Shown here piece after piece: positions 1-42,211 of a DNA stretch of 42,211 bases. The stretch's first letter is position 1. Each line of letters starts with the position of its first letter. The translations under genes were made by a program, and so were the position numbers. The DNA lies in the IMG/VR virus record IMGVR_UViG_3300037692_000076, positions 1 through 42,211 of that record; one strand, given 5' to 3'. Origin of the DNA: a virus. Taxonomy: Duplodnaviria > Caudoviricetes. The notes beneath the pieces were generated by a model. It was not told the origin of the DNA, searched no databases, and worked only from the letters and a program-made list of their open reading frames with translations.

Positions 1-524
1 GCAAGATAAGTTTACTATTTCCAGAATCCCGGCTATTTTCTAAGTTCTTCATTGTCGAAATCCTGTTTTAGTTTCCTATATTCCTTAAATGCTGCATTCA
101 ATTCATCCAAACTTACAGGCGGCCTATTTTCTGTATGCCGGAAATAGTTCAGCAGAATTATGCTATTGCGAAACCTATCCTGTGTCATCTTGGACTTTTC
201 AGTTAATTGCTTCATGTGCTTTATCAGAAAATCCGTGTCCTCTTTTTTCATTGTCAATACCTCAACCTCCGTAAACCCACAGCACAACAGTATCGATATA
301 GCCCGATCTAAATCAGTGTTGTATTCGGTTGAGTTTTCTCTCTTTGCTAACCTTGCATTCAAAGTATCTATGTAGGCTTCGCGCTCGTTAATTGCATTTA
401 CCAAATCTTCCAACATTTTCTTTGTTGCTTCCTTTTGTCCAAAAGTCATTTTTGCGGAAACCTCATGTAGGTATTGGCTGAACTTGGATAGCTTATCTTG
501 AATTGGAATCATTAGAAATTAGGT
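1..524. repeat. Diverged direct repeat of 40217..40740
   Basis: First 119 nt are identical to 40217..40335; about 28 substitutions counted by eye over 524 nt, no indels, mostly synonymous. Confidence 0.95.
33..512 (-). CDS. Hypothetical protein (159 aa) between initiator and helicase, allele A
   Basis: Intact ORF; differs from 40249..40728 by 4 conservative amino-acid changes. Confidence 0.85.
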   Translation of the reverse strand: MIPIQDKLSKFSQYLHEVSAKMTFGQKEATKKMLEDLVNAINEREAYIDTLNARLAKRENSTEYNTDLDRAISILLCCGFTEVEVLTMKKEDTDFLIKHMKQLTEKSKMTQDRFRNSIILLNYFRHTENRPPVSLDELNAAFKEYRKLKQDFDNEELRK

Positions 525-706
525 TGTCTTAAATCTATTTTTCGTATTTGAACTACGATTGTAAAGAATAAAAACGTTAATGAAAGATTATCTATAGTAT
601 ATGACACACCTTTCATTCTTAAATTCCCATTTCTTATTTTTGATGCAATAGGAATTAAATCAATTGTTAATTGAAATTCTATGAATATTCTATGAATTGC
701 TGTCAT
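512..706 (-). CDS. Small hypothetical protein of cassette A
   Basis: TAATG coupling to the next gene; distant homolog at 40728..40895 (IDLIP and C-terminal PNF). Confidence 0.7.
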   Translation of the reverse strand: MTAIHRIFIEFQLTIDLIPIASKIRNGNLRMKGVSYTIDNLSLTFLFFTIVVQIRKIDLRQPNF

Positions 707-1385
707 TTTTTTGGTTTTTAGGTTTATATATTCTATTCATTGACATTGATAAAGATTTCCCAAATGTTGATTTCCAGTTTATTTCTTTAACTTTTGATCT
801 TCGCTTATGATTCCAACCTTCATCAGTTGCCCAATATGTTTCACAAGCCTTTTTTATTGACATCTTAACGTTTATGTTTGGGTAGTACTCTTCCCACTTC
901 TCAATAAATTCATTATCCGCCATTATATTTATATATTCTTCTCTAAGAGTATTTAAGTATAAATCTTTATCTGTTCTCCACGTTGGTTCTTTATTAGTTA
1001 GTATATTATTTCCTTTAGTATTTATTTGTGGCGGGTTTTCCGTGTCCGGTTTTACCGTGTCCGGTTTTTGCCGTTCCGGTGAACTATCAATGTTTTCAGG
1101 TATTTCAAAAACATTGTAATCAATTCCTACATATTTACCGGATTCTCTTAACTCAACTTTTTGAATGTAACCACACTCTTCAAGTTCATTCATAGCAGAA
1201 TAAATACTTTCCTTACCTTCTTTTAAACATGCCGTTAATCCACTGATTGATAAATCCCAATTATCAGGTAATGAAAGCATGAATGATTGTAGTCCTTTAG
1301 CTTTAAGAGATAATTCTTTGTTTTTGAGATGGTGATTTGACATCACTGTGAAGTCCTTCGACTTTGCTACTATAATTCTATTCAT
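690..1385 (-). CDS. Phage replication initiator with N-terminal helix-turn-helix (cassette A)
   Basis: FTVMSNHHLKNKELSLKAKGL..LSLPDNW..ELEECGYI motif typical of HTH phage initiators; internal KPDT repeats; ATG at 1385 preferred over the TTG at 1436. Confidence 0.8.
   Translation of the reverse strand: MNRIIVAKSKDFTVMSNHHLKNKELSLKAKGLQSFMLSLPDNWDLSISGLTACLKEGKESIYSAMNELEECGYIQKVELRESGKYVGIDYNVFEIPENIDSSPERQKPDTVKPDTENPPQINTKGNNILTNKEPTWRTDKDLYLNTLREEYINIMADNEFIEKWEEYYPNINVKMSIKKACETYWATDEGWNHKRRSKVKEINWKSTFGKSLSMSMNRIYKPKNQKNDSNS
1031..1080. repeat. Putative origin iterons of cassette A
   Basis: CCGTGTCCGGTTTT at 1040 and 1055 (15-nt period) with partial copies on both sides, next to an AT-rich tract inside the initiator gene, as in lambda O-type origins. 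Confidence 0.7.
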
Positions 1386-1473
1386 TGGCTTAAAAAATAA
1401 ATCCCCTTTGGTTTCGGGGTGCAGCCCTACTCCCAAAGAGGTTAAAGTCTTTTTTGTTCCTGCACGAACGAAT

Positions 1474-1569
1474 ACAAATATACTCTTTATTCCGATATTA
1501 TTGAATATACATCTTACTTTTTATTGTAACAAATGAATATTCCTCCGGGTAATCCTGAACGAATTTGTT
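1474..1569. repeat. Direct repeat of 42116..42211
   Basis: 96 nt with one mismatch (1492 vs 42134); the last 77 nt are identical. Confidence 0.95.
1475..1482 (-). promoter_or_regulatory. Bacteroidota-type -7 promoter box upstream of the replication cassette
   Basis: TATATTTG on the minus strand (TAnnTTTG consensus); same box at 42117..42124. Confidence 0.6.
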
Positions 1570-1707
1570 CCTTATTGTGTACAATTTCAAAAGTGGCTTT
1601 CTGATATTTGCCAATAACTCATGATATTTCTTTGAATTATCGTTAGGTATGGATTTCATGTAATTTTCAAAATAGTCTATTTCGATGTTATTCTGTCTAA
1701 TGTTCAT
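1498..1707 (-). CDS. Hypothetical protein
   Basis: ORF tiles with neighbours (ATGA overlap). Confidence 0.6.
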   Translation of the reverse strand: MNIRQNNIEIDYFENYMKSIPNDNSKKYHELLANIRKPLLKLYTIRNKFVQDYPEEYSFVTIKSKMYIQ

Positions 1708-1898
1708 TTATCAATGGTTTGAAGGTGAATAGTAACTACTTCGTGATCGCTGTCATTGAAGGCCTGTTCTCGATTAAATCGGAAATCTTCCAATTCTTTT
1801 TGGTTATCAAATTCCAGCTTAAGCCTTTTAAATCGAATGGTTTTCTTCTTTGCGCCTCCGTTAATTGCACAAATGGTTATTGCTTTTAAATGTATCAT
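1704..1898 (-). CDS. Hypothetical protein
   Basis: ORF tiles with neighbours. Confidence 0.6.
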   Translation of the reverse strand: MIHLKAITICAINGGAKKKTIRFKRLKLEFDNQKELEDFRFNREQAFNDSDHEVVTIHLQTIDK

Positions 1899-1904
1899 GC
1901 GTAT

Positions 1905-2135
1905 TTAGAATGAGTTTACATATTCGTTTAATATATTGCACATTTCACTATCCCAGCTAAGAACCTTCCCGTTTGACTGGTAAAATACTTTTATGTGAGG
2001 AAAATGATGAAATACATCGCCTGAATCTTTGAATCGATCAGTGGTTTCAACAATACCTAAATATCGTTCAATGAAATTAGGTGTCTTTGTTACAAAGTAT
2101 AGCCCGTCTTTCTTTTCTATTTTAGTAATATTCAT
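1905..2135 (-). CDS. Hypothetical protein
   Basis: ORF; start at 2135 (MNITK) preferred because the upstream extension lies inside a hairpin. Confidence 0.6.
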   Translation of the reverse strand: MNITKIEKKDGLYFVTKTPNFIERYLGIVETTDRFKDSGDVFHHFPHIKVFYQSNGKVLSWDSEMCNILNEYVNSF

Positions 2136-2224
2136 TCGTAGGAAATTAATCCCCCTCATAGTTCCCATTTAAAAATCAGTCCTATAGTTGCGATTAGGAT
2201 AGTTTACCTATGAGGGGGAATTGG

Positions 2225-2446
2225 TTAAAGATTATTTATTAATTCTTCCTTTGAAAAATAGCAATTTTCCTCTTTGACCAATGCTAATTTCCAATTTTCT
2301 TCTGTCCCTGTGTTAATGTAGATTTCCTTTTTAATTTCTTTTTTAACCTGACATTCCATAATCACAATACGAGCATTAACAGCCTTGTTATCTACAATTA
2401 CCCATACTGATTCACCTAAATTAAATTTGAATTGTACTGTAGTCAT
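2225..2446 (-). CDS. Small hypothetical phage protein (SH3-like beta-rich)
   Basis: KFNLGESVW...YFSKEELI pattern common in small phage proteins. Confidence 0.65.
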   Translation of the reverse strand: MTTVQFKFNLGESVWVIVDNKAVNARIVIMECQVKKEIKKEIYINTGTEENWKLALVKEENCYFSKEELINNL

Positions 2447-2457
2447 CTTTTTTGATT

Positions 2458-3291
2458 TTATTTAATAAACTTTGATTGTTTCCACTTCGGTTTGCTCATA
2501 GTAAAATATGGCATTTCAGCATTCCAAAATTCGTAGCCCTGATACCATAGCTTCTCATCCAAGCAATACCGAAATGCTGTGAGTGTCTTTTCAAACTCAT
2601 CCTTTGCAGCTTCGCAGTAATCGCTTGGACAATGTATAACTACTGAATTGTACGGGGTTTCTTTTTCAACTACGATGAATACAAACTCCGGGAACTTGTA
2701 CGCGGTTTTATGGTAGCCAGTTAAATAGGCTCCGACCTGCAAATCATATTCCAATTCAGCAGCCTGTTTGAACCATTTGTCCGGTTCAGCGTTCGCAGTT
2801 GTTTTGAAGTCGCAAATGATTAGATGTTCCTCAATTTCACATTCAGCATCTACATATCCAATGATTGGAATCTCTGTTTTCTTGTCCGTCCATTCCAACT
2901 TCTTTTGGATTTTTGTAACGCTGTTGAGATACGGTTGACATAGTTCGTTTTCCTTAACTGATTCAGCAAGTATTAATGCCAGCCTATGAGTTTCGTCGCT
3001 AATAAGAGTTTTCTTATTGGCCTTGGCATCTTGTACCATACCAGCCCATGTTGCCTTGGCATCGTTCGAACGCCTTTCAAACTTCGTAAATACTTCGAAT
3101 TTGTCTTTAAACTTTTCAGGTTCAAAAACTAAGCATTCGGTAGCATTACCGATGGTGAATTCTTCTTTTTCTTCCCGAGGCTTTGTAATATACTCAATGT
3201 AATGCTTCGGGCTTTTACGGAAGGCTTTCAGACTTGAATAGCTTACCGGCCTTTTTTTAAGGTCTTCGAGTGTTAAGATTGGTATATACAT
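2458..3291 (-). CDS. PD-(D/E)XK exonuclease, RecE/exonuclease VIII-like (DUF3799-type)
   Basis: SYSSLK..SPKHY, GYVD..ICDFKTT, YDLQVGAY and FVFIVVEKETPY motifs; adjacent to an annealase. Confidence 0.85.
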   Translation of the reverse strand: MYIPILTLEDLKKRPVSYSSLKAFRKSPKHYIEYITKPREEKEEFTIGNATECLVFEPEKFKDKFEVFTKFERRSNDAKATWAGMVQDAKANKKTLISDETHRLALILAESVKENELCQPYLNSVTKIQKKLEWTDKKTEIPIIGYVDAECEIEEHLIICDFKTTANAEPDKWFKQAAELEYDLQVGAYLTGYHKTAYKFPEFVFIVVEKETPYNSVVIHCPSDYCEAAKDEFEKTLTAFRYCLDEKLWYQGYEFWNAEMPYFTMSKPKWKQSKFIK

Positions 3292-3983
3292 TAGATGAAC
3301 ATTTCAAGTATTCCCTCATAAAACTCAACCGTATTATTTCCGTGCGCTTCGGCTTCCAGTAGCTTGTTTCGAATAGCTTCGTTCATTTCCACATCTTGGC
3401 AGAATGATAGTTGCTTGCTGATTGCTGTTTTCAGATTGGCTATAATATCCTTATCGGTATACTCAACCACTCTTACAGATTTGAATTCCTCACCTCCGTA
3501 AATGTCCGAAGCAACTCCAAGTTCACTTGCGCACTTCTTTAGTGCATCGGTTGTGGCGGCCTTAAGATCGTTTCCAAGATCGAGAGGAGAATCCGAAGGC
3601 TGTTTTTTTCCCTTTCCTGCTGCATCGGTTATGTATTCAGTTTTGAATGCAATGTCAGACCGGCCAAATTGTTCTTTTACAATTGTTCTTTCTTTCACAT
3701 TTACGGTCAACCTGCCAAGTACGATACATTGCTTCGACTGCATATTGTATTCGAATTGTTTGATCTCAAACGACCAATCCCAACCGAATACCATGTTTAG
3801 TACTTTTTTAACGTATACGCCTGTCACGTAATCCCATTCTCCACCTCCTTTTGCCGGACGTGAATAGATGTGATTCTTTGGCGTTTCGGCTAACAGCATG
3901 TTAAGCTGCTTTGCATTTAGAATCGGGTTTTCTACCTTGGAAATCTCACTCAAAGAGATAACGGGTGTGTTTTTGTTTTCCAT
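3291..3983 (-). CDS. Rad52/Rad22-family single-strand annealing protein (Sak-like)
   Basis: YV..V...LN.VFG..W and KAATTDALKKCASELGV..DIY motifs. Confidence 0.85.
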   Translation of the reverse strand: MENKNTPVISLSEISKVENPILNAKQLNMLLAETPKNHIYSRPAKGGGEWDYVTGVYVKKVLNMVFGWDWSFEIKQFEYNMQSKQCIVLGRLTVNVKERTIVKEQFGRSDIAFKTEYITDAAGKGKKQPSDSPLDLGNDLKAATTDALKKCASELGVASDIYGGEEFKSVRVVEYTDKDIIANLKTAISKQLSFCQDVEMNEAIRNKLLEAEAHGNNTVEFYEGILEMFI

Positions 3984-4003
3984 ACTTACTTATTTTGGTT
4001 TCT

Positions 4004-4011
4004 CAAATATA
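4004..4011 (-). promoter_or_regulatory. -7 promoter box upstream of the recombination operon
   Basis: TATATTTG on the minus strand 20 nt before the Rad52-like start codon. Confidence 0.55.
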
Positions 4012-4028
4012 CTAATATATACTGAATA

Positions 4029-4244
4029 TTATAGCATTTGTTGCAATTCATTTTCGAAATCTTCGGGTAATCTTAGCTTTTTTGCAATGATAATTGCCTC
4101 ATTAATCGTATCATCCCAAAAGATTCTTTCCTCGTGAATGTATAACCGAAGTGATCGCTCAATCATTAACTTTTCAGAATCGGTCAAAGGCACAGGCCAG
4201 TCTATTGGCTTTTGTTCTTTTTGTTGGAGGGCTTTTTTTAGCAT
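4029..4244 (-). CDS. Hypothetical protein
   Basis: ORF tiles with neighbours. Confidence 0.6.
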   Translation of the reverse strand: MLKKALQQKEQKPIDWPVPLTDSEKLMIERSLRLYIHEERIFWDDTINEAIIIAKKLRLPEDFENELQQML

Positions 4245-4414
4245 GGGTTAAATGGATTTAATGCGTCGGTTTCAAAAAGTGTATCAGCATATTCGGTTGC
4301 AAGTTCAACCATTTCTTTAATATGAATAGGATTGTTATAATTCACATATGTAGTTAATTCGTTATTCGCTAATATTCCAGCGAGTAGTTGAGTTGCTATT
4401 TCTATTCTTTCCAT
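4238..4414 (-). CDS. Small hypothetical protein (58 aa, MERIEIATQLLAGILAN...ATEYADTL), not in ORF track
   Basis: Hand-translated; A..YAD.L helical motif common in small phage proteins; fills the gap between genes. Confidence 0.65.
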   Translation of the reverse strand: MERIEIATQLLAGILANNELTTYVNYNNPIHIKEMVELATEYADTLFETDALNPFNPC

Positions 4415-4542
4415 AGTTCTAATTTATGATTTAAAGCACTGTTTTTTAAACGTTCGTCTTTTTTGAATATATACCACGCTTTAAGCATTGATGTGTAAAT
4501 TTGCCCCTAATGTTACATACTTCGCGTTGCTTTGCGTACTGA

Positions 4543-4752
4543 TCAATAATCTTCCGGGTCTGGTTCGTTGCTGTCGGAATATCCACACGATCTACAATCC
4601 TTTTCTTCGTATTCGTACCAGTTACTTTTGATCTTAATTCTCCCTGGTTTAATCTCAAAGTCATCTGACTGGCATATCGGGCATGTTTCAGCTTCTTTTT
4701 GGTTCCACGGTGCATCTGGGTGGTTTTGTGTTCCTACTGGTAAATTGCTCAT
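4543..4752 (-). CDS. Small zinc-ribbon protein
   Basis: CPIC and CRSC pairs; PDAPWN N-terminal motif. Confidence 0.7.
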   Translation of the reverse strand: MSNLPVGTQNHPDAPWNQKEAETCPICQSDDFEIKPGRIKIKSNWYEYEEKDCRSCGYSDSNEPDPEDY

Positions 4753-4778
4753 TGCATTTTTTTATTAAGATTGAATTT

Positions 4779-4970
4779 TTATTGGTTGCGATTATCTTGT
4801 ATGTGATTTTCATAGATGCTTGTATTTGTTGATTTCAATTTTCTGCCTTTTATAATCGCATAGACAATAACAAGCGTACTTGCGCTAATTAGGAATGTGT
4901 ACAAAGGCCATACTGCGAAGAATCCACAGCATACCAAAACTACTGATATTATAATTGTCGACTTTTTCAT
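4779..4970 (-). CDS. Small membrane protein
   Basis: Two hydrophobic segments. Confidence 0.6.
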   Translation of the reverse strand: MKKSTIIISVVLVCCGFFAVWPLYTFLISASTLVIVYAIIKGRKLKSTNTSIYENHIQDNRNQ

Positions 4971-5107
4971 ACGCAGTCTTCGGCCATGGTGTAATAAAAG
5001 TTCGCTTTGTCTACTTGTTTTTTGTAATCTTTCCGACCGACTAGAATTCCGGCTCCAAAGGCTAAGGCTAACAATATAGCCACGATGATGATCGTTTGTT
5101 TTTTCAT
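4967..5107 (-). CDS. Small single-TM protein (46 aa, MKKQTIIIVAILLALAFGAGILVG...), not in ORF track
   Basis: Hand-translated; ATGA overlaps at both ends. Confidence 0.6.
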   Translation of the reverse strand: MKKQTIIIVAILLALAFGAGILVGRKDYKKQVDKANFYYTMAEDCV

Positions 5108-5268
5108 GGGTTCTTTATTTTAAAGTAGTTAATTTCCTTTTTCATTTCATCGATTAGCTTCTTTGCCGTCATTAAGATAATCCCGCAATAGTGGCCTTCG
5201 GATTGCCATACATAATAATGAGTTTCAAACTCATCAATAAACTTGATTTTTTCTTGTAGTGTCATCAT
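5104..5268 (-). CDS. Small hypothetical protein (MMTLQEKIKFIDEF...), not in ORF track
   Basis: Hand-translated; tiles between neighbours. Confidence 0.55.
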   Translation of the reverse strand: MMTLQEKIKFIDEFETHYYVWQSEGHYCGIILMTAKKLIDEMKKEINYFKIKNP

Positions 5269-5275
5269 GGCTTTA

Positions 5276-5488
5276 TTAGTTTTCGTAAACTACTTGGTAC
5301 ATTCCGGGTGCGAACATTCTTAAGCGAAGATTCATAATCCTGTTGAAATCCTTCATGAATTTAACATCTTCTGTTTGTGCTAATCGATTAATAAGCCTCT
5401 GCCTAAAATCTTCGGGCATTTCGCTATATACCCTTGTGTAGTATTCGGCTGCTGTGTGTTTTGTTATTGGTTGGCTGTAAAGTGTCAT
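5276..5488 (-). CDS. Hypothetical protein, first gene of the leftward early transcript
   Basis: ORF follows an AT-rich divergent promoter region. Confidence 0.6.
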   Translation of the reverse strand: MTLYSQPITKHTAAEYYTRVYSEMPEDFRQRLINRLAQTEDVKFMKDFNRIMNLRLRMFAPGMYQVVYEN

Positions 5489-5615
5489 TGTTGTATATAT
5501 GGTTTATATCAATATATACGGACAATATTAATACTTTGTTTCGTTTCGTCAAACAATTAGTGCATTTATTTTATTGAATTGTGACGAATGAATGGTTTTT
5601 GAGTATTAAATTTTA

Positions 5616-5647
5616 TTTGTTTACATAAAACGAATAATATATATTTG
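5616..5647 (+). promoter_or_regulatory. Bacteroidota sigma-70 promoter (-33 TTTG, -7 TATATTTG)
   Basis: TTTG at 5616-5619 and TATATTTG at 5640-5647, 20-nt spacer, just upstream of the only plus-strand gene. Confidence 0.7.
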
Positions 5648-5664
5648 TCGTAAAATATAAACAA

Positions 5665-6477
5665 ATGATAAATACACATGAATCAAAATTAGGGCAATCG
5701 GTTTATATGACTGAATTGTATGATTATTTAGGTTTAAATAAATCTAATTATTCTCATTTTGTAAAAGCAAATGTGTTGAATAATGCGTATTCTGAAATAA
5801 ATAAAGATTACTCGTTGTTCGGTACAAGTATTAATAATGTAGGTAAAAAAGGGCAATTCAGAATAGATTATTATATACATATTGACTTTGCAAAAAAACT
5901 TTGCATGGTTTCAAAAAGTGCAAAAGGCAATGAGATAAGGGATGAACTCGTAAAAATAACAAAGCAGGTTGAAACAGCATGTCTTGTTTCTCATCAACAG
6001 GTTTTAGATATTATAAAAATGATTAAAGTGTTTTCAGTTTACGAACATCGAAAATTAGCGCTTACTAAAAATGCTGAAAATTACGTTAATAATGCTTTAG
6101 CTATTCATCCCGAATACTCAAAAAACACCAACCTATTATACGGAAAATTTCACCAATGGAGAAATGAAGTATTGCAAACGGGTAAGGAGGTTTTATCAGA
6201 ACGCGTTAAAGAATATTGTCTAGTTGAAAGAAAGCGTATACCTGCGAAATTTACACAGGATGAGGCTTTAACATTAATGGGCGATTACGAACAAATAAAA
6301 AATGCTATTTGGGATTTACTTTGCAGCCAAAATAAAAGCGAAGAAATGATAAATAATATTTGCTCATTGGCTCATGATTTAGCAAAAGAGATGAAGCCAT
6401 TTTTAGAACGACTTAATCAAAGTAACTTATTTTTTAAAAAGATTGAATCAACAGATGTTAAGGCCATTTTGGATTAA
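5665..6477 (+). CDS. AntA/AntB-type antirepressor-like DNA-binding protein
   Basis: ELYDYLGL..YSHF..DY...DYYIHIDFAKKLCMVSKSAKGNEIR matches the AntA N-terminal pattern. Confidence 0.75.
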   Translation: MINTHESKLGQSVYMTELYDYLGLNKSNYSHFVKANVLNNAYSEINKDYSLFGTSINNVGKKGQFRIDYYIHIDFAKKLCMVSKSAKGNEIRDELVKITKQVETACLVSHQQVLDIIKMIKVFSVYEHRKLALTKNAENYVNNALAIHPEYSKNTNLLYGKFHQWRNEVLQTGKEVLSERVKEYCLVERKRIPAKFTQDEALTLMGDYEQIKNAIWDLLCSQNKSEEMINNICSLAHDLAKEMKPFLERLNQSNLFFKKIESTDVKAILD

Positions 6478-6480
6478 ATA

Positions 6481-6511
6481 AAAAAGCCCCTAAATTTCTC
6501 TAGAGGCTTTT
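6481..6511. terminator. Bidirectional intrinsic terminator between convergent genes
   Basis: AAAAAAGCCCCTA...TAGAGGCTTTT hairpin flanked by A and T tracts. Confidence 0.7.
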
Positions 6512-6551
6512 ACCAAAAAAAGTATGAAAACAAACTTAACCCTAAAACCTG

Positions 6552-6782
6552 CTACTCATCAACTTCTGGAATCAATTCCAAGATAGCATCTACTACCTGA
6601 TAAACAATTTCTACAGCACCGGGATAAAGCTTTTCGAGATCGTCTTTTAAACGTTCGAGGCCTTGGTTATCGGCTAACTTAATGATTAAACCGTCTACTT
6701 TTTCGCCGGCTGCATTTAATTTAATTACTCTTTCGAGTTTTTGTTCTTGATCTTCGGTTAAAAATCCTTTTCTTTCGTCCAT
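6552..6782 (-). CDS. Hypothetical protein
   Basis: ORF preceded by a TACATTTG box at 6815-6822. Confidence 0.7.
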   Translation of the reverse strand: MDERKGFLTEDQEQKLERVIKLNAAGEKVDGLIIKLADNQGLERLKDDLEKLYPGAVEIVYQVVDAILELIPEVDE

Positions 6783-6827
6783 GACAAATGTTTTTAGTTT
6801 ATGATTAAGTAGATCAAATGTACATTA

Positions 6828-7079
6828 TTATTCTTTGTTGCCAAAGCAGTTTGAAATGTATTTTCCTGCTATCCCTGCACTCGAAGCAATAGCAATAACA
6901 ACAGGTGGAAATACAAACACAGCCCCGATAATTGGGACAATCATACTAAATGCTAGCATTCCGTCACCAATAACACGCATAATCTTTGGAGTACGCTTAT
7001 AATATGTTTTACCGAATGGAATACCCACCTCCATTTTATCGCCAAGACTTAATGCTTTGTTCTTGAAAAGTTTTTTCAT
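6828..7079 (-). CDS. Putative holin-like membrane protein
   Basis: TPK..R.IGD followed by two TM segments; lies in the lysis region. Confidence 0.5.
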   Translation of the reverse strand: MKKLFKNKALSLGDKMEVGIPFGKTYYKRTPKIMRVIGDGMLAFSMIVPIIGAVFVFPPVVIAIASSAGIAGKYISNCFGNKE

Positions 7080-7081
7080 AT

Positions 7082-7450
7082 TTAATTTTTATTATAAATC
7101 ATTAATCCAAATGAAATAATCGAAATGATAACGCTTACAATTGCAATTATATACAGCATATTCTGACTTCCTCCTACCTTTGTTCCTTCCAGTTTTTCGA
7201 ACTTGGTTTCTAAATTTGTTACACGGTCATTTAATCCGTTGTACTTGCTTTCGCTTTCAGCCCTTGGCATTAATGTACGGCTTTGATCAGATAATGTATT
7301 TCTGAACTCGTTAACAGATTCAAAACGCTTTTCGGTGGCTATCTCGGCTTTCGTTACCGCCTTGTCCAGTGCCTTGAATTTAGCTTCAAAATACTTTTTA
7401 ATGGTTTTAACATTCCATTCCATTACTTCGATGTGTAATTGATTGTCCAT
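7082..7450 (-). CDS. Coiled-coil protein with C-terminal TM helix (lysis module)
   Basis: Heptad-like region then LYIIAIVSVIISIISFGLMIY. Confidence 0.6.
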   Translation of the reverse strand: MDNQLHIEVMEWNVKTIKKYFEAKFKALDKAVTKAEIATEKRFESVNEFRNTLSDQSRTLMPRAESESKYNGLNDRVTNLETKFEKLEGTKVGGSQNMLYIIAIVSVIISIISFGLMIYNKN

Positions 7451-8844
7451 TGACCACCATTACCACTACCATTCTGCCATTCTATTGTTGCACTATTACC
7501 TGTTATGGCTATAGTCGTAGGCACGGTTGTATATGTGCCATTCATGAATGTACGAAGCAAGGTTTTATTTGAGCCAGTTCCTTTATAAATGCGTATAATT
7601 TGTTTATATCCGAGATACGTTATCCCTCCGTCATATTTGAATTGTGTCACATTTAATGTAATTGATGATACATTTGGAACATAGATAGTCGATGTTTGAA
7701 AGCTTGTATTTTGCACAGGTATTTCAAACCCTTCATGGCTTAATATAGTACCTGATTTTTCAGTATAAACCTTTTCAATGAACCTATTTGGCGGTGTCGG
7801 ATGGTACGATATTGCTGTCGGTACGGTTATAATTCTATTACGTTCACTTGCGCCTGATCTGTATTCTTTTGAGCCTTTTGGATAGTAGAAGGCTACAATA
7901 TTATCAAATTGCATCCACTGTTTTATAGGGCTTGCAAATGATTTATCACCGCCTCCAAAGAAGTTATTAAGGTATACTTGCTCAATTAAATAGTTAGGGT
8001 TAAATCCGTTTACTACCTTGGCATCGACCTGTTGATAAACAAGTACTTTATTGTTGAAAACTTCAAGTAACCCGTTTGCCTTGTCGCCGTCATTTACCCG
8101 AAGTCTTATGGTTATATTTTGCCATTGTCCTTTTGTAATATTGGCTACATGTGTGCCGTATGGCCATCCCGATGAGTTGTACAACGCTCCTTTGAAATAG
8201 TTATATGTTGAATAGTTACCGTTTTGATTGAACAGAAACATTGAAACCCATCCGTCCGTATCTGTTTTATCGTTGTTTGGAATAGCAGTTGAACTCCCCC
8301 CGGCTAAACCTCCAAAGAATTTTCCGCCTTTGAACAGGTCGAAGTCAGCCGGGACATAAACATCCCAACTCAAAAACAATTCTTTGTACCCTTTATCTAA
8401 TGGAATGCGATAATTTCCAATACCTGAACTTGAACCTACATTGCCTTGGCCGTGGTAAACCTGTAATACTTTACCTCTACCCGTTACATTTTGTAACGTG
8501 TTACGATCATCGAACCAACCTTTTGAAAAGTATGGCCATGCCTGTGGTTTTGTTGCTGCATCGAAATTTTCAGACCATACGATATTAACCTCATTGATTG
8601 GCTCAATTGGAGGGATAACCGTATCGCAGTCATTTACTATAACCGTATCCGCAGGTAGTTTAATTAGGCTATCAATTATAGAAAGTGCCGATAAATAGCT
8701 GCGTTGGCACCAAGAATATTCTTTTTTCAGATTCTCATTAATAAGTATCAATGAATCGTATTCGGCTACTAACTTTTTGAGCGTTGGTTGCGAATAGCAT
8801 TGAATCATTAAGAATGTAAGTACTGTAAAGATTGTTGTTTTCAT
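7423..8844 (-). CDS. Secreted polysaccharide lyase-like protein (PL14-like jelly roll) with C-terminal CUB-like domain
   Basis: Signal-like N-terminus; FDLFKGGKFFGGL, GQWQNITIRLRVN..GKANGLLEV and FFGGGD motifs; C-terminal SGTILS..ITLNVTQF..IRIYKG..GNSATIEW..WTINY. Confidence 0.65.
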   Translation of the reverse strand: MKTTIFTVLTFLMIQCYSQPTLKKLVAEYDSLILINENLKKEYSWCQRSYLSALSIIDSLIKLPADTVIVNDCDTVIPPIEPINEVNIVWSENFDAATKPQAWPYFSKGWFDDRNTLQNVTGRGKVLQVYHGQGNVGSSSGIGNYRIPLDKGYKELFLSWDVYVPADFDLFKGGKFFGGLAGGSSTAIPNNDKTDTDGWVSMFLFNQNGNYSTYNYFKGALYNSSGWPYGTHVANITKGQWQNITIRLRVNDGDKANGLLEVFNNKVLVYQQVDAKVVNGFNPNYLIEQVYLNNFFGGGDKSFASPIKQWMQFDNIVAFYYPKGSKEYRSGASERNRIITVPTAISYHPTPPNRFIEKVYTEKSGTILSHEGFEIPVQNTSFQTSTIYVPNVSSITLNVTQFKYDGGITYLGYKQIIRIYKGTGSNKTLLRTFMNGTYTTVPTTIAITGNSATIEWQNGSGNGGQWTINYTSK

Positions 8845-8861
8845 TTATTTAGAGGTTATGA

Positions 8862-9185
8862 TTAATCCATCTGATAATGATTCGCGTCCCATGGAATAAT
8901 TTTTTTATTGTCAGGGTGTAATGTTTCCCAGTATTCATGTAGAGGTTCGTGTGCTTGCTGGCTTGTTAAGTATTCACCATTATAGAATAAATTCAAATCA
9001 ATTGCCAGTTTATTCAAGTGACCTGAATTCATTGTTTTTGATTTGCCTGTTTTTACATAAATTGCCTGTTGTTCCTTTGTTCTTAAAGCTTCTCCAAGCG
9101 TAATTTTATATCCGTTTTCATTTGCCCATATAATAAGTTTGGCAACGTTAAGGGCGAAGGTCTGTTGTTTTTCTGATAATGTCAT
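8862..9185 (-). CDS. Endolysin, M15-family peptidase
   Basis: R..EQQ, SGH...LAIDL and WDANHYQ zinc-peptidase motifs. Confidence 0.85.
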   Translation of the reverse strand: MTLSEKQQTFALNVAKLIIWANENGYKITLGEALRTKEQQAIYVKTGKSKTMNSGHLNKLAIDLNLFYNGEYLTSQQAHEPLHEYWETLHPDNKKIIPWDANHYQMD

Positions 9186-9535
9186 TTCTTCACATATTTG
9201 TCATCGCAATTAGTACGATGCTCTTTATATTTATCTTCGAATGATTCCTCCCATTGTGTTCGCTTTGCTATCTCTACTCTTAATTCCCCGATAGCTAAGG
9301 TTAATTCCTTATAAGCACCTGATTGTTGATTGAAATAGTATACTATGAAGAATCCAATTATAACTAGAAGTATTGAAATCAAAGTCCCCATGAACTTAAT
9401 TGCATTGTCCGGCGCTTCATTTAATCCTGCTGCAACAGCCTGATTATTTCCGGCCATATAAATCGTTAACATTATTGAGGTCATTAAACTACCCATAATT
9501 AAGAAGATTATGTTTTTGATGCTTTCCTTTGACAT
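9182..9535 (-). CDS. Putative holin/membrane protein
   Basis: Two TM segments plus a coiled-coil tail, directly upstream of the endolysin. Confidence 0.55.
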   Translation of the reverse strand: MSKESIKNIIFLIMGSLMTSIMLTIYMAGNNQAVAAGLNEAPDNAIKFMGTLISILLVIIGFFIVYYFNQQSGAYKELTLAIGELRVEIAKRTQWEESFEDKYKEHRTNCDDKYVKK

Positions 9536-9933
9536 AGCCGGTTTTTGTTAAAATATTTATACCAAAACACACTTATTACCGCTCCTAAAATTATAAATAA
9601 AAACATGTGAGTAACCTTATTTATCATACTATTACTCACATTTGCAATATACACCTCATAAGGCATACCGTAACTAGGCAATTCGCTCATTATTTGAAGC
9701 ATGAAGAATGAAGCATATACAATGAAAATTATCTTAAATAGTTTGGAGAACTCTTTTTTATATCCCTCCCAACATATAATTATTAAGCTTAGATAAGTAG
9801 TTGTGAAATATAAGATTGAAGCATTTGTAAGGCCGACGGCTGGCGGCATTACAACTACTTCAAATGCAGGACAAAACCGATTGTAAACGATTTCAGCCAC
9901 AATAAATAGAGTTAATCCAATTATCCTAAACAT
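9508..9933 (-). CDS. Four-TM membrane protein
   Basis: Four hydrophobic segments. Confidence 0.7.
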   Translation of the reverse strand: MFRIIGLTLFIVAEIVYNRFCPAFEVVVMPPAVGLTNASILYFTTTYLSLIIICWEGYKKEFSKLFKIIFIVYASFFMLQIMSELPSYGMPYEVYIANVSNSMINKVTHMFLFIILGAVISVFWYKYFNKNRLCQRKASKT

Positions 9934-9989
9934 TACGGATTAGGAGGCTTCGGAGGTTTTGGCGGGTGATCTTTGCGCAAATTTTTCAT
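9933..9989 (-). CDS. 18-aa proline-rich peptide MKNLRKDHPPKPPKPPNP, not in ORF track
   Basis: Starts 1 nt after the upstream stop and ends in a TAATG overlap with the next start. Confidence 0.6.
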   Translation of the reverse strand: MKNLRKDHPPKPPKPPNP

Positions 9990-9990
9990 G

Positions 9991-10551
9991 TTAGTAAATT
10001 TTGAAGTTTAAATTAATATATGACGAAAATACGTAACCTTTTGATATTTCCGGCCTTGTCTTTATGTTTGCAATGTACGACAAACTAAACCGAGTATTTG
10101 TATTAAACCTGATTTCGGCATTGGCTCCAAATGAATTAACTATATGAAGGTTATTCGGGTTCCGGTTCCAAATTCGTGAGTATTCACCGCCAATTATTAA
10201 CGAAACTTTTCGCTTGATAGGCATATACCCTGCACCAAATGAAATAGCATTATACTTCATTTCCGGAAAACTCTCGTAAATTATCGATGGTTCAATCCTA
10301 TTATAGTGGCCAAACATTCCCAAACGTATGTCCAAACCTTCCGTGAATGCCATTTTCGGGTCGATACCACCGGATAAGTAAATCCCGTTATCTCCCTTGT
10401 ATGGATGATAGTTATAATAATCGATTAAAGGTAATGCTACAAATGCCGAAGCGTATCCTATTAATACAGCCTTGCGAATCGGTGAAGGGTCGTGCATACT
10501 TGCATTAAGCTGTATGCAAAATAAAAGAGATATGTAAATTAGTCTATTCAT
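9991..10551 (-). CDS. Putative outer-membrane beta-barrel protein
   Basis: Signal peptide, alternating amphipathic strands and aromatic C-terminal strand YINLNFKIY. Confidence 0.6.
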   Translation of the reverse strand: MNRLIYISLLFCIQLNASMHDPSPIRKAVLIGYASAFVALPLIDYYNYHPYKGDNGIYLSGGIDPKMAFTEGLDIRLGMFGHYNRIEPSIIYESFPEMKYNAISFGAGYMPIKRKVSLIIGGEYSRIWNRNPNNLHIVNSFGANAEIRFNTNTRFSLSYIANIKTRPEISKGYVFSSYINLNFKIY

Positions 10552-11185
10552 TGAAAAGATATGTTATTTCTAATTCGGTTATCTGCCTTGCGTACATTCT
10601 GAAATCATCTAATTTTCCACCATAATAATTCGAACCAACTCTACCTATGTAACATGTATTTACCACAATGGCATTTCCCGGAGCGGTAGTCCCTGACTGC
10701 TCAACATTGTTTACAAATAGCCTGTTTTCTTTTGTGGTTCCATTGTGTAACATGGTAACCATGTACCAAATATTATCCGTCAATAATGATGAACTTTTTG
10801 GGTTGTATGTAGTTCCATCAAAATGTCCTACAAGCACATTTGAACCCGCGAATATGTTCAACCTCTGCCCGGTTGGCGCATATGAAAATGCTCGGTTAGT
10901 AACCGAAGCATCGTGAAGAAACCAAAAGTTAATCGTATAATCTTGCGCTAAATCTAATTCTGTAAAAAGAGGTGTCTGAATGTAATCGCCACCATCAAAT
11001 AAATATGCTTTATTTGCGGCTCCTTTTCTATCTGTAGTTAATACAGCCCCTGTTACTGTTCCGTTATACCCGTTCCCGCTTTCGTCATTCGCATTTCCGT
11101 TGAATGGGTAATACGCAAAATAATCTGTAGGGATTGGATTAAAACCTGATCTTTTAATAGCCCTATGTCTCATTAATAAACTCAT
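10544..11185 (-). CDS. LamG/concanavalin A-like domain protein (probable receptor-binding/tail component)
   Basis: AYYPFNGNANDESGNG, WYMVT and GKLDDFRMYAR motifs. Confidence 0.85.
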   Translation of the reverse strand: MSLLMRHRAIKRSGFNPIPTDYFAYYPFNGNANDESGNGYNGTVTGAVLTTDRKGAANKAYLFDGGDYIQTPLFTELDLAQDYTINFWFLHDASVTNRAFSYAPTGQRLNIFAGSNVLVGHFDGTTYNPKSSSLLTDNIWYMVTMLHNGTTKENRLFVNNVEQSGTTAPGNAIVVNTCYIGRVGSNYYGGKLDDFRMYARQITELEITYLFNE

Positions 11186-11565
11186 ACAACCGGATTAAAT
11201 TCGTCACCTGTAACACCAGCAACCTTTAAAAATACATCTGTTTCAAGATGGTATGTTATTAAATAATCAGTTACAACAGTTTCTAAACTTGACCAGTCCG
11301 TTAAGTCCCCATTGGCGGCCGCTATCCATCTTTGAGCAAGTGATAAAAATATTTTCCTATCATCATTTGCATATGCTAGAATAACCCTACGGCATAACTG
11401 CATAACCTTGTCGTACACAATTTGTTGACCATTGAACTTTGCATCTGTGTGCTGCAACCCCATTAGATATCCGGCAAATCGCACGCTATCAGTTTCTACT
11501 CTCTTCCTCAAATTAATGGGGTCATTGTTTAACAACTCCCATTTCTCCATCAGTGTTAGTGCCAT
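11182..11565 (-). CDS. Hypothetical protein (tail fibre region)
   Basis: ORF tiles with neighbours. Confidence 0.65.
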   Translation of the reverse strand: MALTLMEKWELLNNDPINLRKRVETDSVRFAGYLMGLQHTDAKFNGQQIVYDKVMQLCRRVILAYANDDRKIFLSLAQRWIAAANGDLTDWSSLETVVTDYLITYHLETDVFLKVAGVTGDEFNPVV

Positions 11566-11584
11566 TCGATTAGTTGTTAGTTAG

Positions 11585-12988
11585 TTATAATTGTTCGCCT
11601 GAAAACTTTATTTTGTAGTAATCTGTTGAATCGTGAGTAATTTTCATGATTGAGATTTCAAACATACTATCAGTTGTACCATCAAATGTATATGTTTTGC
11701 CAGTTTCATCCCAATCAGTATCGTCAGAAACCCAATTTAAAGAGCCTCCAAATGTAATTATAACCGAACCTGTAATTCTAAAATGATATGATATCAGCCT
11801 TATGTTTGTTGCGTTTGAAAGTGAAAGAGTAAAATCATCGCTTATTTCATCGGTTGAAAATATCTTTTGGTATTTCGAATCGCAATCGAGTGTTATTGTG
11901 TCCGGTGTTCCTACGACTATTGAGACAGGTACAGGTATAAGATTAATGTCTGTTGATGTTCCTACACTACCAGAAATAGCAGTACTTACAGCAAGCGTAG
12001 TTGGATATTTCGTATCGTCAGGGCTGGTTAGATCAGTGGCTTTGTTTGTTAATAACTCATAGACACTTAGATCGGGCTTGTTTAATATTTGCGAATCTCC
12101 TGTTTCTGAATTCCAATCGGCATTAACATTTACCTCTGCACCGTTGGATACGTTTAAATGCGTTCTCAAAGCACTTGCATTTATTCCCAAAACAATCGTA
12201 CCAGTCGTTGTTATCGGGCTTCCTGAATCAGCTTCTATACCATCGCTGCCGGTTATGGCTACGCTTGTAACTGTGCCCCCTGTGAATGCTCCTTCGGTTG
12301 TTGGAATGCGAACCGCCTGATATTCGAATTGCCCAGCTGTATAAGCGTTTATTACAAACCCACTTGCCGACTGGCTTACGTAATCGAATCCTATTCCGTT
12401 TTTATCGATAACATTTAAAATATAATCGTCATCTATAAAAGGGGTTAGTACTTCGGATAAGTTTTTAAAATCGAATTCCTCTTCTCCACCTGCTGCCGTA
12501 ATTGTTCCTGCTCTAACCTCGGTTAAAAATATACCACCCGCAGAGCCTGAAACCGTTGCATCAACATAAATCTTTAATTCGTCAATTGCATCGCCTACGT
12601 TATCGGCTGCAATACCCTCGCTACTTGAAAAATCAATATCAGTTGCAGTAAGTGTGATCGCTCCGGTTAACCCGTTCACAGAAATTACTACGCCCGAATT
12701 AGTAGTGTCTACCCATTCATCCGTGTCAACGTCCCAAATCCAAACGGTATCAGTCGAGCCAACAATAGCAAACCATCCATTTTCTCCAACAGTATAAGCC
12801 GATACTAAAGCTGCCTCATTGGGAAAGTAACCTTTGTTTGCCTCTCCTACTGCGTTAACAGCATCTCTCAATTGCTCAAATGTGATCTTTCTCGACACAT
12901 AACCGCCCAATCCATTGGGTACAGTTACTTCGTAGAATGTCCCTGCTGTGGTTGTAGTTGTGGTAAGTTGTATTACGTTTTCTGACAT
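11585..12988 (-). CDS. Tail fibre-like protein
   Basis: VISVNGLTGAITL, GTVTSVAIT..SGSPITTTGTI and ADWN..GDSQILNKP fibre motifs; start MSENV at 12988 avoids overlap. Confidence 0.75.
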   Translation of the reverse strand: MSENVIQLTTTTTTAGTFYEVTVPNGLGGYVSRKITFEQLRDAVNAVGEANKGYFPNEAALVSAYTVGENGWFAIVGSTDTVWIWDVDTDEWVDTTNSGVVISVNGLTGAITLTATDIDFSSSEGIAADNVGDAIDELKIYVDATVSGSAGGIFLTEVRAGTITAAGGEEEFDFKNLSEVLTPFIDDDYILNVIDKNGIGFDYVSQSASGFVINAYTAGQFEYQAVRIPTTEGAFTGGTVTSVAITGSDGIEADSGSPITTTGTIVLGINASALRTHLNVSNGAEVNVNADWNSETGDSQILNKPDLSVYELLTNKATDLTSPDDTKYPTTLAVSTAISGSVGTSTDINLIPVPVSIVVGTPDTITLDCDSKYQKIFSTDEISDDFTLSLSNATNIRLISYHFRITGSVIITFGGSLNWVSDDTDWDETGKTYTFDGTTDSMFEISIMKITHDSTDYYKIKFSGEQL

Positions 12989-12993
12989 AGCGA

Positions 12994-13749
12994 TTAATTG
13001 AAAGCATGAATATACAAAATGTACCAATTACCCGAATATATTACCGGGTCGTCCCCCGAAGTTGTGTTTGTTATTTCAACCCACAACTTACTACCTTCAT
13101 CTGCATTTATACCGGCAATTAATGATATAGGGTGCATCTCTGTTCCTGAACTGGAAGAATTTTCTATTTTAGCTATTTGAGTGCCGTCTAACATAACGCG
13201 AATTGCAAATACATCATTTGCCGTTCCGCTTAACGTCACCGTGAAATTAAAAAGAAAGTGAGCTGTGTCGGCTAATATTATTGTATCGCCTGAATATGTT
13301 ATCTTTCTAAGGTGAGACAACCCAAATAGGCTATCGTATACATTTGTAATTGCACTATACACATTTTGTGTTACTGAAATTGCAACTGAACTATCGGCAA
13401 ATCGAGCCCATCCATGTGGGGGATATAGAATATTGTCAAATACATCAAAATGACCATCAGGTGAACGCACTGTATCAATAGTTGCATTATCTGCACCCAA
13501 TACATTTGTTAATACAGTGTCTTGAATGCCTATAATATTAACAGCCGCCCCTGCTGTATCGGCATAGTTGGCCGTGTCTGTGTTAATGCTTGCCGGGTTT
13601 TCGAATTCAACATTTCCCCCGATGAACAGATCGCCACCGGTTAATGCTTTTATCGAATCAGTTTTAATAACAGTTTTCGTAAAGGTGTTCTTTTGACCAT
13701 TAGCAACCAAGGCCGAAAAGAGTAATATTATAACGCTTATTTTTTTCAT
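12994..13749 (-). CDS. Signal-peptide-bearing beta-rich protein in the tail module (C-terminal BclA/C1q-like jelly roll possible)
   Basis: MKKISVIILLFSALVANG-Q N-terminus; DTANYADTA fibre-like motif. Confidence 0.6.
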   Translation of the reverse strand: MKKISVIILLFSALVANGQKNTFTKTVIKTDSIKALTGGDLFIGGNVEFENPASINTDTANYADTAGAAVNIIGIQDTVLTNVLGADNATIDTVRSPDGHFDVFDNILYPPHGWARFADSSVAISVTQNVYSAITNVYDSLFGLSHLRKITYSGDTIILADTAHFLFNFTVTLSGTANDVFAIRVMLDGTQIAKIENSSSSGTEMHPISLIAGINADEGSKLWVEITNTTSGDDPVIYSGNWYILYIHAFN

Positions 13750-14558
13750 CGCTGATAAGTATAATTGGTTTCAGTTAATTTAATATCGGCCTTCCCTATG
13801 TCCGACTTTCCAATCCGATCGAACTCTATACCTTCTTCATTCTGGCATGTTACCCCGTTTACTGTTATTGTATCACAGGAAAAAATACCATTAAGCAAAG
13901 GCAGTAAGCTAATATGGACGTTTGTAAGGATGAGGTTGTACACATTGAACGGGGTTCCTCTCAATTTAATCATGTTTTGCCGATCAGTAGCAAATGCGGA
14001 AATCTCATTACCCGGTGAATCAGGTATGAATTGTCCGGTAGAATAAAACAATCCTGTGTACCTGTTTGTAAGGCCGTCAACAAATACAGTCCCGTAATCG
14101 TTCGATTGGTTTGTAAATGATATCTGAACAACCCTTCGGCGATAAACTGCATCAGTATGTACCACAAATTTATTCGTCCGAATCCCTGCCGATGAACTTT
14201 CAATGTAGTAGGTGCCTGCCGAAGAAAAGGTATAATCATACCTGTTTACTTTTTGGCTTACCCATCCTGTAGGAGTTATAGCCGTATGGGTTATTGTGGC
14301 AAATGAATCGTATGCCTGTGTCGTATGATTGAATTTATAAACAGTCAAATCTTCGCTACCTTCAACCGTTAACCATAACTGTAACGATAGTTGTTTGCCT
14401 ATAACCCAATCTTGAAAGTATTTCGATGGGTAAATACCTTCGATTACTTTAGTACCCGGCCTGAAATTTTTAAGTGAAGGCCATTGAGAAGAATGGTCTA
14501 TTAATTCACTTACTCTATAAAATCTGATCGGGTTAATATCGGGTATAATTACCTGCAT
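13746..14558 (-). CDS. Putative tail/baseplate protein
   Basis: Position downstream of the tape measure and tip genes; beta-rich. Confidence 0.6.
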   Translation of the reverse strand: MQVIIPDINPIRFYRVSELIDHSSQWPSLKNFRPGTKVIEGIYPSKYFQDWVIGKQLSLQLWLTVEGSEDLTVYKFNHTTQAYDSFATITHTAITPTGWVSQKVNRYDYTFSSAGTYYIESSSAGIRTNKFVVHTDAVYRRRVVQISFTNQSNDYGTVFVDGLTNRYTGLFYSTGQFIPDSPGNEISAFATDRQNMIKLRGTPFNVYNLILTNVHISLLPLLNGIFSCDTITVNGVTCQNEEGIEFDRIGKSDIGKADIKLTETNYTYQR

Positions 14559-14560
14559 AG

Positions 14561-16843
14561 TTACATTAATAAATGATTTTGACCATCCATAAATAAGGCA
14601 TCCGAGCCATCCATGAATACCTTTTGGATATTCTGACTTGCTACCGTTCCAAATAATTTATATTTTGCTTTGCCTTCGTATTCCATTGTTTCGATAAGAT
14701 CAATAAACCCGGCATAACCTATACCATCGAATGTAAAGTTAATTATTCCATGCGGATTAAGTTCTATGTTATCCCGTAGCTGATCTGGGAAAGTACCTTC
14801 GAACTCTAACCACTCGGGATTAAATAGACGAATATCCGGTAAATCAGCTTCGGAAATGTCATCGAACTCATTAACGATATCGTTATTTTGATTTAAATAC
14901 TGAATGTTTACTTTCTTGGAAGAGGAAATGAATTTAACCTTAACAACATCTTTCCACAGTGCAACCTTTAGAATATTGCCCCATCGTAAAAGATTTTCCC
15001 GTGGTGTTAACATTAAGTTGTAGTAATTCTCAATCCCGTTGAATCCTGATAGCACTGATGAACCACCTTGCGCTGTTGAGCCTCCTTGTATGGTGTCGTT
15101 ACCGTCTGTTCTTACTATGTATATTTGTTCATCCTGCTTCGTGTCCTTACTTGCATTCTGTGAATACTGCAACCTACGGGTTAATTCCATCGAAATAGAA
15201 CTGAAATTGTATAGCGCCCGGACGTTCATATCATCTTTTACCGGCAAATTAATGGCGTGTTCAGTCTGAACGTGAACGTCATTCACCCCTTGGAACTCTT
15301 CGTACTCACCTGTATTAACAAACCCCGAAACAATATTATTGAAATATCCTTCTTTCATTGGCTTAATAACCAATTCGGTAACCTCTCCAATGTCACCCAT
15401 GATGTAATCCGATTGAAAAGCATGCTCTTTTTTTTCAATCCTGATACGGTCGTTTACAAAATCATAGTAGCACATTAAGTTGTACACGCAATCGAAAGAC
15501 TGAAATAGTTTTCTCCAACTTATGTTAAATGGTTTATTAGGAAATCCACGCACATTCCATCCGGTAAATATTGCATCGCGTGAACCTTCGCCGTACTCAT
15601 CGTATTCAATAAATTCAGAAATAGTACGACCGAAGAAATCCGAATAAAATAGTTTTGAGGTGTCAAGTTCAGCAGTTGACAATTGGAATAGCCTTGTAAA
15701 TGCTTCGTGTGGAAAGTAGCTTTTAACGTATGTTTTCGATTGTGAAGTTTCTTCAAATAGATTTAAGTTGAAATCTAAATGAGAGCGAACGTCAAGCCTA
15801 AATCCACTGGTAAAATTTTCGTAATCTGGTATGGCATATATGTACCAATCAATTCTACCGCCAGAAGGTACTGTAACTGATTTATTTTGTAACGTGCTTA
15901 GATTCCAAGAAAAATCAACTTGCTCAAAAGAGAAAAAAAACCCTATAAGAAATGGGTTATTAACATCTACAACAAAAGTTTCAATTAGATTATCTTCGAA
16001 ATCATAAACATCATAATTGAATGTCATTACATAACTGAATCGCCTAGTTCCAAACTCCACCCCAGTTGGTGCCCTGAAAAATGCATCTAAATAAGTTATA
16101 TTTGAAGTTGTAGTAATTGAGGCAACTCTAACAACTGTTGAATAGGATAGATTATTTTCATAAATAGTACGAGACCCCCCGGTTATTAATTGAATTCTTT
16201 CTCCAACTTCGTTTATTACAGTGCTTTGTGTATTTATAAGTATCTCAAAAGGTATAATGCCTTGCGAAGGCGGGTCGATTGTATCTGGTTCATACTCTCC
16301 TAATCCCCTTATTACTTCTGTAAAATCGCTTACGGTTTCAACATTTAGAACCAATGGTATAGGCTCAAATCCTATGTTTGTTGGGGCGAACTGGAAAGCA
16401 TCAACTACATTTCCATTGAGAGCGTTAAGGCTGTTAATGTCGAAGTTTATTTCATCGTTCAAAATAAACATTTGGTACTTTCCCGATGCAACAAACCCGG
16501 CCTCTACATAATCCCTCTCAATGCTTAAGCGTTCAGGATTCAAATCGATAATGCCTTCGAACTGTAATGTGTAGCCATTCGTTTGATGGTTTCTTCGTTC
16601 GATCTTTATGCCTATGTAGCCGTTAACATTTGAGATTCCATTGTCTTGATAGTACTGGTAGATTTCGTTTCCTCCTCCACCGGGTTTACGTGGAAATCTG
16701 TATGTGCTTAATGTGTAACTTTTATTAACCCCCCAATATGTTTTATCCCGAGCGTATGTAATACCGCTTTTATCCCAACCTTCCGGGGCAAATATATCTA
16801 ATTCTTCTCCGCTAATCGTTAATGTAAATTGGAAATAATTCAT
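14561..16843 (-). CDS. Putative tail tip/hub protein
   Basis: 760 aa immediately after the tape measure gene; PEGWD...R...YWG N-terminus. Confidence 0.65.
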   Translation of the reverse strand: MNYFQFTLTISGEELDIFAPEGWDKSGITYARDKTYWGVNKSYTLSTYRFPRKPGGGGNEIYQYYQDNGISNVNGYIGIKIERRNHQTNGYTLQFEGIIDLNPERLSIERDYVEAGFVASGKYQMFILNDEINFDINSLNALNGNVVDAFQFAPTNIGFEPIPLVLNVETVSDFTEVIRGLGEYEPDTIDPPSQGIIPFEILINTQSTVINEVGERIQLITGGSRTIYENNLSYSTVVRVASITTTSNITYLDAFFRAPTGVEFGTRRFSYVMTFNYDVYDFEDNLIETFVVDVNNPFLIGFFFSFEQVDFSWNLSTLQNKSVTVPSGGRIDWYIYAIPDYENFTSGFRLDVRSHLDFNLNLFEETSQSKTYVKSYFPHEAFTRLFQLSTAELDTSKLFYSDFFGRTISEFIEYDEYGEGSRDAIFTGWNVRGFPNKPFNISWRKLFQSFDCVYNLMCYYDFVNDRIRIEKKEHAFQSDYIMGDIGEVTELVIKPMKEGYFNNIVSGFVNTGEYEEFQGVNDVHVQTEHAINLPVKDDMNVRALYNFSSISMELTRRLQYSQNASKDTKQDEQIYIVRTDGNDTIQGGSTAQGGSSVLSGFNGIENYYNLMLTPRENLLRWGNILKVALWKDVVKVKFISSSKKVNIQYLNQNNDIVNEFDDISEADLPDIRLFNPEWLEFEGTFPDQLRDNIELNPHGIINFTFDGIGYAGFIDLIETMEYEGKAKYKLFGTVASQNIQKVFMDGSDALFMDGQNHLLM

Positions 16844-19479
16844 CGATTCATGTATTTTTTAGACCAGTTTACTTTTATGTTAGCCCTCTTTGTGCTGTAT
16901 TCTAAACCCCTTTCGGTTAAATTGGTTTCGTTCACTGGCCTATTGATAATGGCTTTTCGGGTTAACCTGTGCTCGATTATCAATTCATTGAACTTTTCAA
17001 CAGATAGGCCGCCTTCATTCATGACCTGTTCAGTAATATGGTTTGGCAAAATGTCAGTTCCTTTTGGCAAGTTCATTAAAGTGGATTCTCCCGGGCTTAA
17101 AAATGCTTTCCCTGTTGGCAATATTCCGATTTCCCGGCCAGCATCTCCTACGATAGCAGCCCCGCCTTCGAAGTCTTTTACACCTTTGGCAAATTTAGGA
17201 ATAGGACGATTGGCAACAATACCGGCCTGAACTCCGCCTAATATACCTAATGCGATTTGAAATGGTATGGCAGCAGGGTAACCTATTGTTGCCCCTGTTT
17301 TTATAATCGCTTGCGCAGTTCCAATAATAATGTTAAATATAGCGTTCAATTTAGCTTGTTGTGCTTCTTTTCGCTGAACCTCTTTTCGCTTTCTATCGAA
17401 TTGGCTTCGAATTCTATCTTGCATAACCTCATTGCCTTTGTACATCTCTAGTTTTGCAGCTTCCGCATTGTCAATGGATATCATTTCATTATTACGTAAT
17501 TCATCCCCAATAGAAAATACTTGCTGTGACATTGTCATTAACGCATCGGCAACCCCTTGGCGAACCTTCAATTGTTCCTCCGATGCCTTTCTAATTATTT
17601 CAAGTCGTTTTTCTTCCTCTTCCTCTAGGTTTTCGGTAACACCTGAATTAAGTTCATTATTTAATTCTTTATACTCGTCTGATATTTTAGTCTGCTCTGC
17701 TAATATATATGCATCTGTTTCTGCATTAGCCTCAATTAACATTTGCCCATGTGTCTTTTGCAATGCTAATTGTGCATCGAGAAGTTTACCAGTAAGTTCT
17801 AATTTTTTCTCATCCGAAATCTCTGAAATGGCTAATTGCCTTTGTGTGGTGTCTATTTGAATCTCAATTAGTCTGGCCGCAAAGGTTAGTTCGTCTATTT
17901 CCTTCTTTAATAGTAGCGCTTTATTGGCCTGTATTTGCTTTTCTGCATCTGTTTCAATTGCAGCTAAGTTATCCTGTAAAGCTTGTAATTTTCTTGCTTT
18001 TGCTTCCTCTGCATCTTTCTTTTCCTGCTCTGAAATTTCTTTGTTAAACTGTTGTAATTTAACCTGTGAGCGCCTCGTTTCCTCATCATATTGGGCGCGT
18101 GCTTCATTTAATTTCACTTGTGTATCGGTTACTTTTTGAAGCATTGCATCGTTGGTGGATTGGTATTTGGATTGAATTTCCCCGGCTTTTTTACCTTCCT
18201 CTCCAAATGCTTTTATAGCTGCATTAGCCTTATTCTGCCTGATTACATTCGCGTCAATTAAATCACCTATGAATAGTGAACCTGTCTGCAATAGTCTCTG
18301 TTGTTCAATTTCTGCTGCTTTCTGCTCTTTTATAGCTGCATTGTATTGCTTACCAAGTTCTAGAATTTCTTTTTGTGAATCATATTCATTTGCTAATTGA
18401 AGTATTTTTTCTTTAGATAATCCTATCGCTACAGATGCGTTTGTGATCTCTGCATCGTTTGCAATTTCTAATAATTCAATTCGTTTATCTGATAAACCTT
18501 TTTCTAATGCCAATAATTCGGTAAGTATGGATTTTCTCTCTGCTGTTGTTTTATTCACATCTCGATAAGCAACATCGAGTTCAGCTATCTTGATATTCGC
18601 TTCGGATTGTTCAGCAGAAAAAGACCTATTCCGGTCGCCAAGTTCATCTATTGCTTCTGCATATTGACCAGCCGCAGCCATTACTTCTTTAAATCTTGCT
18701 CCAAAATCTTTCCAATCGCCTGTAGCTATCGACCGAAAGAAGAAATCTACCCCAGCCTTAGCTTGAATCATTGTCTTTTCGAATCCGTCTGCAAGTGTTT
18801 GAGTAGATTGCATTACTCCATTGAATGCCTTAACAGCAATAGCCCCAGCGCCTAATGCAAGGCCAAACGCGCCTAAAATTCCTTTAACTCCATTTATTGC
18901 AGTTCCGTAATTTCCAATGTTTTGTTTCTGCTTTCCTGCCGCATCGGAATTTAGATTAATTGTTTTAGTATTATTATCAATTTCTTTATTAAGTGCCGCA
19001 ATTTTTGCCCTACCATCTTTTGTAATAGTGGAGAATTTATTCCGCTCGGAAATAAGCCTTTTATTTGCAGCAACGAGCCTATCAATAGAGCCTTCCTCTG
19101 TTTTACTTAGTTTTATTTCTTCCTTAATTTGAGCGTTTTTTTCTTGTAAAAGCGCCTTACCTTTTTGTAATGTCTTATTTCTAGATTCTTCTGAAACCAA
19201 AACTTTTGCTAAAACCTTTTTAGTTTCTTCCTGAATTTTTATTCTCTCCTTTTCGAGATTAGAAAGGTTATTTGTATTATCCGTAACCTCCTTAACGCTC
19301 TTGGCAGCCTTACTCTGACTGGTAGCATTTTCCTTAATAGCTTTATTTACGGCCTCGGAAACCTTTAGTATATCATTAAAAGATTTTACAAGAGCCTCAA
19401 CTCCTTTGTTTAATTCCGAAAGGTCTTTTTTCAGTGGGTCTGTCTCAATCCACTCGTTAAGCTTTATTACTTCGCCCAT
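16840..19479 (-). CDS. Tail tape measure protein
   Basis: Long helical Ala/Lys/Glu-rich protein, NIGNY motif, hydrophobic segments, C-terminal FAKG...AIVGDAGRE. Confidence 0.85.
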   Translation of the reverse strand: MGEVIKLNEWIETDPLKKDLSELNKGVEALVKSFNDILKVSEAVNKAIKENATSQSKAAKSVKEVTDNTNNLSNLEKERIKIQEETKKVLAKVLVSEESRNKTLQKGKALLQEKNAQIKEEIKLSKTEEGSIDRLVAANKRLISERNKFSTITKDGRAKIAALNKEIDNNTKTINLNSDAAGKQKQNIGNYGTAINGVKGILGAFGLALGAGAIAVKAFNGVMQSTQTLADGFEKTMIQAKAGVDFFFRSIATGDWKDFGARFKEVMAAAGQYAEAIDELGDRNRSFSAEQSEANIKIAELDVAYRDVNKTTAERKSILTELLALEKGLSDKRIELLEIANDAEITNASVAIGLSKEKILQLANEYDSQKEILELGKQYNAAIKEQKAAEIEQQRLLQTGSLFIGDLIDANVIRQNKANAAIKAFGEEGKKAGEIQSKYQSTNDAMLQKVTDTQVKLNEARAQYDEETRRSQVKLQQFNKEISEQEKKDAEEAKARKLQALQDNLAAIETDAEKQIQANKALLLKKEIDELTFAARLIEIQIDTTQRQLAISEISDEKKLELTGKLLDAQLALQKTHGQMLIEANAETDAYILAEQTKISDEYKELNNELNSGVTENLEEEEEKRLEIIRKASEEQLKVRQGVADALMTMSQQVFSIGDELRNNEMISIDNAEAAKLEMYKGNEVMQDRIRSQFDRKRKEVQRKEAQQAKLNAIFNIIIGTAQAIIKTGATIGYPAAIPFQIALGILGGVQAGIVANRPIPKFAKGVKDFEGGAAIVGDAGREIGILPTGKAFLSPGESTLMNLPKGTDILPNHITEQVMNEGGLSVEKFNELIIEHRLTRKAIINRPVNETNLTERGLEYSTKRANIKVNWSKKYMNR

Positions 19480-20113
19480 GTTTTCTTTTCAGGTTAGCAA
19501 TGTGTTTTTTTGCTTCTTTATTCCAATACAACCATTCGGTTACTGTTAATTTGTCTTTATCAAGCGGTCTATCGAGTAAATTTGAGAGCCAAACAATGGC
19601 AGCAATGTAGTAGTTCTCATCGGATTTTGTTTTCGGCTTGCCTTGCGACCGTTCCAGTTCAGCGATTTTTAACCTAGTTTCCTTTTTAATTACTATAGAC
19701 CTTGCTTTCTGAACATTTTCAGTGGTTAATCTTTCGAAACCGAAGTACTTACACCCAGTTGCATCGCCCAATAACATCAGGCTATAGGCTGCCTTTAGCA
19801 TGTTTAGTTCGTTAATTTCAATTATATCGGCATTCAAATCAAGTATACTATTTTTAAATGTAGATTCTCCGTTAATCTTATCGTACTGGTTGCAAAGCGC
19901 ATCCCAAACAGGTGCAAGATATTCGTAATCGTAAGCCTCCGGGAGTTCATCGCATTTCAGCAAGTACCGATAATCATTGTTGTGATCTAAAACAGCAAAG
20001 AATCTCCAAGCCGGAAGGAAATCGCAACTATTCCAATGAGGTAGTAGAATCTTCGCTTTCGGCTTCGGCTTTGGCTTTCTTCTTATAAATCGGGGCAATA
20101 GTTTCTGGAACAT
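19457..20113 (-). CDS. Hypothetical protein, possible tail assembly chaperone
   Basis: Directly upstream of the tape measure gene; LTVTEW C-terminal pattern; start uncertain. Confidence 0.55.
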   Translation of the reverse strand: MFQKLLPRFIRRKPKPKPKAKILLPHWNSCDFLPAWRFFAVLDHNNDYRYLLKCDELPEAYDYEYLAPVWDALCNQYDKINGESTFKNSILDLNADIIEINELNMLKAAYSLMLLGDATGCKYFGFERLTTENVQKARSIVIKKETRLKIAELERSQGKPKTKSDENYYIAAIVWLSNLLDRPLDKDKLTVTEWLYWNKEAKKHIANLKRKHGRSNKA

Positions 20114-20255
20114 AGGCAATTGTCTGAATAAATTTAGTAGGTCGTTTGCTTTTTACATCAAATTTATACCCGTTATACACAGGCCAAATTACTACATCTT
20201 CCTTTGCCTGTTGTGCTAGTTGTTTTCCTCTTACCTTACAGTCGTGTAATGTCAT
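20028..20255 (-). CDS. Small hypothetical protein
   Basis: Fills the gap and overlaps both neighbours. Confidence 0.5.
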   Translation of the reverse strand: MTLHDCKVRGKQLAQQAKEDVVIWPVYNGYKFDVKSKRPTKFIQTIAYVPETIAPIYKKKAKAEAESEDSTTSLE

Positions 20256-20676
20256 TTTTTATAGTTTCTTGGATGTCTGGTATTACTATCTCTCCTAATA
20301 CCGGGATATTATTCGGCATAATACCGTAAATCCCGTCATATTTCATTTGTAGATCGGTTGCCTTTTTGTCATTCGAATCAATATACAGCCCGTCATTTCT
20401 TTCCTCTGTGTAAAAGCCTTTGTAAAAATTGCCTTCGTTATGCAAATCAGGGGTATACAAATCGGCTTTACCTCCTAAAGATATTTTTTCCTGTGCATAT
20501 CCTTCATCTGATAATTCAGGGCTTAACGAAATACCATCCTTACTCAAACCTTCCTCTAGTTGTGAAGTGTTCAGGTCGATAATCTCATCAGAATGTGAGG
20601 CCATCGCCTGAACACAAATTTTATCAAGGCTGTTTTGAATACTCGTTATATTCCGTTGTAAATCATCGAAAATCAC
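20236..20676 (-). CDS. Putative tail completion/neck protein
   Basis: QLEEG..DG, DLHNEGNFY and KY.GIYG motifs; position in the tail module. Confidence 0.6.
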   Translation of the reverse strand: MIFDDLQRNITSIQNSLDKICVQAMASHSDEIIDLNTSQLEEGLSKDGISLSPELSDEGYAQEKISLGGKADLYTPDLHNEGNFYKGFYTEERNDGLYIDSNDKKATDLQMKYDGIYGIMPNNIPVLGEIVIPDIQETIKNDITRL

Positions 20677-21572
20677 TACGCAGTGGCCAGTGTAAGTATA
20701 TCAGACTGAAACAAATCGGCAGCCGTTGCGATTACCTGAACAGTACCGGCAGTAATATCTACGCCTGTAACAGTATAGCGACCGGGAATAGTAGTGCTTT
20801 CAACAGCCGTAACAGTTTCAACCGCTCCCCCCTGATCGATTACTTTCCAGTTTCCGGCAGTGGTTAGATCGGTTATAGGGATGCTAACAGCCGTACCGTC
20901 CGGGCTAAATTGCTGCGATGGTTTGTAAGCAACGTCTACCACAAAGGCAAATGTTGCAACTGTACCAACTTGTGTAAGAGTTACCAAAGTAGCTGGTTTA
21001 ATAGTCGTTGCAGCACGCCATACAGGGCTAACATATACGCCTTTTTTGTCGAGTTCTTCTGCATCTAGGTACTGAAATTCGATAGGGGTAAATTCTGGGT
21101 CTGCATCTGTTGCCGGCATTTGTTTGCCTACGTGGAAATAATCCAATTGAATACCAGTAATTGTTAAATCATCGTTCTTTATACCAAGAATGTTATTATT
21201 CCTGTCAACGATGAATAAATCCCATTTCTTGTTGTTATAAGTCCGGGCTATTTTGTGCTGATCTTTGGTAAGAGAGAAAAGAACTCTCATTCCGGGAATT
21301 CCTTCGCCCAAAAATAGTTTCTTGCCTATTCCGGTAGTGTGAATTCTATCTTCGGAACTCTGCGCTTCGTATGAATCAGCTTCCATAATTGGGAAAAGAG
21401 AACCTGCTGCAATACCTGCAAGAACCTCGGCACTGTCTGCAAAGTCCTCTCCATCTGTAAACGAAAACCCTCTTTTCGCAAGTAGTAATCCTTGTGGTAC
21501 GGTTATAGGCGATAGTTGCTCACATGGTGCCCCTATCCCGTAAACTGCATTTAAACATAATAATTCAGCCAT
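20676..21572 (-). CDS. Major tail tube protein with C-terminal Ig-like domain
   Basis: Position and size; paralogous to the N-terminus of 21592..23448. Confidence 0.7.
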   Translation of the reverse strand: MAELLCLNAVYGIGAPCEQLSPITVPQGLLLAKRGFSFTDGEDFADSAEVLAGIAAGSLFPIMEADSYEAQSSEDRIHTTGIGKKLFLGEGIPGMRVLFSLTKDQHKIARTYNNKKWDLFIVDRNNNILGIKNDDLTITGIQLDYFHVGKQMPATDADPEFTPIEFQYLDAEELDKKGVYVSPVWRAATTIKPATLVTLTQVGTVATFAFVVDVAYKPSQQFSPDGTAVSIPITDLTTAGNWKVIDQGGAVETVTAVESTTIPGRYTVTGVDITAGTVQVIATAADLFQSDILTLATA

Positions 21573-21591
21573 GATATTTATTTATTAATTG

Positions 21592-23448
21592 TTAAACTTC
21601 GATTAGTTCTATACTGTTTATTATAAGTGTGGCATTATATTTTGAGAATAGCATTCTAATATCAAGCATACCCAAACCTCCCGCAACAAATGTCGATTCA
21701 AACGTGCTAGGGTATGACAACCCTATAGTATCTAAAGGATGATTTACTAATTGGTTTTCAAAATCAGTTACATAAAGTGAAACAAATCTATCTGCACCAC
21801 TTCCAAAATTGGTAGCATACCATTTAATCCTTAATTTGTATGTCGAGCCTATATTTATATTTGCAAATGTGCCAATACCCATTGGGTTACTATTGGCTAC
21901 AATTTTCTTTACATATTGATTCATGCCTGATAACCCTGTCGCTGTCTTAACTTCGAAAAGTATACCGTCTACAGTCTGACTTGGTTTGAAGAAATCGGCC
22001 AATCCGTTCTCATCGGTATCAACAAAATCAGTTGTGCCAACACCTTTACCATTTAGAATTAATGCCTGTGTTGAGTAGTCGTAATTTGAAGCCCCGGCAT
22101 ATACACCTTGGCTCATCGTTAATACTCCTTTAACCCTGCCTATAACAAGCATGGAATATACGCCTGTTGTTTCTGCGAAGCTTGATTTTGAAAGCGTTCC
22201 GTTTACCTCATCGGTAAAAGTAAATGCTGCAATGAGTAAATCTTCTACAAGGTTATCGGTTATTACCTCTCTTACTTCGAATTTTACGGAATATATGTCG
22301 TTTGCCGTTGTGCCGTTTAGTTCGAAATTACTTGCGTATACATCAATGATTGCAAAATATTCATCGGTTCCGGTCACCACACTGTCATCTACAGAAATAT
22401 CTCCACTTGTTAAATCTGTTGTAGTTATTATTTCATAACGTCCGGACGAAACCTCATCGACACTCGTTATAGTTACTGCACCATTTGTATTGTCTGTCAT
22501 TGTGAAGTCTGCAAGTACTAACCCTGTGTATGGTGTGCCACTAACTGAATAGTTAATGTCAACTTTGAATTTACGAATAGTTTCAAAGGCATAATTACTA
22601 AACGTCACTGTTACCTCTGTTACAATGTATTGGGCAACCGAATAATATTGGTTTGTATCAAGTATCAGATTGCCGGTATTTAATTGGCCGGATGCAACAA
22701 GTAAGTATTCACCGAATGCTATTTCAGTAAGGCTTGTAATTGTTAAACTTGCTAAATCATCATCGAGCGAAAAATCTTCGGCCGTTAGTCCGCTTATCTC
22801 AATTCCGAACTGGCTATCCACTACGGTAAATTGTAGTGTTGTACTTGTTTCACCTATAATTGTCATATCGCAAAAGATGAGGTTTATATCCGTTGGCCTA
22901 AAATCAGTTGCTCCAATAGCCCCGTTTATATCAAACTCATCTGGCTCCAACAGGTTTAACTTTATTTGTGTCCAAGCAACGTCCTTTCCAAATGTCTTTT
23001 TTTCAATTGCTAATAGCTCAACCGTTAACCCATGTATTGCACTACCTAAATAAGTGCCGTATACGTTATTATTCACATCTTGAAAGAACACTTTGCAAGG
23101 TGCTTCGGACAATGTTTGAATCAATTGATGGTAATCGAGGCGATACTTCGACCGGAATAAAAATTTGTACTTTCCTTTGTATATCTGTATTTCAATGTCC
23201 TGATCGTCTGTGTTATAAATTGCCTCTTCGGAATTGTTATCGATTTCCTGTAAGTCTAGCAATTGCATCAATGATTTAGATTTCATTCCTGTATTCCAAC
23301 TTGCAGTAGAAACAAATGCAGCATCATTGGCAAAGGAATAATCATCGAATGATATGTACATAGCAACTATCTGATCGAAGTTGTTTTCGTTCTTGCATGG
23401 GTAACCAGTACCTTTTTTGCTATGTTCGAATTGGCCTATCATGGACAA
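21592..23448 (-). CDS. Tail-tube paralog extended with repeated Ig-like domains and a C-terminal beta-sandwich
   Basis: FFQDVNNNVYG aligns with FIVDRNNNILG of the tube protein; three GL...DF...D repeats. Confidence 0.65.
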   Translation of the reverse strand: MSMIGQFEHSKKGTGYPCKNENNFDQIVAMYISFDDYSFANDAAFVSTASWNTGMKSKSLMQLLDLQEIDNNSEEAIYNTDDQDIEIQIYKGKYKFLFRSKYRLDYHQLIQTLSEAPCKVFFQDVNNNVYGTYLGSAIHGLTVELLAIEKKTFGKDVAWTQIKLNLLEPDEFDINGAIGATDFRPTDINLIFCDMTIIGETSTTLQFTVVDSQFGIEISGLTAEDFSLDDDLASLTITSLTEIAFGEYLLVASGQLNTGNLILDTNQYYSVAQYIVTEVTVTFSNYAFETIRKFKVDINYSVSGTPYTGLVLADFTMTDNTNGAVTITSVDEVSSGRYEIITTTDLTSGDISVDDSVVTGTDEYFAIIDVYASNFELNGTTANDIYSVKFEVREVITDNLVEDLLIAAFTFTDEVNGTLSKSSFAETTGVYSMLVIGRVKGVLTMSQGVYAGASNYDYSTQALILNGKGVGTTDFVDTDENGLADFFKPSQTVDGILFEVKTATGLSGMNQYVKKIVANSNPMGIGTFANINIGSTYKLRIKWYATNFGSGADRFVSLYVTDFENQLVNHPLDTIGLSYPSTFESTFVAGGLGMLDIRMLFSKYNATLIINSIELIEV

Positions 23449-23978
23449 ATTATTTGAGAAAATATTTTCAAGTCTGTAAATTGTATGTCGATACCATCAA
23501 CATAATCTGAATAGCTTAACCCTGCGCTTTGGCTTGTTGGGTTGCCGTCCCAAATTGTGATATCGTGAATGATATTTCGTTTCTGCGATTCTAAAAAGTT
23601 CGGGTTGTTGGCAATTTCTTCGAGTAGTAATTCATAAATCGGGTATAGTACTGGCTTAACACTATTGGTGTATCTGTCACCTGTTCTAAAGTCCTGATCG
23701 GATTCAGTTATGATGGCAACCTTTGGCGATACCTCGAATTGTAAATTTTTTGCCCTTCCTCGTTTCTCTGTAAAGTTCGTAAACAAAACAATGAGAGGGT
23801 ATTTTTTCCATTTGTATTCGTCACTCTCATCCTTTTCCTGTAGTAGTTGGATTATTTCAAGCGGACGGCCTTTGAGGAAATAAGGGGCTTCTTTAGGGTC
23901 GTTTACTGTGTCGTATATCGTGCGAATATTATTCACGACCTCTTCAAACACATCAACGAAGTACCTTTTATCGGCCAT
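23439..23978 (-). CDS. Putative tail terminator/neck protein
   Basis: Position; KYPLIVL, RY...KPVLYPIY and DYVDGIDI motifs. Confidence 0.6.
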   Translation of the reverse strand: MADKRYFVDVFEEVVNNIRTIYDTVNDPKEAPYFLKGRPLEIIQLLQEKDESDEYKWKKYPLIVLFTNFTEKRGRAKNLQFEVSPKVAIITESDQDFRTGDRYTNSVKPVLYPIYELLLEEIANNPNFLESQKRNIIHDITIWDGNPTSQSAGLSYSDYVDGIDIQFTDLKIFSQIICP

Positions 23979-24123
23979 TTTTCAATTTCTTTAATGCTTT
24001 TCTGAACTTCATATCAGTTCGGTATGATTTCCATTCGCTTATAATCATTGGTATAAATAGATATAGGAAACCAACCATTGTTAATATTATACCTATAAGC
24101 GCTATTACTATCACTATTTTCAT
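23968..24123 (-). CDS. Small single-TM protein (51 aa, MKIVIVIALIGIILTMVGFLYLFIPMII...), not in ORF track
   Basis: Hand-translated; ATGA overlap with the upstream gene. Confidence 0.6.
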   Translation of the reverse strand: MKIVIVIALIGIILTMVGFLYLFIPMIISEWKSYRTDMKFRKALKKLKNGR

Positions 24124-24683
24124 AAGTCAAAAGAATTAACTGAACCAATATAAGTGCATCTCCACGTAGGATAAATCTCTATATTTTGATTCATGAAGTA
24201 AAAAAGTGAATTATAGTATGTGTAATTATCAATGTGATAACCTAAATAGCCATGTTCACCGATCAACTCCTTTAATTTGAACCAAGCTAAAGAAACCTTA
24301 TTGGTTATGTCGGCCGGGTCGCTATGTTCGTGCTTTGACTTAATTTCACCGGTTGTGCTGGTATGGCTAACAGAGTGCCGCATGTAATGGTAGTATACAT
24401 AGTAGGCTATAAGGCTTATCTTTTCGGTATTTATAAGACCATTCCATCGGTAAGTAATGTCGTTTTCAATAAACTCTTTGCCTTTGATAATGTCGAGAAT
24501 ATTTTCAGGTGTTGCGGGTTCATCTTCGGGATTATATGCTGCAATAAGAGTGTATATATCCATCCCAAACAAACGTATGAGCAATTCTTTCTCATACCGG
24601 GCAATGAACAAATCGAGGTTATCGTATGTCTTAGCTGGTATTGAAATGTCGCCAACAAAATATGTCTTATCAATTAATGGCAT
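24120..24683 (-). CDS. Head-tail adaptor/connector protein
   Basis: Position after the capsid genes; SLIAYYVYYHY..TTGE motif. Confidence 0.65.
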   Translation of the reverse strand: MPLIDKTYFVGDISIPAKTYDNLDLFIARYEKELLIRLFGMDIYTLIAAYNPEDEPATPENILDIIKGKEFIENDITYRWNGLINTEKISLIAYYVYYHYMRHSVSHTSTTGEIKSKHEHSDPADITNKVSLAWFKLKELIGEHGYLGYHIDNYTYYNSLFYFMNQNIEIYPTWRCTYIGSVNSFDL

Positions 24684-24898
24684 TACTTCTTTTTCTTTAG
24701 GTTTGCAAGGCTCTTCGGGTTCACTTCCTTCTTAGTAAGTTGAGTAGGCTCTTCGGGTTCACTTCCTTCGCTGAATTCCGAAATCCTGATAACAATACCG
24801 GATTGTTTCAAAGGCCAATAAAGAGTGGCCGGAAGCAACGCCTCCGAACCACTTTTATGATCTTCATAATCTTTATTAAATCTTACAACTACGTCCAT
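24683..24898 (-). CDS. Small head-associated hypothetical protein
   Basis: TAATG coupling on both sides. Confidence 0.6.
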   Translation of the reverse strand: MDVVVRFNKDYEDHKSGSEALLPATLYWPLKQSGIVIRISEFSEGSEPEEPTQLTKKEVNPKSLANLKKKK

Positions 24899-25407
24899 TA
24901 CTGTACGGGCTTAATAAGTTTCAACTCTACATTATCAAGTTTTATTCCGGTACCTACAGCATCATTTCCGAGAATTATCATTTCGAGCAACAAGTATCTG
25001 TACTTTGATATAATCACTTCATTATCTGTAGTGTCTTTAAGCGTAGCCATAGATTTGAAAATCGTTTTAACATTGCTGGTAGTAATGGCCGCACTTGTTT
25101 GGGTTGTAATAGAAGCCCATGTATCATCCTCGAACATTTTGCCAAGCAAATTTACCGTTACAGTCGTGTCGGCACCTGCTATTGTATCCATTGTAATTGT
25201 GCCATACCATTCATACGGCCAATCTTTATTAGTCAGAAATGGAATCCTAATAGTGTCCTGCAAAACGCTCAAAGTATCTCGGGCTATGCCTGTGTACTTC
25301 AAATAAGTGCTTTCACCTTTGAAGGTTTGAAGCCCTTTGGTTAATAATTGGGCGTTAAGCGTGAAGCCAAGCATTAACGCAAAGGAAAATAAAATGTATT
25401 TTTTCAT
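24898..25407 (-). CDS. Signal-peptide-bearing beta-rich protein directly after the capsid gene (possible decoration protein)
   Basis: MKKYILFSFALMLGFTLNA-Q N-terminus; Thr-rich beta strands. Confidence 0.65.
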   Translation of the reverse strand: MKKYILFSFALMLGFTLNAQLLTKGLQTFKGESTYLKYTGIARDTLSVLQDTIRIPFLTNKDWPYEWYGTITMDTIAGADTTVTVNLLGKMFEDDTWASITTQTSAAITTSNVKTIFKSMATLKDTTDNEVIISKYRYLLLEMIILGNDAVGTGIKLDNVELKLIKPVQ

Positions 25408-25437
25408 CGATTTGATTTTTAGTAATTAAAGTAAATA

Positions 25438-25458
25438 TGAGGGGAATTTCACCCCTCA
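25438..25458 (-). terminator. Hairpin/terminator after the major capsid gene
   Basis: TGAGGGG-7 nt-CCCCTCA, followed on the minus strand by TATTTACTTT. Confidence 0.6.
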
Positions 25459-25462
25459 ATTG

Positions 25463-26809
25463 TTATGCTTGTACTTCTTCGATACCTGCCAACACGTTGG
25501 CAATATCATCGTAGATAAATGCCAAAGTGTCAAGTGTACGAATGTAAGTATAGAAACGGCCTTCACCAACCATTGTAATCATGTTGTGGATGAATTGGTC
25601 GTTAATCCAACCCATGGACACAGCATAGTTGACATAGTTAACGATGTTCAGCTTCGAGAAGTCCCCGATCAGAATCTTTCCTACAGGTATCTTTGTACTT
25701 GCGATTACCTTAATCCCTACCAAAGTACCTTCGGCAACTTGGTTTAGTTGAGGAAATACGTAATTACGATCATCCTGTTTAATCCTAAGCGCGTTCATAT
25801 CGGCAGGGTTAAGATATACTACATTAGGCAAGTACTCAACATCATCGGTATGGTTAGCCGCAATCTGAATTTGGTTCGAAGCGGCCACAATTGCATCATA
25901 AAGATTAGGAAGAGTTTTCTTATCTGCTGTCCAAGTACCTGCAACGAAAGCAGGGGCAACAGAGATCACATAATCAATTATGATAGATTGACGTTTCAGT
26001 AAATACTTTTGAAGCAAATACGATTCAGCAATACCTTGTAACTGTGGTATATCTGTAAGAGCCTCATCCGAAAGAACTATACAACCCGCAACCTTAGTCG
26101 GAGTTAACGGAGTAGTTACCCATGTGAAATCTAACTGCGGTTTTTCAGCACCTTCGAGTACTATTGCAACATCACCTTCCTTCGGTTTAAAATCAGTATA
26201 AGCGAATGTTCCTTTTGCTGAACTGGTTACGGTTGCATAGTCTTCGATGAATGGCATCCGTAAACGAATATCATTGAGTTCATCTGAATTAATCACACCA
26301 AACAACGGACTAAGAGCCGATGCAAGCGTACCATTTGCGGTTGTAATGTCTGCTACTGCCTTCTGTTCGTAAATGTCAATCATTTGGCCTTTACGATTTG
26401 GCAAAGTTTTCAGTTCATCGGCTTTCGCTTTAAACGCTTCGGCCAACTGGTTTGGGTTCTTAGTTTTAATATCGCTAAGTTTTTTTAGTTCCAAACCCTG
26501 TAATTCGATAGCCTTTGTTAAATTCTCAATAGACTTTTCTTCAAGTCCAAGTTTGGTCATTTTTTCAGCGAATTTTGCTTCACTCATTAACCCAGCCTGA
26601 AACTTATCAATTGACTGCTCTAGAGATTTACGAATCCCTTCTTCGATCTTTTGCTTTAACTCTTTGGCAAGTTTTTGCTCATCGGTTGAACCTCCACCTT
26701 CTTCGTCTACGCTCTTAATGGCGAACATAAACGGCATGAATAAGGCCATAAGGAAGCCAAACAATAGGCTCCTACCTGTTTTTTTCTTGTTTAAAAATAG
26801 ATTTTGCAT
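25463..26809 (-). CDS. Major capsid protein, HK97 fold with N-terminal scaffold (delta) domain
   Basis: EGAEKP, LSDEALTD.PQL, YLNPAD and GKILIGDFS motifs; coiled-coil N-terminal region. Confidence 0.9.
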   Translation of the reverse strand: MQNLFLNKKKTGRSLLFGFLMALFMPFMFAIKSVDEEGGGSTDEQKLAKELKQKIEEGIRKSLEQSIDKFQAGLMSEAKFAEKMTKLGLEEKSIENLTKAIELQGLELKKLSDIKTKNPNQLAEAFKAKADELKTLPNRKGQMIDIYEQKAVADITTANGTLASALSPLFGVINSDELNDIRLRMPFIEDYATVTSSAKGTFAYTDFKPKEGDVAIVLEGAEKPQLDFTWVTTPLTPTKVAGCIVLSDEALTDIPQLQGIAESYLLQKYLLKRQSIIIDYVISVAPAFVAGTWTADKKTLPNLYDAIVAASNQIQIAANHTDDVEYLPNVVYLNPADMNALRIKQDDRNYVFPQLNQVAEGTLVGIKVIASTKIPVGKILIGDFSKLNIVNYVNYAVSMGWINDQFIHNMITMVGEGRFYTYIRTLDTLAFIYDDIANVLAGIEEVQA

Positions 26810-26813
26810 CCCT

Positions 26814-27626
26814 TTAGTTTTTAAAATGTTCGATTAATTTATTTATGTCGATCTTTTTCGGAGTGGTTGCCCGGCTCTTGGGAGTGGTTATTACCGGCTC
26901 CTGATCTGTTTTTACACTCATTGTTGGTGTTACCCAATTGCTACCAAGTACTACGGCTGAACCCTCTACAACCTTGGCTTCTTTAACCGCCCAAAAGTAA
27001 CCCTTTTCTTCGGCAGTTTCTTTGTTGGCTACTAAAGGAAAATACTTTTGCCATGCTTCATATTCTGCACCGTTGTTCTCATCGTTTATGCAAAGGGTTA
27101 ATTGTACATATCGCATCCCAACTGAATGGTTTCGTACATACCCTTTTGAATATTGCTCAAACATGAAAGGGTTACGGTTGCTTTTGATAGTCGAATCAAA
27201 TACTAATGCCTGCGTTTGGCCTGCGAAACTTGCTCCTAATTCTGACCAGTTGTATGTCTTTACAAAAGCTTTTAAATCAGTTGAATCGGATATGATATTT
27301 TTAAATTCTAGTTCGTGTTCTTGAACGTGGAAAATCATACGGTTTTCAGAAAGTGACTTGTCCCAAATACCGGGTATATGAACGTCATCGTGCGAATCCA
27401 TTAAGTTTGTCGTGTTAATTACAATGGTTGCAATGATTTCACCGGCCACAACTACGCTGCCATTCCCATCGGCCTTGTTGATAACCTTCAAATCGTTTGG
27501 CAGCTTAAAGGAAATACAGTCCGCTTTTTTTAATACGGCTTTCTTTTGAGCCTCTAACCTTTTTTTGTTGGTTACAAGCCAGTCAAAGAGTTCTCTCTTT
27601 GTTGCGAATTCGGGAATCTCAATCAT
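26814..27626 (-). CDS. Prohead maturation protease
   Basis: DSHDDVH..G.W.KS, HSVGM.Y and EGSAVVLGSN..TP motifs; lies between portal and capsid. Confidence 0.8.
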   Translation of the reverse strand: MIEIPEFATKRELFDWLVTNKKRLEAQKKAVLKKADCISFKLPNDLKVINKADGNGSVVVAGEIIATIVINTTNLMDSHDDVHIPGIWDKSLSENRMIFHVQEHELEFKNIISDSTDLKAFVKTYNWSELGASFAGQTQALVFDSTIKSNRNPFMFEQYSKGYVRNHSVGMRYVQLTLCINDENNGAEYEAWQKYFPLVANKETAEEKGYFWAVKEAKVVEGSAVVLGSNWVTPTMSVKTDQEPVITTPKSRATTPKKIDINKLIEHFKN

Positions 27627-27742
27627 TTCCGTATAATTTGATTTGTTGCCAATGCCTTTTTCTTTTCTTCAATGGATTGCTTTAAAGCTGCTTTCTTGTC
27701 TGCAATCTCATCAATGCTTTCTTTCAATGTAATTGTACTCAT
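27623..27742 (-). CDS. Small basic protein (39 aa), not in ORF track
   Basis: Hand-translated; ATGA overlaps on both sides. Confidence 0.55.
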   Translation of the reverse strand: MSTITLKESIDEIADKKAALKQSIEEKKKALATNQIIRK

Positions 27743-28989
27743 AGCTTATATTTTGAAAGTTCTGCTTTTACCTGATCTAAACTAATTGCTCCAATCTGTA
27801 GTAGATTTGCTAAAGCCTCCCCAATTACTTTGATTGCTTGCGCGCGTTCCATAATGTTCTCTTGGAATACCGGAAGATGGTCAAATGTCCCGGTTAGTTT
27901 CCAAGTGTTATTCCCTTCGGGGTCTATGAAGTTATTATAAGCATCAGTCAATTCATTAACAGACGGAATAATTGTATTCTGATACATTGCACGCTCTGCA
28001 ACAATCTTGTTCTCGTAGGTTGAATTAACGTCCATTAATTCGAATGGGGTACCTATTGCTCTACAAACAACTTTAGTATCATCTATTACCTCTTCGAATA
28101 ATTTCAATTTATTAATGTCAACAATCGTTTCAGAAAAACCAAGTGTAAGCCCTGATAGAATAAGCTGCAACTTACTTCGACCGATACCGTACTGTTTTAA
28201 GTTAGCTTGCAAATCATCCTTTTCCTCTTTCTTCATTGGAACCTGTCCGGCTACGTCCTTTCCTCTGTTCGATAATATTCCAACAGGCATTTTGCGCAGC
28301 ATATTGCGACCTTCGTATGCTACACGTATGTTTTGCAATGCCGGTGTAATTGAAGCGATTTTTGATGTGCCGTATAGGTAATTGCGCCTTAAATTGTTAT
28401 TCTCTGACTTGTCAACCTCATAGTTTACCCTATTATCGTTTAGGTGGATGAGGTCTTTAATATCAATCGGAAGGCCGTTTACATCGTTATCCTCTTTAAA
28501 ATAGTACTGTATATCTTTAGGCCGTTCAGCTTCCAAGAAAAAACGCTTTGTTTTTGTTGTTATGTACATGCACTGTGGAGGAAGTGAAAACATTCCTTTA
28601 AATGAATCAGGCATGCCAACAGGTCGAAGAAAGTATATGTATTCGTTCCCGAAAATTTGCCTGAACAAAGAACGCTGTATCATAAATTCCTTTTGCCCTT
28701 GGAACCAATTCGGACGTTTAAGCACATCAATAATTGGGGCTTTCTTTTCTACTGGCTTACCTGTCTGTTTATCAACTATCTCGAATTTAACCATGCTTTC
28801 GCATCTTGCCCGATAGTTAATTACGGCATTCAGTTCAGGTATTTCGATAAAGTCTCTAAGGTATTGGGCGTATGATTGGTTACCCCAGAAATCGGAAGGG
28901 TTTTCCCCGATTGAATAAAACCATGAATTGCCAAACTTTTCGGCCTTCATGTAACCCATCGCATTGAATAAATTTGAAACTATTGACAA
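27739..28989 (-). CDS. Portal protein (HK97-like)
   Basis: LKRPN..Q, FGNEY, IHL, GTP.EL, STYEN..AER..YQNTIIP motifs; start codon uncertain. Confidence 0.9.
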   Translation of the reverse strand: MSIVSNLFNAMGYMKAEKFGNSWFYSIGENPSDFWGNQSYAQYLRDFIEIPELNAVINYRARCESMVKFEIVDKQTGKPVEKKAPIIDVLKRPNWFQGQKEFMIQRSLFRQIFGNEYIYFLRPVGMPDSFKGMFSLPPQCMYITTKTKRFFLEAERPKDIQYYFKEDNDVNGLPIDIKDLIHLNDNRVNYEVDKSENNNLRRNYLYGTSKIASITPALQNIRVAYEGRNMLRKMPVGILSNRGKDVAGQVPMKKEEKDDLQANLKQYGIGRSKLQLILSGLTLGFSETIVDINKLKLFEEVIDDTKVVCRAIGTPFELMDVNSTYENKIVAERAMYQNTIIPSVNELTDAYNNFIDPEGNNTWKLTGTFDHLPVFQENIMERAQAIKVIGEALANLLQIGAISLDQVKAELSKYKL

Positions 28990-29090
28990 GGCGTTTATGT
29001 TTTGTCAAATGTACAAATTAATTGACAAAGTGCATATTTATGTCGATAAATGTATAAATGTATGTCTTAGCCCGTGGATTTTTGATATTT

Positions 29091-30257
29091 TTATTGCTCT
29101 AACGAAAAGAAATGGGTGTATACTCCGTACCTTAATGCCGCAAGTAAATGCCATTTTCGAGTATCTTCAACCGTGTTTGTGATAATGTCGCCAACAGCTA
29201 CCCATCTATAGTGGTTTTTTTCATACTGTAGGTTCTCATCCATAGCCGTATAGTAGACTGTGAATTGCTTTATCTTATTAATTCCGTACCATTCCGACCG
29301 CTCGCCTTTGATAGCTACGTTTACATCAATACCTATTCTTCGAAGCGATGCAATTGCAGCCGGGTCAACTTCGCTATAGAATGGTTGACCGTTTTGCCAT
29401 CCGTTTTTTTCTAGTACCTGCTTAATCTGCCATTCATCCATCCCTCCAAGAACATAGCAGCATTCACGTATATAAAGCGAACGAGGTTTATTTATCCCGA
29501 TCTTTATTATGGCTGTTTTACCTGCTGTTTTACTTGTCCCGTATCCGTAATCTATGGCCCAAATTGTTTCGGAGAATCCTTTAGGCCACTGATCGATTGG
29601 AAGGTTTACCCAATTGGTATATATTGAGGCTTTGAGTTGACCTGTCAACCCCCTGGCGTACACTCTCCACAATTCAGTGTCTTCTATTGATTCAATCTCG
29701 TTGTGCTGTGAAGTGGTTAGGAATGGGTTGTGCCTATGGTCTGTAATGAATAGCCGTACATCGGATTTCCCAATTAACTTATCATGAGACCAGAATGTCT
29801 GTGTAGGATTGTAATCGATTATACGCTTTGCAAATGGCTCTAGGTTTGTTCGCATGGCAAGCTGTTCGTAAACTTCCCACTTCATAAAATCGGCCTCATT
29901 TACATAAAGAACGTTTCTCTTTGCTCCCTTGGCATCCTGCTCATCGGCTATCGATAGGAATTCAATAAGTGAACCATTATTAAATGTGAATATCCTATCC
30001 GATCTATTGTAATTCAATACCTGATTCTTTATCTCGGGTGTTGTGTTAACAATTCTAAGCGCATCCCGTAACGCTCCTTTTTTGAGTGCAGGAATGTCCT
30101 CTCCTACTACCGTGCTTATGAGGTTTGGATATTCAGTTGACCATGTAAAAATGTTTTGAAGTGCCGAAAATGTCTTGCCAGACCATTGGCCGCCCTGTAG
30201 TACGATAGTCTTTTCTTCGCAATTCCTAATAAGATCGTAAAGGGGGGCGGTTTTCAT
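29091..30257 (-). CDS. Terminase large subunit (PBSX-like)
   Basis: Walker A QGGQWSGKT, Walker B LYVNEA, DYNP coupling motif, nuclease IDYGY, C-terminal H..AALRY. Confidence 0.92.
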   Translation of the reverse strand: MKTAPLYDLIRNCEEKTIVLQGGQWSGKTFSALQNIFTWSTEYPNLISTVVGEDIPALKKGALRDALRIVNTTPEIKNQVLNYNRSDRIFTFNNGSLIEFLSIADEQDAKGAKRNVLYVNEADFMKWEVYEQLAMRTNLEPFAKRIIDYNPTQTFWSHDKLIGKSDVRLFITDHRHNPFLTTSQHNEIESIEDTELWRVYARGLTGQLKASIYTNWVNLPIDQWPKGFSETIWAIDYGYGTSKTAGKTAIIKIGINKPRSLYIRECCYVLGGMDEWQIKQVLEKNGWQNGQPFYSEVDPAAIASLRRIGIDVNVAIKGERSEWYGINKIKQFTVYYTAMDENLQYEKNHYRWVAVGDIITNTVEDTRKWHLLAALRYGVYTHFFSLEQ

Positions 30258-30763
30258 TTCTCTATCTGTACATCGTTCTCATCACTGGCGATTGGTGTTT
30301 TGACTTGGATGACTTCAACAACCATCTTGTGATCGGTTATTTCTTGTTTGACTTCCTGTTTGTCGACTAAGCCAAGTTCACGTGAAATTATATTCGCATT
30401 TAAAAGGTTACCACTTGCGCCCTGAAACTTTTGCGTAAATATAGTTTGCTCAATATCAGCTATGACCGTTAAGAAATCTTTATTCTCTTCTTTTAAAGTT
30501 GACTTAAATACCCGAAAATAGGACTCGTCACAATGAAGGTAGAAACATAGTTGCCCTAGTGTCATTGCTCGCATTACAGGCAATTGTTTTGTGGTTATTT
30601 TACCTTGGAATGCAAATGCCTTTGTTTCTTTCAATGGATTTTTTTCTGCCCATTCGAAATACTCACATGCAGCCTCCCATAATAGTTGAGGGGTTTCAAA
30701 TAGTTTATCCCTGCCGTGCTTTGATCTTAACTTCCAAAACTGGTTCCCAAGCGGAGCGCTCAT
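30254..30763 (-). CDS. Terminase small subunit (P22 gp3-like)
   Basis: APLGNQFWKLRSKHGR..LWEAACEYFEW and NANIISRELGL motifs. Confidence 0.9.
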   Translation of the reverse strand: MSAPLGNQFWKLRSKHGRDKLFETPQLLWEAACEYFEWAEKNPLKETKAFAFQGKITTKQLPVMRAMTLGQLCFYLHCDESYFRVFKSTLKEENKDFLTVIADIEQTIFTQKFQGASGNLLNANIISRELGLVDKQEVKQEITDHKMVVEVIQVKTPIASDENDVQIEK

Positions 30764-30910
30764 ATTAATTAATTTTTATAGTAACCTGATAATATTTTGT
30801 TCCATTAGGGGTACGACTATAACCAAGTTCTATTTCAGAAATTGAACAATTATTGTCCTCGTTAAACTTTTCAAGACTTACAATAATTTCGTTTTTTAAT
30901 TCTTGGATAG

Positions 30911-31273
30911 TCATAGTATAATTTTTAATTCTTCGTTTGTGAATGAAAAATAAAGGTTTTGGAGTTGGTGAACGTATTTTATATTAAGACATGGATAATC
31001 AAATATAAAAATCTTAAAATCAACTCCTTGATCTAATAATTCTATGTATTCTACAGAAATATGTTTAAAATATTCGTTCCCATCTCCAAAATATCCAAAC
31101 CCGGCTTTTAATAACCATTCTTCGGTAAGAGTAATAGGTTTAAAAGGTATGGGATGAAAACCGTAATTTCTAATCATTACGAAATCTTCAATATCTATTC
31201 TGCGAATCTTAGGATTGCGCAAATCGAATATATCTTCTACAATGTTTTGTAATCTAAGTTCGTTTGCTTTCAT
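30911..31273 (-). CDS. Hypothetical phage protein
   Basis: MKANELR, PITLTEEWLLKAGF and KYVHQLQNLYF motifs common in Bacteroidota phages. Confidence 0.75.
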   Translation of the reverse strand: MKANELRLQNIVEDIFDLRNPKIRRIDIEDFVMIRNYGFHPIPFKPITLTEEWLLKAGFGYFGDGNEYFKHISVEYIELLDQGVDFKIFIFDYPCLNIKYVHQLQNLYFSFTNEELKIIL

Positions 31274-31433
31274 TGCTTTTTAATGTTAAACCCAAACTTC
31301 TTCGCCTGTTTCAATAAACCTAATCAAAGTTAGGCCTGTTGATGCATCGTAATCTATGATGTTATAATTGCATCTTTCTGGCTTTTTTGACTTGAATGCT
31401 TTGAGTAATCCTGTTATAAATTTTTTCATTTTT

Positions 31434-31640
31434 TTAAAGTATAAATTTTAGTTCCTGATCGTTTCCGTTGCTATCCCGTAATAAAACCTTTTTACCTGCA
31501 TTTGTTTCGGTTAAAATAGATTTAGCGATTTCCAATGAGTTCGAAACAACTACCGTTCTATTTTCATTTTTCATTAAACGGATTAATTCATTTACGTTTT
31601 GAAAACTTCTATCACTTAAGTTCATTGTTACTCGTTTCAT
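31434..31640 (-). CDS. Ribbon-helix-helix-like DNA-binding protein
   Basis: KRVTMNLS beta strand followed by two helices (NRTVVVSNSL). Confidence 0.55.
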   Translation of the reverse strand: MKRVTMNLSDRSFQNVNELIRLMKNENRTVVVSNSLEIAKSILTETNAGKKVLLRDSNGNDQELKFIL

Positions 31641-31643
31641 TTA

Positions 31644-31895
31644 TTAGTATTTTGAAGTTCCACAGATCGAATCGGATTGCTTACCATTTTCGAATTTATC
31701 GAAGTCCTCGCATGATTTACATGGTTCTCTATGTGGTGGTAAATGGGAATGTGTGCAATTCATACAATTTATAACTATTTCACATAAATATTCATTTATG
31801 AACTTCCTAACCTCGTTCTTTTCTAAATTGCTTGGTAGCTCATCAATGATATGCTTTATACTGCCAACTGCTGTGTTTAGTATTGATAGGTTCAT
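31644..31895 (-). CDS. Small Cys-rich protein
   Basis: CMNCTH...EPCKSC; start MNLSIL preferred. Confidence 0.55.
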   Translation of the reverse strand: MNLSILNTAVGSIKHIIDELPSNLEKNEVRKFINEYLCEIVINCMNCTHSHLPPHREPCKSCEDFDKFENGKQSDSICGTSKY

Positions 31896-31908
31896 GGCTT
31901 GTTTCCGT

Positions 31909-32019
31909 TTAAATGACAAATATTTGATCACAATTGCTACAATGGTACTGTGTCCAGTCGATACCATGCATTACTTCTTCGGTATTAATTGATAGGCACG
32001 TTAGGCATTGGGCTTTCAT
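31909..32019 (-). CDS. 36-aa zinc-ribbon peptide (MKAQCLTC...YHCSNCDQIFVI), not in ORF track
   Basis: Hand-translated; two CxxC pairs; ATGA overlap. Confidence 0.6.
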   Translation of the reverse strand: MKAQCLTCLSINTEEVMHGIDWTQYHCSNCDQIFVI

Positions 32020-32297
32020 TCATTTACTTTTTTTAATTCAATAGATACTGGTAGGCCATAAAGCCAAAATTCTCTTTGACCTGATTTATCAAAAAATTTT
32101 TCGCACTTAAGTTTAAAGTTATATTTACCATGCTTTAGTGTGAATTCATTCAAAAGTCCATAGATGGAAAATTCTAAATCTTCGACCTCATTTTTTAACG
32201 TCATTTCTTCGTTAATGACTGTAATATAATCGATTATATTTTCGATATATACTATCTTTTCTTGTTTGGTTAAATCTTTAAATGCTTTCCTTTTCAT
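32016..32297 (-). CDS. Hypothetical protein
   Basis: ORF tiles with neighbours. Confidence 0.6.
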   Translation of the reverse strand: MKRKAFKDLTKQEKIVYIENIIDYITVINEEMTLKNEVEDLEFSIYGLLNEFTLKHGKYNFKLKCEKFFDKSGQREFWLYGLPVSIELKKVNE

Positions 32298-32604
32298 CGT
32301 GGAGCTGTGATTTTGATGTTTTTAAAAATAAGTAGGTTATGAATACACCAATTATACACATTATGAAAAAACATATTGATAAGACGTAAAGATTTTTAGA
32401 TAAAGCAATCAAACACATTACCCAAAAACTAATTGATGTTATTCGCATGTTTCGAGAGACTCGAATAATCCGTTTTTGCTCATTTTCAAAGTAGTTCGGC
32501 TCTGTAACATCATCCAAGGCAATAGTTACGGAATTCTTCGAATAGTGAATCTTTCCGATTGCCTTCGAACTATCGATTTGCAGGGGTACAATTACCTTTT
32601 TCAT
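32278..32604 (-). CDS. Two-TM membrane protein
   Basis: Two C-terminal hydrophobic segments. Confidence 0.55.
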   Translation of the reverse strand: MKKVIVPLQIDSSKAIGKIHYSKNSVTIALDDVTEPNYFENEQKRIIRVSRNMRITSISFWVMCLIALSKNLYVLSICFFIMCIIGVFITYLFLKTSKSQLHDEKESI

Positions 32605-32736
32605 CCTTTATTGGTTTTTGAGTTAATGGCCTGAAAAGTTGGCATCCTTCGCAATCTAAAAACCCTTCGCGCTTCTTTGTCTGTTGGCAATAGGCCACAT
32701 TCAGGGTATTGATTATGTTATTACAGGTTTCTCGTA

Positions 32737-32964
32737 TCATCGCTTGAAGTTATCGTTTTGCATCTTTACGTTTAGATATTCCTTTACCCTTGCGCCCAAT
32801 GGAATGACTATGTAACCCTTCTTTGTATACTCGGTTTTGTTCTTTTTGCCAAAGTTAAGCGATAGGGTGCAGGCTTTTAATTCCGGGAATAGTTCCTCAA
32901 CCTTTTTCCGTCCTGTACAGGTGGCAAATTCACCTGTTTTTGTGTTGGTTACTGTGTAATGCAT
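32737..32964 (-). CDS. Hypothetical protein, possibly DNA-binding
   Basis: ORF follows a terminator and a TATATTTG box at 32968-32975. Confidence 0.55.
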   Translation of the reverse strand: MHYTVTNTKTGEFATCTGRKKVEELFPELKACTLSLNFGKKNKTEYTKKGYIVIPLGARVKEYLNVKMQNDNFKR

Positions 32965-33019
32965 GCGCAAATATAGTTAAAATATGTCTTGGCTCGTCAT
33001 TTATTAATATAATTTATTG

Positions 33020-33047
33020 AAAAAAGGGGTTTTTACGCCCCTGTTTT
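33020..33047 (-). terminator. Intrinsic terminator
   Basis: AGGGG..CCCCT stem with a T tract on the minus strand. Confidence 0.65.
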
Positions 33048-33048
33048 C

Positions 33049-33672
33049 CTATTCCGGTTCTTCCTCGGTGTCCTCTTCGTTATCTTCCTGCTCCTTTACT
33101 TCCTCTTCTTTTTTGAAAAGAGATAGTTCGGACTGTTCGAAATCGCTGTGCTTGTTTTCGTAAATGTACTTGTAGGTTTCTTCAATGATTTCATCTACTT
33201 TTTCAAGTAAATCCTCTTCAAAGCCATAAGTACTTGCACTAAGTTGAATGGCAGTAGTACAACGGCCGGAAATCTTTTTGCTTCCGTCAATCTTCTTGTA
33301 CTTGATTACGCACTTTCTGGCCTCATCTTGGCCGGAAATCGAAATACCTGTTATCTCAATCTTACTCATAGCCTGAACAGTCATGCCTTCGGCTATCTTG
33401 CTTAGCGTGTCGAGATTGTTTATACCTGCCTGTTCAGCCGTTGTAACCATTAACCGAAAGTCGATTTCTTCCGTTCTTAGTACCATCGGTTTGAGCGATT
33501 TGAAGAGCCTCATCATGTCCTCGTGTACATTTAGAGTTCGTTTCATCTTAAACTCATCCGTTTGACCATCGTTCCCGATTGGGTAGTAATACTCATATTC
33601 AATGTAAGCACCGCCCGAATTGAGTGTCTTAATTGATTTTAAATGGAAGTCTTTAAATTGTGGTTTAACCAT
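33049..33672 (-). CDS. Hypothetical protein with acidic C-terminal tail
   Basis: 207-aa ORF; tail EEEVKEQEDNEEDTEEEPE. Confidence 0.75.
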   Translation of the reverse strand: MVKPQFKDFHLKSIKTLNSGGAYIEYEYYYPIGNDGQTDEFKMKRTLNVHEDMMRLFKSLKPMVLRTEEIDFRLMVTTAEQAGINNLDTLSKIAEGMTVQAMSKIEITGISISGQDEARKCVIKYKKIDGSKKISGRCTTAIQLSASTYGFEEDLLEKVDEIIEETYKYIYENKHSDFEQSELSLFKKEEEVKEQEDNEEDTEEEPE

Positions 33673-33699
33673 GTTTTTACTTTTTAAAGTTAATTATAA

Positions 33700-34026
33700 T
33701 TAAGAATTACCGGAACCGGAACCGTAACCGTCACCGGAACCGTAACCGGAACCGTCACCGGAACCGTCACCGGAACCGTCACCGGAACCGGAACCGGAAC
33801 CGTAACCGTAACCGTCACCGGAACCGGAACCGTCACCGGAACCGTCACCGGAACCGTCACCGTAACCGTAACCGGAACCGTAACCGTAACCGTCACCGGA
33901 ACCGTAACCGTCACCGGAACCGTAACCGGAACCGTAACCGGAACCGTCACCGGAACCGTCACCGGAACCGTCACCGGAACCGTCACCGGAACCGTAACCG
34001 TAACCGGAATTTATTATTGTTTCCAT
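33700..34026 (-). CDS. Glycine-rich (Gly-Ser/Tyr/Asp)n repeat protein
   Basis: ATG start overlapping the upstream gene; 50 Gly-X dipeptides. Confidence 0.7.
   Translation of the reverse strand: METIINSGYGYGSGDGSGDGSGDGSGDGSGYGSGYGSGDGYGSGDGYGYGSGYGYGDGSGDGSGDGSGSGDGYGYGSGSGSGDGSGDGSGDGSGYGSGDGYGSGSGNS
33709..34008. repeat. Tandem array of 50 hexamers (ACCGGA/ACCGTA/ACCGTC)
   Basis: 300 nt composed only of these three hexamers. Confidence 0.97.
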
Positions 34027-34385
34027 ACAGGTATATTTATTAAAATTTCCTTCGCTTTGTCTGTTATAAAGTCAAATTCAATACATTCAGTAAGAATTAA
34101 CTTTTCAATTTCTATTGGAAATTTACATTTATCAGGTTTACTTGTCCCCTCTGTTGATAACTGGCTCAACGAAGCCGCTCCTTCCCAATAATACACCCGA
34201 CGAGCCTTTAACATTGTGCATTCTTTTCCATTACGCTCTTTAACGTAACCAAAAAACACACCGGCTGAATAAGTTCTAACCATGCAGAAGTCCATGCCGT
34301 CCAATTTTTCTGCTAACTTATTAGCTGAATCTTTTGGCACATACTTAACTCCATTTACTTCAATTTCATTGATTTTTGTTTCCAT
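34014..34385 (-). CDS. DUF6948-like phage protein
   Basis: VRTYSAGVFFG...ARR..YW.GAASLSQL..EG motif. Confidence 0.7.
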   Translation of the reverse strand: METKINEIEVNGVKYVPKDSANKLAEKLDGMDFCMVRTYSAGVFFGYVKERNGKECTMLKARRVYYWEGAASLSQLSTEGTSKPDKCKFPIEIEKLILTECIEFDFITDKAKEILINIPVWKQ

Positions 34386-34395
34386 GCTTTTTAAA

Positions 34396-34698
34396 TTAGT
34401 TTAATTTACTTGATATGATATTTAATTTATCTCTTTTTTTGTGACATTCCCTACCTTCAAGAATGATGTTATCCAAATCCCATGCCTTTTCACAATATCC
34501 GTTCTTTTGGCAAGTGTCGACAGATACTATGTGCGCACAATCAACAGGCTTGCAATCGTTTCTTAAACATGTTTGGCATGTAATGTAACCGTATCGTACT
34601 AAATTCTGTATGATCTTTTGCTCTTTGGCCTTCCTTACTTTTTTGTCTATTTCAGCCTTGGAAACGCGTTCTCCTGTACTTGTTTTGAAGTAGTTCAT
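34396..34698 (-). CDS. HNH/NinG-like nuclease-fold protein
   Basis: CQTC...DCAHIVS...WDLDNI...RECH. Confidence 0.7.
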   Translation of the reverse strand: MNYFKTSTGERVSKAEIDKKVRKAKEQKIIQNLVRYGYITCQTCLRNDCKPVDCAHIVSVDTCQKNGYCEKAWDLDNIILEGRECHKKRDKLNIISSKLN

Positions 34699-34919
34699 TT
34701 TATTGGGCTTTTAATTTCTATTTCAATAAATAAAAGGCAAATTAATATGTATGTATCTGATACATACAATCCAATTAAATCGCCTTCAAATGATTTTTCT
34801 TTACCCTGAATATCAATTTTCAGTAAGTTAAATCGAAACCCGTTATAACTTGTATATTCCAAGTTTACAATTGTAATTTCTCTTATTGATAGGTTTTTAA
34901 GAAATTGAAGTGCTTTCAT
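34695..34919 (-). CDS. Hypothetical protein
   Basis: ATGA overlap with the downstream gene. Confidence 0.55.
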   Translation of the reverse strand: MKALQFLKNLSIREITIVNLEYTSYNGFRFNLLKIDIQGKEKSFEGDLIGLYVSDTYILICLLFIEIEIKSPIK

Positions 34920-34957
34920 TCTATTGGGCGTATTCGTTTTGTTAATTCTTCACATTA

Positions 34958-35788
34958 TTATACATCACAAACATCAGAACAATTTCCCCAAATTGATAAT
35001 TGATTTTCATTGAAATCTACCTTATCAAGAGGTATTAAGCTTTGATGTATAAATATTTGATTTTTAATTCCTTTTTTAGATGAATCTCTTATGCTATAAT
35101 CAACATTTACAGCATCTTTAAAATCGTTAGGGTCGTTTTTTTTCAAATCAAGCCAGTTTGCATCTGAATGAAATGGACAAAATTTGCAAGAAGACTTAAC
35201 CGGCATAGGTAAATTATTATCCGCATACCAATTCATTAAATCGTTTCTTGTTTTCACATTATCTGTAAACTTAACGCACTTGCCGTCTGGGTATATTTTA
35301 TAACCGCAAAATGGGTATACGTTTATTTTCCATTTTTCTTGTGGTATTCTCATCCTACTCATTTCATCAAGTGTAATCCCTTGCCATATTTCAGTTATAG
35401 GAAATCTTTTTTTGCCAATATCTAAAATATCTCTATACTTTCTATTTACTTGAGATATTTTATATTCGTTTGTGCATTGTCTTCTAAGCATTCCAACGTC
35501 TTTTCCGCTTTTAGTAAAAGCTGGGATTGAAGCAAATCTATTGTTTGTAGAATTTTGTTGGTTTAATAAATCTTTTTCAAGATTCTTATAGGAAGCGACA
35601 TGAAGTGGAATTCCGTTATTTTCTTCCTGCCACTTTATCATAAAATTATAGTATTCAAGTGTTTTTGTTTTTTCGCCTCCTGTGTCTGAAAATATAGCCA
35701 AATCCAAGCGGTCGTAAACTCCATTTGAACACATATAGTACAATGCTGAACTCTGAACCCCTACTCCGAGCGACAGTATTTTATTCAT
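34958..35788 (-). CDS. PAPS-reductase-like adenine nucleotide alpha-hydrolase (PP-loop, probable Fe-S cluster)
   Basis: LSLGVGVQS, FSDTGGE, RQCTNEYKI and KSSCKFCPF motifs, C-terminal CxxxC. Confidence 0.8.
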   Translation of the reverse strand: MNKILSLGVGVQSSALYYMCSNGVYDRLDLAIFSDTGGEKTKTLEYYNFMIKWQEENNGIPLHVASYKNLEKDLLNQQNSTNNRFASIPAFTKSGKDVGMLRRQCTNEYKISQVNRKYRDILDIGKKRFPITEIWQGITLDEMSRMRIPQEKWKINVYPFCGYKIYPDGKCVKFTDNVKTRNDLMNWYADNNLPMPVKSSCKFCPFHSDANWLDLKKNDPNDFKDAVNVDYSIRDSSKKGIKNQIFIHQSLIPLDKVDFNENQLSIWGNCSDVCDV

Positions 35789-35997
35789 AGCAGCGATCTT
35801 AAAAGGTTAATCTTTTCTTTGGTTTCACTTATCAACATGTTTTCAACATTGAAGGATTGCTTGTTGCGAATCTTGTACGACTTCGCGCCTTGGTACGTGG
35901 TTAGCTTTTCTTCTAGTTCTACGATCTTGGATAGTAGTCGCCTTCTTGTTTTACCCTGTAGTATTTTCATTTTAAATTTATAATGAGAAATTGGCAA
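35785..35997 (-). CDS. Small coiled-coil hypothetical protein
   Basis: ORF; true start probably MKILQG. Confidence 0.5.
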   Translation of the reverse strand: MPISHYKFKMKILQGKTRRRLLSKIVELEEKLTTYQGAKSYKIRNKQSFNVENMLISETKEKINLLRSLL

Positions 35998-36670
35998 TTG
36001 AATATATTATTTGCTTTTCATCCTTAATCATTCCTATTGATATGCCTTGGCTTATGAATTGCTCAATTTTAGTAATCTTTTTTAATTCGGCGGATGTAGC
36101 TAAATTTCGCATACCCGTTAAATGCCTACCAAAAACCCGTTCATTTATAGCAATTGCATACTTTTTATAATCAGGGTTTTGAACTATTTTTTTGATAGAT
36201 GTATTCATTGGTCTAAACTCATCTCCAGCCTCAATCCTATCGAAAATTATGCTATCAGTTATAAATGAAATAACCTTAGCATATATCATAGGATTTAATT
36301 CTAATGCAATTGCTACCCATATATAAGGATCACACATTACTGTTCTATTAGATGCTTTCCCTGTAGTTTTCCAAACTTGTAATCCTTTTAACACTTTTGT
36401 AATTCCTTCATTTTTACACATTCCAATAAAACCCGAGATTTCCGTTTTTATAATATTTCTATCCTTTAATAGATAATAAATACGTTCTTGCATTTTTGAA
36501 CCCTGCATTATAGATGAAATATCGAGATTACTCCACCCATATTGCCACCTTGCTATCTCATAAGATTTTTGAAGTTCAGTAAGACTTAAAAAACCTGTTT
36601 TTGTTTCTTGCCTAATAGTGATACCGAATAATTCTCGGTCTTTACTTTTCATTACAATGTTCGTTTCCAT
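35978..36670 (-). CDS. KilA-N domain DNA-binding protein
   Basis: IRQETKTGFLSLTEL and CDPYIWVAIALELNP..YAKV motifs; own TACTTTTG box at 36689-36696. Confidence 0.7.
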   Translation of the reverse strand: METNIVMKSKDRELFGITIRQETKTGFLSLTELQKSYEIARWQYGWSNLDISSIMQGSKMQERIYYLLKDRNIIKTEISGFIGMCKNEGITKVLKGLQVWKTTGKASNRTVMCDPYIWVAIALELNPMIYAKVISFITDSIIFDRIEAGDEFRPMNTSIKKIVQNPDYKKYAIAINERVFGRHLTGMRNLATSAELKKITKIEQFISQGISIGMIKDEKQIIYSIANFSL

Positions 36671-36739
36671 ATCTTATATTGTTTTTTACAAAAGTACACA
36701 TATAATTTTATGTTATGAGTAATATTGTAAATATAACTA

Positions 36740-37222
36740 CTAATAAAATCCCACTTCCCTATAAAATTCAACAAAGTTTTTGTCATCCAATGTTAACAGA
36801 ATAACATCGAAATGTACCCGTGCATGCTTTTGAACAAATGACATATAAGCAGCAAATTGCCCTATTTCTCTATCGGCTGTTGAATAGCTTATAATTTCAA
36901 TGATTGTGTCCATTCCTGGAAACCATCTAAATTCCTTAATCAATGGCTTTATTCGTGTCCAAAGTTCGGGTTTTAGTATTCCGGTTATGTATTCGTCATC
37001 CTTCGGTAAGCCTAGAGCCCGATACTGGAAGTGTAATTCGTTTTTGTCACGGCCTGTTTGCTTTGAAATAGCGTTTATCCAAATCCAATACAAAGAATTT
37101 TGATCGAGATTTCGCTTCATCTTTATTTCCCGAATCTCAACCCATGCCTCTTTTTCAATCAGCTTTTCGAAGTACTCACGGGCTACTTGAACTTTGTATT
37201 TGTTTTTTAGGTCGAGTTTCAT
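36740..37222 (-). CDS. NinB/Orf-like recombination accessory protein
   Basis: KRNLDQNSLYW.W...IS..TG and STA....F..Y motifs. Confidence 0.65.
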   Translation of the reverse strand: MKLDLKNKYKVQVAREYFEKLIEKEAWVEIREIKMKRNLDQNSLYWIWINAISKQTGRDKNELHFQYRALGLPKDDEYITGILKPELWTRIKPLIKEFRWFPGMDTIIEIISYSTADREIGQFAAYMSFVQKHARVHFDVILLTLDDKNFVEFYREVGFY

Positions 37223-37224
37223 GA

Positions 37225-37428
37225 CTATAGTATTTCTAAAACTATAAATTGTTTATCGATCGAGCGGCATGAATTATAATCCCATATATACAAATGATCT
37301 TGCATAATTCCGATCGTTATTCTTTCGATTGGAACATCATGTTTAATCGATAGGCTTTCTAAATATGATTTAATTTCTGCTTTCAGAACCTCATCTACTT
37401 TTGATAGGAATGTATCTTTATCGGTCAT
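37225..37428 (-). CDS. Hypothetical protein
   Basis: ORF tiles with neighbours. Confidence 0.55.
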   Translation of the reverse strand: MTDKDTFLSKVDEVLKAEIKSYLESLSIKHDVPIERITIGIMQDHLYIWDYNSCRSIDKQFIVLEIL

Positions 37429-37663
37429 GACGATCTTCGACTTTAATTATAATATTGCAATATTCAGCTATCCATTTGGTTTCCGTACCATCATTTGATT
37501 TTATATAAACTGAATTGTTATCCATAAAACCATAATCAATAACCTCTGATTGACCTTTATGCCATTCTTCCCCAGTAGGTATTCTAGGGGAAACTATATC
37601 GCCTTTTCTTAATCCGTAAAATCTAGTCCTAGATTTATTTCTATTGTCTATTTCTGTTTTCAT
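37418..37663 (-). CDS. Hypothetical protein (SH3-like)
   Basis: LRKGDIV beta-barrel-like pattern. Confidence 0.6.
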   Translation of the reverse strand: MKTEIDNRNKSRTRFYGLRKGDIVSPRIPTGEEWHKGQSEVIDYGFMDNNSVYIKSNDGTETKWIAEYCNIIIKVEDRHDR

Positions 37664-37693
37664 TCTGCTAATATACTATTATTTATCGAATAT

Positions 37694-38245
37694 TTATATA
37701 CTAAACGGATTTTTTCTTACTTCTTTTACTCGAATTTCTGAAATTACCCAAAGTCTGTCGTAAATTATCTTGTGTCTCATGAAGTGCATTATCAAAATTG
37801 CATCCGAAGTATTTAGGTTCACGCGCAATTGTTTGTAGTGATCCTGTGCGATGTCCTTAAATCGGCTTTTTCGTACCTGCCTTGTTTCATCCTTCATGCG
37901 AATTTTAAGTTCTTTCTGCCAAGTTGCGGGGGCAATTTCAATGTAAGGGAATTTTCGAACCTTTATAGCAGATAGCAATTCTGCATATTGGTGTAACATC
38001 TTTTGAATTCGAAACTGTTTACCGCCTTCGCTGTCTCCAATCCACATTTGAACCTTTTCAATGCAAATTACTGGCAGCTTGCAAATCTCTTTTTGATAGT
38101 CGAAGAAATCTAATAAATCTTCGAATGTTTTCGGCATTTTCCACGCTTCGACTTTGTCAGGTGTCCACTTAGCTATTCCTCCGCCAATGCCGGGGTCAAT
38201 TCCTAGGATTTCACGGGCTATTAGGGTTTCGTTTAAGTCTGTCAT
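37694..38245 (-). CDS. RuvC-like Holliday junction resolvase
   Basis: ILGIDPG..GGIA, CIEKV, PATWQK and SDAILI catalytic motifs. Confidence 0.8.
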   Translation of the reverse strand: MTDLNETLIAREILGIDPGIGGGIAKWTPDKVEAWKMPKTFEDLLDFFDYQKEICKLPVICIEKVQMWIGDSEGGKQFRIQKMLHQYAELLSAIKVRKFPYIEIAPATWQKELKIRMKDETRQVRKSRFKDIAQDHYKQLRVNLNTSDAILIMHFMRHKIIYDRLWVISEIRVKEVRKNPFSI

Positions 38246-38433
38246 TGCTGTTTTTTTAATTTTAATCCAAGAACTAAAGGGTCAAAGTAAAATACTGGCG
38301 CATGAAATCCGCATGGGCACCATATACTATAAACGTCTTCATACCATTCTGGACTATGCAATTCATGTCCGCATTCTTTTTCTAAATGAGAATAAGGGCA
38401 TTCATATTTACTGTAATCTATTTTTTCAATCAT
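38242..38433 (-). CDS. Small Cys/His-rich protein
   Basis: CPY..CGH..CPCG. Confidence 0.55.
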   Translation of the reverse strand: MIEKIDYSKYECPYSHLEKECGHELHSPEWYEDVYSIWCPCGFHAPVFYFDPLVLGLKLKKQQ

Positions 38434-38632
38434 TGGATTCGTTTTTATTTGTAACCTGAAATTCGATAACTGATCTAATTTTTTTTAAAGTATTCAATTC
38501 CCATTCATTGGATATTCCCCATGCAAATGTTATTGTAAGGCTGATTATTACCTTAACAATCGTTATTAAAAAGGCTAGTGCAATCCAAGGAATCCAAAAT
38601 ATAGCTACGATAATTTTAATGGTGTATTTCAT
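38426..38632 (-). CDS. Small membrane protein
   Basis: Long hydrophobic segment; start MKYTIK preferred. Confidence 0.5.
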   Translation of the reverse strand: MKYTIKIIVAIFWIPWIALAFLITIVKVIISLTITFAWGISNEWELNTLKKIRSVIEFQVTNKNESND

Positions 38633-38658
38633 ATAGTTAAAAATTATGTTAGTTACAA

Positions 38659-38862
38659 TTAAGTCCATACACTCCAACTATCTTCGTCAATGAACCAACC
38701 TAATTGGTCTAATTCAATTCTGTCATTTTCATCTGTTACCCATTCATCTGCACCAAACCATAATTGATCATGTTCGGAATTAATACCATAAGAATCTTTT
38801 TCATCTTCTGGAATGTACTTTGCGATAATATTTACCCCTTTTACAAAATTTGAATTTTTCAT
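38659..38862 (-). CDS. Hypothetical protein
   Basis: GVNIIAKY, EHDQLW and L..LGWF motifs seen in small phage proteins. Confidence 0.7.
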   Translation of the reverse strand: MKNSNFVKGVNIIAKYIPEDEKDSYGINSEHDQLWFGADEWVTDENDRIELDQLGWFIDEDSWSVWT

Positions 38863-38886
38863 TTGATTTAAAAATTAGGTTTAATA

Positions 38887-39135
38887 TCAATTTGTTTTAT
38901 GTGTTTCTTTTAAAAAATAGTCACTTACTTGGTTAATCATCCCTTGCATTGTTTCAATAGCTTTATCTTCTTCCAATTCTCCAAGTTCATCGCGTAGCAA
39001 TAAAAGAAGTTGCCCACATGCCCCAATAAATGTCTGTCTTAACTGCTTCTTTTGCGTATAATGCATTTCTGATTCTTTTAACGCAACTCTTTTTAAATAA
39101 AGTTGGTATTGGTTTTCTAAATTAAAATTATCCAT
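38887..39135 (-). CDS. Hypothetical protein
   Basis: ORF with AT-rich leader. Confidence 0.65.
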   Translation of the reverse strand: MDNFNLENQYQLYLKRVALKESEMHYTQKKQLRQTFIGACGQLLLLLRDELGELEEDKAIETMQGMINQVSDYFLKETHKTN

Positions 39136-39170
39136 AGCTATTTATATTAAAAATTAGGTTTATAAAATCT

Positions 39171-39374
39171 CTACTTCTTTGGTTCATCAGGACATCCTTT
39201 AATAACATTTGTCAAACACATCCAGCGTTCAGCCGAACTTCTAACGCTTCTTAAACCTTGTACAGGACAGTCGTGCGGGTGAAAACATTTGTATTCTTTA
39301 CAATTATTCACGTCTGATACCCACACGCTTCGTGTTTTACCGGCAAATTTTACTTTGATTTTTCCGCTACTCAT
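39171..39374 (-). CDS. Small Cys-rich hypothetical protein
   Basis: ORF tiles after the helicase; five Cys. Confidence 0.55.
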   Translation of the reverse strand: MSSGKIKVKFAGKTRSVWVSDVNNCKEYKCFHPHDCPVQGLRSVRSSAERWMCLTNVIKGCPDEPKK

Positions 39375-39377
39375 ATT

Positions 39378-40268
39378 CTAAAAATTTGGTTTCTCAATCT
39401 TACTCTTCGCCTTAAATAATTCCGGCTCTGTTACTTCAAAATCTAAATCAATTTTCGGCAATCCGTACTCGTTTATCAAAAATCCAATCGGTTCGAAATC
39501 TATCCCTCTCATATCTCTAGGCTTAATTATCGAATATCCGTTGAATTCTTTACTTTTCTCTACCTCGATGATACTTTCGGCCTTGTTCTGTATTTCAGTG
39601 CCTAAATGACCCCTTAAACCGCCTTCATCGCCTTTATTCAAATGTAGGATAACATTGATATGACAATTATAGTCCTCTGTCCACCTCATCAACTTACTTG
39701 TTATCTCTGTGGCCTGCGCCTCATCGTTTATACTTGTAACTAAATCTCGAATACCATCGATAACAACAAAGCCCGGGTTCTTTACGGTTCTGATAACATA
39801 ATCAATGTATTGGATTCTTTCAAAGGTTGTAAGCGATCGTAAGGCATGCACCTGTAAGTTATTCGGTTGCTTTTCGTAGCCGCATAGTCTAATTATTCGG
39901 CTGTTGTTCATCGCTGCATCATAGCGGCCTTGCTCGGTATCAAAGAAAATATTTGTCCGGCCTTCGCATTTACCGATAAACGTATGCCGAATATCGTTCA
40001 TAATGCACTCACTCATGAAAATAGCCGATGCAAATGTTTTCCGGGATTTTTGGCGGCCAACCGTAGCGCTAAAGTTGCCAAATGTTCCAATCCTTTTTAG
40101 TCCTTGTTCCTGCCTAATCTCTAAACATGGGAACGGTTTAACCTCTTTTACGTCATAATTTATCAAATGTTTTTTTATGAGCGAATCAATGTCTATCGGC
40201 TGATCGACCCAATCAGGCAAGATAAGTTTACTATTTCCAGAATCCCGGCTATTTTCTAAGTTCTTCAT
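39378..40268 (-). CDS. AAA/RecA-fold replicative helicase-like ATPase (AAA_25/SF4-like)
   Basis: Walker A variant GRQKSRKT, FDTEQG, Walker B VVIDGIRDL, H.NKG...RGHLG. Confidence 0.8.
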   Translation of the reverse strand: MKNLENSRDSGNSKLILPDWVDQPIDIDSLIKKHLINYDVKEVKPFPCLEIRQEQGLKRIGTFGNFSATVGRQKSRKTFASAIFMSECIMNDIRHTFIGKCEGRTNIFFDTEQGRYDAAMNNSRIIRLCGYEKQPNNLQVHALRSLTTFERIQYIDYVIRTVKNPGFVVIDGIRDLVTSINDEAQATEITSKLMRWTEDYNCHINVILHLNKGDEGGLRGHLGTEIQNKAESIIEVEKSKEFNGYSIIKPRDMRGIDFEPIGFLINEYGLPKIDLDFEVTEPELFKAKSKIEKPNF

Positions 40269-40728
40269 TGTCGAAATCCTGTTTTAGTTTCCTATATTCC
40301 TTAAATGCTGCATTCAATTCATCCAAACTTACAGGAGGCCTATTTTCTGTGTGCCGGAAATAGTTCAGTATAATTATGCTATTGCGAAACCTATCCTGTG
40401 TCATCTTGGACTTTTCAGTTAATTGCTTCATGTGCTTAAGCAAGAAATCTGTGTCCTCTTTTTTCATAGTCAATACCTCAACCTCCGTAAACCCACAACA
40501 CAAAAGAATTGATATAGCCCGATCTAAATCGGTATTGTATTCTGTTGAGTTTTCTCTCTTTGCTAACCTTGCATTTAAAGTATCTATGTAGGCTTCTCGT
40601 TCGTTAATGGCATTTACCAAATCCTCCAACATTTTCTTTGTTGCTTCCTTTTGGCCAAAGGTCATTTTTGCGGAAATCTCATGAAGGTATTGGCTGAACT
40701 TGGATAGCTTATTTTGAATTGGTATCAT
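40249..40728 (-). CDS. Hypothetical protein (159 aa), allele B
   Basis: Near-identical to 33..512. Confidence 0.85.
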   Translation of the reverse strand: MIPIQNKLSKFSQYLHEISAKMTFGQKEATKKMLEDLVNAINEREAYIDTLNARLAKRENSTEYNTDLDRAISILLCCGFTEVEVLTMKKEDTDFLLKHMKQLTEKSKMTQDRFRNSIIILNYFRHTENRPPVSLDELNAAFKEYRKLKQDFDNEELRK

Positions 40729-40895
40729 TAGAAATTAGGTAAATCTATTCTTGATTTATGTCCAATAACTATTTCAAACCCTATACAAAGTATTTTAAGT
40801 GTATAAGAATCTTCTTCATTACGTTTTTCAATCCAAATTAATGGAATTAAATCAATGTTAATTGATAAATAAATACGAAGTCTTTTAATTTTCAT
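40728..40895 (-). CDS. Small hypothetical protein of cassette B (55 aa, MKIKRLRIYLSINIDLIP...RIDLPNF), not in ORF track
   Basis: Hand-translated; positional and sequence homolog of 512..706. Confidence 0.7.
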   Translation of the reverse strand: MKIKRLRIYLSINIDLIPLIWIEKRNEEDSYTLKILCIGFEIVIGHKSRIDLPNF

Positions 40896-40900
40896 AATGA

Positions 40901-41671
40901 TTAATTTTTAGTGAATTTGTCTATAAGCCAATTATTAACAGTCAAATAAAGATTTTTTTTACCTTGGTAATATTTCTTTGTGTTATCAATTGATAACAGA
41001 ATTTGTTTAATGTCCTTTCTCTCAATTTTAGCTTTATTGTATAACTTATAAAAATCATCTCTACTTATCTGATTAGGTATAGATAGTAACCCAGATAATT
41101 TATTACCAGTTTCATTTTCTCCGAATAAGAATTCAATAAAACCTATGTACATATCATCTTCATCTAAATTAGCTATCTGTTCATCGTAGTATTTACTATA
41201 CTTTACTTTACTTTCCTTTACTATACTCTTTTCTATTCTATTCTTATCTATATCTACAGCGTTACGTAACGTTACAGTATCATTACTTAATTCTAACTGT
41301 CTATGTTTCTGAACTCTTAATCTATTTTTTTCCCTTATTTTATCCAAAGCATCTACATTTTGATGCTTTTCCCAATTGCAAATACCAATGAAATTTTGAT
41401 TGATTTCTATCATTCCAAACTTTTCAAATGAACCTAAAGCAAGTTTAATTGTAGAAATTGGACGGTTGAAAATAGTTGATAACATTTCGTCTGTGTAAGG
41501 CATATTTTCAGTAAGGTATATTTGACCCTTATCATTAATCTTTCCTGCTAGTGTTAGCAGCTTAATCCATATTACAAAGATTGCATCCCTATCAGGTAGG
41601 GAATCCAAAACTTTTATTTTCTCATCATCGAAAATATCCGTTTTAATTTTTATCCATGATATATTGGCCAT
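40901..41671 (-). CDS. Phage replisome organiser (Phage_rep_org_N-type) replication initiator (cassette B)
   Basis: WIKIKTDIFDDEKIK..IWIKLL.LAG..PYTDEML..NWEKHQN..R.RVQKHR motifs. Confidence 0.88.
   Translation of the reverse strand: MANISWIKIKTDIFDDEKIKVLDSLPDRDAIFVIWIKLLTLAGKINDKGQIYLTENMPYTDEMLSTIFNRPISTIKLALGSFEKFGMIEINQNFIGICNWEKHQNVDALDKIREKNRLRVQKHRQLELSNDTVTLRNAVDIDKNRIEKSIVKESKVKYSKYYDEQIANLDEDDMYIGFIEFLFGENETGNKLSGLLSIPNQISRDDFYKLYNKAKIERKDIKQILLSIDNTKKYYQGKKNLYLTVNNWLIDKFTKN
41205..41286. repeat. Putative origin repeats of cassette B
   Basis: Overlapping palindromes CGTTACGTAACG and GTAACGTTAC (41260-41275) next to TTCTA/TACTT-skewed repeats inside the initiator gene. Confidence 0.55.
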
Positions 41672-42011
41672 ATCTAATTTGATTTAAAAGTGGATTATAT
41701 GATTGAATTAATCTTATTTCTTCATTGTAGAAGTTGTCACAATATTTAAAATAAATATGAGGGTTTGTATGATATTCTTTTCTTATAAAAGTTCTTTTTT
41801 CATGGCAGATTAACCTGTTTCTTAATGCAGTAGTACTACCTATATATAATATTTCTATAGGTTTAAATTTAAGACTAGCAAATAAACAGTATACACCTGG
41901 TTTATTAACTGGTTTAACAAAATTATTACCTTGTCCAGTACATGTTAACCAATCGTTTAACTCAATGTCAAAAAATTCAAATTGTTCTTTTTTAAACCAA
42001 TCACTATACAT
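41643..42011 (-). CDS. GIY-YIG nuclease
   Basis: PGVY...LYIGST..LRNRL..H...E..LIQSYNPLLN. Confidence 0.85.
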   Translation of the reverse strand: MYSDWFKKEQFEFFDIELNDWLTCTGQGNNFVKPVNKPGVYCLFASLKFKPIEILYIGSTTALRNRLICHEKRTFIRKEYHTNPHIYFKYCDNFYNEEIRLIQSYNPLLNQIRYGQYIMDKN

Positions 42012-42211
42012 AACACCAGTTATTATTTAATACCAGTTTTTTGAGGAAGTGGAGTAGGAAACTGGTTATAACCTACTCCACTGATAAGATACCGGCTTGC
42101 AATTCCGATAATTGCACAAATATACTCTTTATTTCGATATTATTGAATATACATCTTACTTTTTATTGTAACAAATGAATATTCCTCCGGGTAATCCTGA
42201 ACGAATTTGTT

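What the first reader, a model, noticed from the sequence alone, without database searches (positions are those of the whole stretch)
525..1473. Two interchangeable replication-initiator/origin cassettes at one locus (A: 525-1473; B: 40741-42115)
Seen: both contig ends have the same left flank (1-524 vs 40217-40740, about 28 mostly synonymous substitutions) and the same right flank (1474-1569 vs 42116-42211, one mismatch). Between them the content differs. A (949 nt) has an HTH initiator with CCGTGTCCGGTTTT iterons. B (1375 nt) has a GIY-YIG gene plus an unrelated replisome-organiser initiator with GTTAC/GTAAC repeats. Each cassette ends in its own diverged version of one small gene. Established: lambdoid initiators carry their origin internally and are exchanged as modules. 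Inference: two co-occurring phage variants (circles of 40,216 and 40,642 bp) share the whole backbone and helicase but differ in origin specificity. The exact 77-nt and 119-nt end matches equal common assembler k-mer sizes, so having both on one contig is most likely an unrolled assembly bubble. A terminally redundant heterozygote from headful packaging, or a genuine two-replicon genome, is the less likely alternative.
Basis: partly seen in the sequence, partly recalled or inferred. Interest (0 to 1): 0.8.

Follow-up and report, generated by a model that had tools for sequence, protein, structure and literature searches.

The report
Two phage strains, swapped replication starters
This contig joins two related sediment phage strains that carry unrelated genes at one spot, each predicted to start DNA copying from its own built-in origin; the join is likely an assembly artefact, and such swaps are well known in phages.

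Summary
In detail: same flanks, different cassettes. Public-run contigs support the allele model. In the probable source run, cassette A has depth 24.4 and cassette B 5.8-6.0. In a second study one 6,360-nt contig carries B alone between both flanks. So the window is most likely a major A strain with the B cassette of a minor strain attached at its end; a two-origin genome is not supported. They differ by 4-7% where compared and at several other gene slots, so the 40,642-bp B circle is not a real genome. Both initiators are known phage types (HTH_36; Phage_rep_org_N). Their linker repeats behave as DNA-level motifs across homologues, consistent with origins inside the genes. Related Bacteroidota-type phage loci put other initiators, with reshuffled N- and C-terminal domains, in the same slot. 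Verdict: an assembly chimera that reveals a real but familiar kind of replication-module swap. No origin function was tested.

The parts
1..524 (.). Left flank, major (A) strain haplotype; 1-119 is identical to 40217-40335
   Evidence: X1 contigs 1-359 (depth 22.8) and 330-1522 (24.4) match with 0 other letters
33..512 (-). 159-aa all-helical protein of unknown function between initiator cassette and ATPase (A copy); candidate loader/adaptor by position only
   Evidence: 23 hits at E<=0.001, itself included; pLDDT 89; no fold match
512..706 (-). 64-aa small ORF of cassette A
   Evidence: 38% identical to 40728-40895
690..1385 (-). Initiator A: N-terminal HTH_36 (phrog_4707 type), repeat linker, C-terminal domain shared with L124; an upstream TTG at 1436 would give 248 aa
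1030..1079 (-). 15-nt-period repeat array in initiator A (encodes PxxxK pentapeptides); predicted iterons
1386..1473 (-). Predicted 5' leader of cassette A; hairpin not more stable than shuffles
   Evidence: z -0.98
1475..1482 (-). TATATTTG, a Bacteroidota-type -7 box match in the shared flank; the cassette boundary lies 2 nt downstream. Predicted promoter, no canonical -33 box seen
   Evidence: consensus recalled, and present as a term in 18 papers (listing only)
1474..1569 (.). Right flank shared with 42116-42211
   Evidence: X1 contig 1493-2616 starts at the first base after the last mismatch
39378..40268 (-). AAA_25 / RecA-like ATPase, likely helicase; major-strain copy
   Evidence: no PDB sequence match
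40217..40335 (.). 119-nt block identical in both strains; likely point where the assembly crosses from the A to the B haplotype
40249..40728 (-). 159-aa ORF, B-strain copy (97.5% identical to A copy)
40728..40895 (-). 55-aa small ORF of cassette B
40901..41671 (-). Initiator B: N-terminal Phage_rep_org_N, repeat linker, C-terminal domain shared with L111, L127, L104
41206..41275 (-). GTAAC/GTTAC array (41260-41275) followed by a purine-rich tract (41206-41245, 34 of 40 purines on the coding strand); predicted origin
41643..42011 (-). 122-aa likely GIY-YIG nuclease domain, overlapping the start of initiator B
   Evidence: no Pfam/NCBIfam hit
42012..42115 (-). Predicted 5' leader of cassette B with a stable hairpin
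   Evidence: z -4.47, 0 of 500 shuffles as stable
42116..42211 (.). Right flank, B copy, with the same TATATTTG box (42117-42124)

Best explanation
The window likely is an assembly chimera of two co-occurring strains of one roughly 40-kb tailed phage, probably of a Bacteroidota host, that carry non-homologous genes at one slot, each predicted to be a replication initiator with its own internal origin. Positions 1 to about 40,216 are the major strain with cassette A (shown: X1 contigs match with no other letters). The last 2 kb are the minor strain's cassette B (shown: a quarter of the depth, and whole on a separate-study contig). The assembler likely crossed haplotypes in the 119-nt block where they are identical. 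Mechanism, inferred from known initiator-in-origin phages: a promoter in the shared right flank would drive the cassette; the N-terminal winged-helix domain would bind the repeats in its own gene's linker and melt the purine-rich tract beside them; the C-terminal domain would hand over to the 159-aa protein and the AAA_25 ATPase or to host replication proteins. Because protein and binding sites sit in one gene, the cassette can be swapped as a unit by homologous recombination in its flanks; the phage encodes Sak/Rad52-like and RecE-like proteins.
For: Depth in run X1 (probable source): A 24.4, B 5.8 and 6.0; two-haplotype stretches sum to 30.2 (flank), 31.2 (37667-38069), 29.2 (2587-2962) and 24.2 (near 36800). 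An X1 contig at depth 24.4 joins 40740 to 42116 without B. One 6,360-nt X2 contig runs 37663-38246, 39379-42211, then 1474-2220, 2458-3275 and 3987-4097, replacing 525-1473 by 1375 other letters. The B-type flank letters travel with minor alleles at other bubbles in X1, X2 and X3. DNA-level repeats: 17 of 20 non-redundant B homologues have 3 or more GTAAC/GTTAC in the 150-nt linker, against 0.10 per 150 nt elsewhere, in two reading frames (41 and 21). In 41 of 46 A homologues that could be scored, 150 of 236 linker Thr/Ser/Ala codons end in G against 317 of 1395 elsewhere, whichever residue is coded. Same slot in relatives: L089 has a third initiator type before an orf159 homologue, the ATPase and RuvC; L111, L124 and L127 (ATPases 69-73% identical) carry A-type (L124) or B-type (L111, L127) C-termini on other N-termini, with linker repeats spaced 17/17/23 (L089) and 22/11 (L124). 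Precedent: PMC5499656 passages (origin embedded in the 80alpha, SPP1 and lambda initiator genes).
Against: Depths are per-contig means from assembled runs, not read mapping, and the tool warns that they are not copy numbers. Minor-allele depths in X1 range from 2.6 to 10.4, so more than two strains may be present. No long read spans either genome. X1 may be the source run and X2 is of the same year and habitat, so they may be one campaign. No origin or initiator activity was tested. A's repeat period (15 nt) is a multiple of three and codes a family-wide peptide repeat, so part of it may be protein-driven; the homologous genes are not independent samples. Only 5 of 160 ATPase loci gave a tblastn hit to initiator A, initiator B or orf159, and the profile of A's family hit none. 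Helicase activity of the ATPase is inferred from weak hits.
Confidence: 0.88

Rival explanations
1. A true recombinant exists in the sample: the major-strain backbone has acquired cassette B by a crossover in the 119-nt identical block, and the contig end records that genome.
For: The window does join A-type ATPase sequence to B-type flank sequence; the phage encodes single-strand annealing and exonuclease genes; minor-allele depths vary from 2.6 to 10.4.
Against: B depth (5.8-6.0) matches minor-haplotype depth at nearby bubbles (5.2, 5.8), leaving little room for B on the major backbone; in X2 and X3 the B flank is joined to a diverged ATPase region (35 and 24 other letters).
Confidence: 0.06
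2. One genome carries both cassettes (two origins), or the contig is a terminally redundant heterozygous virion genome.
For: Both cassettes lie on one contig; the small terminase is of the P22 gp3 family (PF16677), which packages headfuls with terminal redundancy (recalled).
Against: A:B depth is about 4:1; each cassette is bridged to both flanks on its own (X1 for A, X2 for B); B travels with its own haplotype. A rare heterozygous virion would not set a consensus contig (inference).
Confidence: 0.02
3. Why the swap spreads (not exclusive with the best explanation): cassette B is a selfish homing unit whose GIY-YIG nuclease cuts the A-type allele or a rival origin during co-infection and drives conversion.
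For: B carries a likely GIY-YIG gene and A has none; HNH genes sit directly upstream of the initiator in L124 and L108; a GIY-YIG-superfamily nuclease that cuts an origin and selects for replicon exchange is described for ICP1/PLE (PMC8263062 passages).
Against: The protein is 122 aa with no appended DNA-binding domain seen; L089, L111 and L127 show no nuclease directly upstream of the initiator; B is the minority in X1; there is no sign of recent conversion, since flanks differ by 5%.
Confidence: 0.12

Closest known systems
Initiator-in-origin phage replication modules: S. aureus 80alpha ORF20, SPP1 G38P, lambda O (PMC5499656, passages read)
   Same: Initiator gene with repeats in its middle, followed by a partner gene and a helicase-type gene; recombination genes (Sak, exonuclease) nearby.
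   Different: Neither initiator was shown to be homologous to those three proteins; the partner (159 aa) has no family or fold match; the ATPase is of a Bacteroidota AAA_25 type; no function tested.
Exchangeable replication regions within one phage group: Eru1-13 and lambdoid types of Stx phages (PMC8044961, PMC8951638, abstracts read); S. thermophilus phage replication modules (PMC8470116, passages read)
   Same: Unrelated replication genes occupy one slot among otherwise related phages.
   Different: Here only the initiator cassette changes while the downstream partner and ATPase are kept at about 95% identity; the host is probably Bacteroidota; no integrase was found.
PLE replicon exchange and the Odn nuclease (PMC8263062, passages read)
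   Same: Origin and origin-binding domain change together; N- and C-terminal domains of the initiator evolve as separate modules; a GIY-YIG-type nuclease is in the picture.
   Different: PLE keeps one C-terminal domain and its origin is intergenic; here both domains are replaced and the predicted origin is intragenic; the nuclease here has no RepA-like binding domain.
Pfam Phage_rep_org_N (PF09681, TIGR01714) and HTH_36 (PF13730; phrog_4707)
   Same: N-terminal domains score above the curated cut-offs; linker repeats match those of the families.
   Different: The C-terminal domains match no library family and were found only in a few related phage loci.

Membership tests
Assembly chimera of two strains (allelic bubble) | A plus B depth close to shared depth; each below it | tested here: met
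   24.4 + 5.8 = 30.2; other two-haplotype stretches 24-31 (contig means, not reads)
Assembly chimera of two strains (allelic bubble) | Each cassette linked alone to both flanks | tested here: met
   X1 contig 330-1522 for A; X2 6,360-nt contig for B
Assembly chimera of two strains (allelic bubble) | No molecule carries both cassettes | not testable with these tools
   No raw or long reads were offered; all three runs are kept as contigs
   4-7% differences and several gene replacements on the B contig
Two-replicon phage genome | A and B at equal, full depth | tested here: not met
   About 4:1 in X1; an X2 contig joins the flanks without A
Phage replisome organiser (PF09681/TIGR01714), initiator B | N-terminal domain above curated cut-off | tested here: met
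   164.9 bits vs 23.3; 136.6 vs 49.8
HTH_36 phage initiator (phrog_4707 type), initiator A | N-terminal HTH domain above cut-off and initiator-family hits | tested here: met
   27.4 bits vs 25; phrog_4707 E 6.8e-17
Initiator-in-origin module | DNA-level repeats in the gene's linker | tested here: met
   Frame-independent motif in B family; G-ending codon bias in A family
Initiator-in-origin module | Initiator binds the repeats; cassette supports autonomous replication | not testable with these tools
   Needs binding and plasmid-replication assays
Initiator-in-origin module | Downstream helicase loader or helicase | tested here: inconclusive
   AAA_25 above cut-off, weak primase/helicase PHROG hits; orf159 unassigned
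GIY-YIG nuclease | Family profile match and fold | tested here: inconclusive
   No Pfam/NCBIfam hit; Atlas models TM 0.59-0.68, one of 8 rows over the naming bar; motif read by eye
GIY-YIG homing endonuclease | Cuts the cognate allele that lacks it | not testable with these tools
   Needs cleavage or co-infection assay
Integrating temperate (lambdoid) phage | Integrase gene | tested here: not met
   No PF00589 or PF07508 match in the record; other recombinase families not searched

The most novel reading that the evidence does not exclude
These phages have a plug-and-play initiator slot: an uncharacterised 150-aa partner and an AAA_25 ATPase accept initiators with wholly unrelated C-terminal domains, N-terminal origin-binding domains are shuffled with their iterons, and nucleases riding at the front of some cassettes drive the turnover by cutting rival origins. 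The A/B pair would be a natural, near-isogenic test of how origin specificity is swapped in Bacteroidota phages.
Probability: 0.15. Interest if true: 0.55.

Novelty: new member of a known kind. Interest (0 to 1): 0.28.

Why it matters
Practically, the record is not one genome: it hides two strains and fails to be called circular, a caution for catalogues built from short reads. Biologically, it adds a clean example, in a poorly studied host group, of replication initiators being exchanged while the downstream partner and ATPase stay. If the cassettes work with the same partners, the pair would let one ask how unrelated initiator tails load the same replication machinery. Module exchange itself is well documented.

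Tried and rejected
Single-protein scans of viral contigs for orf159, initiator A and the ATPase found no relatives; alignments were needed. A locus scan with the orf159 family could not run because the alignment is too diverged, so the genomic context of most of its members is unseen. The DNA search of 5 million assemblies found no near copy of 37000-42211. Fold searches of the orf159 model gave no match (Foldseek best E 0.85; VIA best Z 5.8, helical noise), and its family is not clearly related to the 150-aa proteins of L111/L124/L127 (probability 13%). A-type, B-type and L089-type C-terminal domains show no profile similarity (0.2%, 2.8%, 0.1%; very shallow alignments). A word-based search with B's C-terminal domain found only itself; the Atlas gave unnamed clusters for A's. 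The ATPase profile has no PDB sequence match. Rejected: the small cassette gene as an obligatory adaptor, since L089, L111, L124 and L127 have the initiator directly against the 150-aa gene. Rejected: the 77/119 k-mer argument as evidence. Rejected: a shared leader RNA; a GAGTAG word occurs in both leaders but in none of six relatives' upstream regions, and A's hairpin is not significant. Lack of cover of A in X2/X3 bins is not counted beyond the X2 contig that joins across it. X3 (word share 0.16) gave only short contigs; it is used only for linked letters. Two look-ups of earlier scan findings returned nothing. Paper searches showed no paper on such a swap in Bacteroidota phages among the listed hits; the library lacks most subscription papers, so this is not proof of absence.

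Full report
Observation. The window ends repeat each other as described. Positions 1-524 and 40217-40740 differ at 28 letters, the first at 120; 1474-1569 and 42116-42211 differ only at 1492. Between these flanks lie 949 nt (A) and 1375 nt (B). All genes there are on the minus strand. In reading direction A is: leader, initiator A (690-1385), 64-aa ORF, 159-aa ORF. B is: leader, 122-aa likely GIY-YIG gene, initiator B (40901-41671), 55-aa ORF, 159-aa ORF, then the AAA_25 ATPase (39378-40268). The initiators do not align; the small ORFs are 38% identical; the 159-aa copies differ at 22 synonymous and 4 non-synonymous codons.

The phage. The window encodes small and large terminase, portal, major capsid, tape measure, endolysin, RecE-like exonuclease, Sak/Rad52-like protein, NinB and RuvC. 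No tyrosine integrase or serine recombinase domain was found. Named relatives of the ATPase come from Bacteroidota and Ignavibacteriales, and from Flavobacterium and Olleya phages, so the host is probably in or near Bacteroidota (inference). The record is classed as linear and 81% complete, but joining the flanks gives a 40,216-nt circle with cassette A.

Are A and B alleles? Three sediment runs hold this DNA, all as assembled contigs; X1 may be the source, and X1 and X2 share year and habitat. In X1 one contig covers 330-1522 with no other letters at depth 24.4, and so links A to both flanks. Laid on the other end, it joins 40740 to 42116 without B. B is covered at 5.8 (40546-41659) and 6.0 (41676-42164). 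Where both haplotypes are laid, depths sum to 30.2 in the flank, 31.2 at 37667-38069, 29.2 at 2587-2962 and 24.2 near 36800. In X2 a single 6,360-nt contig at depth 5.9 runs 37663-38246, 39379-42211 and on into 1474-2220, 2458-3275 and 3987-4097, with 1375 other letters in place of 525-1473. These depths are contig means, not read mapping, but a 4:1 ratio with each cassette bridged alone is what alleles predict and a two-origin genome does not.

Do they share the backbone? No. The X2 contig differs from the window at 42 of 584 letters (37663-38246), 31 of 747 (1474-2220), 53 of 818 (2458-3275) and 4 of 111 (3987-4097). It has 35 other letters over 39379-42211. Its flank letters equal the window's B copy, and B's four proteins occur letter for letter on further contigs, so most of the 35 likely fall in the ATPase gene; X3 shows 24 over 39790-40402. 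It also lacks 2221-2457, has 746 other letters in place of the Sak gene (3276-3986) and 312 in place of 38247-39378. A minor X1 contig (depth 5.8) skips 35980-36749. So B belongs to a second strain, and the window is most likely the major strain plus the last 2 kb of the minor one. The likely crossing point is the 119-nt identical block 40217-40335. Minor-allele depths in X1 run from 2.6 to 10.4, so further strains are possible, and a true recombinant cannot be excluded without reads.

Are they initiators with origins? Initiator B passes the curated cut-offs for the phage replisome-organiser N-terminal domain. Initiator A passes HTH_36 and hits replication-initiation PHROGs; its phage matches include several annotated as replication or DnaD proteins. 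For B, 80 loci were fetched and reduced to 20 non-redundant genes; 17 of 20 have three or more GTAAC/GTTAC in the 150-nt linker against 0.10 per 150 nt elsewhere, and the plus-strand motif falls in two reading frames (41 and 21 times); 2 of the 20 have none and 1 has one, showing GTCAC-type repeats instead. B has three copies, then a purine-rich tract. For A, 80 loci gave 46 non-redundant genes; 40 of 46 have 9-mer repeats in the linker, nearly all spaced in multiples of 15 nt. That spacing fits a peptide repeat, so I tested codons. In the 41 genes whose linker could be delimited (5 dropped), 150 of 236 Thr/Ser/Ala codons end in G against 317 of 1395 elsewhere, spread over all three residues; 37 of 41 genes show the excess. 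In A itself 6 of 9 linker xCN codons end in G against 4 of 36 elsewhere. The genes are related, so the formal p value (5e-34) overstates the case, but the DNA word is conserved where the residue is not. This supports iterons without proving them.

Is the slot variable elsewhere? I fetched 160 loci around ATPase relatives. Five gave tblastn hits to the cassette-side proteins: L124 to A's C-terminus; L111, L127 and L104 to B's; L089 to orf159. A profile of A's family hit none. I listed ORFs for 25 hand-picked loci; the output was cut and about 15 were seen. Several are integrative elements or other phages without this layout. L089 has a third initiator (HTH_36, phrog_678), an orf159 homologue (30%), the ATPase (47%) and RuvC. 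L111, L124 and L127 share a 150-aa gene and ATPases 69-73% identical, yet carry DUF6291 with a B-type tail, phrog_2514 with an A-type tail, and phrog_2514 with a B-type tail. Their linkers hold allele-specific repeats, spaced 17/17/23 in L089 and 22/11 in L124, which are not multiples of three. So the A/B alternation of C-terminal domains recurs in a second phage group, on few examples.

Boundaries. The right break falls 2 nt after TATATTTG on the coding strand, a match to the Bacteroidota -7 promoter box (consensus recalled; the term stands in 18 papers, listing only). There are 31 such matches on that strand and no canonical -33 box here, so the promoter is only predicted. The left break falls at the overlap of the small gene's stop and orf159's start. 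Both are places where homologous recombination would leave a working operon (inference).

How it likely works. Shown: two strains, one slot, unrelated genes of initiator families, DNA-level linker repeats. Inferred from known systems (PMC5499656, passages on 80alpha ORF20, SPP1 G38P and lambda O): each protein binds repeats in its own gene and opens the adjacent tract, then recruits helicase. Unknown: whether orf159 (confident helical model, no fold match) is a loader, and whether the ATPase is the replicative helicase. Why strains differ here is open: drift among equivalent modules, escape from origin- or initiator-directed defence, or nuclease-driven homing (about 0.12).

Comparison and verdict. 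Unrelated replication modules at one slot are known for Stx phages (abstracts of PMC8044961 and PMC8951638), S. thermophilus phages (passages of PMC8470116) and PLE satellites (passages of PMC8263062). No supplements were read. This is a new member of that kind, exposed by an assembly chimera. Interest 0.28; the plug-and-play slot with nuclease drive would merit 0.55 at probability 0.15.

Noticed in passing
window 3276-3986: The Sak/Rad52-like gene is replaced by 746 other letters in the minor strain (X1 depth 7.9, X2), a second allele swap in the replication/recombination region.
   Followed up: partly
window 35980-36749 and from 5602: A 230-aa gene (35978-36670) is skipped by a minor X1 contig, and minor-strain contigs diverge at 5602 just before the AntA antirepressor gene (5665-6477). 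Each gene has its own TAnnTTTG box upstream (36696, 5640), like promoter-bearing inserts.
   Followed up: partly
window 38247-39378: Five small ORFs between the ATPase and RuvC are replaced by 312 other letters on the X2 contig.
   Followed up: no
window 33700-34026: Gly-Ser-Gly-Asp/Tyr repeat ORF (108 aa) with internal tandem DNA repeats.
   Followed up: no
window 7423-8844: 473-aa protein with a hydrophobic N-terminus and a polysaccharide lyase 14 domain (E 1e-18), next to the lysis genes; possible depolymerase.
   Followed up: no
window 20676-21572 and 21592-23448: Two adjacent ORFs in the tail region appear by eye to share an N-terminal domain, possibly paralogous major tail proteins; no PHROG hit.
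   Followed up: no
window 1035-1069 and 41192-41227: Unrelated contigs in X1/X2 match only these 35-nt linker stretches, suggesting that the linker words are shared with other phages.
   Followed up: no
window 4801-5400: No X1 contig was laid here although X2 and X3 cover it with many other letters; the tool read about 90% of X1 and filters some records, so this is unexplained rather than a finding.
   Followed up: no
L104:3304-5816, L108:3377-5789: Initiators followed directly by a ~580-aa fusion with the ATPase at its C-terminus and, by eye, a primase-polymerase-like N-terminus, without a 150-aa gene between.
   Followed up: no
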